Virus record (IMG/VR): IMGVR_UViG_3300046660_000488 | Span: 496,001 to 560,000 of that record | Reading direction: 5' to 3' (one strand) | Length of the DNA stretch: 64,000 bases | Shown here: in pieces, positions 1 through 64,000 of the stretch | Numbering within the stretch: the first letter of the stretch is position 1 | Layout: the number at the start of each line of letters is the position of its first letter | Translations under genes and position numbers: made by a program | The notes under the pieces: model-generated | The model's database searches: none | Seen by the model: only the letters and a program-made list of their open reading frames with translations | What the model was told of the DNA's origin: nothing

Positions 1-75
1 TTCATAACACTATTCGTTTGACCTGTGCTTGCATCTGTGCTTGTCTACGGTCGGACTAACAGTCGGAGGCCCGAG

Positions 76-540
76 TTGGAACGTTTTCAAGTGATCGAGC
101 AGGAGCAAATCTCGTACGTCGTTGGCGGCTTTCGCTACGGCAACAAGATGCGCGTGCTCGCTCGCAGCAACGATTACCTGCTCGTCTGGATTCCCGGCAA
201 CACAAGCTGCGTCTACCGGACGTGGTCGTATCAATCGGCTGTGCTGATGGTGATGCGGCGCGATCAACACGTCTCCAGCGGAGGCGTGGTCATCTGCGAA
301 AAGCAATCGCTGAACGCTGACATGTTCGCCCAGTACGCGGTGGTCATCAACAGCATCTTCGGTGCCGGTTTCAACGAAACGCTCGCCGTGGGCAAGACCA
401 TCGTGGTCGGCGATCAGCCGATAGCGAAGGCGAACCCGAAGACGCCGTTCGGGTTCGCTCGCGATGAAGAGATCAAGAAAATGCGCGCCCAGATCGTCGA
501 GGAATTGGAGATCGAGGTCTCCTACATCCTCGCCGCCTAA
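76..540 (+). CDS. hypothetical phage protein
   Basis: ORF 25..540; GGAGG SD at 64-68 before in-frame TTG at 76; typical codon usage. Confidence 0.6.
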   Translation: MERFQVIEQEQISYVVGGFRYGNKMRVLARSNDYLLVWIPGNTSCVYRTWSYQSAVLMVMRRDQHVSSGGVVICEKQSLNADMFAQYAVVINSIFGAGFNETLAVGKTIVVGDQPIAKANPKTPFGFARDEEIKKMRAQIVEELEIEVSYILAA

Positions 541-1358
541 GCGGCGAACGGCATCCCCGGAACCGAGGGATCGCACATACCGAACACCGTCAGCAGCTTC
601 ATGTTGTGAGACACGTGCCGGAACGAATGTGACCAGTTGACGATCTCAGTTCGCGTCACGCGCTCACCCGGCGCTGGGCGATGCTTGGCCGGAATCTTGG
701 CAAGCTCTTCCGGCGACATCGAGCGCGTGGTGACCTGCCGCTGAGCGAACGTGCCGAAGCGGAACGCGGGCGGCAGATCATCGAACGGCTGACCGGCGTC
801 GTTCAACATCCCGATCATCGTGGCCTGACCCTTGCCCTGAAGCTGCTTGTGGCCAAACTCCGCGTGCGCGGCCATGCTGACGGCGTTCTTCGTCGCGTCC
901 ATCGTCCGCCACAGCAACATGTTCACCGCTTCCGTCTTGTTCGGAAGCTGGATCACGCGGGCGTCGAACGCTGGAAGACGATCCTCGTACGGCTTCCAGC
1001 CACGAACGGCCTGAGCCATCTTGGCGGACGCCATCGACGCCAGCACGCTGGTCATCTTTGCGATCTTGCCATCGAAGAAAATCGACGAATCGTAGTTGTC
1101 GGAATTCCAGATCAGGCTGATCTCGTCGGACTGCACGTAGCCGATAGCGGCGTGCGTTTCCTTGACCAGATGGTTGGTGACCTCGACCATGGCGTCGGTC
1201 ATCCGTTGGTCGAACGGACGATCCATGCCACGGGTGAATTTGGAGAAGCCACGGCCATCAATGCGGGCATAGACGGGCAGGAGCGGCAGAAACCGGCGGC
1301 CGGTTTCCTGCGACTCGTAGACCTTCATGCGGTCGCCCAGTTCGTCTTTCGTCGTCAT
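537..1358 (-). CDS. tRNA-His guanylyltransferase (Thg1)-like 3'-5' nucleotidyltransferase
   Basis: Motifs RMKxYE, ARIDGRGFSKFT, YVQSDEISL, FDGKIAK, FDARV, WRxxDAxKN. Confidence 0.93.
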   Translation of the reverse strand: MTTKDELGDRMKVYESQETGRRFLPLLPVYARIDGRGFSKFTRGMDRPFDQRMTDAMVEVTNHLVKETHAAIGYVQSDEISLIWNSDNYDSSIFFDGKIAKMTSVLASMASAKMAQAVRGWKPYEDRLPAFDARVIQLPNKTEAVNMLLWRTMDATKNAVSMAAHAEFGHKQLQGKGQATMIGMLNDAGQPFDDLPPAFRFGTFAQRQVTTRSMSPEELAKIPAKHRPAPGERVTRTEIVNWSHSFRHVSHNMKLLTVFGMCDPSVPGMPFAA

Positions 1359-1408
1359 TTTCGTTTACCAAGTTTGGGAGCGCCGTCTACGCAGCGCTCC
1401 CGTCATTG

Positions 1409-1753
1409 TCAAGCAGGTTCGACTTCAGCCCACGACTTGCGGCCGGACAGGACAGTCAGGGCGCCGTCCTTGAAACGATAGCCCCACGACTGGCCACGGT
1501 TGTCGCCTTGGTTGCTGGAGAAACACACGTCGCCGTTCAGCTTGTGGCTCAACGCGAATTCGAGGATGTCGTCGCGCTCCATGTAGTCCATGTGCTCGTA
1601 GTGATCGTCGTTGAAATAGAACTCGAACGTGCCGTCATCGTTCTCGCACAGCGTGATGTCGTCGTTTTCGAAGTCTTCGTTGGCGTTGAATTCGGCTGCG
1701 GCTTCAGCCGGGATCACGACGGTGTTCTTTTCGAGATTGATCGACCAACCCAT
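1409..1753 (-). CDS. hypothetical acidic protein
   Basis: Clean ORF in minus-strand run, AAGGA SD. Confidence 0.65.
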   Translation of the reverse strand: MGWSINLEKNTVVIPAEAAAEFNANEDFENDDITLCENDDGTFEFYFNDDHYEHMDYMERDDILEFALSHKLNGDVCFSSNQGDNRGQSWGYRFKDGALTVLSGRKSWAEVEPA

Positions 1754-1758
1754 GTTGG

Positions 1759-2187
1759 CTATTCCTTTTCTTCAGTTGGGAGGAAATCCACGACGTCCAA
1801 GCTAACTTTGCTTCGCTTCGGGGACAGGTATGCTTGGGAGAACGCGATGTCGGTCACAATCATGTGCTCACTGACCATGCCGCTCAGGCACAGATGCAGA
1901 TCGAACTTGCACTGGCAGTCGAGCAGCGTCTGGGCGATTTCACCGCTGGGCGTCGGGAGGAGCTTGTAGTCCAGCATAATGTGCCCATCTTCGATGAAGC
2001 ACTCAGTGACCAGACCAGCGACACGATCCAGAGAGACGGTCATGTCGTACGGTGCGTCGAGCGACACGAAGCATTTCTTGTCGTCGATCAGCCGATTGAT
2101 AGTTCCGACGAGCTTGTCGATCTCGCTTTCCGGATACACACGCCCGGAAGGTGCCTTGCCGAAATTGAGTGCTGATTGAGCGGCCAC
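1759..2187 (-). CDS. T4 gp21-like prohead protease paralogue, probably inactive
   Basis: GRVYP, VSLDRV, KLLPTPSGEIA match the gp21 pattern; the His (ELGHP) and Ser (VSSRG) motifs appear replaced. Confidence 0.6.
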   Translation of the reverse strand: MAAQSALNFGKAPSGRVYPESEIDKLVGTINRLIDDKKCFVSLDAPYDMTVSLDRVAGLVTECFIEDGHIMLDYKLLPTPSGEIAQTLLDCQCKFDLHLCLSGMVSEHMIVTDIAFSQAYLSPKRSKVSLDVVDFLPTEEKE

Positions 2188-2243
2188 GTGTTATCCCTTA
2201 CAATATGGTTTACCATATCGAGGGATGACAATTCCCGTCAAAA

Positions 2244-2453
2244 TTAAAGGCGACGGTTCCGGGTCTGGACGAGAACAGCTTGCTTGACGATGACGGCCAG
2301 TTGGAACGGCGTGCTCGGCCGCCGCTGCATCACCAGCAGCGTGGCGTAGTCGAGGATTTCCAGCATCAGAGCGTCGTCGATGGCGTGGCCGATCTCTTTC
2401 TCGACCATCTGCTCCATCATCATTCGGACTTGCGGTAGATTGGGCTGGATCAT
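2244..2453 (-). CDS. hypothetical protein, late-promoter driven
   Basis: TAAATA (minus, 2458-2463) 4 nt before ATG 2453. Confidence 0.55.
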   Translation of the reverse strand: MIQPNLPQVRMMMEQMVEKEIGHAIDDALMLEILDYATLLVMQRRPSTPFQLAVIVKQAVLVQTRNRRL

Positions 2454-2526
2454 GAAGTATTTAGTGGCTTGACGAAGCACAGAATCTGTCTATACTACGT
2501 TCAACTTCATCAACACGGAGCGCCCC

Positions 2527-2745
2527 ATGTCCAAGCCGATCTATGCCCTGTTCTACGAAGTGGAATTCGGTGAGAAGCGTTGGATTCTGTGCGCGCCCAA
2601 TTCGTCGCCGACCGGCCGCTACGACACGCGCGCTCTGGCCGAAGCCAGCGCCCGCCGCTCGGGCCTGAAGGTCGAACGTCGCCCGGACTTCGACCGCGAT
2701 CTGATGAAGAACGTCGGCTTCATGGCCCGTCGCCCGGCGTACTAA
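2527..2745 (+). CDS. hypothetical protein
   Basis: GGAG SD; TTGACG...TATACT promoter at about 2469-2496. Confidence 0.65.
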   Translation: MSKPIYALFYEVEFGEKRWILCAPNSSPTGRYDTRALAEASARRSGLKVERRPDFDRDLMKNVGFMARRPAY

Positions 2746-2747
2746 AC

Positions 2748-3341
2748 ATGAATCTCAACTGGATCGAGAACCGTCACCGCATGCAGGCGGACGGCGCGCT
2801 GGGAAAGTGGAGCTACCGCACCGGCCGTGGTTCGGTGACGTTCCTGCCCAAGACCGAAAAGCCGTGGTCCGTCATGTGGGTCAAGATGGAGGACGGTCCC
2901 GAGAAGGATTTGTTCGGCGAACGCCACCGCGAGCACGAAATCGCCTCCTGCCACCCGAAACTCGTCGAGCAGATGGTCGAAGCGTTCGAGACCCCGAACC
3001 CGGCCGTCAACGTCGCGGGTGGTGATCCGGCCGACATCCTGCTGACCAAGCTGAAATTCGATTTCGCCATGACGGGCGGTGGTCGCCAGTACAGCGTCAA
3101 GTCGGGAAAGCATTATGTCAGCGTCCTGCTGACCAACACCTTCCTAGCCGTGCGCGTGGACAAGCGCGGAAACTGGGTCAACATGCTCCGGGTCATGACG
3201 GCATGGGACGGCACGGACGACTTGATCCCGCTGCACTGGCCCGACAATGTCGCCAATCCCATCGCTGTCGCGTGCCAGTTCGTCGTGGACGTCATGATCG
3301 ACGCCATCGCAGCCGAAACCAAGTGGGAAGAACCGCGCTGA
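2748..3341 (+). CDS. hypothetical protein
   Basis: ATG 2748 just after upstream stop; coupled to next gene. Confidence 0.65.
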   Translation: MNLNWIENRHRMQADGALGKWSYRTGRGSVTFLPKTEKPWSVMWVKMEDGPEKDLFGERHREHEIASCHPKLVEQMVEAFETPNPAVNVAGGDPADILLTKLKFDFAMTGGGRQYSVKSGKHYVSVLLTNTFLAVRVDKRGNWVNMLRVMTAWDGTDDLIPLHWPDNVANPIAVACQFVVDVMIDAIAAETKWEEPR

Positions 3342-3868
3342 TGGTCTGGAAGAACCCACTGCCGCTGAAGCTGATCGTCACCAACGACAGCCTGTCGTTC
3401 TTGGGCATGCCCGAGGGCTCGACCGGCCTGCCGATCCTTCCGCACCCCGGCGCCTTCGGCTTCGTCCGCAAGCACCACATCCACGAGGGCGTGGACCTCT
3501 ACGCGCCGGAGGGGACGCCGGTCACCGCCGTGGAGAAAGGCGTCGTCGTCGGAGTCATGCCGTTCACCGGCGAGCACGCCGGTTATCCCAACTGGGAGAA
3601 CACGTGGTGCGTTCTGGTCGAAGGGAAGACCGGCGTCGTCGTCTACGGCGAGATCGACCCGTCCGTCCATTTCGGTGATGAAGTGCGCGCGGGCGATCTG
3701 ATCGGCACGATCATGCGCGTCCTGAAAAACGACAAGGGACGTCCCATGTCGATGCTGCACCTTGAGCTTTATGTTCGAGGCACGCGGGACGTGGTGGAGT
3801 GGACCGGTCTTCCGCAAGACCCGTCGCACCTTGACCCGACGCCGCATCTGCGGAAAATCGCCGAATGA
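3341..3868 (+). CDS. M23 family metallopeptidase
   Basis: HEGVDL (HxxxD), GTPVTA, LHLE motifs. Confidence 0.8.
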   Translation: MVWKNPLPLKLIVTNDSLSFLGMPEGSTGLPILPHPGAFGFVRKHHIHEGVDLYAPEGTPVTAVEKGVVVGVMPFTGEHAGYPNWENTWCVLVEGKTGVVVYGEIDPSVHFGDEVRAGDLIGTIMRVLKNDKGRPMSMLHLELYVRGTRDVVEWTGLPQDPSHLDPTPHLRKIAE

Positions 3869-4332
3869 TTTGGCTCCTAACGATCTATCTCGTGGCCTAC
3901 GCCAGCGTTGTGCTCCATGAACTGGGCCACGCGACGGCGGGCGTGATCTCCAAACGACCCATCGCCAGCTTTAACATCGGCAAGGGTCCGGGCCTTCGGT
4001 TCACGATCAGCAAGACCAAGGTCTATCTGGGCCTTGTTCCCGATGGTGGGAATGTGACCTACTACCGGTCGGTGGACTGGCGGAAGACGATCCTGATCTT
4101 GGCCGCTGGTCCGTCCATCAACGCGGCGATTTTCTTTGTGGCCACCCTGATGCTGATCACCGACACGTCCAGCCGGTTGCTGTGGATCATCGTGTGCATC
4201 AACATTCTGGCGACCGTCGTGAATTTCTCTTCGGCCATCAAGGGATCGGACGGCTGGAACATCAAGCAAACGATGGCCCGACGCGACGCGCGCGAGAAAG
4301 ACTATCAGGATTACCTCGCACGCAATCCCTAA
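3865..4332 (+). CDS. M50 (site-2 protease-like) membrane metallopeptidase
   Basis: HELGH, AAGPSIN, SDG motifs; hydrophobic helices. Confidence 0.75.
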   Translation: MIWLLTIYLVAYASVVLHELGHATAGVISKRPIASFNIGKGPGLRFTISKTKVYLGLVPDGGNVTYYRSVDWRKTILILAAGPSINAAIFFVATLMLITDTSSRLLWIIVCINILATVVNFSSAIKGSDGWNIKQTMARRDAREKDYQDYLARNP

Positions 4333-4339
4333 ATACGGG

Positions 4340-5059
4340 ATGCGTCTCCATGAACTCGAAGAGCCAGACTACGACATCCAAGCGCGGTACGATCATTTCA
4401 ACCGCATGCTGTTCAACAGCGTGTTGCCGAAGGTCAAGTGCATCTGGAACCGGCGTCTGAAGGCTGGTGGTCGGGTCTGGGCCGAATTGATTCCAGACCC
4501 CTACCGTCGTGGTCACCAGATCGCCGATATGAAGACGTGCACGCTGTCGCTATCGCCGCGCTACAGCCGAGACGCGCGCGGGTTTGACCAGATGCTGCTG
4601 CACGAAATGATCCACGTCTATTTCTTCGACAAGGGCGACACCAACCATGGCCACGGCGTCGCCTTCGAGAGAATGCGCGAGCGGCTGTCCACGATGGTCG
4701 GGTTCGAAATCCCCCGCCGGGATGACACCGAAGGGCTGGCGCTGGCCAACGACAAAATCAAGCCGGTCTTGGTTCTGATCGCCGATGAAAAAGGTGTGCC
4801 GACGCTCTGCACGGTTCTGGCCAGTAGCATGCTGGCCAAGGCCGATGAAATCGAGACGCACTACACCAAGATCATGCCCCGGACGCCGTACACGCGCATT
4901 CGCTTGCTGATCATGTCCACGACCGCGTGGACCAAGGTCTCCGGACAGTCGCCCAACTTCCGCTCGCTGGGCAAGTACCTGCCGCTTCGCGTCGTCGATC
5001 CGCAGGCGACGGCTGACCTCGCCAATCCAGAGAAGGTCATCTTCGACCTTCAAAAATGA
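4340..5059 (+). CDS. SprT-like zinc metalloprotease
   Basis: FN..LF, LLHEMIH, HGVAF; TAAATA 4330-4335 directly upstream. Confidence 0.8.
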   Translation: MRLHELEEPDYDIQARYDHFNRMLFNSVLPKVKCIWNRRLKAGGRVWAELIPDPYRRGHQIADMKTCTLSLSPRYSRDARGFDQMLLHEMIHVYFFDKGDTNHGHGVAFERMRERLSTMVGFEIPRRDDTEGLALANDKIKPVLVLIADEKGVPTLCTVLASSMLAKADEIETHYTKIMPRTPYTRIRLLIMSTTAWTKVSGQSPNFRSLGKYLPLRVVDPQATADLANPEKVIFDLQK

Positions 5060-5219
5060 GTTGCAGCCGGAATCCCGATTCTCCACCGGCTCTGTCCGCG
5101 TCTGACCCTTCCGGGGACAGTCGCCCTTCCGCCTAAGCGGGATGGGGTTCACTCGCGGCCGTGCAATTTGTGTATCGTATCTTAGTGCCCCTTGCGGGGA
5201 TCGCCACACCATGCAACTC
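5058..5219 (-). ncRNA. candidate stand-alone structured ncRNA (about 162 nt)
   Basis: Minus TTGACA(5254-5249)-N16-CATATT promoter starts at an 8-bp terminal helix GAGTTGCA/TGCAACTC; four internal hairpins; U-tract after 3' end. Confidence 0.55.
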
Positions 5220-5345
5220 GTTGACCAATATGGGGCGCCACGTTCAGGTGTCAAGCCCGGCTTGACTACTTGAAATCTGTGCTTGCAATACTTCAAAACT
5301 GTGCTATGTATCCACCCTCGATGTTTCTACGGAAAGGGTGTGACG

Positions 5346-5675
5346 ATGAGCCAGACGATCTTTGTTGTAATTGGCGAATACCAGTACGACGAGACGTCGG
5401 ACCATTGGAACGTCTGGTCGTTCACCGACCACATGAAGGCGCTGTCCTACGCCCAAGAATGCCAGCAGCGGCTGGCCGAGTACGGCCCCAAGGCACACGC
5501 CTTCCTCCACCAGTGGTCCAAAGATCACCCCGACGCGCCGTATCAGGAAATGAACACGATGCGCGACAGGGCTGAGAAGCAACTGCGCGCCCGTGTCGGC
5601 GACCGTGGCCTCAGCTACTACTGCCCGGACTTTAGCCTTGTCGAGTACAAGGTCGAACCCCTGAAACTCGGCTGA
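5346..5675 (+). CDS. hypothetical protein
   Basis: ATG 5346 downstream of TTGCAA/TGCTATGT promoter. Confidence 0.6.
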   Translation: MSQTIFVVIGEYQYDETSDHWNVWSFTDHMKALSYAQECQQRLAEYGPKAHAFLHQWSKDHPDAPYQEMNTMRDRAEKQLRARVGDRGLSYYCPDFSLVEYKVEPLKLG

Positions 5676-5685
5676 GGGAGACGCA

Positions 5686-5901
5686 ATGGCTGTCCACGAT
5701 CCCGAAAACCCGTTCGCCACTCCGCAGCACGAACGTCTCTACGTCGTGCGCTGTGCGTGTGAAGGAAATCCTGACTGGGATGTCACGATTCCTCTCGGCG
5801 AAGAATGGGCGCGCAAGCATCTGACGTCCAGTCGGGAGCGAAACAACGATCCGAGGTTTCGATACTACCTCGCGAAAATCATCTACGAAGTAATCGAGTA
5901 A
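5686..5901 (+). CDS. hypothetical protein
   Basis: GGGAG SD. Confidence 0.55.
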   Translation: MAVHDPENPFATPQHERLYVVRCACEGNPDWDVTIPLGEEWARKHLTSSRERNNDPRFRYYLAKIIYEVIE

Positions 5902-5981
5902 AATCGTAGCACAGTGGGTTGACACTGTGCTTCATCGCAGGTATAAGACTCCCACATTCGCTGATGAGGAGACGTTTTCGC

Positions 5982-6542
5982 ATGGCCCGTTTCAAGCAAA
6001 CCCGCGCTGACTACATCGCCCGCCTGCCGGAAGGCGCTGTCAAGCACGTCGAGGGTGGCGCTGAATGGTACACCTACGACGACGGCCACTTCAACGTCAT
6101 GTTCTTCCAGTCGCCCCGGATGGTGAAGCCGTCCAAATGGCTCCGTTGCCCGACCGCCGAGCGTCGTGACAGCCAGATCAAGCTGATGCTGGGCCAGATC
6201 GCCGACGCCGCCGACCGCAAGGAAAAGTATCGCCAAGAGGCGATGGCTGAGCGCGGCACGTTCGCCGAAGGCGAAATCCTCTACACCTCGTGGGGCTGGG
6301 AACAGACCAACATCGACTTCTACCAAGTCGTCCGCGTCACCGGTGCGTCCATCGTCGTTCGCGAACTGGCCAAGAACAGCGTCGAGACGATGTCGATGCA
6401 GGGCCGCTGCACGGCCAAGAAGGACGAGTTCGTCGGCCCCGAAATCATGCTCCGCATCGGGACCTATGGCCCAAAGATCGAAGGCCGCTATAACCTCTAC
6501 AAGTGGGACGGCCGCGAGCTTAACTGGACGGCATACGCCTAA
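5982..6542 (+). CDS. hypothetical phage protein (SWGxEQTNIDFYQV motif)
   Basis: GAGGAG SD; TTGACA...TATAAG promoter. Confidence 0.7.
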   Translation: MARFKQTRADYIARLPEGAVKHVEGGAEWYTYDDGHFNVMFFQSPRMVKPSKWLRCPTAERRDSQIKLMLGQIADAADRKEKYRQEAMAERGTFAEGEILYTSWGWEQTNIDFYQVVRVTGASIVVRELAKNSVETMSMQGRCTAKKDEFVGPEIMLRIGTYGPKIEGRYNLYKWDGRELNWTAYA

Positions 6543-6551
6543 GAGGACGCC

Positions 6552-6929
6552 ATGCTGAACATCGACTTCCAAAACCGCCAGCCGGGTGACATCGAGCAGC
6601 AGATTCGTCTGCTGCTCGAATCCGACGAGGCCGTGCTGCGGATCGACAACTGCATCCGTGGCCATGGGATCGGCGGCGAGATCGGTGTCATCGCCAGCAA
6701 GATCGGCGTCCACTGGATGAGCATCGGCTGTCTCGATGAGACCGGCACGTTCGCCAAGAACCTCCCGTCGATCATGGCCGAGTACAAGGCCAAGAAAAAC
6801 GAGACGCTGATCATCTTCACCGGTGGAGCCAACCAGCGGTTTGAAGACCGCGCTTTTTGGCTCGGAGCCGCGCGGCGCTATGCCGCCCAAGGCTACCGCA
6901 TCATCATCACCAGCTACATCGGGGAGTAA
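6552..6929 (+). CDS. hypothetical protein
   Basis: GAGGA SD; operon context. Confidence 0.6.
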   Translation: MLNIDFQNRQPGDIEQQIRLLLESDEAVLRIDNCIRGHGIGGEIGVIASKIGVHWMSIGCLDETGTFAKNLPSIMAEYKAKKNETLIIFTGGANQRFEDRAFWLGAARRYAAQGYRIIITSYIGE

Positions 6930-6935
6930 CGGCAC

Positions 6936-7328
6936 ATGAAATTCGACTTCAACAAGCGAGTGAACGCCACGGCCCTGCGGGAGGCTATCGTGCTGATGCA
7001 CGTCGGTGCCACGACCAACGAGCGGATCATCGAGATCGTCGGCGTGTTGGAAACCGACCAAATCCTGAACCACATCCAGATGCGGGAAATCCCGGTCCGC
7101 CGGTTCAATCTCGCGGCGTTCGCCACGCAATCGACGGCGTCCGCCGAGAAAGAGATCACGCGCGAGACCAAGGGTCAGATGGGCAAAGCCGTCTTCGTCT
7201 TCGACGGCATGGGCAACTGCCCCGAGGAACGCCAAGCCGCCTACCAGCGCTGCTTGGACGCCGCGTTGAGCGAAGGCCACAAGGCGGTGACCATCACCTA
7301 CGAAGATGAAGTCGTCGGGGCGGCGTGA
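6936..7328 (+). CDS. hypothetical protein
   Basis: GGGAG SD; operon context. Confidence 0.6.
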   Translation: MKFDFNKRVNATALREAIVLMHVGATTNERIIEIVGVLETDQILNHIQMREIPVRRFNLAAFATQSTASAEKEITRETKGQMGKAVFVFDGMGNCPEERQAAYQRCLDAALSEGHKAVTITYEDEVVGAA

Positions 7329-7684
7329 CCCTAGAAGACCTTCTCGCCTCGTGGCAGACCAGCGCGTGGCTGACATACGAGCGCCGGTTCAAAGTCTACG
7401 TCCGCAAGAGCCGCCGATACATCGACGGCAAGATGTACCCGGCGCTCGACATCGGCAACATGAGCGTTCCGGAGAAGCATCACCGCAAGGGGTACTTCAC
7501 CCGCTTCCTGACGCTTCTGGAGGCCACGGCGGACGAACGCGGTGACCTCGTCTACATCGAGAACATCCTAGAGCCGGGAATCGTCGGGTTTCTTGAACGT
7601 CGGGGCTATCACTACCTGACCAGCACCGATCCCCGCATCCCTTGCTATTACAGATGGCCCAAAGAAAAAGCCCCGGTCGAGTGA
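7325..7684 (+). CDS. GNAT-like acetyltransferase-fold protein
   Basis: HHRKGYF (motif A-like), FLERRGY. Confidence 0.55.
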   Translation: MTLEDLLASWQTSAWLTYERRFKVYVRKSRRYIDGKMYPALDIGNMSVPEKHHRKGYFTRFLTLLEATADERGDLVYIENILEPGIVGFLERRGYHYLTSTDPRIPCYYRWPKEKAPVE

Positions 7685-7695
7685 CCGGGCTTTTG
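7665..7695. terminator. bidirectional intrinsic terminator
   Basis: aaaaagccccggtc-gagt-gaccgggctttt between convergent genes. Confidence 0.75.
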
Positions 7696-7717
7696 CATTT
7701 CATGGCTGGTGAGCAGC

Positions 7718-8443
7718 TTAGGCCGCTTCGTGCTCACGAACCGGCTGGGCGTGGGCGTGGATGGCGACCGGCTGCGACTTGGAGGCGGCTTCGCGTTTGG
7801 CGGCCTCGACCTCGTCCACGTTCGGGAACACGGTGTTGTGGTCGCGCTTGGCTTCCCAGACGGTCGTGGAGACCGACTGCTCAGGGATGCTCAGGCGGCG
7901 CGAGATCGTCTTGGGGCCGTAGCCGTAGGCGCGAAGCTCGATGATCCGGGCCTTGATCGCACGACGCTCTTCCATGCTCAGGGTGCGACGGTTGACCAGA
8001 CCACCCTTGGTCTTGTCGTCGCTCTCGGCCGCCTTGCGGGCCGCCTTAGCTTCGGCGAGGATGGCGTTGACGCGCTTGGTGTCGATGCCCTCGTCCTTGG
8101 CGATCTGGCTGGGCGTCTGGCCCTTCAGACGGCGCTCATCCACCCGCCCTTCGAGGCTTGTCGAGAGCAGCGGTTCGCCATTGAGCATTGGGACCTTGGC
8201 CTTGCTCTTGGCTTTCGCCTTGGGTGCGGTTTCCGGCGCGCCCAGCATCAGCGGCTCGGCGGCGGCCACGACCGGCTCAGGAGCCGCCACGGCGGCGACG
8301 GCGCTCAGGTTGGCGACCATCATCAGGTGGACCAGCATGCTGGCCCGTACGGGCTCTTGGAGCTTGTTGATGACGGCGACGAAGTCGGCGGCGTCCGGCG
8401 CGGTGATGAAGGTGGCCAGATCGGTGGGGTTCATCGTGTTCAT
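7718..8443 (-). CDS. putative DNA-binding protein with two HTH-like segments
   Basis: TPSQIAKDEGIDTKRVNAIL and GPKTISRRLSIPEQSVST. Confidence 0.6.
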   Translation of the reverse strand: MNTMNPTDLATFITAPDAADFVAVINKLQEPVRASMLVHLMMVANLSAVAAVAAPEPVVAAAEPLMLGAPETAPKAKAKSKAKVPMLNGEPLLSTSLEGRVDERRLKGQTPSQIAKDEGIDTKRVNAILAEAKAARKAAESDDKTKGGLVNRRTLSMEERRAIKARIIELRAYGYGPKTISRRLSIPEQSVSTTVWEAKRDHNTVFPNVDEVEAAKREAASKSQPVAIHAHAQPVREHEAA

Positions 8444-8445
8444 GG

Positions 8446-8793
8446 TCAGAAGCTCTTCTTGGACCACGTGCGCTCGATGCCGAGAGCCATGGCGACAGAC
8501 GTCAGGGTGTAGTTTTGGGGGCGCTTGACGGTTCCGAAGAGCCAGCCGTTGATGCAATACCGGGAGACCGGCCGTGCGATCTTGGCGGTGGCGGCTTCGA
8601 TCTGCTCCGGGTTCATGCCGCTGGAGTTGATGAAGCCGATGATCACGTCCATGTCCGGGTCCTTATCGACCCCACGATAGCCGTGCTTCTGGCCCACGGC
8701 CGGAATTTGGTTCACCCGAGGCTTTTTCACGCCGAGTGACGAGACGCGAACCAATGGTCCGCCTGACGATGGTTTAGGTGCTGTTGCTGACAT
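8446..8793 (-). CDS. putative XRE-like HTH regulator
   Basis: VSRYCINGWLFGTVKRPQNYTLTSVAMALG pattern. Confidence 0.55.
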   Translation of the reverse strand: MSATAPKPSSGGPLVRVSSLGVKKPRVNQIPAVGQKHGYRGVDKDPDMDVIIGFINSSGMNPEQIEAATAKIARPVSRYCINGWLFGTVKRPQNYTLTSVAMALGIERTWSKKSF

Positions 8794-8844
8794 GGTCCCA
8801 TTTCCCTTGAGATTCGATAGCAGTACCAGAAAAAACTGAGTTGT

Positions 8845-9600
8845 CTATTCCTCACCCAACTTTTTCAAATAGCCCGCATAGTGTGATGGTGAACAGAACA
8901 GTGCAGAGGCGTTCCGCTTCTTGTCGGTCAGGAAACGACCACAGCATTTGCAGTGTCCTCGTGCGGGTTTAGGAGCAGGAAGGGCCGCCAGTTGAGGCAC
9001 AGAGGCGATCTCTGCACGCAGCGAAACCCGCTCGGCTTCCTCAGCCTCTCCATCAGCTTCAGCGGCTCGCAGAACGACCCACTTGATGAATAGCTCGATT
9101 GGCAATTCGAGGAAGGATTGCTTGCTGACCCCGCCGACTTCAGCGACATAGTCGATGAACTCTTCAAGCAGGTCTGAGGCGTTGATGTAGCGATTGAACT
9201 CGCGGACGCGGTTCGCCTTGTAGACGATCTTCGCGTTCTCGTCCTTGAGGGTGTAGGAGCCGTCGATGTGGACTTGGATGACCGTCCCGTCCGGAAGTTC
9301 GATGACGGCCGCAGCGCCATCGGCGACCACGTGGTGACCACCGTGGATCGTCCGCTTGCTCGGGCCGCCGTCCACCACGTCGTTGTAGAACGCTTGGTGG
9401 TAAGGAACGGTGGCGAGAGAGCTTGTCCCACCGCCACCCCCACCGCCACCCCCACCGCCACCCACGATATTGATGTTATGACCATTCGAAATGATCATCG
9501 TGTTCTTTAGTGGACCCGCCGTTGAACCAGCCGACGTCCCGTGAACCACCCATTGGTTCATGAGAGTTGACGTCTGGTTGGTGACGTAGACCGTGCTCAC
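8845..9600 (-). CDS. hypothetical protein with poly-Gly tract and C-terminal Zn-finger-like motif
   Basis: G12 tract from a 12-nt repeat x3 (9428-9463); CKCC...FCS. Confidence 0.6.
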   Translation of the reverse strand: MSTVYVTNQTSTLMNQWVVHGTSAGSTAGPLKNTMIISNGHNINIVGGGGGGGGGGGGTSSLATVPYHQAFYNDVVDGGPSKRTIHGGHHVVADGAAAVIELPDGTVIQVHIDGSYTLKDENAKIVYKANRVREFNRYINASDLLEEFIDYVAEVGGVSKQSFLELPIELFIKWVVLRAAEADGEAEEAERVSLRAEIASVPQLAALPAPKPARGHCKCCGRFLTDKKRNASALFCSPSHYAGYLKKLGEE

Positions 9601-9908
9601 CCCTGATCACTCCGATTGACCCAGCGGTCTCGGATGAAGGCCGACGCGGTCGAGGTCACCATGGGCTGGCTATCGCTCTTCCAAACGGAGCCCCGCCGGA
9701 CGATGTGCGTGTTGGGATCGCTCCCCCAGCGCTCACCGGTGACCCGGCCGTCCTTGATTTGCCGGAAGTGCAGGTGACCACAGTGCGGGCATTCAACCTG
9801 ATGGTTGCCGCTCATGCTGTAGTCTAACTCGGCGACGAAATTCTTGCTGCACGCATGGCAGTACATGTCCGTGCGGTGTGGTCCGGTATGCTTTAGGAGA
9901 TCGCCCAT
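9597..9908 (-). CDS. small Zn-ribbon protein
   Basis: CHAC ... CPHC. Confidence 0.65.
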   Translation of the reverse strand: MGDLLKHTGPHRTDMYCHACSKNFVAELDYSMSGNHQVECPHCGHLHFRQIKDGRVTGERWGSDPNTHIVRRGSVWKSDSQPMVTSTASAFIRDRWVNRSDQG

Positions 9909-9917
9909 TGGGTACGC

Positions 9918-10493
9918 TTACTGTCCGAGGCCTTCGAGTTTTTCACCGATACGGCGGATGATGCCGCCTGCTGCTTTCACGACGCGGTCGCTGAGGTGCG
10001 AGGTGTCGCGGAGCTTCTGAGCCTTCAGGTCGAGGCTTTCGGCGACCTTGCTGGCGGCGGTCTTCGGCTCGACCGGAGCGTGGGGAGCCTTGGCCATGCT
10101 GTCGCGCACGCGGTCGGCTGCGGCCAGTTGGTCGGAGGCGGTGGCGTAGCGCATGCCGCTACGGGCGCCGAATTTGATGGCCCGGCTCCACGGGAACGGG
10201 GTCTTGTCGTGCCACGTCCACTTGATGTCGGACGGGACCTTGGCCAGCTTACTGTCCTTGAGGCCCGAGCGGTCAACGCCGAACGAGAACGCGGTCTTGA
10301 ATTCGACCTCCGGAGTGGCGTCGCGAAACTCCACGACCGGGTCCTGACCGACGTCGAACATCGTGAAGATGACCGTGCCGTTCTCCAAGCCTTCGACAAG
10401 GAGAAGGGAGCCGTCTGCGGCCTCCGCCCAGCACCCCATGGCGAGGGTGTCTTTGTTCGCCGGGTTGGCGCCCGGAACGTCTTTGGTGGACAT
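9918..10493 (-). CDS. hypothetical protein
   Basis: Clean ORF, codon bias. Confidence 0.65.
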   Translation of the reverse strand: MSTKDVPGANPANKDTLAMGCWAEAADGSLLLVEGLENGTVIFTMFDVGQDPVVEFRDATPEVEFKTAFSFGVDRSGLKDSKLAKVPSDIKWTWHDKTPFPWSRAIKFGARSGMRYATASDQLAAADRVRDSMAKAPHAPVEPKTAASKVAESLDLKAQKLRDTSHLSDRVVKAAGGIIRRIGEKLEGLGQ

Positions 10494-10574
10494 GCTCGGA
10501 TGAACTCTTTTGAGGCTGAAGTGCAACCCGTAGCATGGGTTCAACCTGATGCAAAGCGGTTTACGAGATTCCCG

Positions 10575-11132
10575 CTACGGTGCGAAAGCGACGGTCAAAT
10601 TGACGACATCGGAACGCATCGCGTCGAGGTCGGAGTCGGGGTCGTAGGCGATCCAGTGCATGCGCGCATACATGGTCTGCCAGAAGAGCTTGCGAAACTG
10701 CCAGCTACAAAGTTGGGTCATGTTCTCGTGCAGGCGATCCGTCGCTCTCCGATAGCCCGGCAGGCCGGGAGCCTTGTTGTAGGACGGGGAGGCGAAATTC
10801 TTCTGCCCGAAGATGTCCTTGATCTGGACAGGCGACATCGTCGTCCAATCGTACTCAAACTCGACCTTCCAGCGGATTTTCTCATCGTGGCGGACGACAA
10901 GCTGCGTCTTGGCGCTCTGTAGATGGTCATTATCCGTGTGGTTCGTTCGCATCCACACGTAGAGGCCAAGCGCCGACCCAACGAGGTCCATGCCGGGGAT
11001 TTGGACATTGTCTTGAGCACCATCCAAATTCTGCACGCCGTAGATCAGGAAACGAGACAGCATGATGCGGAACATCCGCACGTCCTCGCTGGCCGGATCG
11101 TCGAAGTGCTTGAAATCTTGGGGCGGGTTCAT
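10575..11132 (-). CDS. hypothetical protein
   Basis: GAAAGG SD before ATG 11132. Confidence 0.6.
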   Translation of the reverse strand: MNPPQDFKHFDDPASEDVRMFRIMLSRFLIYGVQNLDGAQDNVQIPGMDLVGSALGLYVWMRTNHTDNDHLQSAKTQLVVRHDEKIRWKVEFEYDWTTMSPVQIKDIFGQKNFASPSYNKAPGLPGYRRATDRLHENMTQLCSWQFRKLFWQTMYARMHWIAYDPDSDLDAMRSDVVNLTVAFAP

Positions 11133-11519
11133 GCGTGACCTTTCGGCCACGCTTATACGCTCGTTTACGAAAAACGCACAAGAGGGCGGGGGCAAGCGCC
11201 CGAGTTGTCCACCATAGAATGTGAGGGCCGTGTCACGAACGCGCACGGCCGTCTCCTACAAAGTAGGTGCAACCTTCTGCACCCCTGACGCACCCGAATA
11301 GGTGAAGGAGCACATCATGATCATCTGGGAAGTGGATTACGGCGCGGAGGGCGATTTCTTCGCGACCAAGGCCGACGCCAAGGCATTCATGCGCTGGGAC
11401 CACGATTGCGCGGGGTCGCTACGACGCCACGTCATTGCCTCCGGCCGTGAAGGGCTGGTGAAATTCCTCAATCACGAATTTGGCGCGGGGTGCGGGAAGA
11501 GACCCGGCGGATCGTCCGA

Positions 11520-11864
11520 TCAGTGCTCGTAGCCGTCTAGGGCGTACAGCGCCCACTTGGACTGGATCGTGTCGGCGTTCTTCAGGACGAACTCGCGGGC
11601 TTCCGGTTCCGTCTGGAATTTCTTGGACAGGAAAATCCACGACCACTCCATGGAGTTGCCGGGAGGGGCGACCGTGGCGAACGCGATCATCCAGTGGTCG
11701 CGGGTCGTCGCGTGCGGAGCGCCGATATAGCCGACGAACTTGCCGCCGATCTTGATGTTGGTGTCTGGGTTCGGGCTTCCGACAGCGGCGAGGCCTGTAG
11801 CGCGTTGGCCTTTCTTGAAGGTGAACTTGCCCTTCAGGCCTTCAGGCGTCGCGACATCAGTCAT
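11520..11864 (-). CDS. hypothetical protein
   Basis: GGGAG SD before ATG 11864. Confidence 0.6.
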   Translation of the reverse strand: MTDVATPEGLKGKFTFKKGQRATGLAAVGSPNPDTNIKIGGKFVGYIGAPHATTRDHWMIAFATVAPPGNSMEWSWIFLSKKFQTEPEAREFVLKNADTIQSKWALYALDGYEH

Positions 11865-11962
11865 CGTCCGTCTCCCTCTATCGTGCAGAGGAATTGTTGT
11901 CGCACAGTTTAGCGACGAAGTCAAGCACAGTGCGAAGTAGTGATTCGCACTGTGCTTGGAAT

Positions 11963-12038
11963 TGGCAGGGGTGACAGGACTCGAACCTGCAACATCTGGT
12001 TTTGGAGACCAGCACTCTACCAGTTGAGCTACACCCCT
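11963..12038 (-). tRNA. tRNA-Trp(CCA)
   Basis: Cloverleaf; loop CT CCA AA; CCA end encoded. Confidence 0.95.
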
Positions 12039-12264
12039 ATAGGCTGATGCCCGCCTTGGTCAGGAACCAAAGGATCGCAGCAGCAAAGAAAAAGCCTCGG
12101 GCGATGCGCTCGGCGTACGTAACGGGCCAAGTCGCCATCCACCAGAAGCCGAAACCGGCAAGTACGAGGATCGCAAAGATGAGAGCCATGATAAGTCTCC
12201 ACGTGACAGAATGTCACATAGATACTTAGTCACGGCGATCTATACGCCATTTTATTGCCAGAAT

Positions 12265-12339
12265 TGGCGGGAGAGGACGGGATCGAACCGCCGACGCGCT
12301 GCTTTGGAGACAGCCGCTCTACCACTGAGCTACACTCCC
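12265..12339 (-). tRNA. tRNA-Trp(CCA)
   Basis: Cloverleaf; loop CT CCA AA; CCA end. Confidence 0.93.
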
Positions 12340-12348
12340 ATGCTGGCC

Positions 12349-12630
12349 TCACCGCTGAGCGGCGAAGCTGGCGATATGCTTGCAGTTGGACATGACGTAA
12401 CCGACGTACTTCGGGTCGAAGTGACGGTCCGGATCGCTGAGCAGCGACACGTCTTCACGATCCAGTTGATAGACGCCATATTCGGCGCCGATGGCGTAGC
12501 GCTCGACCGGCCGGAAATTCCGACCGCTGATGCTGCGAATGGTGTCCGCCTTGGTGGCGGCGGTGAACGGCGATGAGGTGTTCTCAATCGCGACGATCTG
12601 GTTTTCAGATAGAACGACCGCAAGGGCCAT
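12349..12630 (-). CDS. hypothetical protein inside tRNA operon
   Basis: AGGAGG SD. Confidence 0.65.
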   Translation of the reverse strand: MALAVVLSENQIVAIENTSSPFTAATKADTIRSISGRNFRPVERYAIGAEYGVYQLDREDVSLLSDPDRHFDPKYVGYVMSNCKHIASFAAQR

Positions 12631-12663
12631 GATGCAACCCTCCTAAAATATTGCGTTGATGAA

Positions 12664-12748
12664 TGGTGAACTGGGTGGGACTCGAACCCACGACGGCTTT
12701 CGCGTCGGCTTAAAAGGCCGCTTCCTTCGCCACTCGGAACACCAGTCC
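12664..12748 (-). tRNA. tRNA-Lys(TTT), atypical long variable arm
   Basis: 85 nt; loop CT TTT AA; 13-nt variable region; class-II-like D arm. Confidence 0.85.
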
Positions 12749-12757
12749 ATTGGCTGT

Positions 12758-12995
12758 TTCAACCAGAGTGCTTGGCCGGGCTTCCCCCATTCGGTCAGCA
12801 TCGTCTTGTGACGATCTCTACATGAAGAAACGCGCTTCCTCGAAGGGTAAGCTCCGCCCAACATGCACCCAAGCGCTCAGAGGCGTCGGGGTCGAAATAA
12901 CCAGCAGAGGCTGGCTGCACTTCCACCCTAATCAAGTTAAGGCTCAGGTGCGGGATAGGCGCCTCTTTGGAATTTTTCCAAGCGCTCTGGTTGAA
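12758..12995. ncRNA. candidate structured ncRNA between tRNA-Lys genes
   Basis: 18-bp terminal helix 12758-12775/12978-12995 enclosing several hairpins. Confidence 0.5.
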
Positions 12996-12997
12996 GA

Positions 12998-13082
12998 TGG
13001 AGGATCAGGTGGGACTCGAACCCACGGTGGCATACGCAGTTGATTAAGAGTCAACCCCCTTCGCCGCTCGGGACACTGATCC
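12998..13082 (-). tRNA. tRNA-Lys(CTT), atypical long variable arm
   Basis: 85 nt; GTTGA CT CTT AA TCAAC; variable TGCGTATGCCACC; U73. Confidence 0.85.
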
Positions 13083-13098
13083 AAACTCGTTTGTGCAT

Positions 13099-13175
13099 TG
13101 GTGAGCCGGGTGGGACTCGAACCCACGACCACCTGATTAAAAGTCAGGTGCTCTAACCATCTGAGCTACCGGCCC
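13099..13175 (-). tRNA. tRNA-Lys(TTT)
   Basis: Canonical cloverleaf, CCA. Confidence 0.95.
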
Positions 13176-13251
13176 TAAGACTGCCCGACAAGGTGCACTA
13201 CGGACAGTCCCACCTACCAGCCGTCGCAACGTCTGGGGTGTTGTAAAGTGT

Positions 13252-13327
13252 TGGTGAACCTCCTCGGACTTGAACCGAGAACCATTCGCTTAAGAGGCGA
13301 GCGCTCTAACCATTGAGCTAGAGGTCC
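13252..13327 (-). tRNA. tRNA-Lys(CTT)
   Basis: Cloverleaf, loop CT CTT AA, CCA. Confidence 0.93.
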
Positions 13328-13387
13328 ACATAATTCTCAAGTAGCATTGCTCTAAATAGAGCGCAACTTTTTCTTGAGGAAATCTTC

Positions 13388-13762
13388 ATGGGTACTTCGT
13401 TTACCGGCATCAAGACACTATCTGGCATCAAGGTCGCCGATCCGGCGCCCACCAATGTTTCTCCTGTCTTTACCGACCCGACCTACGACCCGGCTGGTGG
13501 TGGGGCCGCTGGTACGCTGGTCGCGGAATTCCTCGAAAACTCGTCGGTGAATTTCCAACTCCATGCGACGAACGCCCAGAGCTTCAGCATCATGGGCAAC
13601 GCCGGAGCGCTTCCCGGTGGCGTGTCGATGTCGTCGGCTGGCCTGTTCACCGGAACGGCTCCCAACGTGACCCAGACCACCAGCTACACCTTCATGGTGC
13701 GTGCGTCTAACGGCGGCCTGAACACCGACAAGCTGATCACCATCGACGTCATCAACGTCTAA
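13388..13762 (+). CDS. putative Ig-like domain virion protein, antisense inside tRNA operon
   Basis: GALPGGVSMSSAGLFTGT..YTFMVRASNG pattern; TAAATA 13353; GAGGA SD. Confidence 0.7.
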   Translation: MGTSFTGIKTLSGIKVADPAPTNVSPVFTDPTYDPAGGGAAGTLVAEFLENSSVNFQLHATNAQSFSIMGNAGALPGGVSMSSAGLFTGTAPNVTQTTSYTFMVRASNGGLNTDKLITIDVINV

Positions 13763-13764
13763 AC

Positions 13765-13840
13765 TGGTTGGCCCTCTCGGGATCGAACCGAGGACGAGTC
13801 TGTTATGAGCAGACGGCTACTACCACTGAGCTAAGGGCCA
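13765..13840 (-). tRNA. tRNA-Ile2(CAT, lysidine type) or Met
   Basis: TGGCCCTTAGCTCAGTGG start resembles ileX-type tRNA; loop CT CAT AA. Confidence 0.75.
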
Positions 13841-13848
13841 GAAGAATT

Positions 13849-13926
13849 TGGTGGGCACGGCGGGGATCGAACCCGCAGCGGTACGCTTTTTAAGAACGCT
13901 GTGTCTACCAATTTCACCACGTGCCC
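13849..13926 (-). tRNA. tRNA-Leu(TAA), short variable region
   Basis: Leu-type D arm; loop CT TAA AA; 78 nt. Confidence 0.85.
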
Positions 13927-13939
13927 GTGGATTTTTGTT

Positions 13940-14026
13940 TGGTGCCCCCGGCCGGACTCGAACCGGCACGTCCTCACGGACACTGGAATTTGAAGCCAGC
14001 GCGTCTACCAATTCCGCCACGAGGGC
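13940..14026 (-). tRNA. tRNA-Leu(CAA)
   Basis: Class II cloverleaf, CCA. Confidence 0.95.
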
Positions 14027-14056
14027 AAGCAAACCGATGAACGGTTGCTTGTAGTT

Positions 14057-14142
14057 TGGTGTGGATGACAGGACTCGAACCTGCACGCCTTGCGGCCACC
14101 GTTGCTGAGACGGCGATGTCTACCAATTTCAGTCACATCCAC
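14057..14142 (-). tRNA. tRNA-Leu(CAG), C37 variant
   Basis: GCCGT CT CAG CA ACGGT; long variable arm; CCA. Confidence 0.88.
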
Positions 14143-14150
14143 GTAGTGCG

Positions 14151-14352
14151 TTTTGAAGAGCGCGGGCATGTATTCCCGACACCGGACTCGAACCGGTACA
14201 AGTGATCTCACCTACATGCTGGGCGGATGGGGTGCTCCCCATCTATCCGGTTTGGCCCCCTCCCGTCAAAGTAGGAGGGGGTTTCACCAGAAGCGTCTAC
14301 CAGTTCCACCAGTCCGGCCGGGTCTTTCTCCCGGCAACTGCTCTCTTCAAAA
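14151..14352 (-). ncRNA. tRNA-Leu-derived expanded RNA without CCA
   Basis: Leu D arm TGGTGGAACTGGTAGACGC and T arm ACCGG TTCGAGT CCGGT retained; anticodon loop replaced by extra hairpins; 10-bp closing helix. Confidence 0.65.
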
Positions 14353-14354
14353 TT

Positions 14355-14432
14355 TGGTGCGCTTGCCCGGACTCGAACCGGGAACACTCTCCGACCTGAA
14401 CGGAGCGACTTTACCAATTTGCCCACAAGCGC
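14355..14432 (-). tRNA. tRNA-Leu(CAG), short variable region
   Basis: CTCCG TT CAG GT CGGAG; 78 nt; CCA. Confidence 0.88.
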
Positions 14433-14447
14433 GTAAACTGTATTTGA

Positions 14448-14534
14448 TGGTATGGATGACAGGAATCGAACCTGCACGTTTCAAGAACACCGGAACCTAA
14501 ATCCAGCGCGTCTACCTAGTTCCGCCACATCCAC
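14448..14534 (-). tRNA. tRNA-Leu(TAG)
   Basis: Class II cloverleaf; loop TT TAG GT. Confidence 0.95.
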
Positions 14535-14610
14535 ACAATAAAACACAGTCGTCTACTTTACAAAACTCGCAAAACGTGCATGATGCCCACAATCCAATTG
14601 GAGTGCGATC

Positions 14611-14904
14611 ATGCTTTCGACTTTTCTGGCTGGCCTCGCTGTCTATTTCAAGATCGGCGCGGTCATTGCCATCATCAGCTTCGTCTGGTTCAAGGCGGAG
14701 CCCTTCTTCAAGAAGCAAGCCTCCTTCAAGCACGGCTATTTCGATCTGCCGATCTCGATAGCCTTCCTTTTCGCATGGCCGATCATGCTGATCGCCTTGG
14801 CGTATCACTCCATTCTGGAAGTGATCGAGCGCGTGCGGCGCTACCGCCAGAAGCGTCGTAAATTGGTGGGGAAGGTGGGGCTCGAACCCACACGTCATTT
14901 CTGA
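14611..14904 (+). CDS. small membrane protein, antisense in tRNA operon
   Basis: GGAG SD; two hydrophobic segments; 3' end overlaps tRNA-Leu on the opposite strand. Confidence 0.6.
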   Translation: MLSTFLAGLAVYFKIGAVIAIISFVWFKAEPFFKKQASFKHGYFDLPISIAFLFAWPIMLIALAYHSILEVIERVRRYRQKRRKLVGKVGLEPTRHF

Positions 14905-14952
14905 CCACCGATACTCAGTCGGCGCTGTCTACCATATTCCAATCACATCCCC
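14864..14952 (-). tRNA. tRNA-Leu(GAG), U37 variant
   Basis: GCCGA CT GAG TA TCGGT; long variable arm; CCA. Confidence 0.85.
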
Positions 14953-14960
14953 ATTCAATC

Positions 14961-15047
14961 TGGTGCCCAGAACAGGACTCGAACCTGCACGACCTTTCGG
15001 CCACAGCGACCTCAACGCTGCGCGTCTACCAATTCCGCCATCTGGGC
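14961..15047 (-). tRNA. tRNA-Leu(GAG)
   Basis: Canonical class II; loop TT GAG GT. Confidence 0.95.
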
Positions 15048-15061
15048 AATCTCGTAATTCA

Positions 15062-15136
15062 TGGCGTTGATGGAGGGGTTCGAACCCACGGCCTCTTCCT
15101 TCGGAGGGAAGCGCTCTTCCACTGAGCTACATCAAC
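15062..15136 (-). tRNA. tRNA-Arg(CCG)
   Basis: CTTCC CT CCG AA GGAAG; CCA. Confidence 0.93.
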
Positions 15137-15151
15137 ATTCCATGTGTTTAG

Positions 15152-15223
15152 CAGGGACGGAGGGATTCGAACCCCCGACCCCTTGATTCGTAGTCAAGTG
15201 CTCTTCCGCTGAGCTACGCCCCT
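15152..15223 (-). tRNA. tRNA-Arg(ACG), CCA not encoded
   Basis: CTTGA CT ACG AA TCAAG; followed by CTA; flanks complementary. Confidence 0.92.
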
Positions 15224-15253
15224 GCAAAACACATGTTTGGAACCGGGTGTGCT

Positions 15254-15330
15254 TGGCATGGATAACAGGACTCGAACCTGTAACCTTCAGCTTCGCAAGC
15301 TGGTGCTCTCTCCAATTGAGCTATACCCAT
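15254..15330 (-). tRNA. tRNA-Arg(GCG)
   Basis: CCAGC TT GCG AA GCTGA; CCA; flanks complementary. Confidence 0.88.
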
Positions 15331-15443
15331 GCAAAGCACACCCGTTTCCTACTGCCCGGCGGTGGCGCCGCCGGGCAAGGATAAATCTCCCCTCGACGGG
15401 GAGACGGACGATAACGATGTCAAAGACCAAAAGAGTTAGAGTT

Positions 15444-15486
15444 GAAAAAGAAAAACCCCGGAAGGCGTGAGCCTGTCCGGGGTTTT
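15444..15486 (-). terminator. attenuator terminator of the Arg/Leu/Lys/Trp tRNA operon
   Basis: Minus AAAACCCCGGA-CAGGCTCACGCCT-TCCGGGGTTTTT-CTTTTTC. Confidence 0.85.
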
Positions 15487-15524
15487 GCGAGATCGCTACC
15501 AATGAGCGGGTCTGGTTGTGGAGT

Positions 15525-15629
15525 TTATCCCCCAACCAAACCGTCACGGCGAGCGCGCAGCCCCGAAACGTCCGACCACTTAAGCAGTCGGAGCGTTTTC
15601 AATCGGAGGGTGGCGAGGCGCCGGGTCAT
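15525..15629 (-). CDS. leader peptide, 34 aa, MTRRLATLRLKTLRLLKWSDVSGLRARRDGLVGG
   Basis: AAGGA SD; between promoter and terminator; 13 of codons 2-18 are R/L/K/W; distal codons form the antiterminator. Confidence 0.8.
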   Translation of the reverse strand: MTRRLATLRLKTLRLLKWSDVSGLRARRDGLVGG

Positions 15630-15687
15630 TGGAATTCTCTAATCCTTGGATGGGGCACGCCACAGCGGCGCGCTCCGTTCTTAAACC

Positions 15688-15718
15688 TATTTATGCAGGA
15701 ACCCGTTCCCAGCGTCAA
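15688..15718 (-). promoter_or_regulatory. promoter of minus tRNA operon
   Basis: TTGACG-N17-CATAAATA. Confidence 0.75.
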
Positions 15719-15805
15719 CAATAAAAGTCGGTGACCAAAATCATTCTTATTTCGTCAATGATTTCAGACACTTGTTGTGGTTGTGGCGCCAGAATGTCGC
15801 GGAGT

Positions 15806-16081
15806 TTATTGAACGTCGTCGATTTCTTTGGTGACCAACCAGCCCTCGTGGGTCGGCTCGCACAGTTGCCACTCAGCTTTGAAGAGGCCAACCGCCCCGG
15901 CGCCACCCAAGGGCCGCACTTCGACCCAGTGTCGCAGCAGGCCTTTTTCCTTCAGCGCTTTCTCAGTCCGCGTGCCGCCCCACCCGGCCGCCGGGAACCC
16001 ATGGCGCTTGGCCGGGTCCAAGCAGATGTCGGCGATCTCGATCAGGCGTCGGGCTTGGGCTGCGGTGAGCTTGGTGGTCAC
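15806..16081 (-). CDS. hypothetical protein
   Basis: Coupled to upstream ORF; GGAAG SD. Confidence 0.55.
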   Translation of the reverse strand: MTTKLTAAQARRLIEIADICLDPAKRHGFPAAGWGGTRTEKALKEKGLLRHWVEVRPLGGAGAVGLFKAEWQLCEPTHEGWLVTKEIDDVQ

Positions 16082-16923
16082 GATGCGAAATCTTCCTTGG
16101 TGTAGGGTTGGATCAGCGGTTCGAGTTCAGCACGGGCCGCCGCGAGCTTGACCTGCCCTTCCTCGCTCTTCACCCAGCTTTCAGTGTCGAAGAACGTGGT
16201 CATCGCATAGAGGTGCGGCGGCGTCGGGGCTTCATCCGTGCCAGCGACCTTGGCTTCGGCCGCTTCGCGTTTCTCGGCCATGCGCGCGGCGAAGTACTCG
16301 TCGGCGACTTTCTTCCATGCCGCTTTCTTCAGCCGTTCCTCGACGCTGGGCATGACGGCCAAAAGCTCTTCCGCGCCCGGCCAGAACGTGGCGGTGAAAT
16401 TGAACTCAGCCGTGAAACCAAGGTGGACCGGCGCGATATAGCGCCTTTCCAAGATGGCGGACCAGACGCGCTGGCGTTCTTCCCACTCTTCGCGTGGGAC
16501 ATTTTCATCCGGGTCGGTGCTGTCCCAGAAACCGTACGCCTCGATCCACGGTTGCTCGGCGACCATTTCCCGCAGGAAAGGCTGCTCGGCGAACACGAGA
16601 CCGTAGACCTTGCCCTCGAACGGCAGGATGCTGATCGACAGGTCGAAATCGTACTGCGACCGCATGCCGTCCTCGGAACGCTTCTTCCCCTTCTGGAAGC
16701 GGTCGAACGCCGTCCAGTATAGAGAGTCGATCTTGTCGCCCTCTTTCGGTGGGTTGATATAGCGCCGGTTGTCGTGATCGGCAGACATTTCGTCAGCCAT
16801 CTTCTTGGTCATCGCGGCCTTGACCGCAGCCTCGACCTCTTCCCGAAACTCCATGATCAGGTTGTGGATGTCGATCAGGTGCGACGTCGTGAAACGAATG
16901 CCGTGGCCGAGATTCATTGACAT
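16078..16923 (-). CDS. hypothetical protein
   Basis: AAGGA SD before ATG 16923; codon bias. Confidence 0.7.
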   Translation of the reverse strand: MSMNLGHGIRFTTSHLIDIHNLIMEFREEVEAAVKAAMTKKMADEMSADHDNRRYINPPKEGDKIDSLYWTAFDRFQKGKKRSEDGMRSQYDFDLSISILPFEGKVYGLVFAEQPFLREMVAEQPWIEAYGFWDSTDPDENVPREEWEERQRVWSAILERRYIAPVHLGFTAEFNFTATFWPGAEELLAVMPSVEERLKKAAWKKVADEYFAARMAEKREAAEAKVAGTDEAPTPPHLYAMTTFFDTESWVKSEEGQVKLAAARAELEPLIQPYTKEDFAS

Positions 16924-17036
16924 GGAGAGGGCGATCCTTGGAGAGCAAATAGGATACTGAGGCCGCCCCAATCTGGTCAACCAATTTCGGTCGGACCCCC
17001 GAATAAATACTGGGACAATCCCAGTTCGGTGGTTCC

Positions 17037-17975
17037 ATGCCTGATATTATCAAAGCCCGTCTAACGGACGGCCAGTCCCCGGTTTATTTCGTCAACGGCA
17101 CGGTCGTGGCGAACACGCCTGCCAAGGTGGACAATATCCCGACCGTCGTGGGTCCGCCCGGCCCGCAGGGCGTCAGCGTGCGATCCGCAGCCCTCGACGG
17201 CAACACGCTGTCGTTCACGCTGACCGACAACTCCATCATCACGGCCGGGACGGTCCCGAGCGGCCCGCAGGGTCCGCAAGGTGACACGGGTCCGGTTGGC
17301 CCGCAAGGCGCTCAGGGCGCGCAGGGCATCCAAGGCCTGAAGGGCGACCGTGGCGACATCGGTCCGACTGGTCCGACCGGCGCTCAAGGTCCGCAGGGTC
17401 CGCAGGGTCCGCAAGGCGCTCAAGGTCCGGCTGGTCCCACGGGCGCGAAGGGTGACACTGGAAACACCGGCCCGGCTGGTCCGACCGGCGCGCAAGGCGT
17501 CCAAGGTCCGTCTGGTGCTCAAGGCCTCCCCGGAAACGTCGGAGCCCAAGGCCCGGCTGGTCCTACCGGTGCGTCTGGTCCGAAGGGCGACACCGGCCTG
17601 ACTGGTCCACAGGGTTCGACTGGTCCTGCCGGACCTCCGGGGCCGACCTATGAGAACGTTGTGGCCCAAGTTGTGTCGGGATCGGTCAACTGCGACATCA
17701 GCGGCAACAATCTCTACAACTATCTGTTGGCTGGAAACGTCGTCCTGAATTTCACCGGCGTCGCTAACAACACCCGCACGTACAACACTGTTCTCGCGAT
17801 CAAGCAGGGCACGGCGGGTAACTATACCGTCACGTGGCCCGCCAACTGCCTGACCCCGAACAACCAGAACATCACCATGACCCCGACCGCGAACGCCGTC
17901 GATGTCTACACCATCTTCACCTACGACGGCGGCATTAACTTCCTGCTGACGCCGGTGGCCACGGACTACCGTTAA
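17037..17975 (+). CDS. collagen-like (Gly-X-Y) fibre protein
   Basis: Long uninterrupted GXY run; tail-fibre-like C-terminal domain; TAAATA 17004. Confidence 0.85.
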
Positions 17976-17976
17976 T

Positions 17977-19137
17977 ATGGCGATGCTCTATAAGCGCTTG
18001 ATCAGTCAGCCCCCGTTCATCGCACCGACGCCGGGGCAAGTTCTGCCTACCGTTCTGCGGTCAACGTACACCAAATCGGCGTGGGGCACTGGGCAGAACC
18101 AACTCGGATTCTATATCCGCAACATCATCGTCTATAATGTGGACCCGCTCACCGGGCAGGTGAACACCAATAGCCCGGCCTACCAGCGCGATCTCATCCC
18201 GAGTGGCCAAACCTTCAACGTTCCGGTTGATTCTCTCAGCAGCAACATTCTGATGTCGCCCAATGGCCGAAAGTTTTTCTACCTTCTCATCCGCAATGGC
18301 CAAAAGGCATCGACCGGCAATAACAACACTGGGTGGTACGGCGCTTTCGGCGTTGGTGTCCAATGGCGTGCGGCGGACGGGGGAGGCTACAGCAACGTGA
18401 CCTCCGGATCATTTGCTCCGTGCTACCCGAACTATGTCGTGTGGGCTTCGGACAACGTCCGTTTCCTTTGCTACGGCGGCCAAGGAGTTACGCGGGGAGC
18501 AAGCGATTTGAACCCAGCACCGACGTATTATGGAAGTTTCTGGGGACAGCTTTCGGATGCTGGCGCCCTATTCTGCCAGACACCGACCGCGAACATCGCT
18601 TTCACAAAGGCGGAATGGTTCGGAAACGACGTCGTCATTTTCAACGGCACGGCGCCGAAGGCCGTGACCTATGGCTCGATCACGCCTCGAAATCTGACTA
18701 TTCTCGGGGATACACCGACGATCCCAACCAGTGCGACGATCACCAAGCTATCTGAGACACGCTTCCTCGCCAGCTTCGTCAACTATCAGAACTACGCCAT
18801 CGTCACCGATTTCACCTACGACGGCGTGGCCAACACACTGACCGGCCGCATCGTGACCAACACGCTGATGGGCAATACGGTCAACAACGGCAATACCCGC
18901 ATTGTCGTGCCTCACATGCTAGATGACGACCGCTTGCAACTCTATTACTTCGACGGTGTCCGCCAATTCCAGCACCGGTACGTCAAGTCGGGAACAGGCC
19001 CGTTCATCAAGTCGTTGAACGACTTCGCCTTCCCTCCTTTCTCGGCCGCCGCAACTTTTACATCGCACAGCAGTGGCAACGCGCTGCACGTATTCGGTTC
19101 GGGTGGTAACGTGGCACTATATAACACCTCGATTTAA
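17977..19137 (+). CDS. putative virion/receptor-binding beta-rich protein
   Basis: Coupled to collagen gene; N/T/G/Y-rich, lower GC. Confidence 0.6.
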   Translation: MAMLYKRLISQPPFIAPTPGQVLPTVLRSTYTKSAWGTGQNQLGFYIRNIIVYNVDPLTGQVNTNSPAYQRDLIPSGQTFNVPVDSLSSNILMSPNGRKFFYLLIRNGQKASTGNNNTGWYGAFGVGVQWRAADGGGYSNVTSGSFAPCYPNYVVWASDNVRFLCYGGQGVTRGASDLNPAPTYYGSFWGQLSDAGALFCQTPTANIAFTKAEWFGNDVVIFNGTAPKAVTYGSITPRNLTILGDTPTIPTSATITKLSETRFLASFVNYQNYAIVTDFTYDGVANTLTGRIVTNTLMGNTVNNGNTRIVVPHMLDDDRLQLYYFDGVRQFQHRYVKSGTGPFIKSLNDFAFPPFSAAATFTSHSSGNALHVFGSGGNVALYNTSI

Positions 19138-19142
19138 TTCAA

Positions 19143-19186
19143 GAATTTTGGTGAACGAAATAATTTCACCAAAATTCGCTTTTCTT
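19143..19186 (+). terminator. terminator insulating the tRNA operon promoter
   Basis: GAATTTTGGTGAA/TTCACCAAAATTC 13-bp stem plus T-rich tail. Confidence 0.65.
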
Positions 19187-19187
19187 G

Positions 19188-19218
19188 TTGACCGGAAAAT
19201 TCGTTTCCGGCATAAATA
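19188..19218 (+). promoter_or_regulatory. promoter of plus tRNA operon
   Basis: TTGACC-N17-CATAAATA; palindromic spacer CCGGAAA/TTTCCGG. Confidence 0.75.
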
Positions 19219-19297
19219 GAAATATCAGGGGTGCACAACGCACCTCGGAAACCAATTCGCCCCTCGGGGCTTTCACCATCTAGGAGACTGAATTTCA

Positions 19298-19438
19298 ATG
19301 TTCGCCGTGGCCACCCACATCCCAGCAAATTTCGTCGTCGGCGCCTTCGCCGTCGCGATGCCTGCTGTCGTGGCCCCGATGAATCAAATTCAGCCCACCG
19401 TCGCCGCCCAGTTTGGGCACGGAGGTTTGCACTCGTGA
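19298..19438 (+). CDS. leader peptide, 46 aa, MFAVATHIPANFVVGAFAVAMPAVVAPMNQIQPTVAAQFGHGGLHS
   Basis: AGGAG SD 19282-19286; 37 of first 39 codons are I/V/Q/M/P/N/A/F/T; last codons form the antiterminator. Confidence 0.85.
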   Translation: MFAVATHIPANFVVGAFAVAMPAVVAPMNQIQPTVAAQFGHGGLHS

Positions 19439-19476
19439 TCAGAAGCTGAGAAATCAGCATCCAATCAGAGCGAAGC

Positions 19477-19510
19477 AAGCCTCCAAGGGAAACCTCGGAG
19501 GCTTTTTCTT
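19477..19510 (+). terminator. attenuator terminator of plus tRNA operon
   Basis: AAGCCTCC-AAGGGAAACCTC-GGAGGCTTTTTCTT. Confidence 0.85.
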
Positions 19511-19551
19511 TGGCCTCTCTTCAACCTCCAACCGTCCCTCGATTGTTTCGT

Positions 19552-19626
19552 GGTTCATTAGCTCAGCGGTAGAGCAATCGCTTGATAAGCGATAGGTCGC
19601 TGGTTCGAATCCAGCATGAACTACCA
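19552..19626 (+). tRNA. tRNA-Ile(GAT)
   Basis: ATCGC TT GAT AA GCGAT; CCA. Confidence 0.94.
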
Positions 19627-19657
19627 AACAGTCGAGAGACAACCCCGAGTACTTTGT

Positions 19658-19731
19658 TCTTCTATAGCTCAGCCCGGTAGAGCAATCGCTTGATAAGCGA
19701 TAGGCCGTAGGTTCAAATCCTACTGGAAGAA
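19658..19731 (+). tRNA. tRNA-Ile(GAT), CCA not encoded
   Basis: Cloverleaf; followed by CAA; complementary flanks. Confidence 0.9.
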
Positions 19732-19749
19732 CAAAGTACTTGGGTCCAC

Positions 19750-19824
19750 GGGCCTGTAGTTCAACGGGAGAACGTCTGCATTACAAGCAGAATGTCGGGG
19801 GTTCAACTCCCTCCGGGCCTACCA
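19750..19824 (+). tRNA. tRNA-Val(TAC)
   Basis: TCTGC AT TAC AA GCAGA; CCA. Confidence 0.9.
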
Positions 19825-20029
19825 AAATACTGCTTGACAACGGTTCAACCGAACTTTAGGCAAGCAACCGCGCTCTTCGGGAAGCTCTCTTTGCTTACCG
19901 GACGGATTCCAAAACCTACCATAGGTGCGGAGTCGTGTAAAGGGGCCGGGGTCTTTGACATCGTTGATTTGCGTAACGAATTGGTCGGGCTTTACCAGAG
20001 CCCGGCCGACTTCGGGGACGTGTGTTTGA

Positions 20030-20101
20030 TGAGGGATAGTTCAGCGGTAGAACGCCTGTCTCTGGAACAGGATGTCGTAGGTTCGATCCCTACTCCCTCA
20101 T
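20030..20101 (+). tRNA. tRNA-Gln(CTG), CCA not encoded
   Basis: CCTGT CT CTG GA ACAGG; 16-bp complementary flanks. Confidence 0.9.
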
Positions 20102-20122
20102 CAAACACACGTCCCCATAGGT

Positions 20123-20198
20123 TCGGGGGTAGTTCAGTTGGTAGAACGGCAGTTTTTGGTACTGCATGTCGAAGGTTCGAGTCCTTCTCCCCGATCCA
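20123..20198 (+). tRNA. tRNA-Gln(TTG)
   Basis: GCAGT TT TTG GT ACTGC; CCA. Confidence 0.93.
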
Positions 20199-20220
20199 AA
20201 CACTCAGTATTCATCCTTGT

Positions 20221-20306
20221 TGGGGAATGGTGTAATGGTAACATCCCGGCCTTTGACTCCGGAGACCGAGAAGGATTTGTAGGTTCGAGCCCTACTTCCC
20301 CAGCCA
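20221..20306 (+). tRNA. tRNA-Gln(TTG), long variable arm
   Basis: 86 nt; loop CT TTG AC; variable AGACCGAGAAGGATTT. Confidence 0.85.
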
Positions 20307-20335
20307 GCATGAATATTGAAGACAATGTACTTTGA

Positions 20336-20412
20336 CGCGGAGTGGAGCAGTCAGGTAGCTCGTTTGGCTCATAACCAAAAGGTCGCGGGATCGAAGCCCG
20401 CCTCCGCATCCA
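20336..20412 (+). tRNA. initiator-like tRNA-Met(CAT), variant
   Basis: C1xA72 mismatch; anticodon stem TTTGG/CCAAA; T loop ATCGAAG. Confidence 0.85.
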
Positions 20413-20422
20413 AGTACATTGA

Positions 20423-20620
20423 GGCCGCGTAACAAGAGAGTGAAGCAGTGATGCCCCGTCATCTGTACCTGACGGGGAGGCCAGAAACAGACCGTGCATA
20501 CGCCCCACGGTCTCTAAATATGGAACACGGACCCACTGGGGCCGTGCGGGAGCCAGCACGACCCGCCGTGGTCTAAGTCCGTAAGGGGCAGAAAGCGGCA
20601 CACCCGGTACTGGCGGGTAA
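20423..20620 (+). ncRNA. candidate structured ncRNA
   Basis: Nested helices GCCGC/GCGGC, CCCCGTCA/TGACGGGG, AGACCGTG/CACGGTCT, CGTGC/GCACG; no credible ORF. Confidence 0.45.
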
Positions 20621-20651
20621 CCTATTTGGTCGAATGACCATCACCTTTTTT

Positions 20652-20729
<78 letters not shown>

Positions 20730-20747
20730 ATTGTCCATGTGCTTCGT

Positions 20748-20824
20748 CTAGGCGTAGCGCAGTCTGGTAGCGCGCCTGCTTTGGGAGCAGGATGTCGCAG
20801 GTTCGAATCCTGCCGCCTAGACCA
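20748..20824 (+). tRNA. tRNA-Pro(TGG)
   Basis: CCTGC TT TGG GA GCAGG; C1:G72, A73. Confidence 0.95.
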
Positions 20825-20844
20825 AGCACATGGACTTTCACCTA

Positions 20845-20930
20845 CGGCAGTCGGTGAGGATGTAACAGGTTCGATCCCTGACCACAGGCTCTTGCGAGCG
20901 TGTGAGTAAGCCCATCCAAACCGACTACTG
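20845..20930 (+). ncRNA. T-loop-containing, permuted-tRNA-like RNA
   Basis: Closing helices AGTCGGT/ACCGACT and GGATG/CATCC; T arm CAGG TTCGATC CCTG followed by a closed acceptor-like hairpin. Confidence 0.5.
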
Positions 20931-20931
20931 A

Positions 20932-21019
20932 TCCTCACGACCCAGCTTGGTGACGGGCGCCGACTGTTAATCGGATGACATGGAAATGTGGCAAGGTTCG
21001 AAACCTTGGTGAGGAACCA
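20932..21019 (+). tRNA. tRNA-Asn(GTT), long variable arm
   Basis: 88 nt; loop CT GTT AA; variable stem ACAT-GGAA-ATGT. Confidence 0.85.
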
Positions 21020-21027
21020 TTTCGCAG

Positions 21028-21058
21028 TTGACTTGCATTTAAGTGCTTGTCATAAATA
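21028..21058 (+). promoter_or_regulatory. internal promoter of the same class as the operon promoters
   Basis: TTGACT-N17-CATAAATA. Confidence 0.65.
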
Positions 21059-21089
21059 AGGAACACGAAGGTGCTTCGGCACACTTTGT

Positions 21090-21165
21090 TCTCTCGTAGC
21101 TCAGTTGGTAGAGCGTCTGACTGTTAATCAGAATGTCGTAGGTTCGAGTCCTACCGGGGGAGCCA
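21090..21165 (+). tRNA. tRNA-Asn(GTT)
   Basis: Canonical cloverleaf, CCA. Confidence 0.95.
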
Positions 21166-21303
21166 TTTCTACTACGGTGAGCAAGTAACCGCCTAACGTC
21201 CTTTGGACGAAGGTGCTCCAGCACAAGACGCTGGGCTGACAAAGCACTTGCACAATTCTCTTATCCTGCTTTTCGGTGTTTCGCCAATTTTCGGGATAAC
21301 GAT

Positions 21304-21379
<76 letters not shown>

Positions 21380-21443
21380 ATTTTCTAATCTCGCGCAGGG
21401 CGCCGTGATGAACGGATAAGTCCGCTGCACGCCTTTCTTGGAT

Positions 21444-21549
21444 GGGCTGGACGCCTCCTGACATCGACGTCAGGGTAGAGGTACGGAACCTCGGGCTACG
21501 GCGACAGGGTTCGCGACCCTACGCGGTTCGATCCCGCGCCGGTCCACCA
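21444..21549 (+). ncRNA. 106-nt tRNA-Ala-like RNA without canonical anticodon arm
   Basis: Acceptor GGGCTGG/CCGGTCC with G3:U70, A73, CCA; T arm CGCGG TTCGATC CCGCG; expanded D and anticodon regions. Confidence 0.7.
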
Positions 21550-21558
21550 AGCAGTTTT

Positions 21559-21634
21559 GGGGCATTAGCTCATCTGGTAGAGCGCGACAATCGCAATGTC
21601 GAGGTGAGCGGTTCAAGTCCGCTATGCTCCACCA
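21559..21634 (+). tRNA. tRNA-Ala(CGC)
   Basis: G3:U70; CGACA AT CGC AA TGTCG. Confidence 0.94.
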
Positions 21635-21635
21635 A

Positions 21636-21938
21636 TCACCGGCCGTTCAGGAATTTCTCCGAGCAGATGTAATCGCAGACGGAGAACACCACGGCTTCCG
21701 CACCAGACTCGAAGGCGTCGCTGCTGTGATCGCCGGACCACTGGGGCTTCGCGAAACTGCACGACACGCCGTCCTCGTGGACGCCGACGTCGATGATGTG
21801 GCCTTCGCCTTCGAACTTGGTCAGCGTCTCTTTCGCCCACACCACCGCTTCATAGAGGTCTTCGGTGATCTCGGATGGGACATTCGCATACATGGCGAAA
21901 ATCTGGTCCTTGAGCGCTTGGGGATAGTGGGCGGTCAT
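21636..21938 (-). CDS. hypothetical protein, antisense in tRNA operon
   Basis: Clean ORF filling the inter-tRNA gap. Confidence 0.6.
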   Translation of the reverse strand: MTAHYPQALKDQIFAMYANVPSEITEDLYEAVVWAKETLTKFEGEGHIIDVGVHEDGVSCSFAKPQWSGDHSSDAFESGAEAVVFSVCDYICSEKFLNGR

Positions 21939-22001
21939 GACGATCTCGGGTTTGGTTTACCAAATCCTACACACAACACCCGGCGGGTTCAACCCCGCTA
22001 C

Positions 22002-22077
22002 GGGGCATTAGCTCATCTGGTAGAGCGCCTGTTTTGCAAGCAGGAGGTGTGGGGTTCGAGTCCCCAATGCTCCACCA
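22002..22077 (+). tRNA. tRNA-Ala(TGC)
   Basis: G3:U70; loop TT TGC AA. Confidence 0.95.
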
Positions 22078-22083
22078 AACAAT

Positions 22084-22158
22084 GCGTCTGTAGCTCAGTG
22101 GGAGAGCGCTTCCGTGACATGGAAGAGGCCGACAGTTCAATCCTGTCCAGATGCACCA
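22084..22158 (+). tRNA. tRNA-Val(GAC)
   Basis: CTTCC GT GAC AT GGAAG; CCA. Confidence 0.94.
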
Positions 22159-22232
22159 TTTCACTACCCAACCCCGGAGGATAACCAAATGACCCCGCTA
22201 AACGCAGGAAAGTAAGCAAGAAATTCCGAAAG

Positions 22233-22511
22233 ATGATCGACGTGTACGGGATATTCACCCGAGACATTGAAGAGCATCTTGACTTCAGTGACGACATGCT
22301 CTTGGAAATGTACCAAGCAGAGTCAGTCGGTGGAGACTGTCATCATCGGAATGGCTTCTACCATGGAAAGAAATTCATGGATGTGAGCGTCAAGATGTGG
22401 CGCGAGGACATGTCGAAAGGCACGTTGTTCCTCTGCGAACTCTACGACGATCCTCTCCTGCCCAACTGGTGGTTGGACAAAATCTTCGGTCGGTCTGGTC
22501 CTCCAGACTGA
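22233..22511 (+). CDS. hypothetical protein in tRNA operon
   Basis: ORF filling inter-tRNA gap; true start may lie slightly upstream. Confidence 0.5.
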   Translation: MIDVYGIFTRDIEEHLDFSDDMLLEMYQAESVGGDCHHRNGFYHGKKFMDVSVKMWREDMSKGTLFLCELYDDPLLPNWWLDKIFGRSGPPD

Positions 22512-22518
22512 CCAACAT

Positions 22519-22595
22519 GTAGCCGTAGCTCAGTCTGGTAGAGCGCCTGCCTGAAAAGCAGGGCGTCGGTGGTTCAAATCCACCCGGTTGCACCA
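22519..22595 (+). tRNA. tRNA-Phe(GAA)
   Basis: CCTGC CT GAA AA GCAGG; CCA. Confidence 0.92.
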
Positions 22596-22596
22596 T

Positions 22597-23145
22597 TTAC
22601 TCCTTCTGGAGTTTCTTTTCTCGCCAGAGGCGGCTGTTGGGGCCATCGCCATTCCACCCGTCAAACAGCCCTTCATCCTGTGCGGCTCGCATCATCGGAG
22701 CAACACGAATCCACGCTTGGTACGGCATAGTTCCTCGGGTGTGGTTGCATCGAACACACGAGGTGTTGACGTTGTTCTGCAAGTGGCCAAGGCTATTGTC
22801 GATCCGGTCCAGCGTAATGCGGACCTCTGGTGGTTCAACACCGCAATAAAAGCACGGCTTGGCCACGCATTCGGCCACGAATTCGAGCGTGAGGTCGCAG
22901 TCGCGGTTCTTTCGCTTGTCGGTATAGCGGCAGTCTTGCAGCACGTTGCGGGCTACGGTCATGTGATCGTTCTCTCTCCGAGCTTTGCGACGAACCGCAT
23001 GGCGACGCTCTTCGGCTTGTTGGAACCCTTCCGGGTTGCTGATGAACTGTTCGCGGCGGCAGGGGCCGCATTTCTTTCGGCGCCGACCGGCGCTCATGTG
23101 GAACGCGCTCTCGGGGCGATCCTCTCCGCAATATTTGCACAACAT
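22597..23145 (-). CDS. HNH (His-Me finger) endonuclease, free-standing homing-type
   Basis: CFYCG...LDRIDNSLGH..NNV..CVRCN; N-terminal CxxC...CxxC. Confidence 0.85.
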   Translation of the reverse strand: MLCKYCGEDRPESAFHMSAGRRRKKCGPCRREQFISNPEGFQQAEERRHAVRRKARRENDHMTVARNVLQDCRYTDKRKNRDCDLTLEFVAECVAKPCFYCGVEPPEVRITLDRIDNSLGHLQNNVNTSCVRCNHTRGTMPYQAWIRVAPMMRAAQDEGLFDGWNGDGPNSRLWREKKLQKE

Positions 23146-23199
23146 AGTGCCATTAAGGCACATCTGGTTTTCCAAATTCAATATTTGGTTAACCACTTT

Positions 23200-23276
23200 C
23201 AGGGCGTAGCGCAGCATGGTAGCGCACTTGGTCGGGAACCAAGGGGTCGCAGGTTCAAATCCTGCCGTTCTGACCA
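23200..23276 (+). tRNA. tRNA-Pro(GGG), atypical loop (C33, A37)
   Basis: CTTGG TC GGG AA CCAAG; C1:G72, A73. Confidence 0.82.
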
Positions 23277-23295
23277 TTTCGCCTACGGGCATTAT

Positions 23296-23372
23296 CTATG
23301 TGTAGCTCAGTCTGGTAGAGCGCTGCTTTCGGGAAGCAGAGGCCGCAGGTTCAAATCCTGCCACGTAGACCA
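23296..23372 (+). tRNA. tRNA-Pro(CGG)
   Basis: CTGCT TT CGG GA AGCAG. Confidence 0.94.
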
Positions 23373-23395
23373 AAACACCGGCCACGAGCCATCAT

Positions 23396-23472
23396 CTGAG
23401 TGTAACGCAGTCTGGTAGCGTGCCTGTTTCGGTAACAGGAGGTCGCGGGTTCAAATCCTGCCACTCAGACCA
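23396..23472 (+). tRNA. tRNA-Pro(CGG), U37 variant
   Basis: CCTGT TT CGG TA ACAGG; C1:G72, A73. Confidence 0.85.
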
Positions 23473-23591
23473 ATTTCCTCGAACGAGGATACGACTTTGG
23501 GAAGCTGACCGTTCCAGTGAGTTCGGCAGGGATGACCACCCGGCAGCTAGGCCTCGTCAGCCCGGCATGTCAGGCTAACCCAATTGACCAC

Positions 23592-23668
23592 GGTGCTGTA
23601 GCTCAGTCTGGTAGAGCAGCGGGCTCATAACTCGCTTGTCGCAGGTTCAAATCCTGCCAGCACCACCA
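23592..23668 (+). tRNA. tRNA-Met(CAT) elongator (Ile2 not excluded)
   Basis: GCGGG CT CAT AA CTCGC; CCA. Confidence 0.85.
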
Positions 23669-23674
23669 ACCTTC

Positions 23675-23749
23675 GGGTGATTAGCTCAGTGGTAGAGCGC
23701 TGCTTTCACACGGCAGAGGTCACTGGTTCAAGCCCAGTATCACCCACCA
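23675..23749 (+). tRNA. tRNA-Val(CAC)
   Basis: CTGCT TT CAC AC GGCAG; CCA. Confidence 0.93.
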
Positions 23750-23777
23750 AGAAAAAGGGGCCGAAGCCCCCTGATCC

Positions 23778-24020
23778 TTACTCTTCGACGTACTGGATTT
23801 CTCGCCAAAAATCTCCGGTCGGCGTCACGGTAAAACCACCGGTGTTGGAGACGATCCTGACGTAATGTTCTGCCAGTTCGAGCACGGCCGTTTCGAGATA
23901 GCGGCCGTCGTCTTCGGTGGTGGACGTCAGAACGACCGTGCCGGTCGTGTTGAGCGGATCGAGCGCACCGGCGCGAACGGTGTCGAGCAACGCTTCGAAG
24001 TATACGTCGTAAGTAGCCAT
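23778..24020 (-). CDS. hypothetical protein, antisense in tRNA operon
   Basis: AAGGA SD; own terminator GGGGCTTCGGCCCCTTTTT at about 23752-23771. Confidence 0.65.
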   Translation of the reverse strand: MATYDVYFEALLDTVRAGALDPLNTTGTVVLTSTTEDDGRYLETAVLELAEHYVRIVSNTGGFTVTPTGDFWREIQYVEE

Positions 24021-24095
24021 GAAATGTGTCCTTGAAATGGGTTTAGTATCCAGCCACAAGGATAGCACTGGCCGCTTATTATAAGCAAAATATAC

Positions 24096-24171
24096 GCCGC
24101 CTTAGCTCAGTTGGTAGAGCGCGTCCTTGGTAAGGACGAGGCCACGGGTTCAAGTCCCGTAGGTGGCTCCA
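24096..24171 (+). tRNA. tRNA-Thr(GGT)
   Basis: CGTCC TT GGT AA GGACG; CCA. Confidence 0.95.
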
Positions 24172-24185
24172 TTTTCCCTCCTGAT

Positions 24186-24260
24186 GCCGGGGTAGCTCAG
24201 GGGTAGAGCAGCGGGCTGAAAATCCGCGTGTCGGAGGTTCGAATCCTCTCCCCGGCACCA
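24186..24260 (+). tRNA. tRNA-Phe(GAA)
   Basis: GCGGG CT GAA AA TCCGC; CCA. Confidence 0.95.
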
Positions 24261-24261
24261 T

Positions 24262-24336
24262 GGTCGCGTAGCTCAGCGGGAGAGCGTCCCCTTGACGTGG
24301 GGAAGGTCGCAGGTTCAATCCCTGCCGCGACTACCA
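24262..24336 (+). tRNA. tRNA-Val(GAC)
   Basis: TCCCC TT GAC GT GGGGA; CCA. Confidence 0.93.
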
Positions 24337-24366
24337 TTTTTCTCAACCAGAAAGGAACCGACTCCC

Positions 24367-25463
24367 ATGGGGTTCAGCCGCTAAGTCCAGAGAGCCTTCA
24401 ACGGTATCTGGCGATCAAAGACCTAACTGACCCGGCGACGGGTAAACACGCAATCAACGTTGTCCTCCAGAAATTGACGAAGGCGGTCCAAGACTGGGCG
24501 GGTTTACACCCGGAAGTCCTGCGTTCCTCCCCAATCGTTTCCATCCAAGACAATTACGACCGCCTCTACTATGAGGCGGACGCTGTCGCACGCTCGTCGC
24601 GCTATTCGCATTATGTGGATGACACCCACATCTTGCGGACGCACACGACGGCGGCCGTGCCCGGCTATCTGCGCGAGACCACGGACGACCGTCTGATGGT
24701 TCTGCCGGGCATCGTCTATCGCCGCGACGTCATGGACAAGATGCACGTCGGCGAACCACACCAAGTCGATCTGTGGATCGTCAAGCAGGCCCGCCTGCGG
24801 CGCCGCGATCTTGAGGCCATGATCTCGGCCATCATGACTGCGATCCTACCCGGCCGCGTGTACCGCTGCAACGAGACCATCCATCCCTACACCGTCAACG
24901 GCCTTGAGGTCGAAGTGCAGGTTGGCGACCGTTGGGTCGAGGTCTTGGAATGCGGCGAGGCCCACCCATGGGTTCTGAACGACGCTGGGCTGTCTTCAGC
25001 CACATGGTCGGGACTGGCCATGGGCATCGGTCTGGACCGTCTGGTGATGCTCCTGAAGGGCGTGGAGGACATCCGGCTGCTACGGAGCACCGACAAGCGC
25101 GTCTACGGCCAGATGCAGACCATGCAGCCCTATCTACCGGTCAGCGATCAGCCGAGCGCTAAGCGGGACCTGTCCATCGTCGTTGACGAAGTGGACATGG
25201 AACTGTTGGGCGACAAGGTCCGCACTTTGCTGGGCGACCGGGCCGAGTGGATGGAGGAAATCATCCACGTCGGCGACTACGGCTGGCACGATGTTCCGGA
25301 CGCTGCTCGCCAACGTCTGGGTATGGGGCAGGATCAACGGAACCTCGTTATCCGGCTGATCATGCGCTCGCCGACCCAGAGCATCCCTCGCGAGGTCGCA
25401 AACGAGGTCTACGCGCAAGTCTACGAAGGTCTGCATCAGGGCTCCACGGTCGGCTATCGCTGA
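24367..25463 (+). CDS. monomeric PheRS-like protein (PheS catalytic plus FDX-ACB domain); ATG is out of frame, needs -1 frameshift or sequence correction
   Basis: LRTHTTA, GIVYRRD..D..H..EPHQVD, WVEVLECG, GLAMGIGLDRLVML..DIRLL, RDLSI. Confidence 0.85.
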
Positions 25464-25496
25464 CCGTGGATGGTTCTGTGCCACCTAAATAGTTCC

Positions 25497-25886
25497 ATGG
25501 ATCGTGAAGCCAAACTCGCTGAACTCATTGATCGCGTCAAGGATTTGCCGGACAAGGCGACCACGCGCGGATACACCTCATATCTGATCATCGTTCCCCA
25601 TCATGACATGGCGGGCGACGTATCGATGGCCGTCTCTGAAGAATTCAGGGAATTTGGATACGGCGTTGACAAGGTGACGAAGTCTGAAGTTCGTGGAGAC
25701 GAGTTTAGGGTCCTCGTGCGGCCCATCAGTGCTGCTGCGACGAACATCCACAACTTGACCTTCCACGTGTTCTGCATTCCGGGTGATGACGGACTGACGG
25801 GTCATCAGAAGCAAACATTGCAGAAGATGCTTGAAGCGTTCAGCTACAAGGCACTGGAAACTGCTGATCTCCGCATCGTCTACTGA
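25497..25886 (+). CDS. hypothetical protein
   Basis: TAAATA 25486-25491, 5 nt before ATG. Confidence 0.6.
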   Translation: MDREAKLAELIDRVKDLPDKATTRGYTSYLIIVPHHDMAGDVSMAVSEEFREFGYGVDKVTKSEVRGDEFRVLVRPISAAATNIHNLTFHVFCIPGDDGLTGHQKQTLQKMLEAFSYKALETADLRIVY

Positions 25887-25941
25887 ATCTCGTTGACGAG
25901 ATCGAAAATGTGTGCATAGTGCGATCCGAACAGGAGGCACT

Positions 25942-26157
25942 ATGGAAACTTGGGTTCTCGTAATCGTCGTGTGGATGTCGCCGAGCTTTAGCCATAGCGG
26001 TGGTTCTGGCGCGCTGGCGATCACCAACGTCCCCGGCTATGCGTCGTGGGACGAGTGCAATCGCGCGGCTGGCACGGTCTCCAAGAGCGGCGGAGAAACC
26101 AAGGGCTACTGCGTCCCCGGTCCCAAGACCATCGTCGTCAAGCCGAAGGGCAAGTGA
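25942..26157 (+). CDS. small secreted/membrane protein
   Basis: AGGAGG SD; hydrophobic N-terminus; Cys pair. Confidence 0.65.
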   Translation: METWVLVIVVWMSPSFSHSGGSGALAITNVPGYASWDECNRAAGTVSKSGGETKGYCVPGPKTIVVKPKGK

Positions 26158-27125
26158 TGCACCCGACCCGCGACCGTCTCATCAAGATCATCGAGCGCAC
26201 CGAGAACGAGATCGGCTCCGACGCGGCGGCCGACGAAATCCTCGCGCTGCTGCGTGAGCCGCCCAGAAACCACATGGACGTGGTCTGGCCGGACGAGGAC
26301 GAACTGAACGTTCGCCGGACCATGCTCATGGCCGACGTCGTCGCCTTCATCGCGCCCGAGGCGCGCAAGGATGGCAACGGCGGGTACGCGCCCTGCGACG
26401 ATGCTGACATCCGGGCGCTGAACGCGCTCATCCGCGAAATCATCGACATGCGCTTCGTTCGAGACAGCGACCGTGGACAGGTCGTGGATTTCGCCACGGT
26501 CAACCGTCTCGAAAATCGCCTCCACACCTTCTACGAACCCCACTCGCCGGACATGCGGGACGAAGCCTCGCCTTCGGAGCGCACCGTCTACGCCATGCAG
26601 ATCGCCACGGTCGCTGGGCTGATGGCCGCCGAGACCGGCCGCATGCTGAACCAACTGGGTCGTCGCATGCAGTTTCAAATCGAGGCCGACGACAAGAAAG
26701 CCTTGCAGGACGCCGAAGCTCGCCGCGACATGGAGGCGGCTGAGCTTTTCGTCTCGCTGGTCTCGACCCGGCCGTTCCACCAATCGCTCTCCGACTATCG
26801 GTCGGCGGCGGCCGAGCTAGGCCCTCGCAACGAGGCGGTGAAGCTGATGCGCGACGCGCTGGCCAAGTCGATCCTGCCGGACACCGAGAACGCGGCCATC
26901 CACATCGACCGCTTGATCGACGAGAACAAGATGGACGAAGCCATCGCCGCTCTGGAGGATGGTTTCGACAAATGGTTCCGTGGCGCCTTCTCAGAGCAGC
27001 GTGAGCGCATCAACACCTACTATCGCGGACTTCGTGAGCGGGCGCGTCGCGCCAAGCTCCCGGCTGATCCGGCGTGGCAGATTTTCATTTCGCCGCAGGA
27101 ACCCACGGGAGACCAGTATGCGTGA
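26157..27125 (+). CDS. hypothetical protein
   Basis: TGATG coupling; codon bias. Confidence 0.7.
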   Translation: MHPTRDRLIKIIERTENEIGSDAAADEILALLREPPRNHMDVVWPDEDELNVRRTMLMADVVAFIAPEARKDGNGGYAPCDDADIRALNALIREIIDMRFVRDSDRGQVVDFATVNRLENRLHTFYEPHSPDMRDEASPSERTVYAMQIATVAGLMAAETGRMLNQLGRRMQFQIEADDKKALQDAEARRDMEAAELFVSLVSTRPFHQSLSDYRSAAAELGPRNEAVKLMRDALAKSILPDTENAAIHIDRLIDENKMDEAIAALEDGFDKWFRGAFSEQRERINTYYRGLRERARRAKLPADPAWQIFISPQEPTGDQYA

Positions 27126-27471
27126 CACCGTCCGGATCGTCACCACCAACAAGGTGCTGTTCGATTTCGCCCAGAAATTCCAGACTGAGCATCGCAGCGC
27201 GGCGCTGGGCGACCATGTCTTCCTGATTCTGAAGGGTCTGATCATGACCGGGATCGAGGACGCCATGAAGATGGCCGACAAATGCGGCTGGACGGGCGTC
27301 GAGTTGGTTTCGGCCAGCAGCAACCGCCTGATCGAGGTCGCCAAGGAAGGCGACCCCAAGCGCAACATCGGCTCGATGACCTTCCAGCGACGCGACGAGG
27401 ACCAACCTCAGCGCATGATCGCCGTCAATTTCTACGAGGACCACACCCTGTCATGCACGCTTCTGGGATGA
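27118..27471 (+). CDS. hypothetical protein
   Basis: GGGAG SD; overlapping coupling. Confidence 0.65.
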   Translation: MRDTVRIVTTNKVLFDFAQKFQTEHRSAALGDHVFLILKGLIMTGIEDAMKMADKCGWTGVELVSASSNRLIEVAKEGDPKRNIGSMTFQRRDEDQPQRMIAVNFYEDHTLSCTLLG

Positions 27472-27968
27472 CGCCGCTCGACATCGAATTGGCCAAGCTC
27501 GCCGAGCACAAGGCCATCGGCTGGGACTTCGACAAGACACTCGTCAACAGCGAGGCGTCGGAAATCCTGCATCGCTTCATCTTGGATCACCCCGAGATCG
27601 AGCACCACATCGTCACGTTCCGCTCGCACGGCTTGCAGCACAACGTCTGGGTCGAGCTTGAGCAATACGCGGACGCGCCGGGTCGCGGCCATTTCAAGGG
27701 CGTCGTCAACATCGACGACCACCGCTGGGAAGCGTGGAACGACGCCGTGCGGCGCCGGACGCCGGGTGGTGGCCTGAGCGGGCCGATGAGCGACGCAGAG
27801 GTCTTCTACTGCTCGTGGAAAGGTCAGGTCTGCAAAGACCTTGGCCTGACCCTGCTGGTCGATGATGACCCGTCGTGCGTCACCTTGGGCTGCGAGGCCC
27901 ACGGAATCGCCTTCTATGACCCGGACAGCCTTATCCGGGCAGTCCGACGTGGTCCAGCACCCACATAA
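27468..27968 (+). CDS. HAD-superfamily phosphatase
   Basis: WDFDKTL (DxDxT), IVT, K, LLVDDD motifs. Confidence 0.75.
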   Translation: MTPLDIELAKLAEHKAIGWDFDKTLVNSEASEILHRFILDHPEIEHHIVTFRSHGLQHNVWVELEQYADAPGRGHFKGVVNIDDHRWEAWNDAVRRRTPGGGLSGPMSDAEVFYCSWKGQVCKDLGLTLLVDDDPSCVTLGCEAHGIAFYDPDSLIRAVRRGPAPT

Positions 27969-28159
27969 CGCCGATGCTGGACACGATCATAATGACCGTG
28001 ACGCACCATGCGAACAGCATGCCGCGCGCGGGCGATAGCGGATCGGGGTTCACCCATTCCTCAGAATTCCAGTCGTTCACTGGCATCTTATCGTCTTGAT
28101 CTTCCACAACGTGTTCCTCCCACGTAGTGATTTATTTTGGTTAACCAAATTGTCGCTTA

Positions 28160-28417
28160 TTATTCCCACCAGCGCAATTTGAAATGGACCACGTGCTGCG
28201 GTTTTTTGAATGCGAACACGAGCCATTCGCCGCCGGAATTGATGTAGGTCCAGTCGGCCTGCGGGGTGTACTCGGCCATCCAGACGGTCAAATCCTCGGC
28301 CAGCTTGTCCTTCGGCATCAACTCGTCGCGGTGCTTGATCGCGATGACCAGTTCAGGGTCTCTGCCCTGCGTCACGAACTGGTAGCTCGGGTGCTTCTTG
28401 AGATCGGTGGCGTTCAT
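28160..28417 (-). CDS. hypothetical protein (FKLRW C-terminus)
   Basis: Coupled ORF. Confidence 0.6.
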   Translation of the reverse strand: MNATDLKKHPSYQFVTQGRDPELVIAIKHRDELMPKDKLAEDLTVWMAEYTPQADWTYINSGGEWLVFAFKKPQHVVHFKLRWWE

Positions 28418-28902
28418 CCGATGGCGTCCGCCATCATCAGGCCCATCATCAGCATAGAATCTGACGAGGCGTGGATCGTGAACCGGTGGTCAAGATGGTG
28501 TCCGGGGATGATCGTGATCAGGTGGTTCCCCAGCGTGTATGAGACGACTGGAGGCTTGTTGGTGTTGGGGTAATACGCCGGGTAGAGCGAGGCGACGAAC
28601 CGCTCGCCTTGGCTGCTCTTAATCTCAACGAAACGGCTGAAGCGACCGGCCACGTCCTCGACGCGGATGCTCCAGCGATAGCTCCCATGATCGCCATATT
28701 GGACGAGGTGTCGGCGACTTGAGGCCTCGAAGCACATTTCGTAAAAAGCTCGCCAGACTCCGACCTGAACCGAACCGGCGAGCATGTCGCCTTCGATCTC
28801 GTCGCGGCTGACGAAGAGCTTGAGGCCCGCCGTGGCGCGTTTGCGCTTGCGGGCGCCGAGCGAAAATGGCTCGGCGACTTCGGGAACAGAATCGAACGCC
28901 AT
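28414..28902 (-). CDS. hypothetical protein
   Basis: Clean ORF. Confidence 0.55.
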   Translation of the reverse strand: MAFDSVPEVAEPFSLGARKRKRATAGLKLFVSRDEIEGDMLAGSVQVGVWRAFYEMCFEASSRRHLVQYGDHGSYRWSIRVEDVAGRFSRFVEIKSSQGERFVASLYPAYYPNTNKPPVVSYTLGNHLITIIPGHHLDHRFTIHASSDSMLMMGLMMADAIG

Positions 28903-28980
28903 GATACCAGTCTGAAATGGATCGACGCCTAAATTCAGCAGCGTCCAGATCAGATTAGCACATGGTTTACGAGACGGAAA

Positions 28981-29235
28981 TTATTCCGTGATCTCGACGA
29001 GACGAAAAGCGACGGCCTCGCAGGGGAACTTTTCCTTGGCGGCTTGCTTCTCGGCCTCTTCCTCGACGATCCACAGACGGTCGAAGCGATGACCCCAGCG
29101 GTCTTCGTCGGTGTGCGTGTTGTGGGCGTTGAAGATTTGCTTGAAACGGCCGTCGCCGATCCGACGCACTTTCCACACCCGCGACGGATCGTCGGGTGTG
29201 GTGATGTGGCGAGTGTTCTCGTAGACGTAGGTCAT
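28981..29235 (-). CDS. hypothetical protein
   Basis: TGATG coupling. Confidence 0.6.
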   Translation of the reverse strand: MTYVYENTRHITTPDDPSRVWKVRRIGDGRFKQIFNAHNTHTDEDRWGHRFDRLWIVEEEAEKQAAKEKFPCEAVAFRLVEITE

Positions 29236-29948
29236 CAGGCGACTTTCGCGGCGTCTTCGGCTTCTCGTTCGGCGCGGCGCGCCGCTCGATAGTCGTTGAT
29301 GATCTTCTCGACGCTCGCATAGACGGACGGATCACCGTCCTTCAGGTGCGGCAGGAGATCACGCTTCTCCGGAACGTAGCGCTGGGCGAAATCCGGATCG
29401 TCGTTGATGATCGAATCCAAGTTGTCCTCGGAATCGACCAGCTTGATCGTCTGGACTTCGGCTGGCTGCGCGGCCGTGTGATCGCGGTTCAGCGCCATCC
29501 GGACCTTGCGGTTTCCATCCCACGGCATGGCGACGTCGGTCAGGCCGTCCACGTACAGAGCGACCAGATCGCCGAATTCCTGACGGATCAACTCGATGGT
29601 GATGCCGGGGACCATGTACAGAACGATGTCACCAGCCTTGAAGGCCGGGCGAGAACAGAATTCGCCGGTCTTGACGATGACCTCGCCATTACCATCAACG
29701 AATTTTCGAGTGTCCTCGACGGTGTCATGCAGCAGGGCTGCGACAACCATTTCGACGGTGGCGCCGGGCAGTGCGGCGATCCGCAGGGCCAGACGGCGCG
29801 GGTGGACGATATACGGCTCGTCCGTATACCTACGCCGCTGACCGACAGCAGCGTGCGCGACCATGGCGAACAGGTCGGCCTTCACGATTAAAGGATGGTT
29901 CATATCTATCATGCCGCGCATTATGCGGCATGGATACAATTTCGTCAA
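29235..29948 (-). CDS. HD-domain hydrolase, SpoT/Mesh1-like (small alarmone hydrolase type)
   Basis: AH..QRRR..EPYIVHP, AALLHDTVED, IKLVD..DN; true start probably a downstream ATG. Confidence 0.82.
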   Translation of the reverse strand: MTKLYPCRIMRGMIDMNHPLIVKADLFAMVAHAAVGQRRRYTDEPYIVHPRRLALRIAALPGATVEMVVAALLHDTVEDTRKFVDGNGEVIVKTGEFCSRPAFKAGDIVLYMVPGITIELIRQEFGDLVALYVDGLTDVAMPWDGNRKVRMALNRDHTAAQPAEVQTIKLVDSEDNLDSIINDDPDFAQRYVPEKRDLLPHLKDGDPSVYASVEKIINDYRAARRAEREAEDAAKVA

Positions 29949-29951
29949 CCA

Positions 29952-30677
29952 CTATTCCTTGAGCAAGCGGCCCAAGGTCAACACCCTGTCAAGTACTACT
30001 TGGTTCTGATAGTGGATTCCGCGTCTATAAAACTTCCTGCCCTCGTGCATCATATAGGCAGTCACGTAGCCTTCCTCGCAATAGGCGAAGTAGAGTTTGA
30101 CGTTGAATCTCTCGATCTGGATGTTCGGCAACACCACGGCGTGCATACCGAACCGGTTCTCATAACCGATGGTGAACGGTTGGTTTCGAACCAAGGCCAT
30201 GCACGGTTCGAAGAACGATCCGAGAGCCATGTCCCAAGTCGTGTTGAAGTCTTTGCTGTATTCGGGGAGACCTTTGGCGTAGGCCATAATCTTCACAACG
30301 TCATGATAGTAGGCGTCGATGTTGGCGTGCTTCGACAGGTCTTCTCTTGACGGTGAACTTCGCGGCATATACCACCCGAATTGGTCACTGCCTATCGGGT
30401 TGTGCTGCACCTTGCAGTTGCCAAGATAGCCGGGCGTTCTGGCTGCGACCGGCGGGAACGGACGGGCCAGAAGGCCGTAGTCGTCCAGAACCCAGTCAAG
30501 TTTGTGTCGATCTTCCTTGCGCGTCTGGCGAGTGAAAGACGGCTCGGGCTTTTCCGGCCATTTCCATTCGCAGATGTACAGGCGCTGGAATTCCTCAAGG
30601 CTCAGAGGTTGTCGAATCTGCTCATGCCAGTCGGCGAGCATCTTTTCAGCTTTTTCGAAAACGCCTTTGGCACTCAT
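29952..30677 (-). CDS. hypothetical protein
   Basis: Clean ORF. Confidence 0.55.
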   Translation of the reverse strand: MSAKGVFEKAEKMLADWHEQIRQPLSLEEFQRLYICEWKWPEKPEPSFTRQTRKEDRHKLDWVLDDYGLLARPFPPVAARTPGYLGNCKVQHNPIGSDQFGWYMPRSSPSREDLSKHANIDAYYHDVVKIMAYAKGLPEYSKDFNTTWDMALGSFFEPCMALVRNQPFTIGYENRFGMHAVVLPNIQIERFNVKLYFAYCEEGYVTAYMMHEGRKFYRRGIHYQNQVVLDRVLTLGRLLKE

Positions 30678-30715
30678 CCGTTTGGTTTACCAAACGTTGA
30701 CGGTGCGGGGCAACC

Positions 30716-31081
30716 CTAAATGTAGACGGCCGACATGATCCGGTCATGGCGCCGGGCGACCGTCAGCACGGTCTTATAGCCACGCAGCATGCCATCGCGG
30801 ACTTGTGGGTTCATCCCGCCGCCTTGGAGCAGGCCGGAGACGTCGCGCACGGCGTCCTCGACGTCCTTCAGCTTGGTGGCCCCGTGGATCGAGTTGCGGA
30901 CGGTCTGGTAGGCGGCCAGCGCGCCGACGATGTCGCCCAGACGGTTCATCGAGCCGACGTCGCTCAGGGCTTCGAACGAGTTGCGATTGATCGCCTCGAC
31001 GAATTGCTGCTGGCGCCCACGCTCGGACGCGATCAGGGAGTCCAGTTCGTTTCGAAATCGGCCAATGAACGTGTCAGACAT
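30716..31081 (-). CDS. hypothetical protein
   Basis: Coupled minus-strand run. Confidence 0.6.
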   Translation of the reverse strand: MSDTFIGRFRNELDSLIASERGRQQQFVEAINRNSFEALSDVGSMNRLGDIVGALAAYQTVRNSIHGATKLKDVEDAVRDVSGLLQGGGMNPQVRDGMLRGYKTVLTVARRHDRIMSAVYI

Positions 31082-31394
31082 AGAGCACCACGATCTTGCC
31101 CGCTTTCGCGAACATGTTGAAGTTGCATTCCCCCTTGGTGCAGATGGCCTCGCGGACCTTCCTGCGTTTGCCGACGCCCTTCAGCAGGGCGCGGGCCAGA
31201 GCCAGAGCAGTTTCGTCCATGGCCGGGATCATCGTGTAGAACGACGCCTTGCGCGGGACGACCTTGATCCGGCCTGCGTACGGATTGACCTCGCCATCCT
31301 CGTAATAGTCCGGCACGTCCATGCGGTCGTACTCAGCGTAGAGTTCGCTGACCGGCATGATCTGGACGTTGGTCAACCCGTTCTGGACGCTCAT
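31074..31394 (-). CDS. hypothetical protein
   Basis: Coupled minus-strand run. Confidence 0.6.
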   Translation of the reverse strand: MSVQNGLTNVQIMPVSELYAEYDRMDVPDYYEDGEVNPYAGRIKVVPRKASFYTMIPAMDETALALARALLKGVGKRRKVREAICTKGECNFNMFAKAGKIVVLYV

Positions 31395-31810
31395 GCGGGC
31401 TCACCGAAGAGCCGGGCGGCCCACGACGCCAGCCCGGTCGCGGCGACCTTCGGCGGCTGGTGCAGGACGACCTCGCGGCGGCTGCGCGCCAGACGGCGGG
31501 GCCACTCTTCGAGGATCACGTAGACGCCGTTCTCAAAGCGCGCCAGCGTCCAGCCGTCCTCGATAGGCGGTCGGTCGGTGGGGCAATGGACGATCTGTCC
31601 CTTCGGAAGCTGGTTCCGGTATTTCTTGTTGCGGAAATTCCAGTGGTCGGAAACCCGAAGGCTTCCTTCCGGGGTGTGACCCCACGTTTTGTCGGGCGTG
31701 TCGTACAGCGAACTGCCGAAGGGGCTCGGGAACACGACCTTCCATTCGGCCGCGATCTTGTCGGCAAGCTCGGAAGGCATGGTGCTCGGCTGTAGGAACG
31801 ATGTCGGCAA
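31391..31810 (-). CDS. hypothetical protein (SLRVSDHWNF motif)
   Basis: GGAG SD; coupled. Confidence 0.65.
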   Translation of the reverse strand: MPTSFLQPSTMPSELADKIAAEWKVVFPSPFGSSLYDTPDKTWGHTPEGSLRVSDHWNFRNKKYRNQLPKGQIVHCPTDRPPIEDGWTLARFENGVYVILEEWPRRLARSRREVVLHQPPKVAATGLASWAARLFGEPA

Positions 31811-31851
31811 AGCGGGTCTCCACTAATTGTGGAGCGCACTATACATGAAGC

Positions 31852-32244
31852 TCAAGCACAGTCAACGTACTTTTCAAGCAAACCGTAGCGACGAGGGCGA
31901 TCCCAATTTGGGTCATGCTCTTTCGCGCGAGTTTCCGAGATCGCGGTGAACGGCTCTTGCTTCTCGACGTAGCAAAAGCCGTCGCCGGTGTGCTGCACCA
32001 TTGGTGCGAACGGGCGACGCTTGCGCTGTTCAACCGGCGCCCAGCCAACGAACAATCCGTCAAAGCCTTTGCCGTTGATCTGGAGATACCATCGACCAGC
32101 CCCGACGACGCCGACCTGCTCGTAATAGGCCGTGACCGTGGACAGGTACGGCTCGTCGTACTTGCCCCGAACCTCGACCAACACCAGAACCGGCCGCCCA
32201 TCCGTGGGGACGGTCTTGGGGTCTCGCCACTTGATGCGGGTCAT
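31852..32244 (-). CDS. hypothetical protein
   Basis: TGATG coupling. Confidence 0.6.
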   Translation of the reverse strand: MTRIKWRDPKTVPTDGRPVLVLVEVRGKYDEPYLSTVTAYYEQVGVVGAGRWYLQINGKGFDGLFVGWAPVEQRKRRPFAPMVQHTGDGFCYVEKQEPFTAISETRAKEHDPNWDRPRRYGLLEKYVDCA

Positions 32245-32486
32245 CAGCTAATCCTCACCGGCTTGCCGAAGAAAGGGTTGCGCGGGCTCATCAGGCTGAA
32301 CTGGTTGCGCTTGTCGGCGAAGTTGGCCGCCACGATCTCGTTCTCGGCCTCGTCCCAGCCAGCTTCCCAGAATTGCAGGAAGTACGCCCGCCGGTAGATG
32401 CGGGCACCCATGAAGCGTTCCTTGCCCTCACGCCGCGCGTGATAGCCCTTGTTCTGGATCGCCCACGTGACCTTGTTGTGCCGCAT
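32244..32486 (-). CDS. hypothetical protein
   Basis: TGATG coupling. Confidence 0.6.
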   Translation of the reverse strand: MRHNKVTWAIQNKGYHARREGKERFMGARIYRRAYFLQFWEAGWDEAENEIVAANFADKRNQFSLMSPRNPFFGKPVRIS

Positions 32487-32776
32487 CAGGCGGCGATGGG
32501 CTGGGTCTTCAGCAGCTTGGCGCGGTAGCGCTCGATCAGGCCCCAGTCGCGGGCGCGGATCGGCGTGTCGTACTCGGCCATGAAGCGCTGGTGGTCGTTG
32601 CCGTTCAGGCCGACCTTACCCGGCCCGATGTTGCGATGATGGGCGTCCATGGCGGCTTCGCGCAGGTCGTGATCGCCAGCGGCAAAGCGTTGGATGATGT
32701 CAAGGTCTTCCTGCGGCATCGTCGCCAGCACGGACGTGGCCTTAGCGGGAATCAGGCTCTTCAAAAGCGTAAGCAT
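32486..32776 (-). CDS. hypothetical protein
   Basis: AGGAGG SD. Confidence 0.65.
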   Translation of the reverse strand: MLTLLKSLIPAKATSVLATMPQEDLDIIQRFAAGDHDLREAAMDAHHRNIGPGKVGLNGNDHQRFMAEYDTPIRARDWGLIERYRAKLLKTQPIAA

Positions 32777-32841
32777 GTGGGCCTCCTATTTTCGAATACC
32801 AAAATAGCCGGTCACGCGCCTTCACGCAACCGTCGTCAAAA

Positions 32842-33159
32842 TCAGTCGATGCTGCGGTCGCGGTCGCGCCACGCTTCGACCTTGGACATCAGGTCGGCGT
32901 CCAGCGGAAAGGGCTTCTGCCGCTCTTCCACCAAGGCGAGGAAATCAGCGGCGTCCTTCGTGTTCACGAGGATGTTCAGGTGGCGAATCTCGAAGCACAC
33001 CCGAGCGAAACCGACGCCGCACGGGCTGTTGGTGATGATCTGCTCCCAGCGTTTTCCTTTCCAGAAAAACTCGTCGATGGTTTTCGCCATTACGTCGGCG
33101 CCGTCACCCGAATAGTAGAGATCGAGGTATTGGACCGTGTCGTTGAAGCGAACTTGCAT
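32842..33159 (-). CDS. hypothetical protein
   Basis: AGGAG SD. Confidence 0.6.
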   Translation of the reverse strand: MQVRFNDTVQYLDLYYSGDGADVMAKTIDEFFWKGKRWEQIITNSPCGVGFARVCFEIRHLNILVNTKDAADFLALVEERQKPFPLDADLMSKVEAWRDRDRSID

Positions 33160-33407
33160 CTGTGCTGGTGCTCCTAAGAATTGATCGGACGCACACTATA
33201 GGACGGAAGTTCAATCTCGTCCACCAAAAAATTGACGGAAATTGTCCCAGTAGCGCCCTATGGGTCCGTACTGTGCCAGTTCGCGCCGAATTTCCGGCTG
33301 CATTTCGGCTAAATACATTGAAATCACTCAGCATTTTCTGAGTGGTTAACGAAATATTGCCCTGCTGGCCTCGGGTTCCGTACGCTGGCTCTCATACTTG
33401 AAGCATT

Positions 33408-34904
33408 TTGATCATGAAGTCTTGGACGCTCAAAATTCTCGACGAAGTCAATATCAAATTTGACGGGCTCGAACCCCATACTCGCCGAGAGATCGTCAAT
33501 GCGTGCAAGTTCTTCATGCCGCACGCTGCGTTCTCGGAGGCGTACAAGCTAAAGCGTTGGGACGGCATGGCGAACTTCGCCACGCCCGGCGGCGGCTCGT
33601 TCATGAACATGCTGGACCGTATCCAGCCGATCCTGTGGCGTCACGGCTATTCCCCCGATCACATGGTGATCGAGGACGCCCGGAAACACTGGAACTTCCA
33701 GTGGCCGGAAGTCAAGGAAGACATGCTGGCCCACAAGGTTTGGCCGGAAGGTCACCCGGCTGAGGGTGAGCCGGTCATGCTGCGCGACTATCAGGTCGAG
33801 GTGATCGAGCGCTATCTGAAGAACCCGGCGTCGATCCAGTCGATTTCCACGGGCGCGGGCAAGACGCTGATCACGGCCGCCCTGTCGGCCACGGTCGAGC
33901 GGTACGGCCGGTCCATCGTCATCGTGCCGTCCATCGACCTCGTGTCGCAGACCGAAGAAGACTACATCAACCTCGGGCTCGACGTCGGCGTGTTCTGCGG
34001 CGCGCGCAAGGAATGGAACCGCACGCACACGATCTGCACGTGGCAGTCGCTGGGCGCCTTCAGCAAGCGCGACCGCAATGGCGTGAGCGAAGCTGGCTGC
34101 ACGCTGGAGGAATTCCTGTCCGGCGTCGTCTGCGTGATGGTGGACGAAGTTCACTCGGCCAAGGCCGACGTCCTGCACAAGATGCTGACCGGTCCCATGG
34201 CCAACATCCCCCTGCGCTGGGGCCTGACCGGCACGATTCCGAAGAAGGAATTCGAGTACATGTCGATCCTGTGCTCGCTGGGTCCGTGTGTGGGTTCGAT
34301 CACGGCGCGCGAGCTTATCAATCGCGGCGTGCTGTCGGAACTGTTCATCGACATCCTTCAGCTTCAGGAAGGCGATCTCGAATTCAAGACGTTCGCTGAC
34401 GAGTACAAGCACACCACCACGAACGCGCATCGGATGAAATTCCTCGCGACCTATTGCGAGGCCATCGCGCAGACCGGCAACACCCTGATCCTCGTGGATC
34501 GCATCGAGAGCGGCCGGGCTCTGCTCGAAGCCTTGGGTCCTGAGCGTGCGGTGTTCATTTCCGGCAAGGTCAAGTCGAAGGATCGCAAGAAGGAATACAA
34601 GGAAGTTCAGGGGGCCGATGGGAAGATCATCATCGCCACCTACGGCGTCGCGGCCGTGGGCATCAACATCCCCCGCATCTTCAACCTCGTGCTGCTCGAA
34701 GCTGGCAAGTCGTTCGTCCGCACGATCCAGTCGATTGGTCGTGGCATCCGTACCGCCAAGGACAAGGACTTCGTCCACGTCTACGACGTCACGTCGAACC
34801 TGAAGCACAGCAAGAAACACCTCGCCGAGCGCAAGGGCTTCTACAAGGAAGCCGAATACGCCCACCGCATCACGAAGCTCGAATACCGGAACCTCGTGCT
34901 ATGA
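33408..34904 (+). CDS. uvsW: UvsW-like SF2 DNA helicase
   Basis: LRDYQ, STGAGKT, DEVH, GLTGT, QSIGRGIR; YKLKRWDG. Confidence 0.92.
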   Translation: MIMKSWTLKILDEVNIKFDGLEPHTRREIVNACKFFMPHAAFSEAYKLKRWDGMANFATPGGGSFMNMLDRIQPILWRHGYSPDHMVIEDARKHWNFQWPEVKEDMLAHKVWPEGHPAEGEPVMLRDYQVEVIERYLKNPASIQSISTGAGKTLITAALSATVERYGRSIVIVPSIDLVSQTEEDYINLGLDVGVFCGARKEWNRTHTICTWQSLGAFSKRDRNGVSEAGCTLEEFLSGVVCVMVDEVHSAKADVLHKMLTGPMANIPLRWGLTGTIPKKEFEYMSILCSLGPCVGSITARELINRGVLSELFIDILQLQEGDLEFKTFADEYKHTTTNAHRMKFLATYCEAIAQTGNTLILVDRIESGRALLEALGPERAVFISGKVKSKDRKKEYKEVQGADGKIIIATYGVAAVGINIPRIFNLVLLEAGKSFVRTIQSIGRGIRTAKDKDFVHVYDVTSNLKHSKKHLAERKGFYKEAEYAHRITKLEYRNLVL

Positions 34905-35314
34905 AAACGTTCGATGCGCTGGACGAAGATCACAAGCGGTCAGCCATCCGGTTGGCCGCGATGATCCCTGACATGGTCGAGGCGTCCTTGTTGGTCCCCT
35001 ACCATTCCATCGGGATCGTCGTCGTCCACAACGAAATCCGCCGGTTGATCAACAAGATCATCCGTCAGGAACTGGCGAAATGGGGCGCGCTCGAAGAATA
35101 CAGCCCGTGGACCATCCGCGCCAAAAATGACTGCACCTTCCACGTCTCTCCGATCTCGGGCGTCGCCTACCGTGGTCGATCCATCAACAAGTTGTACCTG
35201 CCGCCGATGGACATCCTCGACACCAAGCGCCTCAACGAAATGAACTATTTCCTGTACGGCTTCATGCCGGTGATCATGAGTTGTCGTGACTGCGAAATCG
35301 TCTACAACTACTGA
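34901..35314 (+). CDS. hypothetical protein
   Basis: ATGA coupling. Confidence 0.6.
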   Translation: MKTFDALDEDHKRSAIRLAAMIPDMVEASLLVPYHSIGIVVVHNEIRRLINKIIRQELAKWGALEEYSPWTIRAKNDCTFHVSPISGVAYRGRSINKLYLPPMDILDTKRLNEMNYFLYGFMPVIMSCRDCEIVYNY

Positions 35315-35450
35315 TTCGTCTCAGAGAACAAGAATATTTCAAGTTATAGCGGCACTTTGCTTCTATACTACGGTAAATATTGTCTGAAATTCAATACGCT
35401 GTCATATTGACGGTAGTATTGGGGCAATGATGCTCACTTGAGGACTTGTT

Positions 35451-35954
35451 TTGAGAATTTTGACGCCTGAGAACGCGCCGTTCGAAATGAACGAAGTGCC
35501 GAACCAAGTGGATGATCTGCGGTACTGCGTGCTCGACTATTCGAACCAAGCGGATGTCGATTTCTATTTCATCCCCATGATCTTTCTGGACTCGTTCCCA
35601 CGTCCAGCGGCTGACCTGATGATCGGCTCCTACCGTATCCAGATGCCTCTGGATTGGTCCGTCGTGATCGCGGACCGCAACCTTGGGAACATGGAGATCA
35701 TCGAACTGAAGCATCTGAACGACCGCGACTTCGAAGCCTTCGTTCTAAACCCCATCAGTGGGTACGCGCCGGAGTGCTTGGCCATCGAAATGGTCAACGT
35801 GTTCCCAGACGTCAACTGGTATTTCCCGAAGCTGAAACGCGGCCACATCCTCGCCGTCCCCCTGTCCGAAAAACCCGGCGCGCCGTGCGCGTATTTCGTC
35901 AAGGACACCAACAAGCTTCCGGACGGCCTCGATATTTCGAAGGTCTTTGCATGA
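35451..35954 (+). CDS. hypothetical phage protein
   Basis: GAGGA SD before TTG; TAAATA 35374. Confidence 0.7.
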   Translation: MRILTPENAPFEMNEVPNQVDDLRYCVLDYSNQADVDFYFIPMIFLDSFPRPAADLMIGSYRIQMPLDWSVVIADRNLGNMEIIELKHLNDRDFEAFVLNPISGYAPECLAIEMVNVFPDVNWYFPKLKRGHILAVPLSEKPGAPCAYFVKDTNKLPDGLDISKVFA

Positions 35955-36190
35955 GCAGCGCGATCTACCAATCGCGGAGCGACGATCCTCGCATGGTGGC
36001 CGCCATCGCACAGATGAAAGTGCGGCGGGATGCGACCACTGACGTCGAAAAACGTCAGGAAATCGGGCGCCAGATCGACCTACTGGAAGACGGTCTCATC
36101 ATCTACCACCTTCTGCATGGGCCAAATCCCCCAAGCGAGGAAGAGTATTTGACAAAATACTACGCCGGTTTGGAGGACGGAACCGAATGA
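35951..36190 (+). CDS. hypothetical protein
   Basis: ATGA coupling. Confidence 0.55.
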   Translation: MSSAIYQSRSDDPRMVAAIAQMKVRRDATTDVEKRQEIGRQIDLLEDGLIIYHLLHGPNPPSEEEYLTKYYAGLEDGTE

Positions 36191-36384
36191 CACTAGAAGA
36201 GGCGAAGCAAGCATTGGTGGTGGCATCATCAAAGCGGGACTTGGCCTTTGAAATGTGGCCGAGCAATCCAACGACCATCGCGGTAGCTGGACACTTTGAC
36301 GACCATACCTATGCCAGAGAATGGCAAAAGTACAACGACCTGATTGAAACAATACTTAACCAATTTCCGGAGTTGAAATCATGA
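36187..36384 (+). CDS. hypothetical protein
   Basis: GGAGG SD; coupled. Confidence 0.55.
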   Translation: MTLEEAKQALVVASSKRDLAFEMWPSNPTTIAVAGHFDDHTYAREWQKYNDLIETILNQFPELKS

Positions 36385-36959
36385 CCACCAAGACTGAACT
36401 TGACAACCTGCTGGCCGAGACCCTGAAGGCCAACAACCGTGGCTCCACCAAGGAAGCCATCCGCATCCTGCTGAACTCGCTGGTCCCCGCGCTGGTGGAC
36501 TTCGTCGAGAACCCCGGCGTTTCGTTCGTCCCGGCCGAAGTGACCAAGGAAGAAGCCGTCGCTCAGGCTGAAGCCCTGTTCTCGCCGCCGTCCAAGGCTG
36601 ACGAGATCGCGGAAGACGCCATGATCATCGAGCGCATCCAAGACTCTCCGGAGCGCAAGGTGTTCTCCGTGGACGTCGGCTCGCTGGCGCCCGAAGAGGT
36701 CGTCGCCAAGCTGGAGGAATTCAAGGAAGAATTCGCCGCCGCCAAGGTGGAAGGTGAGACCTGCGAGCCGTGCGAACCGACCGAAGAGAACCCGAACGGC
36801 GTCGCCGATCCGGTCGTGATCCCGGCCGAAGACGTGCCCGCCACTGAAGTGGCCGACGAGCCTGCCGCTGAAGTCGCCGACAAGGCGGATGATGCTGGTG
36901 AGGACGCCCCGGCTGCGAAAACCGCGCCGAAGGGCAAGACGACCAAGAAGGCTGATTAA
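36381..36959 (+). CDS. acidic low-complexity protein
   Basis: GGAG SD; E/A-rich. Confidence 0.7.
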   Translation: MTTKTELDNLLAETLKANNRGSTKEAIRILLNSLVPALVDFVENPGVSFVPAEVTKEEAVAQAEALFSPPSKADEIAEDAMIIERIQDSPERKVFSVDVGSLAPEEVVAKLEEFKEEFAAAKVEGETCEPCEPTEENPNGVADPVVIPAEDVPATEVADEPAAEVADKADDAGEDAPAAKTAPKGKTTKKAD

Positions 36960-37124
36960 AATCAGCGAGTGAGCACGCTGGCCCGCCACGAAAAAAATTG
37001 AGCGTCGTAGCGGGCCAGCGGAGCAACCAAATAGCAGGGAGAGTGCTATCCGAAAACCTTTGACATGGCCGTCTACTCGTATTTATTATGCGTTGGTAAA
37101 CCATTTCGATTAAGGCCATTTTTC

Positions 37125-37667
37125 GTGAGTTCCCCGCCCAAAGCGCGGCCGAAGTACGTCCTCGACATGTTCAAAGAGGTACTTCCCGCCGCCGACCGAC
37201 GTGACTTCGGGTTTTTCACCCGCCTATCCGACGATCAGAAAAAGGGCTTCTCGGCTCCCGTCATTCTGCGCGCCGCATCCATCATCGGGGACGGACCCCA
37301 AGCTGCTCGGCAGATCGAGAAAGTCAACGAGCGGGCCAACCTGAACTTCCACGCGCTCTACAAACACCCAGACCTCCAGTACCGGCTTATCGCATCCTGC
37401 GGCACGGGGCGACAGCAATTCCACCCTTGGATCGCTGGAGCCAAATCAGGCAAGAAAACCGACAAGGTCACCCTGTTCTTGGCCCGGTTCCACCCGACCG
37501 CGAACGACTTCGAGTTGGACATTCTCCTCTCCAAGTTCACCGATGAAACGTTCCGGCAGTTTGTCCGCTCCAGCGGCATCACGGATGCGGAAGAAAAAGA
37601 GGTTTTGGAAGCGTATGACCGTCTCACCGGAAAAGCAAAAAGCCCCAAGAAAAAAGCAAAAGGCTGA
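37125..37667 (+). CDS. putative clamp-loader small subunit (gp62-like)
   Basis: FS..VILR..S, N..N, LQY.L, FHPWI pattern; replication gene neighbourhood. Confidence 0.5.
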   Translation: MSSPPKARPKYVLDMFKEVLPAADRRDFGFFTRLSDDQKKGFSAPVILRAASIIGDGPQAARQIEKVNERANLNFHALYKHPDLQYRLIASCGTGRQQFHPWIAGAKSGKKTDKVTLFLARFHPTANDFELDILLSKFTDETFRQFVRSSGITDAEEKEVLEAYDRLTGKAKSPKKKAKG

Positions 37668-38346
37668 GCCGGTCGGGTTTTCCTGCGAACACTGCAAGAA
37701 GACCTACGTCCGCGAGAGCACGCTGCTGAGCCACGTCTGCGAGCCGAAGCGCCGTTTGATGGAGAAAGACCAGAAACACGTGGTGTTCGCCTTCTGGGCC
37801 TACAACCATTTCTGGAAGATGAACATGTACGGCGCTAAGGAGCGCACGTACAAGGATTTCATGACAAGCAACGTCTACACCGCCTACGTGCGGTTCGGGC
37901 GCTACATCATGGACATCAACGCCATCAACCCGAAAGCCTACGTCGATTACTTGATGAAGAACAAGGTCAAGATCGACGATTGGGTCAAGGACTCTGTCTA
38001 CGAGCGCTACATCCGCGAACTGAATACCAAGGAAAGCGCCGACGCCGCGATCCAGCGCACGACCATGCTGATGGAAGAGTGGGCCATCAACACCGGCAAA
38101 CCGTGGGTCGATTTCTTCCGAGAGATCAATCCGAACCAAGCCACGTCGTGGATTTTGTCCGGCCGCATCAGCCCGTGGGTCATCTACACCGCCAATAGCT
38201 CGCACGAAATGTTCGACCGCATGTCGGACGAACAGCTTGCTTTGGTGCATAACTACATAAACCCGGACTTTTGGAAGCATCGCATCAAGATGCACCAGAC
38301 GGACGTGGCGACAATTCGAGAGATTTTTGATTCTGTAGGTATTTGA
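37615..38346 (+). CDS. phage protein with N-terminal C2HC-type Zn finger
   Basis: FSCEHCKKTY.RESTL.SHVCE. Confidence 0.7.
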   Translation: MTVSPEKQKAPRKKQKAEPVGFSCEHCKKTYVRESTLLSHVCEPKRRLMEKDQKHVVFAFWAYNHFWKMNMYGAKERTYKDFMTSNVYTAYVRFGRYIMDINAINPKAYVDYLMKNKVKIDDWVKDSVYERYIRELNTKESADAAIQRTTMLMEEWAINTGKPWVDFFREINPNQATSWILSGRISPWVIYTANSSHEMFDRMSDEQLALVHNYINPDFWKHRIKMHQTDVATIREIFDSVGI

Positions 38347-38810
38347 TGAGCGATTTTGGAGAAGAGCCCCAGCGGATTGATGAAGCCGCTGTCGAGGCAG
38401 AAATCCGCCACCAGATGTACGGCCAATACCTTGGCGACGACGATGGCGGTGACGACCTGTACAGCATGTACGGCGTCCGTGACGACGACCTCGACGATCC
38501 TGCGGTTTCTCCAGAACTGCGCGCCGCGCAGATCGACGCCCTCAAGCAAATCCGCCCCGGCGCCTACGCCAAGCAGACCGTTCGGGATGTGGTCGAGATT
38601 GATCTGGGCATGGGCAAGACCGCGACCGTCGCCGGAGCCGACTACGTCAAGAAACTGGAACAGGTGATCGACAAGCAGGGCATGATGCTCCGACAACTAT
38701 TCACCCTCGTTCGACAGCAGCGTGTGGCGATCAACCAAATCAACAGCCAGAACGGCCAAGAGTTCAATTCGATCTGGAATGAACTTGAGAAGAAAATAAC
38801 GATGAGGTAA
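38343..38810 (+). CDS. hypothetical protein
   Basis: Coupled ORF; coiled-coil-like C-terminus. Confidence 0.6.
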   Translation: MMSDFGEEPQRIDEAAVEAEIRHQMYGQYLGDDDGGDDLYSMYGVRDDDLDDPAVSPELRAAQIDALKQIRPGAYAKQTVRDVVEIDLGMGKTATVAGADYVKKLEQVIDKQGMMLRQLFTLVRQQRVAINQINSQNGQEFNSIWNELEKKITMR

Positions 38811-38819
38811 TCTTCACCT

Positions 38820-39275
38820 ATGGCTTGCGTAATCATCAACGACTTCGTGTCCGACCGCCGGACTGAGATCACCTTCAACCACCCGCAGGATTTCCAACGG
38901 GTGGACGCCATGTGGGAAGATGAAGACCAGCTTCTACGGGAGCTTCAGACCACCGAGGCCTTCAAGGGCAAGACGCGGTGGTGCGACCTCACCCCGATGA
39001 ACTACCGCTTCCTGCTGATGAACGTCCTGAACAAGGTCAGCGCCCTGTCGGACGAAGAGCAATCGGACCCCGGCCACGAGGCGATGTCGAGCCTGACGTT
39101 CTGCCTCAGCGCCTTGCTGAAATGTCTGGAAGATCGTAGCCAGAGCACGGTGGAATTGCTGCGCGTCAACCGACTCGGCGAGCAGGAAATGCTTTACGAC
39201 TTCACCGCCAGCGTCAACATGCAACTCGAACGCAAGCCCACCAAAGGCTTCCGCGTCGTCGTGGACAACACCTGA
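38820..39275 (+). CDS. hypothetical protein
   Basis: GAGGT SD; coupled to next gene. Confidence 0.65.
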   Translation: MACVIINDFVSDRRTEITFNHPQDFQRVDAMWEDEDQLLRELQTTEAFKGKTRWCDLTPMNYRFLLMNVLNKVSALSDEEQSDPGHEAMSSLTFCLSALLKCLEDRSQSTVELLRVNRLGEQEMLYDFTASVNMQLERKPTKGFRVVVDNT

Positions 39276-39901
39276 TGGGCAAGGTCACTACCGACATCGA
39301 CATCGACTTCGCGGATCGCGAAGGCGCGCTCGACGCCCTGATGGTCGTGTCGGCCAGCATGAGCAAGGATGGCGTCCGCAGGCGCCACCCGACCAGCGTC
39401 TATTTCCAGAACATCCCGACCGATCCCATCGACGGCTACGCGGCCATCGAGTACGAGCCTGCGGCCGATAACGGCTACTTCAAGATCGACTTCCTGAACA
39501 ACAGCATCTACAACGGCATTCGGGACGAAGAGCATCTTGACGCCCTGATCAATACGCCGGTGGACTGGGACCTGTTCCTGATCCCCGAAGTCGTGTCTGA
39601 ACTCGCCCACATCAAATCCCATTTCAACGTCGTCCAATTCGTCAAGCCTAAGAGCATCGACGATCTGGCCGTGATCCTCGCCCTGATCCGTCCGGGCAAG
39701 CGTCACCTGATCGGCGCGCCGCGCCACAAGATCGACGCCGAAATCTGGTCGGCCGGGAACGAGGACTACACCTTCAAGCGTGCCCACGCCTGTGCGTACG
39801 CCGTCAGCATCATCGTCCAGTTGAACAAACTGTTCGAGGAATTGGCGCCCTTGCTCGACGACAACAGCCAGCACGGAGACTCGTCGGAGTTCTTCTCTTG
39901 A
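39275..39901 (+). CDS. miniature C-family (DnaE-like) polymerase core
   Basis: DIDIDF, RHPTSVYF, FKIDFL, KPKSIDDLA..LALIRPG, YTFKRAHA.AY. Confidence 0.8.
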   Translation: MGKVTTDIDIDFADREGALDALMVVSASMSKDGVRRRHPTSVYFQNIPTDPIDGYAAIEYEPAADNGYFKIDFLNNSIYNGIRDEEHLDALINTPVDWDLFLIPEVVSELAHIKSHFNVVQFVKPKSIDDLAVILALIRPGKRHLIGAPRHKIDAEIWSAGNEDYTFKRAHACAYAVSIIVQLNKLFEELAPLLDDNSQHGDSSEFFS

Positions 39902-40254
39902 TCGTCACGCGCAAGTCGCCGTGTCAGTTGGTCTACGAAGGCGTGGAATCCACGAACCGCGTGATCGATCTGCCTGTGCTTGACCTGCACGAAAACGAAA
40001 TCGGTCTCGACTCCGGCCGCTTCAAGCATTTCACCCGTGAAAAGCAGGAATTGAAGGTCAAGCTGACGCTGGCCCGCGATCCTGAAGAGACCCGCTTCAT
40101 GATGCGTGAGCGCGTCGAGTGGATCGCCCGACATACCGACGAGCCATGGTCGATGGACGTCACCTACAAATCCATGGAACAGCCGCTGGAGGCGACATTC
40201 TGGTTCGCCGAGACCACGGCGGCCGTCCTATTCAAGCTTGTATGGTACGACTGA
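39898..40254 (+). CDS. hypothetical protein (FKLVW C-terminus)
   Basis: TTGA coupling. Confidence 0.6.
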   Translation: MIVTRKSPCQLVYEGVESTNRVIDLPVLDLHENEIGLDSGRFKHFTREKQELKVKLTLARDPEETRFMMRERVEWIARHTDEPWSMDVTYKSMEQPLEATFWFAETTAAVLFKLVWYD

Positions 40255-40299
40255 TCGGGTTATAGGAAATGGTAAACCATATTTTTGTAGGCCATTTCC

Positions 40300-40995
40300 A
40301 TGGGTCGTTTGATCCCCATCGCTCCGAATTTCAAGATCGAAGATCAAAAAACCGGGCCTCCGGTTCAAATGTCGAGAGTGGTCCATCTGGCCGATAAGGA
40401 CGGCGTGCCGCTTTCGAACATGAGCGGGTTGGTGATAGTCAACGAACCGGCGTCTGCACCAGCGGTAAAGAACGACGCTTTCATTCGCCCGTCGAACATC
40501 ATCTATCAAATCGTCGGCGATCTGAACAGCGCAAGCTACGACAATCCCGAAAAGCCTCATCGAAACCAACCGTTCAAAATGAGACATCGACCCGCCTCTG
40601 ACCGGGTCGTGATGAGTATTGACGCCGACCCAAACCAGTCATTCTGGACGTTCGACGAATTCGAAGAATTCGTTCACGGGCTGAAACATGACGTCTACAT
40701 CAGCGAATTCCAATTCGCCCAACTGAACGTCAAATCATCCACAGTCACGCTTTATACGACCAGTATGATTGACCATGCGAACTTGACGGCCCGAATCCGG
40801 TCTCCGCGAAAGCCGCCACTGAAATTCGACATTGATGAAAACGAGCTTGGCGAACTGGCCGAGTGGTGCACCAAGAACCTGCTCGGCATGTTCGATCTCG
40901 AAGTGTCAAACTGGGGTCCAGTGCGGAACGCTTATCTTCGCGTTAAGGATGACGTAGAAGAGGTGCATGCAAAGCTGCGATGGTGCGGCAACTAA
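40300..40995 (+). CDS. hypothetical protein
   Basis: Clean ORF. Confidence 0.6.
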   Translation: MGRLIPIAPNFKIEDQKTGPPVQMSRVVHLADKDGVPLSNMSGLVIVNEPASAPAVKNDAFIRPSNIIYQIVGDLNSASYDNPEKPHRNQPFKMRHRPASDRVVMSIDADPNQSFWTFDEFEEFVHGLKHDVYISEFQFAQLNVKSSTVTLYTTSMIDHANLTARIRSPRKPPLKFDIDENELGELAEWCTKNLLGMFDLEVSNWGPVRNAYLRVKDDVEEVHAKLRWCGN

Positions 40996-41052
40996 GACTT
41001 GCAATATTTGACAACTGTGCTACAGGTTCGGCTTCGATAGCAGGAGACCGCG

Positions 41053-41307
41053 TTGTCCCTATTCGGTAATCGCATCGCGCGCCCCATCGGGGCCGCCGAC
41101 ATGGAGCACTATGAATCGGGCCTCGTGCTCCGGTTCGCTATTGTCATGTCCGGCCGCAGCGAGACCGACTGGGCCGCGCTGTCGCCACGGACTAAGGGCC
41201 GTTGGCTCGACAAATCCCGCGACGCCCTCTGCGCTGTCCTGAACGAAAAGGAAGTGGTGGCCAAGCTCCCGCTTCTCGTCAATAACCTGACGCAGAGGGA
41301 TCAATGA
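41053..41307 (+). CDS. hypothetical protein
   Basis: AGGAG SD; TTGCAA/TGCTAC promoter. Confidence 0.55.
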   Translation: MSLFGNRIARPIGAADMEHYESGLVLRFAIVMSGRSETDWAALSPRTKGRWLDKSRDALCAVLNEKEVVAKLPLLVNNLTQRDQ

Positions 41308-41558
41308 CCCAGCCCACCAAGCTCATCGTCACCGACGAGATCGTCGCCCACGTTCTGCTGGCTACCTTCGATTCCATCATCGAAGGCCGCAAGGAACCGA
41401 ACATCGTCGATTTCCTTCTGGCCGAAGGGATCGCTCAGGCGGTGTTGCAAACGGCCTTTCCCGAGGTGAAGGATCGCGAGAGCGTGGCTGATCACGGCCA
41501 AACCGTCGTGGTCTGGCGCGACCTGCGCGCCGAGCAGAAAGCTAAGCGGGGGTACTGA
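41304..41558 (+). CDS. hypothetical protein
   Basis: Coupled. Confidence 0.6.
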   Translation: MTQPTKLIVTDEIVAHVLLATFDSIIEGRKEPNIVDFLLAEGIAQAVLQTAFPEVKDRESVADHGQTVVVWRDLRAEQKAKRGY

Positions 41559-41560
41559 AC

Positions 41561-42007
41561 ATGAGAGTCACCTTCCACGGCGAGGAATTCTCGCACACGA
41601 TCAACCTGAACCCGATGGGCGCCATCAAGGAATGGCTGGAGGCGCGCGCCAAGCGCAAGGCCAAGAACGATCTCGCCATCCTGCTCAAGCAAGCGGCGAT
41701 GAACGAGTTTCAATGGAACACCAACGTCATCCGGGCGACGGACAATAACGGGCGCCTGAGCGTCGGGTCCTCGCTGAACCGGGATTTCGACGACACCATC
41801 GCGGTCGGGTTCTATCTCGGGAACAGCACGTGGCGGCACGTCAACATCAGCACCTCGCGTGCGCGCCTGATGGCCAAGATGCTTGTCGAGCGCGCTGACG
41901 CCATCGAAGAAATCGACGGCCAAGCTCACGACATCGACAAGCCGCAGGAATTCATCGACGGCCTGAAGCCGGGTGACCAGTACTACAACCTCTACCACAA
42001 GGCCTGA
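41561..42007 (+). CDS. hypothetical protein
   Basis: Operon context. Confidence 0.65.
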   Translation: MRVTFHGEEFSHTINLNPMGAIKEWLEARAKRKAKNDLAILLKQAAMNEFQWNTNVIRATDNNGRLSVGSSLNRDFDDTIAVGFYLGNSTWRHVNISTSRARLMAKMLVERADAIEEIDGQAHDIDKPQEFIDGLKPGDQYYNLYHKA

Positions 42008-42008
42008 T

Positions 42009-42524
42009 ATGAAGCCCCACACGGCATTGCTCTTCGGTCTGGGCTTGGGACTGACGGCTGGTATCCTCGGGATGATGTCGCTGGATCGCTCGCTCGACCA
42101 CGTCGAGAAAAAATCGGCGGCCAGCGTTCAGGTCAAAGTGGACAACGACAACGGCAACGACCGGGTCGTCTACGTCACCGCGATCTACGACGGCGACACC
42201 TTCAGCTTCAACATGCCGGGCCTGCCGCCCAAGCTGAACCCCCTGAAGATCAGGGTGCGGGGCGTGGACACGCCCGAGCGCGGCGGTAAGGCCAAGTGCG
42301 ACGCCGAGCGGAATGCGGCAGATCGCGCACGCGAGTTCACCAAGAAACTGATCCACGGCAATGGCGACAAGGTGCTGCTGAAGAACCTCGACTGGGACAA
42401 ATACGGCGGGCGGGTTGATGCTGACGTCTACGTCGGAGACACGCTGCTCTCGGATCGCCTGATCGCTGGCGGCTACGGCCGCGAGTACCACGGCGAGAAA
42501 CGCGACATCGGGTGGTGCAACTGA
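42009..42524 (+). CDS. thermonuclease (SNase-like) with N-terminal membrane anchor
   Basis: IYDGDT, IRVRGVDTPE, DKYGGR motifs. Confidence 0.9.
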   Translation: MKPHTALLFGLGLGLTAGILGMMSLDRSLDHVEKKSAASVQVKVDNDNGNDRVVYVTAIYDGDTFSFNMPGLPPKLNPLKIRVRGVDTPERGGKAKCDAERNAADRAREFTKKLIHGNGDKVLLKNLDWDKYGGRVDADVYVGDTLLSDRLIAGGYGREYHGEKRDIGWCN

Positions 42525-42525
42525 C

Positions 42526-42750
42526 ATGGGCGTGAAATCGACAGTTCATCTGTCTCGCGAAGAGGCAGAGCGGCGCTACATCGACCACATTATCGACACG
42601 GTGCTTCGGCCCCGTCTGGTCAGTCAGGTCTCGTTCTTGAGCGACACTGAGCTTGAGGATGTGATCGAGCGGTTCAACGACGAGAAATATGAGAGCGGCG
42701 GCGGGTTCGACAACTACATCATCGACGCCCGGACTGACGTCCGTACGTGA
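42526..42750 (+). CDS. hypothetical protein
   Basis: Operon context. Confidence 0.6.
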   Translation: MGVKSTVHLSREEAERRYIDHIIDTVLRPRLVSQVSFLSDTELEDVIERFNDEKYESGGGFDNYIIDARTDVRT

Positions 42751-43510
42751 TCTGAAGGAAACCGTTCGCTCGCGCTCACTTTCTTCCTTCAGATCGAAGC
42801 TCTCTATGTGAGTTTCGAATCATATGTCCCTAGATTTACAGTCTCTTTCTCCCCCTGTCGTGGTGACGCGCTTATCCAATGGTCGCACTGATGCGATTTG
42901 AAGAAGGGCAGTCACCACGACAGGGGGATTTCGGTCGTTACGTCCCTGAGTTCGTATCGCCTTTCGATAGCAACTGGACACGTTTATAGTGTCAGCAGGC
43001 GGTCTCCCTAGACCTGCATGCCATTGCCCAATCCCGGCCGCTTCACCTGAAGAGAGGGGTTTTGGGGCTGTGGTCTCGATGTGTGCTCGCGCACCTTTTC
43101 ATCGGCCAGCCTTGCACCCCCGGTAAGCTTTTGTGCCAGACGGTTATGATTTGTTGGATCAAGCTCGTGAGCACGGCAATCGAAGAACCGCACTCACGCG
43201 GGCGGCGGTCAAATTCTCCAGACCGGACCGCCCTCGTTTTCGTGGTGCCTTTTTACATGCCTGAAGCATGTGGAGGGGCCGTTACTGCTTTCCGCATGTC
43301 CGCCTCCGTGGTTGCTCTACCCCTGCACCGGTCACCAGTTAGGCCCAGTCTTTTCCAGTTTTGCGGTGGGGTGAACCGCTGTATACCCCTGAGCACTATA
43401 TGAGTCCTTGTATAGAATCCTTTATCAAATACTGTCGATAAAATAGTAGGCACAGAATTCCGAATCAGAGGTAGTGACCTCTGCGTGACGATCTCGTAAA
43501 CCATTTATTG
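42749..43510. other. large non-coding structured region (ncRNA or origin candidate)
   Basis: About 800 bp without codon-biased ORFs; perfect inverted repeats 42749-42760/42784-42795 and 42850-42867/42911-42928. Confidence 0.45.
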
Positions 43511-43587
43511 ACCAGAAAATACCTGACCTATATGGTGCAGAAATCAGGTGGAAACGCCTGTTATTTCAACAAAGGTATTTGAGTTAG

Positions 43588-44115
43588 ATGAAGTTTCTCG
43601 CCCCTCTGGCCGCCATTGCGGCCCTCGCTATCGCCGGTTCGGCCGCCGCTGCTCCCTCGAACTACGTCCAAGGTTCGGTCGGTGGTCAATTCCAAGCCAA
43701 CCGCGCTGACGCCACTTCCTACTCGGCCGCTGTCGGCCGCGACTTCGGCACGGTCCGCGTCGAAGGCGAATACGTCGCCTCGCGTGGTTCGGACAATGCC
43801 AAGCTCGGCACGGTCGAAGCCAATCTGGGCAACGTCAACGTGTTCGTCGAGCCGGTGACGGTCTACGGCATCACTCCCTTCGTCGGCGCGGGCGTCGGCT
43901 ACGGCTCGCTGTACGGCGCCGGTGTCAAGGGTGATCGCAACGGCACGGTGTTCAACGCCCAAGTCGGCGCCACCTACAAGCTGACCCCGAAGCTGGACGT
44001 GGTGGGCTCGTACCGCTACTGGCTGGCCGCCGACGTGGACGTCCAAAAGGCGCCCAAGATCGTCGAGCAGTATCGCGCCGAGACCCTGTCGGTGGGCCTG
44101 CGCTACAGCTTCTAA
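43588..44115 (+). CDS. outer-membrane 8-stranded beta-barrel protein
   Basis: Signal peptide; RVEGEY, TPFVGAGVGY; C-terminal GLRYSF. Confidence 0.88.
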   Translation: MKFLAPLAAIAALAIAGSAAAAPSNYVQGSVGGQFQANRADATSYSAAVGRDFGTVRVEGEYVASRGSDNAKLGTVEANLGNVNVFVEPVTVYGITPFVGAGVGYGSLYGAGVKGDRNGTVFNAQVGATYKLTPKLDVVGSYRYWLAADVDVQKAPKIVEQYRAETLSVGLRYSF

Positions 44116-44140
44116 TCCTTCGGGATATGAGGTACGGATG

Positions 44141-44171
44141 AGGCCGGGAGAAATCCCGGCCTTTTTCTTTT
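44141..44171 (+). terminator. intrinsic terminator
   Basis: AGGCCGGGA-GAAA-TCCCGGCCT-TTTTCTTT. Confidence 0.8.
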
Positions 44172-44182
44172 GGGGAACGAGA

Positions 44183-44722
44183 ATGACCATCGCCTTGATC
44201 GCAGCCATGGACCTCAACGGCGTCATCGGCAAGGACGGAACCCTACCGTGGAAGCTGCGGGACGACATGGTCCTGTTCAAGATGCAGACCTACGGCCACA
44301 ACGTCTACATGGGCCGCAAGACTTGGGAGTCCATCGGCGCCAAACCCCTGCCCGGCCGCGACAACATCGTGTTCTCCAACCAGTTGGCGGCGAAGGCCGG
44401 GGAAAACTCCTGCGAAATTCTCCAATTTGGAAATGAGTTTGTGGACGTTTACCGCGTTCACCAGATCGACAACGTTCTGAGCGACATCGGCGCTAATTAC
44501 CACAGCAAGAAGCAGTTCGTCATCGGCGGGGCGAAGCTCTACGAAGCCACGCTACCTGATGCTGACGAACTGTACATCACCCGCGTGCTGGCCGAAGTCG
44601 AGGGCGACACGGTTTTCCCCGACATCGACCTCCACGAATGGAAGTTGATCACCCGCCTCGATTTCCCTAAGAACGACCGAAACGACCACGCTTTCTTCCA
44701 CGCTTACTACGTTCGCAAGTAG
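44183..44722 (+). CDS. folA: dihydrofolate reductase
   Basis: IAA.D.NGVIG..GTLPW..DM..FK, MGRKTWESI, PLPGR.NIV, VIGGA.LY, GDT.FP. Confidence 0.95.
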   Translation: MTIALIAAMDLNGVIGKDGTLPWKLRDDMVLFKMQTYGHNVYMGRKTWESIGAKPLPGRDNIVFSNQLAAKAGENSCEILQFGNEFVDVYRVHQIDNVLSDIGANYHSKKQFVIGGAKLYEATLPDADELYITRVLAEVEGDTVFPDIDLHEWKLITRLDFPKNDRNDHAFFHAYYVRK

Positions 44723-44762
44723 AGCGGCTTGACAACAGTATAGATTCTGATACTCTGCTTGG

Positions 44763-45395
44763 ATGATCGTAGAGACCATCACAGCAGAGTGCAGCCAGTA
44801 TCTGGCCGCCTTCGACCACACCCGGCCCCTCCTACGGGGTCTGGAGGGCATGAAGGCTGACCATCTGCTGATGATGCCCACCGACCGCTCCAAGCGCTCT
44901 GGCGCCGAATTGGGCGTCGAGCAGCACACCGACGCTTACCTGAAGAAAAACAAGTTCAAGGCCATGCGTCTCCAGAGTGCGTTCTGCACTCACGAGGCCA
45001 CGTACGCCGAGCAATACGGTGACCTGTTCTATTTCTTCCCCAAGGACGGCTACTCGTTCGCTTATGGCGCGGGTCGGGACCTGATCCCGACCGTTGAGAA
45101 ATGGCTGATCGAGGACGCGAATTACGAAGCCCGCCAGATGGGCTTGGGGCCGGGTGTGCAGGACATGCTCCACGACGCACGCTCGGACATATGGACCTTC
45201 GGTGTCTATCTGGATCGCGCCCCCAAGATGCGGAAGCTGTACCACGCCTACCTCGACCGCTATGGTCTGTCGCAGACTGATCTGCGGGCTGGCCTCGACG
45301 CCAACGCCGAATTCTGGTTCACCGGCGAGTACCATGTGGTCCGCAAGGAAAGTCAGATGGGCTGGGAAGTATGGAAAGCCTTCGGGCTTTTCTGA
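44763..45395 (+). CDS. putative ADP-ribosyltransferase-fold protein
   Basis: LLRG...SAFCT...A.QYG...AEFWF (R-S-E-like). Confidence 0.4.
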   Translation: MIVETITAECSQYLAAFDHTRPLLRGLEGMKADHLLMMPTDRSKRSGAELGVEQHTDAYLKKNKFKAMRLQSAFCTHEATYAEQYGDLFYFFPKDGYSFAYGAGRDLIPTVEKWLIEDANYEARQMGLGPGVQDMLHDARSDIWTFGVYLDRAPKMRKLYHAYLDRYGLSQTDLRAGLDANAEFWFTGEYHVVRKESQMGWEVWKAFGLF

Positions 45396-45487
45396 AACCA
45401 CAGTTTTCCATCTATACTTGAAATAGTGCTTGCAATAAGCACTGCGTGTGCTACTGTGTGTTCTCGGATCAACGAACGGAGCGCCCC

Positions 45488-45952
45488 ATGTCGTCGAAGA
45501 CCTCCATCGTCTACGTGAACCACTATCACACCCACACGGTGGAATCGCTCGACAAGGCGCTGGCGCTCCTGACGATGCTGGCCCCGATGAAAATGTCGCC
45601 TGATGTTTATCAGCCGGTCGCGCGCGAATCCGTCCGCGAAATGATCTGGGTGCACAACGTCCTGTCGCGCATGACCGAACAGCCGCAGATCGAAATCAAG
45701 ACCACCGGCATCGACAACGACGAGACCGGCAAGGTGAAGGTCTACGACCTGACCGATAAGCACAACATGGAGTACACCAAGAAGGTGTTCGACATGGTCA
45801 AGGGCGCCGTCAGCGACCCGTTCATCCACGGCAACGACCCGGTCGGCTGCGAAGGCTTCCGCGAGGCGGCCATTACCAACCTGCACAAGGCGCGCTATCT
45901 GATGGCGGCGCTGCTGGCTGGCGTGTTCGTCAAGGAAGAGGCCAAGGCCTAA
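45488..45952 (+). CDS. hypothetical protein
   Basis: GGAG SD. Confidence 0.65.
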   Translation: MSSKTSIVYVNHYHTHTVESLDKALALLTMLAPMKMSPDVYQPVARESVREMIWVHNVLSRMTEQPQIEIKTTGIDNDETGKVKVYDLTDKHNMEYTKKVFDMVKGAVSDPFIHGNDPVGCEGFREAAITNLHKARYLMAALLAGVFVKEEAKA

Positions 45953-46536
45953 TGTCTAACCACCACGCCTACTATCTGGACAAGACCAACACCCTGTCGC
46001 CGGACGAGTACCGCGAGCAGTACGATTTGGGCTACGCGGCGATGAAGGCCGGTGTGGACCGCACGTCCGGCCTACCGCGCGGCGACCTGCGCGACATGAC
46101 CATGGCGCTGGCGTGGCGGAACGGCTGGTGGGTGGCGTGGAAGGAAACTCAGCCGGTGGTCCGCGAAATGCCGTCCAAGGACTTCGAGAACATCGCTGTG
46201 CTCTATCGCGAAGCGGCACAAGGCTTCCGCTATCTGGGCCTCTATGCTGAGCCCGCGCTGGGCGGCGAGCAGTCCAACAACGCCATCCATCTGGCCGACA
46301 TGGGCGCCAGCCTGAAGCGCCTGTCGGAACAGCAACTGGCGGACGGTGACAAGGCTCTGGCCAAATCGACCGGCGACATGGCCGAAATCTTGCTGGCTTT
46401 CCGCAACTGGCCCAAGGAACCCGGTGACGAGTCGTTCTGGGACAAGTGCGACCCGGCCGCCGACGAGGCGTCCAAGATCGCCGGACAGTACGAATTTCTG
46501 GCGGTTCAGGCCGCCCAACGCGAACAGGAGGTCTAG
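45952..46536 (+). CDS. hypothetical protein
   Basis: TAATG coupling. Confidence 0.65.
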   Translation: MSNHHAYYLDKTNTLSPDEYREQYDLGYAAMKAGVDRTSGLPRGDLRDMTMALAWRNGWWVAWKETQPVVREMPSKDFENIAVLYREAAQGFRYLGLYAEPALGGEQSNNAIHLADMGASLKRLSEQQLADGDKALAKSTGDMAEILLAFRNWPKEPGDESFWDKCDPAADEASKIAGQYEFLAVQAAQREQEV

Positions 46537-46539
46537 GCC

Positions 46540-47076
46540 ATGGAATTCACCAAGATCGACGGCTGGTATCTCCGCGAAGGCTCACGCAAGTGCACCTCGC
46601 CGCCCACGGTCGAAGACATGACCATCCGGCCCGAGAACATCCACCACATCCATGGGCTGTCGAGCGGCATCACCCGGCTGGAGCAAGTGGCTGAAGACGC
46701 CGTGACCGAAACGGCCGACGACATCCGCCGTCAGGAGTTGGCGCGCTGGGCGTTCAAGCACCTGATCTCGCTGCACAACAGCCTCGCCCAGTACATCGGC
46801 GACAAGGACGGCCTGCTGTCCCTGCGGAAATTCGAGGCGTTCGAGAAGGACGCGCGGACGAACCGCGACAGCCTGCTGGTGGTGTCCTACCTCGGCGACA
46901 AGACTTTCCGCGACATCATCGCGCTGGCGCGTGTGATCGACGCTGACTACCTGCACGACTACAACCCGCTGTTCGAGCAGGGCATGGCCATCAACATCCT
47001 GAAGCTGCGGGCGCGCATCTGCCTGTTCATCCGCGCGCTGACCGGCAACATGGACCTGAAGAGGGAAGCCGCCTGA
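46540..47076 (+). CDS. hypothetical protein
   Basis: AGGAGG SD. Confidence 0.65.
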   Translation: MEFTKIDGWYLREGSRKCTSPPTVEDMTIRPENIHHIHGLSSGITRLEQVAEDAVTETADDIRRQELARWAFKHLISLHNSLAQYIGDKDGLLSLRKFEAFEKDARTNRDSLLVVSYLGDKTFRDIIALARVIDADYLHDYNPLFEQGMAINILKLRARICLFIRALTGNMDLKREAA

Positions 47077-47366
47077 TGCAGCGCAAGTACGTCATCCTCG
47101 TGGACGCACACCCCGAGAGCCATCAGGCGTCGGAATTCCCGGTCCTGATCGATAACCGGATCGCCCACCGCTCCGTCCACCAGTGGGCGCGCGAGAACGA
47201 CACCGGCTATCGCCACGGCGTGCGGACCTACACCAAGCCGGTGTCGGCCGGGTTCTTCTCCATCGTGGACGGCAAGGTTCAGGTCGGCGGCTACAGCGAG
47301 ACCTTGGACCTGCACTCCCGGCCGGAAGACGCCGACATCATCAGCAAATTCCTGTTCGGAGCCTGA
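47076..47366 (+). CDS. hypothetical protein
   Basis: TGATG coupling. Confidence 0.65.
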   Translation: MQRKYVILVDAHPESHQASEFPVLIDNRIAHRSVHQWARENDTGYRHGVRTYTKPVSAGFFSIVDGKVQVGGYSETLDLHSRPEDADIISKFLFGA

Positions 47367-47369
47367 TCC

Positions 47370-47744
47370 ATGGCCTGCATCATCAAGGCCATCGGCCGCA
47401 ACCTCGACGACATGGTCTACATCACGCAGGACCCGGCTGGCTGGGTTACTCGCAATCGGGCTGACGCTCAGGTCATCGAAGATGAGGGCGCCGCCCGCCA
47501 GCAGGCTGAGCGGTACAGCCTTCGCGCTCTGCATTCCGGAGAGGGCTACGTCTTCACTGTCGAGTACCTGTCCGAGATCACGATCAAAAACTGGCACACC
47601 GACATCGACAAGCTGGCCACGGCGCTGGCCCATTTCGATCAGGAGTCGCACGGCTGGCCAAAAGTTGAACTGGAGCGCGTGTCGGACCCCGAGCACTATC
47701 GCCAGCAGGCTCGCATGATTTTTGCGGCCTTCGCAAAATCGTAA
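47370..47744 (+). CDS. hypothetical protein
   Basis: GGAG SD. Confidence 0.6.
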   Translation: MACIIKAIGRNLDDMVYITQDPAGWVTRNRADAQVIEDEGAARQQAERYSLRALHSGEGYVFTVEYLSEITIKNWHTDIDKLATALAHFDQESHGWPKVELERVSDPEHYRQQARMIFAAFAKS

Positions 47745-47815
47745 ACGAAATATATCGACCGAAATCCAACGCCGTCGTATCCTGACCAAATAGGGCGTTG
47801 TGAGTATTTTTGGTC

Positions 47816-48214
47816 ATGGTCAAGCTGTTCATTGACGACGAGCGCTTCCCGCCGGGGGACGGCGAGGGATGGATCGTCGTGCGGACAATGGAAGAGGGTC
47901 AGGCGTACATCGCCCAGCACGGTTGCCCGACCTTCATCAGCTTCGACCATGACCTTGGGTACGACGGCCTCGCCCTTCTCCCGACCGGCTACGACTTCGC
48001 CAAATGGCTGGTAGATCAGGATATGGACGCCAAGGGCCATTTCTTCCCAGACGGTTTCTGGTACTACGTCCACAGCCAGAACCCGGTCGGCGCTCGCAAC
48101 ATCGACGAGTTGATGTCGAGCTATTTGCTTGTGCACCGTGAAATGCCGGAGGGGATTACTATCGGATGGACGGCTGAGCCGACCACAGCGGGCTTCAGCA
48201 TCCGCTATCGGTAG
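47816..48214 (+). CDS. cyclic-phosphate-processing receiver-domain protein
   Basis: LFIDDERFP, ISFDHDLG, TGYDFAKWL, VHSQNPVG. Confidence 0.8.
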   Translation: MVKLFIDDERFPPGDGEGWIVVRTMEEGQAYIAQHGCPTFISFDHDLGYDGLALLPTGYDFAKWLVDQDMDAKGHFFPDGFWYYVHSQNPVGARNIDELMSSYLLVHREMPEGITIGWTAEPTTAGFSIRYR

Positions 48215-48280
48215 CACAGATTGACTTCACAACTGAACTGTGCATAATGGCCTCCAAGTTCAACTTCGGAGGCCATTTGC

Positions 48281-48928
48281 ATGTCCAAGGGCGAGATCAT
48301 TCTGATCAAGGGTCGCGTGATCGACCAAGACGGCAAGCTGGCCGACATCGGCCGCTACGTCGCGCCCGTGAGCATGAAGGCCGATTTCGACGACGAGGGC
48401 TATCCCTGCCTGTCGTTCCAGATGATCCATCGCATCCCCAGCCAGATGCTGGACGCCCTGCGCGACATCGTCATGACCAACGCCAACGGCGGCTTCTCCT
48501 ACGAGTTCACCGCGCTGAAGATCGTCGGTGGCCAGATGGTCGCCCAATTCTCGCGCGGCTGCGGCCAAGTCGGTGAACGGAAGACCGTTCGCGAAGGCCT
48601 GTCGTTCTGGATGATCGACCGGCCGCACGTCATCCTCCCCTCGACCGTCCTCGAAGGCGATCCGCGCACCGGACCGTGGGAGCTTCCGGAATACATGACC
48701 GCATGGCTGGAGACCAACTGCGGCTTCGAGGCCGTCAGCGAAGAGCGCGTGAACGAGGCGCGTGGCTGGAATTGGGCCATCGCCGAGATCAAGCCCAAGG
48801 TCGTCAAGACGCTTTCCGACCGGTTCGTCGCCAGCATCGTCTTCCATGAGCCCGAGACGGCTCACGCTTTCGTCGCTAAATTTGGCCTGAAGACGCTGAA
48901 CATCGACGTTCTGCGTCAGGGAGGATAA
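48281..48928 (+). CDS. hypothetical protein
   Basis: GGAGG SD; TTGACT..CATAAT promoter. Confidence 0.7.
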   Translation: MSKGEIILIKGRVIDQDGKLADIGRYVAPVSMKADFDDEGYPCLSFQMIHRIPSQMLDALRDIVMTNANGGFSYEFTALKIVGGQMVAQFSRGCGQVGERKTVREGLSFWMIDRPHVILPSTVLEGDPRTGPWELPEYMTAWLETNCGFEAVSEERVNEARGWNWAIAEIKPKVVKTLSDRFVASIVFHEPETAHAFVAKFGLKTLNIDVLRQGG

Positions 48929-48932
48929 GACC

Positions 48933-49145
48933 GTGTACGACGTCACTTCCGGCATCGCCGAAGCCGGGCGCCTCGACCCGATCCGTTCGAGCCTGCAAAC
49001 GGCACGCCAATTCCAGCGAGACGCTGACACCCGTCTTGCCAGTTTCAGGGAAGGCACGTCGCACCACGACAGCGCCGTCGAGGACAAGAAACGCGCGGAT
49101 GCCATGTTGGACGCCGCCCTCGCCCAGCTTGAAAGCCTGCGCTGA
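48933..49145 (+). CDS. hypothetical protein
   Basis: GGAGG SD before GTG. Confidence 0.55.
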   Translation: MYDVTSGIAEAGRLDPIRSSLQTARQFQRDADTRLASFREGTSHHDSAVEDKKRADAMLDAALAQLESLR

Positions 49146-49588
49146 TGGCTGTCCCCAAATTCATCTACGTCGTCAGCGGACAGCAGCATTGGATGTTCGC
49201 GCTCAGCAACTGGCGCCTGATCGTCGAGCGCGCCGTCATGACCGGCCAACCTGCCGAGATCAAGGACAAGTGGAAGCTCAAGCACCCGGTAAAGCCGGGC
49301 TGGGGCCGCACGATCATCAACATCACCGCTTGGACGTCGGACGACTACGTCAAGGTGCTGAACGACATGAACAAAGGATACAAGATCGACCCAGATCACC
49401 TGTTCCGCGTCCGCAGCGTCTATGACGGCGCCATCCTGAAGACCGGACGTTCGAGGGAAATCCTCGAAGGCTATCGCGACGATTCCTCACCGGCTGGCTA
49501 CGGCAAGATTGTCGTCGAGCCGATCCCCGGCCGGGAGGCGGATTGCCCCAAGCCGATCTTCCTCAAGAACGAGCCGATCTTCGACTGA
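49145..49588 (+). CDS. hypothetical protein
   Basis: TGATG coupling. Confidence 0.65.
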   Translation: MAVPKFIYVVSGQQHWMFALSNWRLIVERAVMTGQPAEIKDKWKLKHPVKPGWGRTIINITAWTSDDYVKVLNDMNKGYKIDPDHLFRVRSVYDGAILKTGRSREILEGYRDDSSPAGYGKIVVEPIPGREADCPKPIFLKNEPIFD

Positions 49589-49656
49589 ATTCAATCTGGT
49601 TGACCAAACTGTCCTTTCTCTGGTAAATAGAGTTTCCTCTAACAGGAAGAAGGACA

Positions 49657-49860
49657 ATGGCGAAGCGACCCCCGCGCAACCCGCGCAACCCGCACGCCCA
49701 AGCCCTCTTCACCTGCAAGCTCTTCGCTCCGAAGTCCGTGCCGGTGAAAAAGGGAAAGGGCATGAAGTACGACCGCAAGAAGGATCGGGGAGTGGACCTC
49801 TCCGGTCCTTATTTTTTGCCTGAATACTTGGGGTTTTTGAGACCAGTGTTTTTCGCTTAA
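49657..49860 (+). CDS. arfA: ArfA-like alternative ribosome-rescue factor
   Basis: NPHAQAL...LF.PK....KKGKG..Y.RK parallels ArfA N..EALL..PLFRQR..KNKKGKGSY.RK; hydrophobic tail; AAGGA SD; TAAATA 49624. Confidence 0.72.
   Translation: MAKRPPRNPRNPHAQALFTCKLFAPKSVPVKKGKGMKYDRKKDRGVDLSGPYFLPEYLGFLRPVFFA
49780..49817 (+). terminator. intrinsic terminator inside the arfA-like CDS
   Basis: AAGGATCGGGGAG-TGGAC-CTCTCCGGTCCTT-ATTTTTT, about 40 nt before the stop codon. Confidence 0.75.
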
Positions 49861-49920
49861 CCTGAAATTAACGTCCCCCTGCTACATCGTGCCGCATGTA
49901 CAAACAGAGGGAGATCAGCA

Positions 49921-50214
49921 GTGTCGCAAGTCACCAAGATTCGTCAAGTCCTCCGAGCGCGTATCGCGGCGGCGCTGGCCGACCGCGCGGGCATTTGCGA
50001 CGAACGGCTCGATGAAATCGAGTCCATCGCCTACAACTCGGTCCAGTCTCTGAAGCCGAACGTGCTCCGCAATCTGATGCAGCACCACATGCGGAAGATG
50101 GAAGACGGCCACATCCTCATCGAAATCCCGTTCATCATCGCCGCCGAGTTGGCCTTGGAAATTATCCAAGCACGCGCGGACGACTACCACAACTATGACC
50201 AAATCTGTGCTTGA
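49921..50214 (+). CDS. hypothetical protein
   Basis: GGGGAG SD. Confidence 0.6.
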   Translation: MSQVTKIRQVLRARIAAALADRAGICDERLDEIESIAYNSVQSLKPNVLRNLMQHHMRKMEDGHILIEIPFIIAAELALEIIQARADDYHNYDQICA

Positions 50215-50273
50215 CTCCAAGTATAGATTGTAGTACACACACCATATTGTCTGAAGCGATTTGGAGGCCCACG

Positions 50274-51035
50274 ATGACTTTTGAATTCAAGAGCGCGTCC
50301 TACCCCTACGGCATCGTGGAAAGCCTGATCAGCGAAGAGCAAGCCCAGACGGTTCTGGACATGCTGGCCGAAGCTGGCATCGACAGCGTCTTCAACAGCG
50401 CCACCACCACCGACGCCGCCAGCCGCGAACTGCGGTGGAAGTCCGTACCGGCGATTGTCCAGTACGTCGAGAATTTCCCGGCGTCGTGGATGTTCGAGGT
50501 CTCCGGTTTCCAGAGCAACCAGCGCGCGCTCAAGAATTTGGAAGCGGTCCGCGAGAGCTATGCCGCCATCGAGAACCCGGCGATCCGGGGCGAGTTGCTG
50601 AGCAAGCTGAACGACGTGCGCGAGACCCCGCGCGGCTTCCGCAAGGCAGAGATCACCGATTGCTCGCACTGGGCGCGCACGGCGGCCGTCGATAACACCC
50701 GCAAGAGCACCGACAGCAAGGGCCGCGCCTTCACGGTCGGCAAGCCCGCCTACAAGCCCGAGCCGGGCTGCAAGGCCGCGCTGCTGGTCAAGGAAGCTGT
50801 CCATTTCAGCTACATCCAAGACTCGTGGGCCGACTATTCGGAATATCTGGTTCCGATCAAGATCGAAGACGGCGCCGATCTGGCCGTCTGCCGCCGCAAC
50901 CTCGCGGCCTTCGCCCGGTCGCTGAGCACCCACAACGGCATGGCCGGTTCGGGCTCGGAATGGACCTTCACCTTGGAAGAGTTTCCGGCCGGTACGGTCG
51001 TCCGCGCCGTCGCCCGCCATTCCATCGCTGACTAA
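50274..51035 (+). CDS. hypothetical protein
   Basis: GGAGG SD. Confidence 0.7.
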   Translation: MTFEFKSASYPYGIVESLISEEQAQTVLDMLAEAGIDSVFNSATTTDAASRELRWKSVPAIVQYVENFPASWMFEVSGFQSNQRALKNLEAVRESYAAIENPAIRGELLSKLNDVRETPRGFRKAEITDCSHWARTAAVDNTRKSTDSKGRAFTVGKPAYKPEPGCKAALLVKEAVHFSYIQDSWADYSEYLVPIKIEDGADLAVCRRNLAAFARSLSTHNGMAGSGSEWTFTLEEFPAGTVVRAVARHSIAD

Positions 51036-51092
51036 TGGGTGGCCATCGGCCACCCTCTCAGCTATAATTCGTTTCCCAGTTTCGGAGTCCCC

Positions 51093-51515
51093 ATGTCGTC
51101 CCTGAAGATCAAGAGCAAGGCCGCCAAAAAGGTCCACACCTACGTCAAGGTCGAAGACCTCGACCGCGCGGTGCTGGCCATCATTGGCCCGGACATCTTC
51201 ATGAAAGACCTGCATGACCGCCCGAAGCGTCACCAGATCGCTCTGGACATGATCGAGGCCGGTAAGCTGACCGGGACCGACGTGGAAACCGTCCTGACGG
51301 CCAAGGCTGAACTGGACCGCTACGGCTCCTACGAGCAGCCCCTGCCCGGCATGGAGCTTCGCTCAGCCCGCGCCCATTTCGAATTCGAAGAATTCGACCC
51401 CATCAGCGGCATCTACGCCTTCAAGTGCGTGAAGCCGTCCAAGATGTGGAAGCTCGGGACGCTGGTCGGCGTGGACACCCACGGCATCTTCGGCGGCGTC
51501 ATCCACCGCGCCTAG
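51093..51515 (+). CDS. hypothetical protein
   Basis: GGAG SD; TATAAT upstream. Confidence 0.65.
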   Translation: MSSLKIKSKAAKKVHTYVKVEDLDRAVLAIIGPDIFMKDLHDRPKRHQIALDMIEAGKLTGTDVETVLTAKAELDRYGSYEQPLPGMELRSARAHFEFEEFDPISGIYAFKCVKPSKMWKLGTLVGVDTHGIFGGVIHRA

Positions 51516-51754
51516 ATGTCGTCGTTCATCCACATGACGACAAGGTCATCGCCCAAGACCGTCGTCTTGTAGCGGTCGCCGTTGCGGCGGATCAGGTTCA
51601 GCCGCATCAGGGCGGCCAAGTCGGTCGTGGACAGGCTCTGGTGATCGACGATCCCGTAATTGGGGTTGGCGATCACGCAGAGCAGGCAGAGTAGGTCAGC
51701 CTGCGATTTGGACAACGTGTCGCCCAGTCGCACCATCGCTGATGCTTCGGTCAT
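51512..51754 (-). CDS. hypothetical protein
   Basis: GGAGG SD; coupled. Confidence 0.55.
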   Translation of the reverse strand: MTEASAMVRLGDTLSKSQADLLCLLCVIANPNYGIVDHQSLSTTDLAALMRLNLIRRNGDRYKTTVLGDDLVVMWMNDDI

Positions 51755-52176
51755 GCAAATGCCTCCAGAAGGGTCTGGTGAGCTTGCCGGTCCGGAACGT
51801 GGTTGTCGAGGTCCGCGCTGAGATTTTCCATGAATGTGCTCATCAAACGCACAGCCAGATCGCACGTTGAGTAGACGCCGTCGCGCCATGCGGTCGGACT
51901 CTCGGCGTGTTCCTTTCGGAAGATGCGCGCCCGGTCGTTGATGTAGGCGGACAGCAGTTCAGCATCTTGCACGCTGAACCCGTTGGCCTTGATCCGCCCG
52001 AAGGCTTTGTGGACGTGATCGAGTGGGGTGAACGGGATGCGGCGATCATTCGGCGCGGTGTAGTACACGTCCTTGCCAATCAAGTTGTAGGCTTGGATCG
52101 CGTGATTGATGTCCGCCATGTCTTCGACGAGCAAGGTGATGATCGGGGTAAGCTGCATCTGTGGTCTCCTACACAT
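51751..52176 (-). CDS. hypothetical protein
   Basis: AGGAG SD before internal ATG (MQLTP). Confidence 0.6.
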   Translation of the reverse strand: MCRRPQMQLTPIITLLVEDMADINHAIQAYNLIGKDVYYTAPNDRRIPFTPLDHVHKAFGRIKANGFSVQDAELLSAYINDRARIFRKEHAESPTAWRDGVYSTCDLAVRLMSTFMENLSADLDNHVPDRQAHQTLLEAFA

Positions 52177-52268
52177 ACTGTAGCGCAGGATCGGCGAGAC
52201 CTTAACCGGCGCGAACGAAATTTTTCAGTCGTGGATTCCTAAATACCCTACACGATTGGAGAAACACC

Positions 52269-52502
52269 ATGGAAAATTGGTATCGCGATTACAAGAACCT
52301 CGTCGAGAGCACGGTTGAAGCTCCGTCGTACGGCGCCCGGCTGCAACAGGCTGTCATGAACGCCGAGAGCGCCATGTTCCACGTTCTGGCGGATGGTGGC
52401 TTCAACGGCCCGGCCGACCTCGCAGCGATGCAGGAAGCCCACGCCGCGTTGCGCGCGCTGATGGCTGAACCGGAATACAAGATGCTGGGCGTTCAGGGCT
52501 GA
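52269..52502 (+). CDS. small late protein
   Basis: TAAATA 52240; GGAG SD. Confidence 0.65.
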   Translation: MENWYRDYKNLVESTVEAPSYGARLQQAVMNAESAMFHVLADGGFNGPADLAAMQEAHAALRALMAEPEYKMLGVQG

Positions 52503-52513
52503 TAAATATCGCC

Positions 52514-53173
52514 ATGGAACGTTCAGACGACATGCGTAGCCTGCTGGACCTCGTCGAGGCTGATGTGCCCGTCGAGGCCGGTGTGGAGGACACGATCTTC
52601 GAAGCCTTCAAGGGCTGGAGCACGCTCAGCGAAAGCTACCGCTACGCAGGCAACTGCACCGGGCTGGCGGCCGACGATCTTCACGACATGATGGACAAGG
52701 CTCGGCAGGTCACCTACTCGACCTTCGTCAAGGCCATTGGTCTCGACCAACTGCGTGAACTGTTCGCCGACTACGGTTGGGGACACCAGCGCGGTTTCGT
52801 CCGCATGAAGACTGATCCGCACATCACCTACTATCGCAGCATCTTCAAGGGCAAGCACTGCTACTACGTCCGCGAGTCCGGCATCGAGTACATCTTCGTC
52901 GATGACGACAAGCCGAGCGCCGAAATGCAGGTCAAGCCGAACCGGTTCACGATCACCGCCGATGGCGCCGTGATCAAGGGTTTCTCGCGCGGTGTGTTCA
53001 ACGGCGCCAAGACCCCCGACAGCCTGAAGATCACGTGGACGTCCACGCCCAGCAGCAAGGCCGCAGAGACGCTGACCCGCATGGTTCGGCAGTCGAAACT
53101 GGAAGAGATCATTTTGGACGACGAGCCGACATCGGCCGAGAACGTCATCGCGCAGCTTAAGCGCTTCCTCTAA
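52514..53173 (+). CDS. late protein, candidate head-packaged internal protein
   Basis: TAAATA 52503; N-terminal MRSLLDLVE. Confidence 0.65.
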   Translation: MERSDDMRSLLDLVEADVPVEAGVEDTIFEAFKGWSTLSESYRYAGNCTGLAADDLHDMMDKARQVTYSTFVKAIGLDQLRELFADYGWGHQRGFVRMKTDPHITYYRSIFKGKHCYYVRESGIEYIFVDDDKPSAEMQVKPNRFTITADGAVIKGFSRGVFNGAKTPDSLKITWTSTPSSKAAETLTRMVRQSKLEEIILDDEPTSAENVIAQLKRFL

Positions 53174-53229
53174 TCCTTTTCGTTGACGAAATCGGTTATC
53201 GTGTTACTCGTTGGCAAACAGGAGTTCCC

Positions 53230-53607
53230 GTGTCCGATCTCGATCACAGCGCCGTAATTTTCAAGATCAAGACGACCATCCATTCCCTGTCGGACGAGGA
53301 TGGCTTCAACCATTACCGCACGCGGAAAATGGTGTCGGAGAGCTTCAGCTTTTCGGATTTGGAAGGCGACGTGCGCGGCACGGTCCTGATGTTGATGGAC
53401 CTACCAGACGAACTTCGGAACAAGGTTGTCGTCGGCGGCGTGGAATCGCTTGATCACCTGCCGCAAAATTTCACTAAGGTCAGGTTGTTCGGTGCCGTTT
53501 TCATGCCGTTGGATGGAATCATCCTGCCTAGTCAGCATGGGGTCGCTCAGTGGTTCGCCACGATCAAGCTCGTGTCTGACGGCGACCCTTTGGCATTTTT
53601 CTCGTAA
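53230..53607 (+). CDS. hypothetical protein
   Basis: AGGAG SD. Confidence 0.55.
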   Translation: MSDLDHSAVIFKIKTTIHSLSDEDGFNHYRTRKMVSESFSFSDLEGDVRGTVLMLMDLPDELRNKVVVGGVESLDHLPQNFTKVRLFGAVFMPLDGIILPSQHGVAQWFATIKLVSDGDPLAFFS

Positions 53608-53997
53608 TCAGTCGATTTTTTTCAGCAGGGTGACCTGACGCTTCCGCACGCGGCGAGCGATGGTCTCTTGCAGGCTGACAGACGGCCCCGATTGCAGGTC
53701 GAATTCCTTGCGCGCGAAATGCTTCAGGTACGGCCGGAAAATCTTGAACTTGTCCTTCAAGAAAATGTTGATCGGGATTTGCCGATTGCTACCCCACCAC
53801 CACTCTTCGCCCGACTTCAGGAAGATGCGGCGAAGGTTCTCATCGGGGATCGAGTCGAGCACGTACATCGACAGCAGTTGGCTGTCGGAATTCTGCACGA
53901 TTCCGAGGTAGGGTGTTTCCAGAAGCACGCCGTAGCTGAGGAACGGGTACTTCTCAAGAATAGCGGCGATGCGCGCGTCGTCCATGATTCTGTACAA
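53608..53997 (-). CDS. hypothetical phage protein (WWWGSNRQIPINIFL)
   Basis: TAAATA (minus) 54011-54016. Confidence 0.7.
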   Translation of the reverse strand: MYRIMDDARIAAILEKYPFLSYGVLLETPYLGIVQNSDSQLLSMYVLDSIPDENLRRIFLKSGEEWWWGSNRQIPINIFLKDKFKIFRPYLKHFARKEFDLQSGPSVSLQETIARRVRKRQVTLLKKID

Positions 53998-54077
53998 GCT
54001 ATTATGCGAGTATTTAGGTCAGAAAAATCTGCTCATTTTCCACTTCGGCGTAGCAACGCACATGGGTAAATAGTTCC

Positions 54078-54665
54078 ATGCGCGATTATATGAAATTGAT
54101 GGAAGATTTCGTCACTGGTGAACAAGAAACCAAGTGGGATTTCTGGGACTTTGCAAGGCATCTTGGCCTCGACGAATTCAAAGAGAAGTTCGATGATGCC
54201 ACCATCAACTGGCATAATCGCAACACTCGTACGCCTATTGACCGGATGGTCAAGAACAAGAAAGCCAAGTTGCTTTCCATGCTTCGTCTGTGGTTCAAGA
54301 AGGACGGGCCGCAGATGTACAGCACCCCTTTCGCCACGATGGACGACTTCAAGCAGGCGGCCAACGCGCCGGTCACCATGTGGCGCGGTGGTGGCGGTGA
54401 GTACAATCCGGACTACCCCGGACACCACTGGGTGAGCTTCACCCTCAGCGAGCGCCGGGTGACGACTTTCTCCGAGTACGACGGCACGCGGGCGACCCGA
54501 TCCTACATGCTCCCCAAGCGACGCCAATACTGGGTCGTCGAACTGACGATCCCCCTGAGCGAAATCCTGCTTTACCTGCCCAACGGCGGGGACGAGGAAG
54601 TTATCGTTTCGGCTGAGACAGCCAAGAAGGCCAAGGTGATCAAGCAGGTGACCGTCGATGCGTGA
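54078..54665 (+). CDS. putative R-S-E ADP-ribosyltransferase-fold protein
   Basis: MWRG, WVSFT, DEEVIV; TAAATA 54067; N-terminal MRDYMKLME. Confidence 0.55.
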   Translation: MRDYMKLMEDFVTGEQETKWDFWDFARHLGLDEFKEKFDDATINWHNRNTRTPIDRMVKNKKAKLLSMLRLWFKKDGPQMYSTPFATMDDFKQAANAPVTMWRGGGGEYNPDYPGHHWVSFTLSERRVTTFSEYDGTRATRSYMLPKRRQYWVVELTIPLSEILLYLPNGGDEEVIVSAETAKKAKVIKQVTVDA

Positions 54666-55368
54666 GTGGATCAACCTGTTCGAGGCCGCGCCCACCGCAG
54701 GCACGATTTACTACCACGGCACGCCGTTGGAAGCAGCGGCCAAGGCCATCATGAAGACCGGCCTGAAGGGTGCGGAGGTGCAAGGTCGTGGAATGATGGC
54801 GCCGGTGGCCGGGCGCGTCTACATGACGCCCAGCCTCGCCTACGCCATCATCTATGCGATTGGTGGCGCGTACGCGGGGCACGAAGCTCCGGAAAGCATG
54901 ATCGCGAAATCTCGCTACGGCTATGTGTTCGTCATCGACGGCAACGATCTGGACACGGTTGAGCCCGATGAAGATTCCATCGGCGAATGGCTGCACAACA
55001 ACGGTAAGCGAAGCGACGGCGGCAGTTCGTCGTTCGGAAACCGGCGTTTGGGCTCGATCCAATATGAGCCGAAATTCAAGCACGGCGATCCACTCTTCCG
55101 GCTATGGCACAACGTCAAGAACGCCATGACGCCGCGTCAGTTCGAGTTGACCATGCAGGCGGAGTACGCGGCTTGGGCACACGGCGGAAAGCGCGCCTTG
55201 AAGGTTCTGAGCGATAACGACAAGGCCCTGCTCGTCGCGCAGGGAACCCACGTCCACCACGCCAGCGGCATCATGCCCTCGCAGTGCTGGAAGCTCGACA
55301 AAAAGCGCACTCAGGATTTGGCTGCGGACGGTTCCAATTTCTTCGAGATCGCCACACGGGTCTCATAA
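54658..55368 (+). CDS. putative H-Y-type ADP-ribosyltransferase-fold protein
   Basis: YYHGT...IMKTGLK...RVYMTPSLAYA..YA; N-terminal MREWINLFE. Confidence 0.6.
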   Translation: MREWINLFEAAPTAGTIYYHGTPLEAAAKAIMKTGLKGAEVQGRGMMAPVAGRVYMTPSLAYAIIYAIGGAYAGHEAPESMIAKSRYGYVFVIDGNDLDTVEPDEDSIGEWLHNNGKRSDGGSSSFGNRRLGSIQYEPKFKHGDPLFRLWHNVKNAMTPRQFELTMQAEYAAWAHGGKRALKVLSDNDKALLVAQGTHVHHASGIMPSQCWKLDKKRTQDLAADGSNFFEIATRVS

Positions 55369-55377
55369 ATACTCTTC

Positions 55378-56178
55378 ATGACCGCCACGATCAATGTCTA
55401 CAAGCTGCCACAAGTCGTCACATTGACCATGGGCGGAAACACGGGAGCCGCACTGATGAACTATCCTATGGTCCGCACTGACTTCAAAGTCACGAAGGGT
55501 GTGAAGAACGAAATTCTGTTCTTCATTCGCAACGTGGATCGCAAGGTTGTTCAACTTGACGGCACGCCGCGCGCGGTGATCGTTGACACCCGCGACAACA
55601 AGCTGCTGCTCGAACGTGACCTGACGGTCTACGACGCCCCCAAGGGAATCTGGATGCTGTCGGTCTCGGCCGTGGACGCCGAGTTTTGGCCGCTGGGCTA
55701 TCTGAAGTACAGCGTCGTCTTCCACCGTGAATCCGACGACGAAAACATCGCCCTCTACACCGACCGCGCCTACGGTCCGGATAGCTCCATCGAAGTCATC
55801 CAAGGCCCCTACCCGTCGCCGCCAGAGGCCCAGACGGTGCTGCTGGCCGACATGACTGAGCCGCAACTGAACACCATGATCAGCGGCTCGTATCTGGGCG
55901 GCGCCAGCATCGGCAACGTGCTCGGCTATCACACCTTCCAATGGTCGGTCACCAATTTCATCGGGAAGCTGATCGTGCAGGGATCGCTGGAACAGCAGCC
56001 CGCCGAGCAGGACTCCAACTGGTTCGACGTCAGCACGACGGAATTCGAGGTTGAAGCCCCCGGCAACGGCTCCATCTTCGTGGACAAGACCGGCCACTAT
56101 CTGTGGCTGCGGTTCAAGGTCGTCTACGACGTGATGAACACCGGGACGTTCGAGAAGGTCGTCTTCCGTCCGATCTAA
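55378..56178 (+). CDS. putative virion structural protein
   Basis: TAAATA 55366; beta-rich; GKLIVQGSL...WLRF. Confidence 0.6.
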   Translation: MTATINVYKLPQVVTLTMGGNTGAALMNYPMVRTDFKVTKGVKNEILFFIRNVDRKVVQLDGTPRAVIVDTRDNKLLLERDLTVYDAPKGIWMLSVSAVDAEFWPLGYLKYSVVFHRESDDENIALYTDRAYGPDSSIEVIQGPYPSPPEAQTVLLADMTEPQLNTMISGSYLGGASIGNVLGYHTFQWSVTNFIGKLIVQGSLEQQPAEQDSNWFDVSTTEFEVEAPGNGSIFVDKTGHYLWLRFKVVYDVMNTGTFEKVVFRPI

Positions 56179-56214
56179 ATGGTCAGGAATTTCCCGACCT
56201 GATAAACATGAACG

Positions 56215-56535
56215 ATGAGCTATTGGGGTCCGTTAAAAGTCAGCAACGTTTCGGTCCGCGAGTTGCCGGATGGTCGTGTCCAGTTATTCGTCCGTGACCA
56301 CACGTGGTCGCAGCTTTCTTACTGTGACAGTGGCCGATATGATGCGACGAACTGGAACGCCATGCGTACTGACACAGAAATGGGCCAGTGGTGTTCAAAG
56401 AACTTGACCCTTGCGGTGTATGTCGGTGGAGTATTCGATGTGTGCGGTAATGGAAACACTCTGACGTTCTTCAATATGGAAGACGCTGAAAAGTTTATGG
56501 AGAAATGGACTAAGCACAATCACGACGAATACTAA
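56215..56535 (+). CDS. hypothetical protein
   Basis: Clean ORF, lower GC. Confidence 0.5.
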   Translation: MSYWGPLKVSNVSVRELPDGRVQLFVRDHTWSQLSYCDSGRYDATNWNAMRTDTEMGQWCSKNLTLAVYVGGVFDVCGNGNTLTFFNMEDAEKFMEKWTKHNHDEY

Positions 56536-56566
56536 ACGTCGGTGTTTATTTCGTCGTAAATATTTG

Positions 56567-57325
56567 ATGCGTATCCATATTCTCTCTGATCTCCATTTCG
56601 AAAAACACAAGATGGACCCAGACTACGTCCCGCCTGAGTGCGACGTGGTCGTGCTGGCTGGCGACATTTCGCCGGGCCTGCCGGGCATCGAGTGGGCCAA
56701 GGCCACCTTTAGCGTCCCTGTGATCTACGTCATGGGCAATCACGAGTACTGGCATCAGCGCGGCTTCTACAAGATCGTGGACAAGCTGAAGGCTGCGACC
56801 GCAGGGTCCAACGTCCACCTGCTCCAGAACGAGGCGGTGGTCATTGACGGTGTGCGTTTCATCGGCGCCACCTTGTGGGCGGATTTCAACCTGACCGGCC
56901 TTGGACCCTACAGCAAGGTCGTCTGCCATCGCGCGCTGGCGGACTATGACGCAGCGATCCACCTCGACGACGGAACGTTCCTTGGAACCGACGAGGCCAT
57001 GGACGAGCATTTCATGTCGAGGGATTACATCCACACCCAGTTGCGTGAGCAATTTGACGGCAAGACCGTGGTCGTCACCCACTACGGCTGTTCGCCGAAA
57101 TCGGTTCATCCGCGCTGGGTGTCTAACCTCGCAACGCCGGGTTACGTCTCCGACCTCGACTACATGATGCACGAGTGTGGGCCGGTCCTATGGATTCATG
57201 GCCACGTCCACGACGCCTTCGACTATCAGGTCGCCGAGACGCGCGTGGTCACCAACCCGCGCGGCTATCCGGCCGAGCGCGAGGCTGGGAACGGTTTCAT
57301 CCGTGAGTTGGTGGTGACGATCTAG
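56567..57325 (+). CDS. calcineurin-like metallophosphoesterase
   Basis: SDLH, LAGD, GNHE, VTH, WIHGHVH, NPRGY. Confidence 0.92.
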   Translation: MRIHILSDLHFEKHKMDPDYVPPECDVVVLAGDISPGLPGIEWAKATFSVPVIYVMGNHEYWHQRGFYKIVDKLKAATAGSNVHLLQNEAVVIDGVRFIGATLWADFNLTGLGPYSKVVCHRALADYDAAIHLDDGTFLGTDEAMDEHFMSRDYIHTQLREQFDGKTVVVTHYGCSPKSVHPRWVSNLATPGYVSDLDYMMHECGPVLWIHGHVHDAFDYQVAETRVVTNPRGYPAEREAGNGFIRELVVTI

Positions 57326-57924
57326 CTCGTCAGGCCTTCAAGGGATTCGAGGTCGGCGAGGATAGCGTCGATCTCGGCCCGGTCTCTCGCCAATTCCTCT
57401 GGTGATTTCTGGCGCTTGGGGCGGTCATCCATCCAAGGCGTCGGTGGCATACCATGGACCGGCGGCTTGGGGATCGTGCGTTTCAGATCGAACGAGGTGA
57501 AGACCTTTCGACCGCGCACGACCTTCACCTGCATCTGGTAGCCAAGGCCATCGAATTTGGCGCCCAGCTTCAGGGCCATGCGGTTGTAAAGCTCATCGCG
57601 CCCAGTGTCGTGGAAGCCGACGAAGCCGATCTGTCCGGGGAACTGGTTCTTGATGAAATGAGCCAGACAGTTGATGGCGTAGCCGAACACCTTCGTTGCC
57701 GAAGCGCCCTGCCCGCCGATGTTGTCGTGACGGCCGACCTTGTCGGGGTTTTCGAGATTGGGGACGTCGGCCGTGAAGGCAAACTCGTAGTAATCTCCGC
57801 CGCCACCGTCGCGTTGGAACGTGGCGGTATAGGGCACGCCGTTGACCGCGAAGGTCGCCTTTGTCGGGCTATGCCACTGGACGCCTTGGCTGTCGAAGGC
57901 TTCGGTGATCTCTTTGTAACGCAT
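57322..57924 (-). CDS. late protein, candidate head-packaged internal protein
   Basis: TAAATA (minus) 57930-57935; N-terminal MRYKEITE. Confidence 0.65.
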   Translation of the reverse strand: MRYKEITEAFDSQGVQWHSPTKATFAVNGVPYTATFQRDGGGGDYYEFAFTADVPNLENPDKVGRHDNIGGQGASATKVFGYAINCLAHFIKNQFPGQIGFVGFHDTGRDELYNRMALKLGAKFDGLGYQMQVKVVRGRKVFTSFDLKRTIPKPPVHGMPPTPWMDDRPKRQKSPEELARDRAEIDAILADLESLEGLTS

Positions 57925-57928
57925 GCCC

Positions 57929-58144
57929 TTATTTAGGGTTGGCGTCCGCAATAATCCGGCGCTCGACTTCAGCCTTGGCTCGCGCCAGACCTTCGTCATC
58001 GCGAAAGCCGATGATCCCGCAGCGAGTGCTGTGGGTCACGCCGACCTTGTAGACCTCGTAGGTCCCTTTCTTCTTGCCGTAGGGGACGCGGAGCACCCAG
58101 TAGTCGCCTTTCTCGAAAGCGATGTCTTTTTCTTGGTAGCTCAA
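57929..58144 (-). CDS. hypothetical protein
   Basis: GGAGG SD; coupled. Confidence 0.55.
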   Translation of the reverse strand: MSYQEKDIAFEKGDYWVLRVPYGKKKGTYEVYKVGVTHSTRCGIIGFRDDEGLARAKAEVERRIIADANPK

Positions 58145-58482
58145 GCGGCCCTCCGTGCGGTCAGGATCGTGTGGTTCCGATTGAAATTGGGGTGTAGCGG
58201 CTCACCGACCGGGTAGATGCCGGTGGTGTGCCAGACACCATCGTGCTCGAACACCGGCGCCAAGGCGGTTTCGTCATGGACGAAGTACGAGCGTTTTCGC
58301 TTGGTCGAGCCGTCCGGCATGTCGATCAGGAACGTCGTGGCTTTCTTCCCAGCCGTCGCCGACGTCCCACCCTTGCGGCCGTAGCCTGCGGAGACGCGAC
58401 GAAGGCTAGGCCGAAGCACGTTCAGACGCTCCATGGCGTCTTGCACCTTCGCTCGTGCGATGACGCGCTCGTCTTCGGTCAT
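58141..58482 (-). CDS. hypothetical protein
   Basis: ATGA coupling. Confidence 0.55.
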   Translation of the reverse strand: MTEDERVIARAKVQDAMERLNVLRPSLRRVSAGYGRKGGTSATAGKKATTFLIDMPDGSTKRKRSYFVHDETALAPVFEHDGVWHTTGIYPVGEPLHPNFNRNHTILTARRAA

Positions 58483-58820
58483 CCGAGCACGCTGATGTCC
58501 CAGCGCATCTTCCGGCCCTCGGTGGTGTACGGCGTCTTGAACGGCACACCAAGGCTGGCGCGGGTGACTTGCTGCTCCGGCGGCAGAGCGATGGTCTCCG
58601 AACCGTAGGGCTCGATGGTCCACCCGGCGGCCTTCAGCGCGTTGATCAGTTGATCGCGGACGGCGTTGAGGTCGTCGCCCCACACTTGGATGCCGTGGCG
58701 GTTCACTTCATAGCGCGCGTGCAGCGGGTCGCGCTCGATCTCGATGGTCTCGCCATTCTGATCGCGCAGCATGGTCCACAGGGCGCGGCGAAGCTTGGCT
58801 TTCTGGTTGGAGCTTGCCAT
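58479..58820 (-). CDS. hypothetical protein
   Basis: GGAGG SD. Confidence 0.65.
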   Translation of the reverse strand: MASSNQKAKLRRALWTMLRDQNGETIEIERDPLHARYEVNRHGIQVWGDDLNAVRDQLINALKAAGWTIEPYGSETIALPPEQQVTRASLGVPFKTPYTTEGRKMRWDISVLG

Positions 58821-59275
58821 GATCAGTTGACCTCCATCCAGTTGCGCTCGTCCGAGCCACGACCGGAGAGCAGAATCTTCGAACCATCGGTGAAGATGAT
58901 CTCGACCCAGCTAGAGCCGGTCTCGACGCTTTCGACGGTCTTGCCGACAATTTCTTGGCAGGTTTCGCTGTCTTGGCTGTCCATGTCGGCCTCCGTACTT
59001 CGAAAGAGGTGATCCTTCTATAGTATTGGAAGCACAGTGTCAAGCACAGTTATGCTATGTCTTGGGACGCCGCTGAAGCTGCAAAGCGAGGGCCGCGCTT
59101 TGGTCGTGCCAGTCGTCTTGGGCCTTGCGGCGCTGGCGGTCACCCGATTCCTTGACGATCATGACCAGAAGATCACGAAGCTCTTCATCGGTCAGGACGC
59201 TGATTTGCTCGGCAGTGATCGGCATAGGAACCTCCCTGAAAGTTGAAAGGGGCCAGATCGCTCTGACCCCTTCCG

Positions 59276-59809
59276 TTACCACTTGATCGCGAAGTCCTTC
59301 CGCCGGACCTTGGCCATCCGACCATCGGGGTGGTGGAACACCAGCCCTTCATGGTCGTGAGCCATCAGCCACGCGACGAGCGCATCATGGGTGCGCTCGA
59401 CCTCGACGATCACCGACCCATGCTTCCACAGTTCGTGGTGGGCCAGCTTGTACGGGTTGCTCTGGACCTTCGGGCCAACAAGCTCGTAGGTTCCATCGCT
59501 CAGCCCGTCCTTGAACGCTTCGGCGTGCCAACGGCTCGCCGGATCGTCCATGTCAACCGGAACCCAGTGCGGCCAGTGACCAGTCACCGGGTCAGCAGCG
59601 GGTTCGCAGGGGATCGCCCCGGCCGGAGGGGATTTGCCGTGCTTGGCGTCGAAACGCTTGAACAGCTTCCCGTCACGGATCATGCACGACGTTCCATCGT
59701 GCTTGATAGTGGCGACACCTTCACCGTCCATGACCCACTGAACTTGAACCTCGTCGGTTGCCCTACGGGTAGCCCGGTCAATCACGAACACAGTCTTCAT
59801 CTTTTGCAT
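59276..59809 (-). CDS. RNA-ligase-like covalent nucleotidyltransferase domain protein
   Basis: IKHDGT (KxDG), TYEL, HEGLVF, MAKV; GAGGAG SD. Confidence 0.75.
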   Translation of the reverse strand: MQKMKTVFVIDRATRRATDEVQVQWVMDGEGVATIKHDGTSCMIRDGKLFKRFDAKHGKSPPAGAIPCEPAADPVTGHWPHWVPVDMDDPASRWHAEAFKDGLSDGTYELVGPKVQSNPYKLAHHELWKHGSVIVEVERTHDALVAWLMAHDHEGLVFHHPDGRMAKVRRKDFAIKW

Positions 59810-60056
59810 GGTTCTCGAAAACTCCTCTGTCTGGGGTTTTCGAATCCTACCCGCAGAGGTGCTTCGAGAAGAAGCAAAGCCAATAGAGCACATCACATGC
59901 TTCAAGTCAACAGCACAGATTCACATTCTATACTTTTGCCCTGAACGCCCGTCGATAAGCGACCGGTTACCTCGCGCCACATAATTTTGACGGCGAATTT
60001 TCCGGCTCCTATGGTGGGTTTCTGATTGGTAAACGAGTATCGCCGGAACCCCGACC

Positions 60057-61178
60057 TTGAGCAACATGCTGAACACCATCCTGCACGACGATTTCGTGTG
60101 GACGGCGATCACCGGCGCTCTCTCCGGTCGGAGGGGTGTGTCCAACACGAACTTCCTGAATTTCAACTGCCCGATGTGCCCGCGCCGTGGGAAGACGCCG
60201 GACAAGGATCGGAAGTGCGGTGCCAAAAAGGACGCCCAAGGCATCGGCATCAACTGCTTCCGCTGCGGCTTCCGCACGCGCTATCAGGTCGGCGACATGG
60301 TGTCCGCCAACCTGAAGGGCTTCCTCGGCGCGCTGGGCGTTCCAGAGCGCGAGGTCATGAAGATCGGCCACAAGGCTTTCCAGTATCACAAGATGCTGGC
60401 CAGCAATCCGGCCGCAGCCGCGCACGTGCCGTCGCTCGCAGTTCCGACTTTCCCGACCGTGTCTCTGCCGAGCGGGGCCAAGAGCTTCAGCCAACTGGCC
60501 AACGAGGGCTGCACGGACCCGGATTTCATGGCGGTGGTCGGCTATGCGGCCAGCCGGGGCATGGCCGTGTTCAACGGGGCCGAATATTACTGGACGCCGT
60601 CCAAGCTCGACGACATGAACCGTCGCATGATCCTGCCCTTCATCTACAAGGGCAAGATCGTCGGCTACACCGGACGCCTGATCGACGAGGCCACCAAGAC
60701 CAAGCCGCGCTACACCGGCAACGTCCCCTCGCATTTCCTGTTCAACAACCAGTTCCTTGAGGGGAGCCATCGGGTCTACGCCTTCATCTTCGAAGGCGTG
60801 CTCGACGCTGTCGCCGTGGACGGGGTCTCGACCTTGGGCTCGAAGCTGAGCAACGAGCAGGCCCACTGGTTGACGACGTCGGGCAAGATCAACATCGTGG
60901 TCGCCGACCCGGACGTCGCCGGTCAGCGGATGATCGACCACGCCCTGACCCACAAGTGGCATGTGTCGTTCCCCAAGCTGCGCGAAGGGTCTGGTTTCGA
61001 CAACTGGTGGGAGCGTGACGTCAAGGACGCGGCCGAAGCCACCAAGCGCTATGGCAAGCTCTACGTGACCCGCTCGATCATCGAAACGGCGACCAACAAC
61101 CCGCTCGAAATCCGGATGAAACGCAAGCTCATGTACTTCGAAAAACCCAAGGAGGAAGCTCCCAGAGTCAGCCAGTAA
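60057..61178 (+). CDS. DNA primase (T4 gp61-like)
   Basis: CPMC...NCFRCG Zn finger; VGYTGR; FEGVLDA; DPD TOPRIM; KDAAE. Confidence 0.88.
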   Translation: MSNMLNTILHDDFVWTAITGALSGRRGVSNTNFLNFNCPMCPRRGKTPDKDRKCGAKKDAQGIGINCFRCGFRTRYQVGDMVSANLKGFLGALGVPEREVMKIGHKAFQYHKMLASNPAAAAHVPSLAVPTFPTVSLPSGAKSFSQLANEGCTDPDFMAVVGYAASRGMAVFNGAEYYWTPSKLDDMNRRMILPFIYKGKIVGYTGRLIDEATKTKPRYTGNVPSHFLFNNQFLEGSHRVYAFIFEGVLDAVAVDGVSTLGSKLSNEQAHWLTTSGKINIVVADPDVAGQRMIDHALTHKWHVSFPKLREGSGFDNWWERDVKDAAEATKRYGKLYVTRSIIETATNNPLEIRMKRKLMYFEKPKEEAPRVSQ

Positions 61179-61266
61179 TATATTGAGTTCACAATTTTGG
61201 GCTCGGTATAACTAGGACTCCCTACTGAAAAACTCACCGTCACGGCAAGCAATTTGGCCCCGTGCG

Positions 61267-62880
61267 ATGAAGCTGGAATTTGCCAGCCCGGTATTATTGA
61301 AAGCCATTTCTTTAATGTATACTCAAGCCAAAGCTGCCTCTTCGAACGAAGAGTTCAATTACGATGTGCAACTGCTCCTGCTTCGGACGATGATGTCCGA
61401 TTCGGATGTGTATGCTCGCAGCCAGAACATCATCAACCCTGATTTCTTCGACGACGTGCTGCGACCGGCGGCCCGTTTCATCAAGGAATACACTGACAAG
61501 TACGCCAAGGTCCCGTCGCCGGAGATCGTCTACGCGAACACGAGAACGGACGTCCAACTGTTCCCTCACGCCAAGCAACACAGCGACTGGTATCTCCAGA
61601 CCATCGAGAAATTCTGCCAATACCGGGCGCTTGAACTAGCGGTTCTGAACGGCCTCGAACTGATCCAGAACGGCGAAGGCGCCAAGCTGGAGGCCATGGT
61701 CAAGGAAGCCATGACCATCAGCCTGATGACGGATTTGGGCACGTCCTACTTCCTCGATCCGGCCATGCGTCTTGAGCGCCTGAACGAGAACTCCAATTTC
61801 ATGAAGACGGGGTGGGACATCCTCGACAAGAAACTTGGCGGCGGTCTGGCCGTTCAGGGTCTGCACATCTTCGCCGGTGGCTCGGGTTCTGGCAAGTCGC
61901 TCTTCCTGCAAAACCTCGCCCTGACGTGGGCGTTGGACGGCAAGAACGTCGTCTACATCACTCTCGAACTGTCTGAAGATTTCGCGGCCGTGCGTCTCGA
62001 CTCCATGCTCACCGGGCTGGGAACGAAGGCGGTGCGGACGAACATCAGCGACGCGGCGCTGAAGATCGTCATGACCGGGAAGAAGCAGAAGGCGGGCGAC
62101 CTCCGGATCAAGAAATTCCCCGAGGGCGGCACGAACTGCAACACGATCCGGGCCTTCCTGAAGGAATACGAGATCAAGGAAGGGTTCAAGCCGGACGTAA
62201 TCCTGATCGACTATCTGGACCTGCTCCACCCGAACAACGCCAAGATCAACCCGTCCGACGCCTTCGTGAAGGACAAGTACGTCTCGGAAGAAATGCGCTC
62301 CATCGCGTTCGACTGGAATTGCCCGGTCGTCACGGCGTCGCAGTTGAACCGCCAGTCGGTGGATGCTCCCGAGTACGATCACAGCCACATCGCTGGCGGT
62401 ATCTCGAAGATCAACACCGCCGACAACCTGTTCGGCATCATCACCTCGAAGACCATGAAGGAGCGCGGCGAGTTCCGTCTGCAATTCCTGAAGTGCCGTT
62501 CGGCGCCGTGCGTGGGTCAGACCATCACGCTGGCCTTCGACCAACTGTCCATGCGGATCAGCAACTGGACGCAAGGGCCGATGGATGATGACGACGACTT
62601 CCTGCCTGCCGAGCAAGCGGCTGAGCACGACCGTCGTCTGACGGGTCTGCGCGAAAGCCTGCGGCATGGGTCATCGGTCGGCGAAAGCCCGGTCATCGAA
62701 AGCCGGACGGTCGCGCCCGGCCAGCGGATCAGCGAGGCGGCCCACCCGGCACAGACGCCTCGCGTCCAAATCGAACAGGAAGTTGCATCCCGCATTCCTG
62801 AACCCGCCCTCGCGGCGGCCAACCCCGTCCGTGCGAACATCATGGACCTGATCAACAAGACTAGGAACGGCAACCAATGA
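61267..62880 (+). CDS. replicative DNA helicase (DnaB/gp41-like)
   Basis: GGSGSGKS, YITLELSE, ILIDYLDL, TASQLNR, TAD; start may be ATG 61315. Confidence 0.92.
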   Translation: MKLEFASPVLLKAISLMYTQAKAASSNEEFNYDVQLLLLRTMMSDSDVYARSQNIINPDFFDDVLRPAARFIKEYTDKYAKVPSPEIVYANTRTDVQLFPHAKQHSDWYLQTIEKFCQYRALELAVLNGLELIQNGEGAKLEAMVKEAMTISLMTDLGTSYFLDPAMRLERLNENSNFMKTGWDILDKKLGGGLAVQGLHIFAGGSGSGKSLFLQNLALTWALDGKNVVYITLELSEDFAAVRLDSMLTGLGTKAVRTNISDAALKIVMTGKKQKAGDLRIKKFPEGGTNCNTIRAFLKEYEIKEGFKPDVILIDYLDLLHPNNAKINPSDAFVKDKYVSEEMRSIAFDWNCPVVTASQLNRQSVDAPEYDHSHIAGGISKINTADNLFGIITSKTMKERGEFRLQFLKCRSAPCVGQTITLAFDQLSMRISNWTQGPMDDDDDFLPAEQAAEHDRRLTGLRESLRHGSSVGESPVIESRTVAPGQRISEAAHPAQTPRVQIEQEVASRIPEPALAAANPVRANIMDLINKTRNGNQ

Positions 62881-63158
62881 TTCCGGCCGCTGAACTCTTC
62901 TCCCGCATGCTCATGGATGCGGCGATGTTGCAAGCAGAAGTCATCGAATTCGAGCCTGAAATGGGCGTGGACAACGACACATTGTTCCACGACCTTCAGA
63001 TGGAGAGGGACGGCGTGTTCCTCTCCATGATCCACTACGTCAACACCCACGGTCAAGAGATCGTGGACGCGATCCGCGAAGAACGGTCTTCGCGCTTTGC
63101 CAAGACGCAAAACGTGCAAGATCACCCGTTTTTCAAAGCGATCAACGGCATCACCTGA
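62877..63158 (+). CDS. hypothetical protein
   Basis: ATGA coupling. Confidence 0.6.
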   Translation: MIPAAELFSRMLMDAAMLQAEVIEFEPEMGVDNDTLFHDLQMERDGVFLSMIHYVNTHGQEIVDAIREERSSRFAKTQNVQDHPFFKAINGIT

Positions 63159-63191
63159 AACTCTTGCTGATGTCTGTTGCTAAATAACGTG

Positions 63192-63491
63192 ATGGGCGAT
63201 CAGCAAAACTTTCAGCAGATGAGAGAGTTCATCTACCTGACTGAACAACAGGTCTATGCGGACTACGCAGACTTGTTTGAACAGCAGGTGGGTGAACCTT
63301 TGCTCGAAGAACAACAAGAAGTCTTCGAACATCCTATTCTGCATGACTGCCGCGAACTCGTCTTCAAACTAAGAGCCTTCATGGAAAGTGAGGGCGGTGA
63401 TTACGCGATGGGTGTTGAGACCGGTATGCAGCGGGCTGCTGAAATGGTCGAGAATATCATCCGCCGCTATGAGAAGGGTGACGATGAGTAA
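63192..63491 (+). CDS. late acidic protein
   Basis: TAAATA 63181-63186, 5 nt before ATG. Confidence 0.6.
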   Translation: MGDQQNFQQMREFIYLTEQQVYADYADLFEQQVGEPLLEEQQEVFEHPILHDCRELVFKLRAFMESEGGDYAMGVETGMQRAAEMVENIIRRYEKGDDE

Positions 63492-63744
63492 CCAGAAATT
63501 CCGCAGCATCCTCGACGAACTGGCCGGGTCAACAGCCGCGCCTGCGCGCGACCGCGACCAGTTTATCGAATACCAAGCCCAGCAGGTCATGGCGAGCGTC
63601 AGCCACCTCATGAACCTGATCCGCGAAACGTATGACCCGGAGACTGCCGAAGACCTGCAAAAGCGTCTGGTCAATTCGATCCGGACTGAAGACGAGCGCA
63701 AGTTCCGTCGCAAGATGAAAGAGCTTCGCGAGGCCAAGAAGTGA
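63484..63744 (+). CDS. hypothetical phage protein
   Basis: Coupled ORF. Confidence 0.65.
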   Translation: MSNQKFRSILDELAGSTAAPARDRDQFIEYQAQQVMASVSHLMNLIRETYDPETAEDLQKRLVNSIRTEDERKFRRKMKELREAKK

Positions 63745-64000
63745 AAATCGAGCTAAAAGCCGTCAGCAAGAAATCCAAGCTCATCCACATCGACGGTGAG
63801 CGCGCCGGAATCGTGGACTGGGAATCCCAGTCCATGCCGAACACCTTGAGCGGTCCCGGCCGCAGGGCGTCGTTCTGGTCGGGTTTCGTTCGCTGGGACG
63901 GCCAGAAGCTTGGCCTGAACAAGATCGAGAAGGCGTCGGACATCGTCGCCAAGATCGAGCGCGAGATCGCGCGCCATGAAGCCCAGAAGACGGCTCCGTC

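What the first reader, a model, noticed from the sequence alone, without database searches (positions are those of the whole stretch)
14151..14352. tRNA-Leu core rebuilt into a 200-nt multidomain RNA
Seen (minus): intact Leu D arm and T arm, and a short acceptor remnant (CGGAC/GTCGG). The anticodon stem TCTGGT/ACCGGA continues into a CCCCCTCCT/GGGAGGGGG hairpin, with an extra GATGGGG/CCCCATC hairpin. A possible pseudoknot GCATGTA/TACATGC lies where CCA should be. A 5' GCCGGG/CCCGGC hairpin and a TTTTGAAGAG/CTCTTCAAAA helix close the RNA. The gains are structured rather than random decay, suggesting an elbow-presenting tRNA mimic or decoy.
Basis: partly seen in the sequence, partly recalled or inferred. 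Interest (0 to 1): 0.62.

Follow-up and report, generated by a model that had tools for sequence, protein, structure and literature searches.

The report
Remodelled tRNA-Leu copy in huge phage
A 212-base spacer in a huge soil phage's tRNA array is a rebuilt copy of a leucine-type tRNA gene that can no longer work as a tRNA; no relative or transcript was found, so it is more likely a young relic than a proven tRNA mimic.

Summary
The added hairpins fold far better than shuffled sequence (z about -5).

The window lies in a 578-kb rhizosphere phage with 69 tRNA genes. The element fills the gap between two tRNA-Leu(CAG) genes. Only the D arm (17/19) and T arm (17/18) are detectably derived from tRNA-Leu.
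- The acceptor pairs 5 of 7.
- There is no CCA.
- There is no anticodon loop at the normal distance.
- ARAGORN and Rfam do not call it.

The 10-bp closing helix is the same kind of leader/trailer stem that flanks about 15 true tRNA genes of this phage. The tip of the long anticodon arm carries CUUUGAC, the exact anticodon loop of the phage's own long tRNA-Gln(UUG).

The closest relative has the same array with a compact Leu block and no element. BLAST and a covariance model over 17 related phage records found no homologue. No RNA data exist.

Best reading: a young, lineage-specific remodelled tRNA duplicate that is co-transcribed. A decoy or mimic role is possible but unsupported.

The parts
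14343..14352 (-). 5' arm of the 10-bp closing (leader/trailer) helix, UUUUGAAGAG; starts 2 nt after the CCA of tRNA-Leu(CAG, 78 nt)
   Evidence: Pair probability is 0.63-1.0. It is the same kind of stem as at about 15 true tRNA genes.
14317..14335 (-). 5' hairpin GCCGGG-AGAAAGA-CCCGGC (6 bp, 7-nt loop)
   Evidence: probability 0.55-0.90. It is unique in the genome. It has no similarity to any tRNA of the phage.
14312..14318 (-). acceptor 5' strand remnant GCCGGAC, followed by U8 G9 (14311-14310)
   Evidence: It pairs 5 of 7 with 14174-14180 (drawing). The 69 called tRNAs have 7/7 (66 genes) or 6/7 (3 genes).
14293..14309 (-). D arm of tRNA-Leu type (3-bp stem GUG/CGC, loop with A14 and G18 G19)
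   Evidence: 17/19 identity to tRNA-Leu(GAG/CAA) over 14311-14293, which includes U8 and G9. Score 28, against a shuffle maximum of 26.
14246..14291 (-). long anticodon-type arm: 6-bp stem, 4x4 internal loop GAAA/CCAA, 9-bp stem, 8-nt loop A+CUUUGAC (loop 14265-14272)
   Evidence: The loop heptamer equals the anticodon loop of the phage's tRNA-Gln(UUG, 86 nt) at window 20221-20306.
14226..14243 (-). 7-bp hairpin GAUGGGG-AGCA-CCCCAUC at the place of a class II variable arm
   Evidence: ARAGORN uses it as the variable arm in the collapsed test sequence.
14198..14225 (-). 28-nt extra stretch between the variable-arm hairpin and the T arm; holds GCAUGUA (14213-14219)
   Evidence: no tRNA similarity. 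It pairs with 14166-14172 in the constrained fold.
14181..14197 (-). T arm ACCGG-UUCGAGU-CCGGU
   Evidence: 17/18 identity to tRNA-Leu(CAA) over 14199-14182, which adds two upstream bases. Score 31, against a shuffle maximum of 22. It was found as an orphan T arm.
14161..14180 (-). acceptor 3' strand GUCGGGA, A at the discriminator place, then UACAUGCCCGCG instead of CCA
   Evidence: 64 of 69 called tRNAs end in CCA.
14151..14160 (-). 3' arm of the closing helix, CUCUUCAAAA; 8 nt before tRNA-Leu(CAG, 86 nt)

Best explanation
The 212-nt spacer is a lineage-specific, heavily remodelled duplicate of one of the phage's long-variable-arm (class II, Leu-type) tRNA genes. It still sits inside the leader/trailer stem 'cassette' that this phage uses around many tRNA genes.

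Shown:
- It keeps the D arm and T arm of tRNA-Leu, so an elbow could form.
- It has a weakened acceptor (5 of 7 pairs), no CCA and no anticodon loop at the normal distance.
- It carries about 175 nt of new sequence, much of it well-folding.
- It is absent from the closest relative's syntenic array and from 17 related phage records.

Inferred:
- It is transcribed with the minus-strand tRNA array, folds into a stem-closed multi-hairpin RNA, and cannot be aminoacylated or decode.
- It most likely arose by duplication and illegitimate recombination inside the Leu block.
- It persists as a young tRNA-derived relic, a passenger RNA, rather than as a conserved functional RNA.

I put about 0.55 on this 'relic/passenger' reading and about 0.3 on the same object having been put to use as a tRNA mimic. 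The tRNA-derived origin itself I hold at about 0.9.
For: Context:
- The window is part of a 578,292-bp IMG/VR virus record with terminal repeats.
- The record has 69 ARAGORN tRNA genes, 40 of them in the window.
- The element lies between tRNA-Leu(CAG) 14355-14432 and tRNA-Leu(CAG) 14057-14142.

Origin:
- Only the D-arm and T-arm stretches resemble tRNAs, and the best matches are Leu(GAG/CAA). The rest does not exceed shuffles.
- When the 9-bp stem with its junction and the 28 nt after the second hairpin are removed in silico, ARAGORN calls a 90-nt class II tRNA using the native acceptor, D arm, stem, hairpin and T arm. The frame is therefore intact.

Loss of tRNA function:
- ARAGORN does not call it, with or without introns.
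- Rfam's tRNA model gives no match even at E <= 10.
- The same model does find other aberrant tRNA-like genes of this phage and of its relatives.
- The acceptor pairs 5/7, against 7/7 in 66 and 6/7 in 3 of the true tRNAs. There is no CCA, against 64 of 69.

Cassette:
- 15 of 69 tRNA genes have leader/trailer duplexes of -10 kcal/mol or better, against 1.4% in mismatched controls.

Lineage-specific:
- Relative G002 (terminase 75% identical) has the same gene order, Arg-Arg-Arg-Leu...Lys...Trp. Its Leu block has gaps of 5-43 nt and no element.
- There is no BLAST match beyond D- or T-arm pieces.
- Covariance model R2 of the new part finds only itself in 18 records, 9 of them at least 90% complete.
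- No array spacer of this phage is conserved in relatives. Spacers therefore turn over fast.
Against: - Three perfect added hairpins (6, 7 and 9 bp) and z = -5.3 are not what slow decay of a tRNA gene produces.
- The D-loop and T-loop consensus is untouched.
- The tip of the long arm is an exact copy of a real anticodon loop of this phage. My rough estimate is p about 0.01-0.02 for any loop of the element matching any of the 57 distinct anticodon loops.
- A second sample from another study holds the region in near-identical form at low depth.
- Phage genomes usually shed useless DNA.
- Two other spacers of the same array are also strongly structured and stem-closed. The phage may therefore make several non-tRNA RNAs from this array.
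- Relatives G001 and G003 each carry an uncalled Leu-like gene without an anticodon loop in their Leu blocks.
Confidence: 0.55

Rival explanations
1. It is a functional tRNA mimic or decoy. The RNA is cut out of the array transcript at its terminal stem. It then presents a Leu-type elbow and, on a long arm, a tRNA-Gln(UUG)-type anticodon loop. In this way it would bind or distract a tRNA-binding protein, for example a host tRNA-cleaving defence nuclease or a modification enzyme.
For: - The added parts fold strongly and unambiguously.
- The elbow-forming loops are intact.
- The loop CUUUGAC is identical to that of the phage's own tRNA-Gln(UUG).
- It sits in a cassette stem like those of expressed tRNAs.
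- Similar anticodon-less Leu-like genes occur in G001 and G003, and a second anticodon-less tRNA-like gene occurs in this phage at genome 458000-458059.
- The phage clade carries many unusual tRNAs. This fits an arms race over tRNAs, which is background knowledge on anticodon nucleases reviewed in PMC7824862.
Against: - No homologue and no covariation were found.
- It is absent from the closest relative's syntenic array.
- The G001 and G003 elements share a GCGAA-capped arm with each other but not with this element. A model built from the G001 element scores this element at only 4.7 bits.
- The acceptor helix is the weakest part, and a competing 7-bp helix may replace it.
- No partner protein was identified.
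- No expression data exist.
Confidence: 0.3
2. It is a working tRNA gene interrupted by small introns or expansion segments. Such genes seem to occur in relatives. The inserts would be removed, or tolerated, to give a class II tRNA.
For: - Relatives carry tRNA genes with perfect 7-bp acceptors, most of them with an encoded CCA, and 35-110-nt inserts.
- Removing two blocks in silico yields an ARAGORN-callable tRNA-Gln(UUG).
Against: - The blocks that must go are two separate pieces on either side of the loop plus a third in the variable region. They are not one intron.
- The internal loop GAAA/CCAA does not rebuild a loop with U33 and a purine at 37 (sequence).
- It is too small for a group I intron, and Rfam gives no intron match.
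- There is no bulge-helix-bulge motif, because the loop is a symmetric 4x4.
- The phage has no RtcB ligase.
- The acceptor pairs 5/7 and there is no CCA, unlike the insert-bearing tRNAs of relatives.
- All Leu and Gln anticodons are already covered by normal genes.
Confidence: 0.05
3. It is a Y RNA-like (YrlA-type) RNA: a tRNA-like module on a terminal stem that binds an Rsr/Ro60 protein.
For: - It has a terminal helix formed by the two ends plus a tRNA-like module.
- Some jumbo phages encode TROVE proteins with a tRNA-like partner (PMC7824862).
Against: - Rfam YrlA (RF02553) gives no match in the element even at E <= 10.
- No TROVE domain is encoded anywhere in the phage.
- In YrlA, to my knowledge, the terminal stem continues from the anticodon-stem position and the acceptor end is closed. 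Here the order of the parts is that of a normal tRNA.
Confidence: 0.03
4. It is not a real feature, only chance complementarity in a GC-rich spacer.
For: - A 10-bp inverted repeat within 200 nt is expected about a dozen times in 64 kb by chance (my estimate).
- CCCUCC...GGAGGG-type hairpins occur at about 7 places in the genome.
Against: - z = -4.9 and z = -5.3 with 0 of 200 shuffles as good.
- The D and T arms match tRNA-Leu beyond all shuffles.
- The closing helix exactly brackets the gap between two tRNAs and matches the phage's cassette design.
Confidence: 0.03

Closest known systems
Pseudo-tRNAs and stable non-tRNA RNAs inside phage tRNA clusters (for example the two stable RNAs, rnaC and rnaD, of the phage T4 tRNA cluster; from my own knowledge, not retrieved here)
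   Same: - It is encoded between tRNA genes on the same strand.
- It is of similar size (100-200 nt).
- It has tRNA-like ends or arms.
- It is presumably cut from the same precursor.
- Its function is unknown.
   Different: - No sequence relation could be tested, because no model is held.
- Here the tRNA-Leu ancestry of the D and T arms is explicit.
- The anticodon arm is lengthened to 15 bp plus an internal loop.
Canonical class II tRNA-Leu, and this phage's long tRNA-Gln(UUG, 86 nt)
   Same: - D arm, T arm, a hairpin at the variable-arm place, a 5-6 bp anticodon-type stem and A at the discriminator place.
- The loop heptamer CUUUGAC equals that of the phage's tRNA-Gln(UUG).
   Different: - The acceptor pairs 5/7 and there is no CCA.
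- The anticodon-like loop sits 9 bp plus a 4x4 loop further out.
- There are 28 extra nt before the T arm and an extra 5' hairpin.
- ARAGORN and Rfam do not call it.
Bacterial Y RNA-like YrlA (Rfam RF02553)
   Same: A tRNA-like module with D/T-type loops, carried on a helix formed by the RNA's two ends.
   Different: - No Rfam match.
- No Rsr/TROVE gene in the phage.
- The parts are in the normal tRNA order, not the permuted order.
Intron-bearing pre-tRNAs (extended anticodon arm) and the insert-bearing tRNA genes of related huge phages (e.g. L116:3269-3381 in G002)
   Same: - The anticodon stem is continued by an internal loop and a further GC-rich helix. In G002 this is CCUCCC/GGGAGG, close to the CCCUCC/GGGAGG here.
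   Different: - The G002 gene has a perfect acceptor, a CCA and a loop that can be rebuilt to CUCAUAA. This element has none of these.
- No splicing machinery or motif was identified.
Regulatory pseudo-tRNAs such as tRNA-Other of Bacillus cereus (from my own knowledge)
   Same: A tRNA-derived gene that is a poor or null substrate for translation and may act otherwise.
   Different: Those keep a normal cloverleaf size. No relation was shown.

Membership tests
tRNA (Rfam RF00005 / ARAGORN) | Scores at or above the family threshold of a tRNA covariance model or a tRNA finder | tested here: not met
   - No RF00005 match at the gathering score or at E <= 10 in a 301-nt search.
- ARAGORN does not call it, with or without introns.
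tRNA (Rfam RF00005 / ARAGORN) | 7-bp acceptor stem with a 3' NCCA end (encoded in this phage) | tested here: not met
   - 5 of 7 pairs, then A-UAC instead of A-CCA.
- The true tRNAs have 7/7 in 66 and 6/7 in 3 genes, and CCA in 64 of 69.
tRNA (Rfam RF00005 / ARAGORN) | 5-bp anticodon stem closed by a 7-nt loop with U33 and a purine at 37 | tested here: not met
   - The stem opens into a 4x4 internal loop and a further 9-bp helix.
- The only anticodon-like loop (A+CUUUGAC) is at the far tip.
tRNA (Rfam RF00005 / ARAGORN) | D arm and T arm with the conserved G18 G19 and UUCRANY loops | tested here: met
   17/19 and 17/18 identity to the phage's tRNA-Leu genes, above all shuffles.
Group I intron in a tRNA gene | Intron of about 200 nt or more with the group I core; Rfam Intron_gpI match | tested here: not met
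   - The inserts are 34, 28 and 19 nt.
- No Rfam match other than the tRNAs in the window, and none in the element at E <= 10.
Archaeal/eukaryal-type tRNA intron | Bulge-helix-bulge motif at the anticodon arm; splicing endonuclease and RtcB-type ligase | tested here: not met
   - The junction is a symmetric 4x4 internal loop, not two 3-nt bulges 4 bp apart.
- The phage has no RtcB.
- The endonuclease family was not searched.
Y RNA-like (YrlA, RF02553) | Match to the YrlA model; Rsr/TROVE partner gene; tRNA-like module with a closed acceptor on the Rsr-binding stem | tested here: not met
   - No match in the element.
- No TROVE domain in the 578-kb genome.
- The parts are in the normal tRNA order.
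tmRNA | tRNA-Ala-like ends plus a tag reading frame | tested here: not met
   - ARAGORN finds no tmRNA in the genome.
- Rfam gives no tmRNA match in the window.
Conserved structured RNA family of this phage clade | Homologues in related genomes with compensatory changes in the helices | tested here: not met
   - BLAST in 6 relatives and against all fetched arrays.
- Model R2 over 18 records finds only itself.
- Model R1, built from the G001 element, gives 4.7 bits here.
- Closer relatives than terminase 75% identity were not available.
Phage tRNA 'cassette' with leader/trailer stem (described here) | A 9-14 bp helix between the sequence just upstream and just downstream of the gene | tested here: met
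   - The 10-bp helix is 14352-14343 with 14160-14151.
- Comparable stems flank 15 of 69 tRNA genes, against 1.4% in controls.
- Unlike at true tRNAs, the stem is not separated from the body by the 4-nt T[TC]G[YA] linker alone. The 5' side has 7 nt plus a hairpin, and the 3' side has 13 nt.

The most novel reading that the evidence does not exclude
The element is one of a set of deliberately remodelled tRNA-shaped RNAs made by this clade of huge soil phages. It would be a stem-closed RNA that cannot be aminoacylated. It would show a Leu-type elbow and a tRNA-Gln(UUG) anticodon loop on an over-long arm, and serve as bait for a host tRNA-targeting defence enzyme or a tRNA-modifying enzyme. It would be processed from the array by the same leader/trailer stems as the true tRNAs.
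Probability: 0.2. Interest if true: 0.7.

Novelty: new variant of a known kind. Interest (0 to 1): 0.4.

Why it matters
Taken alone, this is a tRNA-derived oddity in one uncultured phage. Its wider value is as an entry point. Huge soil phages of this clade carry 50-70 tRNA genes, and standard tRNA finders skip many of them or their neighbours. The skipped items include:
- Leu-like genes without an anticodon loop.
- tRNAs with 35-110-nt inserts.
- Lys, Gln and Asn tRNAs on long-variable-arm bodies.
- Stem-closed structured spacers.

If any of these are functional mimics or regulated tRNAs, they bear on how phages defend their translation against tRNA-cleaving host immunity. The present element gives no proof of that. 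It shows how such RNAs can arise from duplicated tRNA cassettes.

Tried and rejected
- Phage GenBank collection: megablast of 3 kb found nothing, and blastn of the element found only a 35-nt piece of the neighbouring tRNA-Leu, query bases 13-47, outside the element.
- IMG/VR pattern scan for the stem/insert junction: no hit.
- Neighbouring 386-aa protein as an anchor: no relatives found.
- PheRS-like protein as an anchor: one relative, G001.
- Terminase as an anchor: 80 loci. These gave the 17 records that were searched.
- Metagenome scan with a 20-mer from the neighbouring tRNA-Leu(CAG, 78 nt): 15 contigs, all sharing only that 20-22-mer and carrying no tRNA there.
- ARAGORN intron mode with a low minimum mostly fused neighbouring tRNAs and was not used.
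- Model R1, built from the G001 Leu-like element, behaved as a generic tRNA model.
- The shared CCCUCC/GGGAGG stem with an insert-bearing tRNA of G002 is not significant. Such hairpins occur at about 7 places in the genome.
- A 35-codon reading frame starting in the second hairpin has a Shine-Dalgarno spacing of about 16 nt and was dismissed (read from the sequence).
- No promoter-like or terminator-like site lies in the element.
- Reads: only contigs of two DNA runs could be laid. There was no RNA and there were no informative variants in the element.
- A check for TAG recoding by open-frame totals was inconclusive in this GC-rich genome.
- The large protein searches, structure prediction and complex prediction were not needed and were not used.

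Full report
**What the window is.**
- The window is bases 496001-560000 of a 578,292-bp IMG/VR virus record with direct terminal repeats. It is a huge phage of about 58% G+C.
- The DNA is held at about 157x depth in a rhizosphere metagenome that is probably its source. A second run from another study holds it in near-identical form at low depth. No RNA run holds it.
- ARAGORN finds 69 tRNA genes in the genome, 40 of them in the window, in two arrays.
- The finding lies in the minus-strand array, which reads Arg, Leu, Met, Lys, Trp. It fills the 212-nt gap (14143-14354) between tRNA-Leu(CAG, 78 nt; 14355-14432) and tRNA-Leu(CAG, 86 nt; 14057-14142).

**Check of the observation.**
- There are two corrections. 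The acceptor remnant has a G.G mismatch and pairs only 5 of 7 in the tRNA register. The junction inside the long arm is a symmetric 4x4 internal loop (GAAA/CCAA).
- The spacer folds at -93.5 kcal/mol, z = -4.9.
- The 68 nt of new sequence (long arm plus second hairpin) fold at -39.6 kcal/mol, z = -5.3, with one structure taking 80% of the ensemble.
- The closing helix, the 5' hairpin, the anticodon-type stem and both added hairpins have pair probabilities of 0.85-1.0.
- The acceptor, D and T stems are not predicted by thermodynamics alone, as is common for tRNAs.
- When the D and T arms are enforced, the fold prefers the 7-bp GCAUGUA/UACAUGC helix as a nested helix around the T hairpin, rather than the weak acceptor.
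- That helix is therefore a competitor of the cloverleaf rather than a demonstrated pseudoknot. On its own it is not beyond chance.
- The hairpins are unique in the genome and are not a repeat family.

**What is derived from tRNA.**
- Each part of the element was aligned locally against all 69 tRNAs, with shuffles as controls. Only two parts stand out.
- The U8-G9-D-arm stretch is 17/19 identical to Leu(GAG) and Leu(CAA).
- The T arm is 17/18 identical to Leu(CAA).
- The 5' hairpin, the long arm, the variable region and both flanks show nothing above the shuffles.
- I then removed two blocks in silico, for analysis only: the 9-bp stem with its junction, and the 28 nt after the second hairpin. 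ARAGORN then calls a 90-nt class II tRNA using the native acceptor, D arm, 5-bp stem, 7-bp variable hairpin and T arm.
- The cloverleaf frame is therefore still there, interrupted by three additions.
- The anticodon ARAGORN reads in that test is UUG. The tip of the long arm is A+CUUUGAC, and CUUUGAC is the exact anticodon loop of the phage's own unusual 86-nt tRNA-Gln(UUG) at 20221-20306.
- Only one of the 57 distinct anticodon loops in the genome has this sequence. I estimate roughly a 1-2% chance that some loop of the element matches some anticodon loop. This is suggestive, not decisive.

**Why it is not a tRNA.**
- ARAGORN does not call it, with or without introns.
- Rfam's tRNA model finds nothing in it even at E <= 10.
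- The same model does pick up other aberrant tRNA-like genes: genome 458000-458059 at 33.4 bits, 105417-105522 at 27.9 bits, and insert-bearing tRNAs in relatives at 45-54 bits.
- Of the true tRNAs, 66 have 7/7 acceptor pairs and 3 have 6/7, and 64 of 69 end in an encoded CCA. The element has 5/7 and UAC in place of CCA.
- The anticodon-like loop lies 9 bp plus an internal loop beyond the normal position. From what is known of tRNA geometry on the ribosome, it could not decode.
- All Leu and Gln anticodons are already supplied by normal genes.

**The closing helix is a general design of this phage.**
- I measured the duplex energy between the 16 nt upstream and the 16 nt downstream of every tRNA gene.
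- 15 of 69 have -10 kcal/mol or better, down to -27. Only 1.4% of mismatched leader/trailer pairs reach that.
- These stems are 9-14 bp long. They start right after the CCA. On the 5' side they are separated from the tRNA by a 4-nt linker of the form T[TC]G[T/C/A].
- The element's UUUUGAAGAG/CUCUUCAAAA helix is of this kind. However, it is separated from the tRNA-like core by 7 nt plus a hairpin on the 5' side and by 13 nt on the 3' side.
- This speaks for descent from a tRNA cassette and for co-transcription and processing with its neighbours. The latter is an inference.
- Two other spacers of the same array are also very structured. Spacer 12039-12264 has z = -5.3. Spacer 12749-12997 has z = -6.6 and a closing helix of about 18 bp.

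**Relatives.**
- The terminase gave 80 related loci, and a PheRS-like protein gave one more record.
- The closest large relative, G002 (terminase 75% identical), has the same array order. Its Leu genes are packed with gaps of 5-43 nt. It has neither the element, nor the 78-nt tRNA-Leu(CAG), nor the 427-nt spacer.
- BLAST of the element against six relatives finds only D- or T-arm pieces.
- None of the large spacers tested in this phage's two arrays matches any fetched relative sequence.
- A covariance model of the new 68 nt (R2) was searched over 18 records, 9 of them at least 90% complete. It finds only itself, at 103 bits.
It remains untested on the transcript side.

**A wider pattern that keeps the functional reading alive.** Related phages carry many tRNA-shaped genes that ARAGORN skips.
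- G001 (L111:8987-9109, minus strand) and G003 (L124:3288-3436, minus strand) each have a Leu-like gene in the Leu block whose anticodon arm is a plain hairpin capped by the same GCGAA loop.
- The G001 gene also has a 9-bp leader/trailer stem.
- These two resemble each other more than they resemble the element. A model built from the G001 gene scores the element at only 4.7 bits.
- G002 has two tRNAs with 35-37-nt inserts that extend the anticodon arm. One has a CCUCCC/GGGAGG helix like the one here, but such hairpins are common in the genome.
- G004 and G005 share a conserved 45-nt insert.
- A G004 tRNA-Ile(GAU) has an insert of about 110 nt in its D loop.
- Most of these insert-bearing genes keep a perfect acceptor and a CCA. 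The element does not.

**Mechanisms considered and tested.**
- The phage encodes no TROVE/Rsr protein, no RtcB and no LeuRS domain.
- Rfam YrlA does not match the element.
- There is no promoter-like or terminator-like site in it.
- The small reading frames nearby are unrelated. The frame at 14512-14898 has no Pfam match. The frame at 13388-13762, on the other strand, has an Ig-like domain.

**Verdict.**
- The best-supported account is a young, lineage-specific remodelling of a duplicated class II tRNA cassette. It has lost every feature needed for charging and decoding, and is probably still transcribed and folded as a stem-closed RNA.
- Whether the added hairpins are selected cannot be shown with the data at hand. 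I give about 0.55 to a relic or passenger RNA and about 0.3 to an exapted tRNA mimic. The rest goes to an insert-bearing functional tRNA, a Y RNA-like RNA, or chance.

Noticed in passing
whole phage genome G000; in the window e.g. tRNA-Pro(UGG) 20748-20824, tRNA-Gln(CUG) 20030-20102, tRNA-Arg(GCG) 15254-15330: About 15 of 69 tRNA genes are bracketed by 9-14 bp leader/trailer stems (duplex down to -27 kcal/mol, against 1.4% in mismatched controls). A conserved 4-nt linker T[TC]G[T/C/A] precedes base +1, and the 3' arm starts right after the CCA. This looks like a dedicated precursor-processing design.
   Followed up: partly
window 12664-12748, 12998-13082 (Lys), 20221-20306 (Gln UUG), 20932-21019 (Asn); 13849-13926 and 14355-14432 (Leu, 78 nt): These tRNAs have the 'wrong' body type. 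Lys, Gln and Asn tRNAs of 85-88 nt have long variable regions. Leu tRNAs of 78 nt have short ones. They stand beside normal-length copies. The same oddities recur in relatives G001, G002, G003, G005 and G008.
   Followed up: partly
window 12749-12997 (-) and 12039-12264 (-): Two further large spacers of the same array fold far better than shuffles (z = -6.6 and -5.3). The first is closed by a helix of about 18 bp. Neither has an Rfam match at the gathering score, and neither has similarity in relatives.
   Followed up: partly
G000 genome 109999-110155 (-), outside the window (L181): There are two adjacent tRNA genes with anticodon CUA (amber suppressor type), scoring 72 and 63 bits with Rfam tRNA. 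A crude open-frame test for TAG recoding was inconclusive.
   Followed up: partly
G000 genome 458000-458059 (-), 457032-457098 (-), 105417-105522 (+) (L176, L177): These are more tRNA-like genes that ARAGORN misses.
- One has a class I body, a 5-bp stem capped by a 4-nt loop instead of an anticodon loop, and a 5/7 acceptor.
- One is a 105-nt class II-like gene with a perfect acceptor and an irregular middle.
   Followed up: partly
relatives: L116:3113-3219 and 3269-3381 (G002); L131:9545-9675 (G004); L136:7516-7633, 8042-8162, 19469-19592 (G005); L129:16904-17097 (G004): These tRNA genes have perfect acceptors, most with a CCA, and 35-110-nt inserts in the anticodon arm, the variable region or the D loop. 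A 45-nt insert is conserved between G004 and G005. How, or whether, the inserts are removed is unknown.
   Followed up: partly
L111:8987-9109 (-) in G001 and L124:3288-3436 (-) in G003: Each is a Leu-like tRNA-shaped gene inside the Leu block whose anticodon arm is a plain hairpin capped by the same pentaloop GCGAA. The G001 copy is closed by a 9-bp leader/trailer stem.
   Followed up: partly
L131:15867-16331 (+) in G004: A GOLLD RNA (Rfam RF02032, 199.9 bits) lies in the tRNA array of a related huge phage. A tRNA-Asn gene lies inside it.
   Followed up: no
L129 about 7625-7660 (+) in G004: A stretch reading CUGAUGAG-hairpin-CGAAAC, the hammerhead ribozyme core, lies next to an uncalled tRNA-like gene (sequence seen). 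It was not among the listed Rfam rows and was not checked further.
   Followed up: no
window 24228-25463 (+), 17037-17975 (+), 12349-12630 (-): - A PheRS-like class II synthetase gene follows the plus-strand array directly. It is 65% identical in G002 and 53% in G001.
- A collagen-repeat protein lies between the arrays.
- A 93-aa frame inside the Trp-Lys spacer is conserved in G001 at 44% identity.
   Followed up: partly

What the first reader, a model, noticed from the sequence alone, without database searches (positions are those of the whole stretch)
15444..15718. Minus-operon attenuator: R/L/K/W leader whose order mirrors tRNA gene order
Seen: 15629-15525 encodes MTRRLATLRLKTLRLLKW-SDVSGLRARRDGLVGG. 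Codons 2-18 contain 4 Arg, 6 Leu, 2 Lys (AAA and AAG) and 1 Trp. Arg codons are all CGN, matching tRNA-Arg GCG/ACG/CCG; the operon has no AGR decoder. First appearance R, L, K, W equals the gene order Arg, Leu, Lys, Trp (the Ile2 gene lies between Leu and Lys). Just after the sensing codons, UUCGGGG-C-UGCG (plus 15567-15556) can pair with CGCA-AAA-CCCCGGA (15489-15476), sequestering the terminator's 5' arm. A hairpin GGUUUGGUUG/CAACCAGACC places the stop codon in its loop. Three Thr and one Ala in the sensing stretch do not match the operon.
Basis: partly seen in the sequence, partly recalled or inferred. Interest (0 to 1): 0.9.

Follow-up and report, generated by a model that had tools for sequence, protein, structure and literature searches.

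The report
Leader-peptide attenuators guarding phage tRNA arrays
A giant phage puts a tiny "test-track" gene and a transcription stop signal in front of each of its two tRNA gene arrays, and each test-track is written almost entirely in the codons read by the tRNAs behind it. This looks like a previously undescribed feedback switch that makes phage tRNAs only when those tRNAs run short.

Summary
At 15718-15444 (minus strand) a sigma-70-like promoter is followed by a 34-codon ORF, a canonical intrinsic terminator, and a 16-gene tRNA array (Arg, Leu, Lys, Trp).

- **Minus leader:** codons 2-18 are 13/17 Arg/Leu/Lys/Trp. This is the best of 985 six-frame ORFs in the window, and the signal is specific to that reading frame.
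- **Plus leader:** the divergent plus-strand array (19552-24336) has the same layout. Its 46-codon leader (19298-19438) has 36/38 codons readable by its own array, touches all 16 anticodons, and contains no Arg, Leu, Lys or Trp.
- **Antiterminators:** the plus one is a 10-bp helix overlapping the last codons, matched by 0 of 1000 shuffles.
- **Order claim:** "leader order mirrors gene order" is coincidence.
- **Relatives:** none exist for this locus. The same design recurs, without detectable sequence homology, in Caulobacter phiCbK-like phages and in one IMG/VR contig, where it is either unannotated or labelled "hypothetical protein".
- **Literature:** nothing found on this.

Best reading: a ribosome-mediated attenuator that senses tRNA supply. 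It is a new variant of a known mechanism, and all evidence is in silico.

The parts
15689..15718 (-). Promoter of the minus leader: TTGAC-N19-ATAAAT as searched, read here as -35 TTGACG, 17-nt spacer, -10 CATAAA. The spacer contains an inverted repeat (GGAAC..GTTCC).
   Evidence: 3 exact matches in the window against 0.41 expected; this motif occurs only at these three sites in the 578-kb contig. Alignment A1.
15525..15629 (-). Leader ORF of 34 codons plus stop. The sensing stretch is codons 2-18 (15626-15576). An AAGGA lies 13 nt upstream of the AUG.
15552..15567 (-). Segment 2, the candidate 5' strand of the antiterminator. It mimics the terminator's 3' arm and lies just after the sensing codons (codons 21-26).
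   Evidence: in the minimum-energy fold of the truncated transcript it pairs with 15497-15476; not above shuffles.
15499..15550 (-). Long hairpin of 22 bp with the stop codon UAA (15527-15525) in its apical loop, lying between segments 2 and 3.
   Evidence: The same feature is present in the phiCbK-type leaders.
15444..15497 (-). Segment 3 plus the intrinsic terminator. The stem is 15486-15452 (AAAACCCCGGA.AGGC / GCCU UCCGGGGUUUU, about -26 kcal/mol), and the U-tract runs to 15444.
11963..15330 (-). Regulated minus tRNA array: Arg(GCG, ACG, CCG), Leu x6, tRNA(CAU), Lys x4, Trp x2.
19188..19217 (+). Promoter of the plus leader, same motif. The spacer holds the inverted repeat CCGGAAA..TTTCCGG.
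19298..19438 (+). Plus leader ORF of 46 codons. The sensing stretch is codons 2-39 (19301-19414). An AGGAG lies 11 nt upstream of the AUG.
19421..19430 (+). Plus-leader segment 2 (GGAGGUUUGC), overlapping codons 42-45, about two codons before the stop. It pairs with 19475-19484.
   Evidence: -19.5 kcal/mol, reached by 0 of 1000 shuffles.
19475..19511 (+). Plus-leader segment 3 plus the intrinsic terminator. The stem is 19477-19504 and the U-tract runs to 19511.
19552..24336 (+). Regulated plus tRNA array: 24 genes with 16 distinct anticodons, for Ile, Val, Gln, Met, Pro, Asn, Ala, Phe and Thr.
21028..21057 (+). Internal promoter of the same type inside the plus array, just upstream of the second tRNA-Asn. 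It has no leader ORF.

Best explanation
Each of the two divergent tRNA arrays of this roughly 578-kb phage appears to be controlled by a ribosome-mediated transcription attenuator. Its regulatory codons stand in for the tRNAs the array encodes.

Proposed mechanism:
1. Transcription starts at an array-specific sigma-70-like promoter.
2. A ribosome translates a short leader ORF.
3. If the charged tRNAs for the sensing codons are plentiful, the ribosome runs on over segment 2 (minus leader) or sits on it at the stop codon (plus leader). The sensing codons are Arg, Leu, Lys and Trp in the minus leader, and Phe, Ala, Val, Thr, Ile, Pro, Asn, Met and Gln in the plus leader.
4. The terminator hairpin then forms and RNA polymerase stops before the first tRNA gene.
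5. If any of those tRNAs is scarce, the ribosome stalls inside the sensing stretch. Scarcity could come from a poor host supply, host tRNA degradation, or cleavage by an anticodon nuclease.
6. Segment 2 then pairs with the terminator's 5' arm, and polymerase reads through into the array.
7. Newly made phage tRNAs speed up leader translation and shut the array off again. This is negative feedback on tRNA supply.

Shown here: the promoter, ORF and terminator anatomy; the codon matching; the complementarities.
Inferred: translation of the ORF, stalling, kinetic competition between the structures, and read-through.
For: 1. Anatomy: promoter, ORF, terminator, then array, on both strands.
2. Composition, minus leader: 13/17, rank 1 of 985 ORFs, binomial P 1.7e-5.
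3. Composition, plus leader: 36/38, with the next-best ORF at 26-30 of 600, binomial P 2.9e-11.
4. Codon level: 13/17 and 36/38 codons are decodable by the leader's own array, but only 3/17 and 2/38 by the other array. Anticodons touched are 11/12 and 16/16.
5. The signal exists only in the ATG frame.
6. The plus antiterminator is a 10-bp perfect helix at -19.5 kcal/mol, matched by 0 of 1000 shuffles. It is isoenergetic with the terminator state (-115.1 kcal/mol each). It is displaced in silico only when the ribosome A site reaches codon 38 or later.
7. In the minus leader, folded before the terminator's 3' arm exists, the 5' arm is 0.56-0.71 paired with the ribosome at codons 3-18. That falls to 0.27-0.45 at codons 20-35.
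8. Independent analogues exist.
   - phiCbK, CcrRogue, CcrBL10, CcrColossus and CcrPW have leader ORFs matched to their arrays (P from 1e-5 to 1e-6).
   - One of these families has antiterminators of -24 to -27 kcal/mol, reached by 0-1 of 1000 shuffles.
   - That family also carries a hairpin with the stop codon in its loop and one three-way compensatory change.
   - IMG/VR locus L022 has the same layout.
9. The same scan found nothing in DSS3_MAL1 or RAS14, so it is not prone to false positives.
Against: - No orthologue of this locus exists in any collection searched, so the window's own leaders could not be tested for conservation.
- The minus antiterminator is no better than shuffled sequence.
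- At equilibrium the minus terminator is favoured for every ribosome position, so that switch would have to be purely kinetic.
Three of them are read by plus-array tRNAs.
- The spacing between the Shine-Dalgarno-like sequence and the AUG is long (11-13 nt), and this phage rarely shows such sequences at all.
- The design is absent from some other phage tRNA arrays.
- Nothing here is experimental.
Confidence: 0.75

Rival explanations
1. The leader ORFs are translated and do sense tRNA supply, but the output is not the proposed terminator/antiterminator switch. Alternatives include Rho-dependent polarity when translation and transcription uncouple, ribosome-dependent control of transcript stability or processing, or a pause-release mechanism built on the hairpin that holds the stop codon in its loop.
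For: The minus antiterminator is not statistically distinguishable from chance, and the terminator dominates at equilibrium. The hairpin with the stop codon in its loop is shared by the minus leader and the phiCbK-type leaders, and the simple model gives it no role.
Against: Canonical intrinsic terminators follow both ORFs. The plus leader and the phiCbK-type leaders have highly significant antiterminators placed exactly where a ribosome would control them. Rho-type polarity would give the opposite sign, with less tRNA made when tRNA is scarce.
Confidence: 0.1
2. The two small ORFs are ordinary small-protein genes, or the transcripts are small non-coding RNAs, each with its own promoter and terminator. 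On this view the terminators merely insulate the tRNA arrays and the codon match is fortuitous.
For: The leader RNA is unusually structured (z = -6.2). The plus peptide is hydrophobic and could pass for a membrane micropeptide. phiCbK gp083 is annotated as a hypothetical protein.
Against: No promoter-like sequence was seen by eye between either terminator and its first tRNA, so the arrays would depend on read-through. The plus peptide has no Leu in 38 residues, which would be odd for a membrane segment, and Leu tRNAs sit in the other array. Both ORFs rank first for their own array's amino-acid set, and the signal is frame-specific. Composition is conserved in phiCbK-like genera while the sequence drifts. 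No Rfam family matches.
Confidence: 0.1
3. A T-box-like or other direct RNA sensor of tRNA, working without a ribosome.
For: The element sits in front of translation-related genes and has terminator/antiterminator alternatives.
Against: No T-box hit, or any other Rfam hit, at E <= 1 in either leader. The signal is a continuous in-frame run of 17-38 codons from an AUG to a stop, not a single specifier codon.
Confidence: 0.03

Closest known systems
Leader-peptide transcription attenuators of amino-acid biosynthesis operons (trpL, hisL, leuL, thrL, ilvL/ivbL, pheL)
   Same: Both have a short translated leader ORF enriched in regulatory codons. Both have an intrinsic terminator before the structural genes and a segment after the regulatory codons that mimics the terminator's 3' arm and can pair with its 5' arm. 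Sensing of several amino acids has a precedent in thrL (Thr and Ile) and ilvL (Ile, Leu, Val), as I recall from established knowledge.
   Different: The regulated genes here are tRNAs, not enzymes. The leader samples 4 to 9 amino acids and nearly every anticodon of the array. The element is viral. There is no sequence match to any Rfam leader family. In the minus leader the stop codon lies far downstream of segment 2, inside a hairpin loop.
pheST (pheM leader) attenuation of an aminoacyl-tRNA synthetase operon in E. coli
   Same: A leader-peptide attenuator in front of a gene of the translation apparatus, responding to charged tRNA (from memory, not tested here).
   Different: It senses a single amino acid and regulates a synthetase, not tRNA genes, and it is cellular rather than viral.
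T-box riboswitches
   Same: Both sense tRNA status through a terminator/antiterminator choice upstream of translation-related genes.
   Different: T-boxes bind uncharged tRNA directly through one specifier codon and a conserved T-box motif. Neither is present here, and the signal here is a translated ORF.
Leaders of phiCbK-like Caulobacter phage tRNA arrays
   Same: Both run promoter, small ORF matched to the downstream tRNA set, segment 2, terminator, array. One of these families also has a hairpin with the stop codon in its loop, as the window's minus leader does.
   Different: No detectable sequence homology to the window's leaders (nhmmer). The amino-acid sets differ and the host lineage is different or unknown. 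The phiCbK genome paper mentions neither attenuation nor leaders (PMC3556154).

Membership tests
Ribosome-mediated (leader-peptide) transcription attenuator | Short ORF with its own start and stop, lying between the promoter and the first structural gene | tested here: met
   Minus ORF 15629-15525 and plus ORF 19298-19438, each lying between a promoter match and the array.
Ribosome-mediated (leader-peptide) transcription attenuator | Regulatory codons enriched and cognate to what the operon supplies | tested here: met
   13/17 and 36/38 codons are decodable by the leader's own array. Each ORF ranks first in the window and the signal is frame-specific and array-specific.
Ribosome-mediated (leader-peptide) transcription attenuator | Intrinsic terminator between the leader ORF and the structural genes | tested here: met
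   GC-rich hairpins followed by U-tracts at 15486-15444 and 19477-19511. The simple scan missed both of them.
Ribosome-mediated (leader-peptide) transcription attenuator | Antiterminator that excludes the terminator and whose formation depends on ribosome position (plus leader) | tested here: met
   10-bp helix at -19.5 kcal/mol, reached by 0 of 1000 shuffles. It is lost in silico only when the A site reaches codon 38 or later.
Ribosome-mediated (leader-peptide) transcription attenuator | Antiterminator that excludes the terminator and whose formation depends on ribosome position (minus leader, the finding itself) | tested here: inconclusive
   It is present in the truncated-transcript minimum-energy fold and depends on ribosome position there. 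But 187 of 1000 shuffles reach its energy, and the terminator wins at equilibrium.
Ribosome-mediated (leader-peptide) transcription attenuator | Downstream genes are amino-acid biosynthesis or aminoacyl-tRNA synthetase genes | tested here: not met
   The downstream genes are 16 and 24 tRNA genes.
Ribosome-mediated (leader-peptide) transcription attenuator | Read-through rises when the cognate charged tRNA is limiting | not testable with these tools
   This needs reporter, Term-seq or in vitro coupled transcription-translation assays.
Rfam leader families (Trp, His, Leu, Thr and Phe leaders) and T-box | Match to the family covariance model | tested here: not met
   cmscan at E <= 1 over 11000-25000 gave only one chance-level hit in a leader, ctRNA_pGA1 on the minus terminator at E = 0.89. 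Nothing hit the plus leader.
phiCbK-type phage tRNA-array leaders (undescribed, defined here) | Same architecture: ORF matched to the array, segment 2 mimicking the terminator's 3' arm, terminator | tested here: met
   compared.
phiCbK-type phage tRNA-array leaders (undescribed, defined here) | Detectable sequence homology | tested here: not met
   nhmmer with profiles of both Caulobacter-phage leader families gives no hit at either window leader.

The most novel reading that the evidence does not exclude
Large phages of several lineages may carry a previously unrecognised class of tRNA-supply sensors. These lineages are this roughly 578-kb phage, the phiCbK-like Caulobacter phages and at least one other IMG/VR lineage. 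In each, a tRNA array is gated by a leader peptide that is a codon-by-codon proxy for the array's anticodons. The phage would then switch on its own tRNAs only when the host pool fails, including when host defences cleave or deplete specific tRNAs. That would make the arrays inducible counter-defence modules rather than constitutive codon-usage helpers.
Probability: 0.5. Interest if true: 0.92.

Novelty: new variant of a known kind. Interest (0 to 1): 0.85.

Why it matters
How phages regulate their tRNA genes is essentially unknown. Arrays are usually treated as constitutive supplements for codon usage or as decoys against tRNA-cleaving defences.

A leader-peptide attenuator that reads the very codons served by the array would be the first case of attenuation controlling tRNA genes. 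It would also be the broadest known multi-amino-acid leader, covering 9 amino acids and 16 anticodons in the plus leader.

Such an element would give a direct read-out of which tRNAs a phage "expects" to be limiting. The analogous elements in phiCbK infect a standard laboratory host, Caulobacter crescentus, so the idea can be tested at once.

It also suggests a simple rule for annotating small "hypothetical proteins" in front of phage tRNA clusters.

Tried and rejected
- **Rfam** (E <= 1): no known RNA family in either leader.
- **INPHARED blastn** of 15300-19500: only collagen-repeat matches.
- **Neighbouring proteins:** the 300-aa protein finds only its own contig in IMG/VR. The 386-aa protein has no homologue among 5.8 billion proteins.
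- **Promoter-based scans of IMG/VR**: the motif occurs only at the three window sites in the 578-kb contig. The other hits are chance, with no tRNA arrays nearby.
- **PheRS-like neighbour:** it has relatives at 43-53% identity (L010, L012, L023), but none has tRNAs nearby.
- **LR745206:** it is 30% GC and has only 2 tRNAs in its first 295 kb, so I stopped scanning it.
- **Metagenome pattern scan:** no hits.
- **Second internal leader at 14729-14643:** rejected. It has a TTG start and is antisense to a convincing 97-aa membrane ORF.
- **Leader order mirrors gene order:** rejected.
- **Homology between the window's minus-leader tail (..DGLVGG) and the CcrPW tail (..DGMVGG):** rejected. The tail is not conserved even in CcrColossus, and nhmmer finds nothing.
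- **XacN1 Lys/Tyr-rich 13-codon ORF before the Lys, Lys, Tyr tRNAs** (P 2e-6): kept only as a weak lead, because no terminator follows it.
- **Shine-Dalgarno analysis**: uninformative, because few genes of this phage have one.

Full report
**Observation**

The window is part of IMGVR_UViG_3300046660_000488, a 578-kb phage contig of about 58% GC. It carries 40 tRNA genes in two divergent arrays. The minus array runs from 15330 down to 11963: Arg x3, Leu x6, one tRNA(CAU), Lys x4, Trp x2. The plus array runs from 19552 to 24336: 24 genes for Ile, Val, Gln, Met, Pro, Asn, Ala, Phe and Thr.

It is 15629-15525 on the minus strand, 34 codons, with its stop at 15527-15525. Codons 2-18 read T R R L A T L R L K T L R L L K W. 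All seven Arg codons of the ORF are CGN.

Upstream lies a sigma-70-like promoter at 15718-15689. Downstream lies a textbook intrinsic terminator, with its stem at 15486-15452 and a U-tract running to 15444. I saw no promoter-like sequence by eye between the terminator and tRNA-Arg. The 246-nt leader RNA folds far better than shuffled sequence (z = -6.2). No Rfam family matches it.

**The other array is an independent replicate**

The plus array has the same layout:
- the same promoter motif at 19188-19217;
- a 46-codon ORF at 19298-19438, preceded by AGGAG;
- an intrinsic terminator at 19477-19511;
- then the first tRNA, 41 nt further on.

In codons 2-39 every residue except one His and one Gly belongs to the nine amino acids served by the plus array. 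All nine are represented. There is no Arg, Leu, Lys or Trp. So the two leaders divide the amino acids the way the two arrays do.

**Statistics**

| Measure | Minus leader | Plus leader |
|---|---|---|
| Residues matching own array | 13/17 (only ORF of 985 at or above this) | 36/38 (next best 26 in the same position, 30 in any window, of 600) |
| Binomial tail P | 1.7e-5 | 2.9e-11 |
| Codons decodable by own array | 13/17 (null mean 4.0, sd 1.9, next best 10) | 36/38 (null mean 15.1, sd 3.4, next best 25) |
| Codons decodable by the other array | 3/17 | 2/38 |
| Own-array anticodons touched | 11/12 | 16/16 |
| Score in the other five frames | 1-5 | 5-20 |

The plus leader uses all four Ala codons, all four Pro codons and both Gln codons. 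It uses only ACC for Thr, which matches the array's single tRNA-Thr(GGU).

**Alternative structures, plus leader**

GGAGGUUUGC (19421-19430, codons 42-45, about two codons before the stop) forms a perfect 10-bp helix with the terminator's 5' arm at 19475-19484. Its energy is -19.5 kcal/mol, reached by 0 of 1000 dinucleotide shuffles. The antiterminated and terminated folds have the same energy, -115.1 kcal/mol.

When I folded the leader with a ribosome footprint masked at each codon in turn, the antiterminator persisted for A-site codons up to 37. The terminator took over from codon 38 onward. That is what classical attenuation requires.

**Alternative structures, minus leader**

There the 5' arm is 0.56-0.71 paired with the ribosome at codons 3-18, and 0.27-0.45 paired at codons 20-35.

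Two results weaken it:
- Its energy (-16.6 to -21 kcal/mol) is matched by 19-54% of shuffles.
- At equilibrium the -26 kcal/mol terminator wins for every ribosome position.

So the minus switch is plausible but would have to be kinetic. Its antiterminator is not supported statistically on its own.

**Relatives and analogues**

No orthologous locus exists in any collection I searched. Conservation of the window's own leaders therefore cannot be tested.

The window's tRNAs resemble those of Caulobacter phiCbK-like phages most closely, so I wrote a scan for ORFs upstream of tRNA clusters and ran it on those genomes. It found two leader families conserved across three genera.

*First family.* It precedes the Pro/(Thr)/Lys/Leu/(His)/Ala/Ser array. 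It includes phiCbK gp083, CcrBL10 gp078, CcrRogue gp083 and unannotated ORFs in CcrColossus and CcrPW. With the array's amino-acid set as ARAGORN called it, 28-33 of 35-44 residues match (P from 1e-5 to 1e-6). If Ser, Thr and His are also counted, by my own count about 41-42 of 44 residues fall in the set. In phiCbK the ORF is followed by an annotated terminator.

*Second family.* It precedes the (Phe)/Val/Ile/Gln/(Asn)/(Arg) array:
- A mimic of the terminator's 3' arm follows the sensing codons directly.
- It pairs with the terminator's 5' arm at -23.6 to -27.4 kcal/mol, reached by 0-1 of 1000 shuffles.
- The pairing is register-specific: 96% of cells pair, against 24-56% when the partner strand is slid.
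- One alignment position changes in step in the 5' arm, the 3' arm and segment 2.
- The stop codon sits in a hairpin loop between segment 2 and the terminator, as in the window's minus leader.

*A further example.* IMG/VR locus L022 shares an identical 32-nt stretch of tRNA-Ile with the window. It has a promoter-like TTGACA (read by eye), then a 55-codon ORF containing all 20 amino acids (true of 1.2% of null ORFs). The antiterminator overlaps the stop codon (19 of 1000 shuffles). A terminator follows, then an array serving at least 19 amino acids.

*Limits.* The same scan found nothing in DSS3_MAL1 or RAS14, so the design is not universal and the scan is not prone to false positives. Profiles of the Caulobacter-phage leaders do not hit the window's leaders. 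The relationship is one of design, not detectable homology.

**Literature**

Nine full-text searches turned up no description of a leader-peptide attenuator for tRNA genes or phage tRNA arrays. The terms combined phage tRNAs, tRNA operons or arrays, leader peptides and attenuation. The phiCbK genome paper contains neither "attenuat" nor "leader". It states that Rfam detected no functional RNA other than tRNAs (PMC3556154).

**Mechanism and caveats**

The best reading is classical ribosome-mediated attenuation put to a new use, sensing tRNA supply for the codons the array serves. This gives negative feedback: more phage tRNA speeds up leader translation and increases termination. It could also make the arrays inducible when host tRNAs are degraded or cleaved.

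Every dynamic step is inferred. The 11-13 nt spacing between the Shine-Dalgarno-like sequence and the AUG is long. Three Thr codons and one Ala codon in the minus leader fall outside its own array. Three of these four are read by plus-array tRNAs, so 16 of the 17 codons are read by phage tRNAs overall.

The claim that residue order mirrors gene order does not survive. Kendall tau is 1.0 here, but -0.33, -0.60, 0.00 and -0.20 in the other four leaders tested.

**Verdict**

The feature is real and more than chance. This is a new variant of a known regulatory mechanism, apparently undescribed, and it can be tested directly in phiCbK and Caulobacter.

Noticed in passing
window 12664-12748, 12998-13082 (tRNA-Lys); 20932-21019 (tRNA-Asn); 20221-20306 (tRNA-Gln): Several tRNAs that normally have a short variable loop are 85-88 nt long here. 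Lys(UUU) at 12664-12748 and Asn(GUU) at 20932-21019 were drawn with ARAGORN and carry a long base-paired variable arm, a class-II-like shape. The others are inferred from length only. phiCbK-like phages also annotate tRNA-Lys genes of 86-91 nt. This might relate to escape from tRNA-targeting nucleases. I did not pursue it.
   Followed up: partly
window 14867-14952 (-): An extra tRNA-like gene with a long variable arm. It scores 30 bits against the Rfam tRNA model, just above that model's threshold, but ARAGORN did not call it. It lies between Leu(GAG) and Leu(UAG).
   Followed up: no
window 14611-14904 (+): A 97-aa ORF whose sequence looks hydrophobic and membrane-like (by eye, no prediction run). 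It lies antisense inside the minus tRNA array. This explains a spurious Lys/Leu/Met-rich ORF on the minus strand at 14729-14643.
   Followed up: partly
window 15689-15718 (-), 19188-19217 (+), 21028-21057 (+): The promoter motif TTT-N4-GTTGAC-N18-CATAAATA occurs only three times in the whole 578-kb contig, and all three sites are in the tRNA arrays. Each spacer holds an inverted repeat, which could be an operator, and each transcript begins with a 5' hairpin.
   Followed up: partly
window 24228-25463 (+): A gene like the alpha subunit of phenylalanyl-tRNA synthetase (Pfam tRNA-synt_2d, 5e-35). By the ORF listing coordinates its GTG start overlaps the last tRNAs of the plus array, so the true start may lie downstream. 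Relatives at 43-53% identity occur in two other huge-phage genomes and one short metagenome contig, but without adjacent tRNAs.
   Followed up: partly
L015 11745-11974 and 13546-13706; L016 11749-11886 and 13651-13813; L018 8750-8887 and 10654-10817; L014 9608-9727 and 16492-16657; L017 11618-11728 and 18561-18724: phiCbK-like Caulobacter phages carry two conserved families of leader ORF plus terminator in front of their tRNA arrays, with amino-acid composition matched to the array. They are annotated as hypothetical proteins or not annotated at all.
   Followed up: yes
L022 2254-2030 (-), IMGVR_UViG_3300009082_000021: A 55-codon leader containing all 20 amino acids lies in front of a near-complete tRNA array. 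Its antiterminator overlaps the stop codon and is followed by a terminator.
   Followed up: partly
L013 64-105 (Xanthomonas phage XacN1, record 30428-30469): A 13-codon ORF with 3 Lys and 4 Tyr directly precedes a tRNA-Lys, tRNA-Lys, tRNA-Tyr cluster (P 2e-6). No terminator follows it, so the mechanism, if there is one, would differ.
   Followed up: partly
window 15405-15385 and 15378-15354 (-): Two further strong hairpins lie between the minus terminator and the first tRNA-Arg. They could be processing or stability elements.
   Followed up: no
window 17037-17975 (+): A collagen-repeat protein resembling a tail fibre lies between the two arrays. It accounts for all the weak blastn hits to mycobacteriophages.
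   Followed up: no
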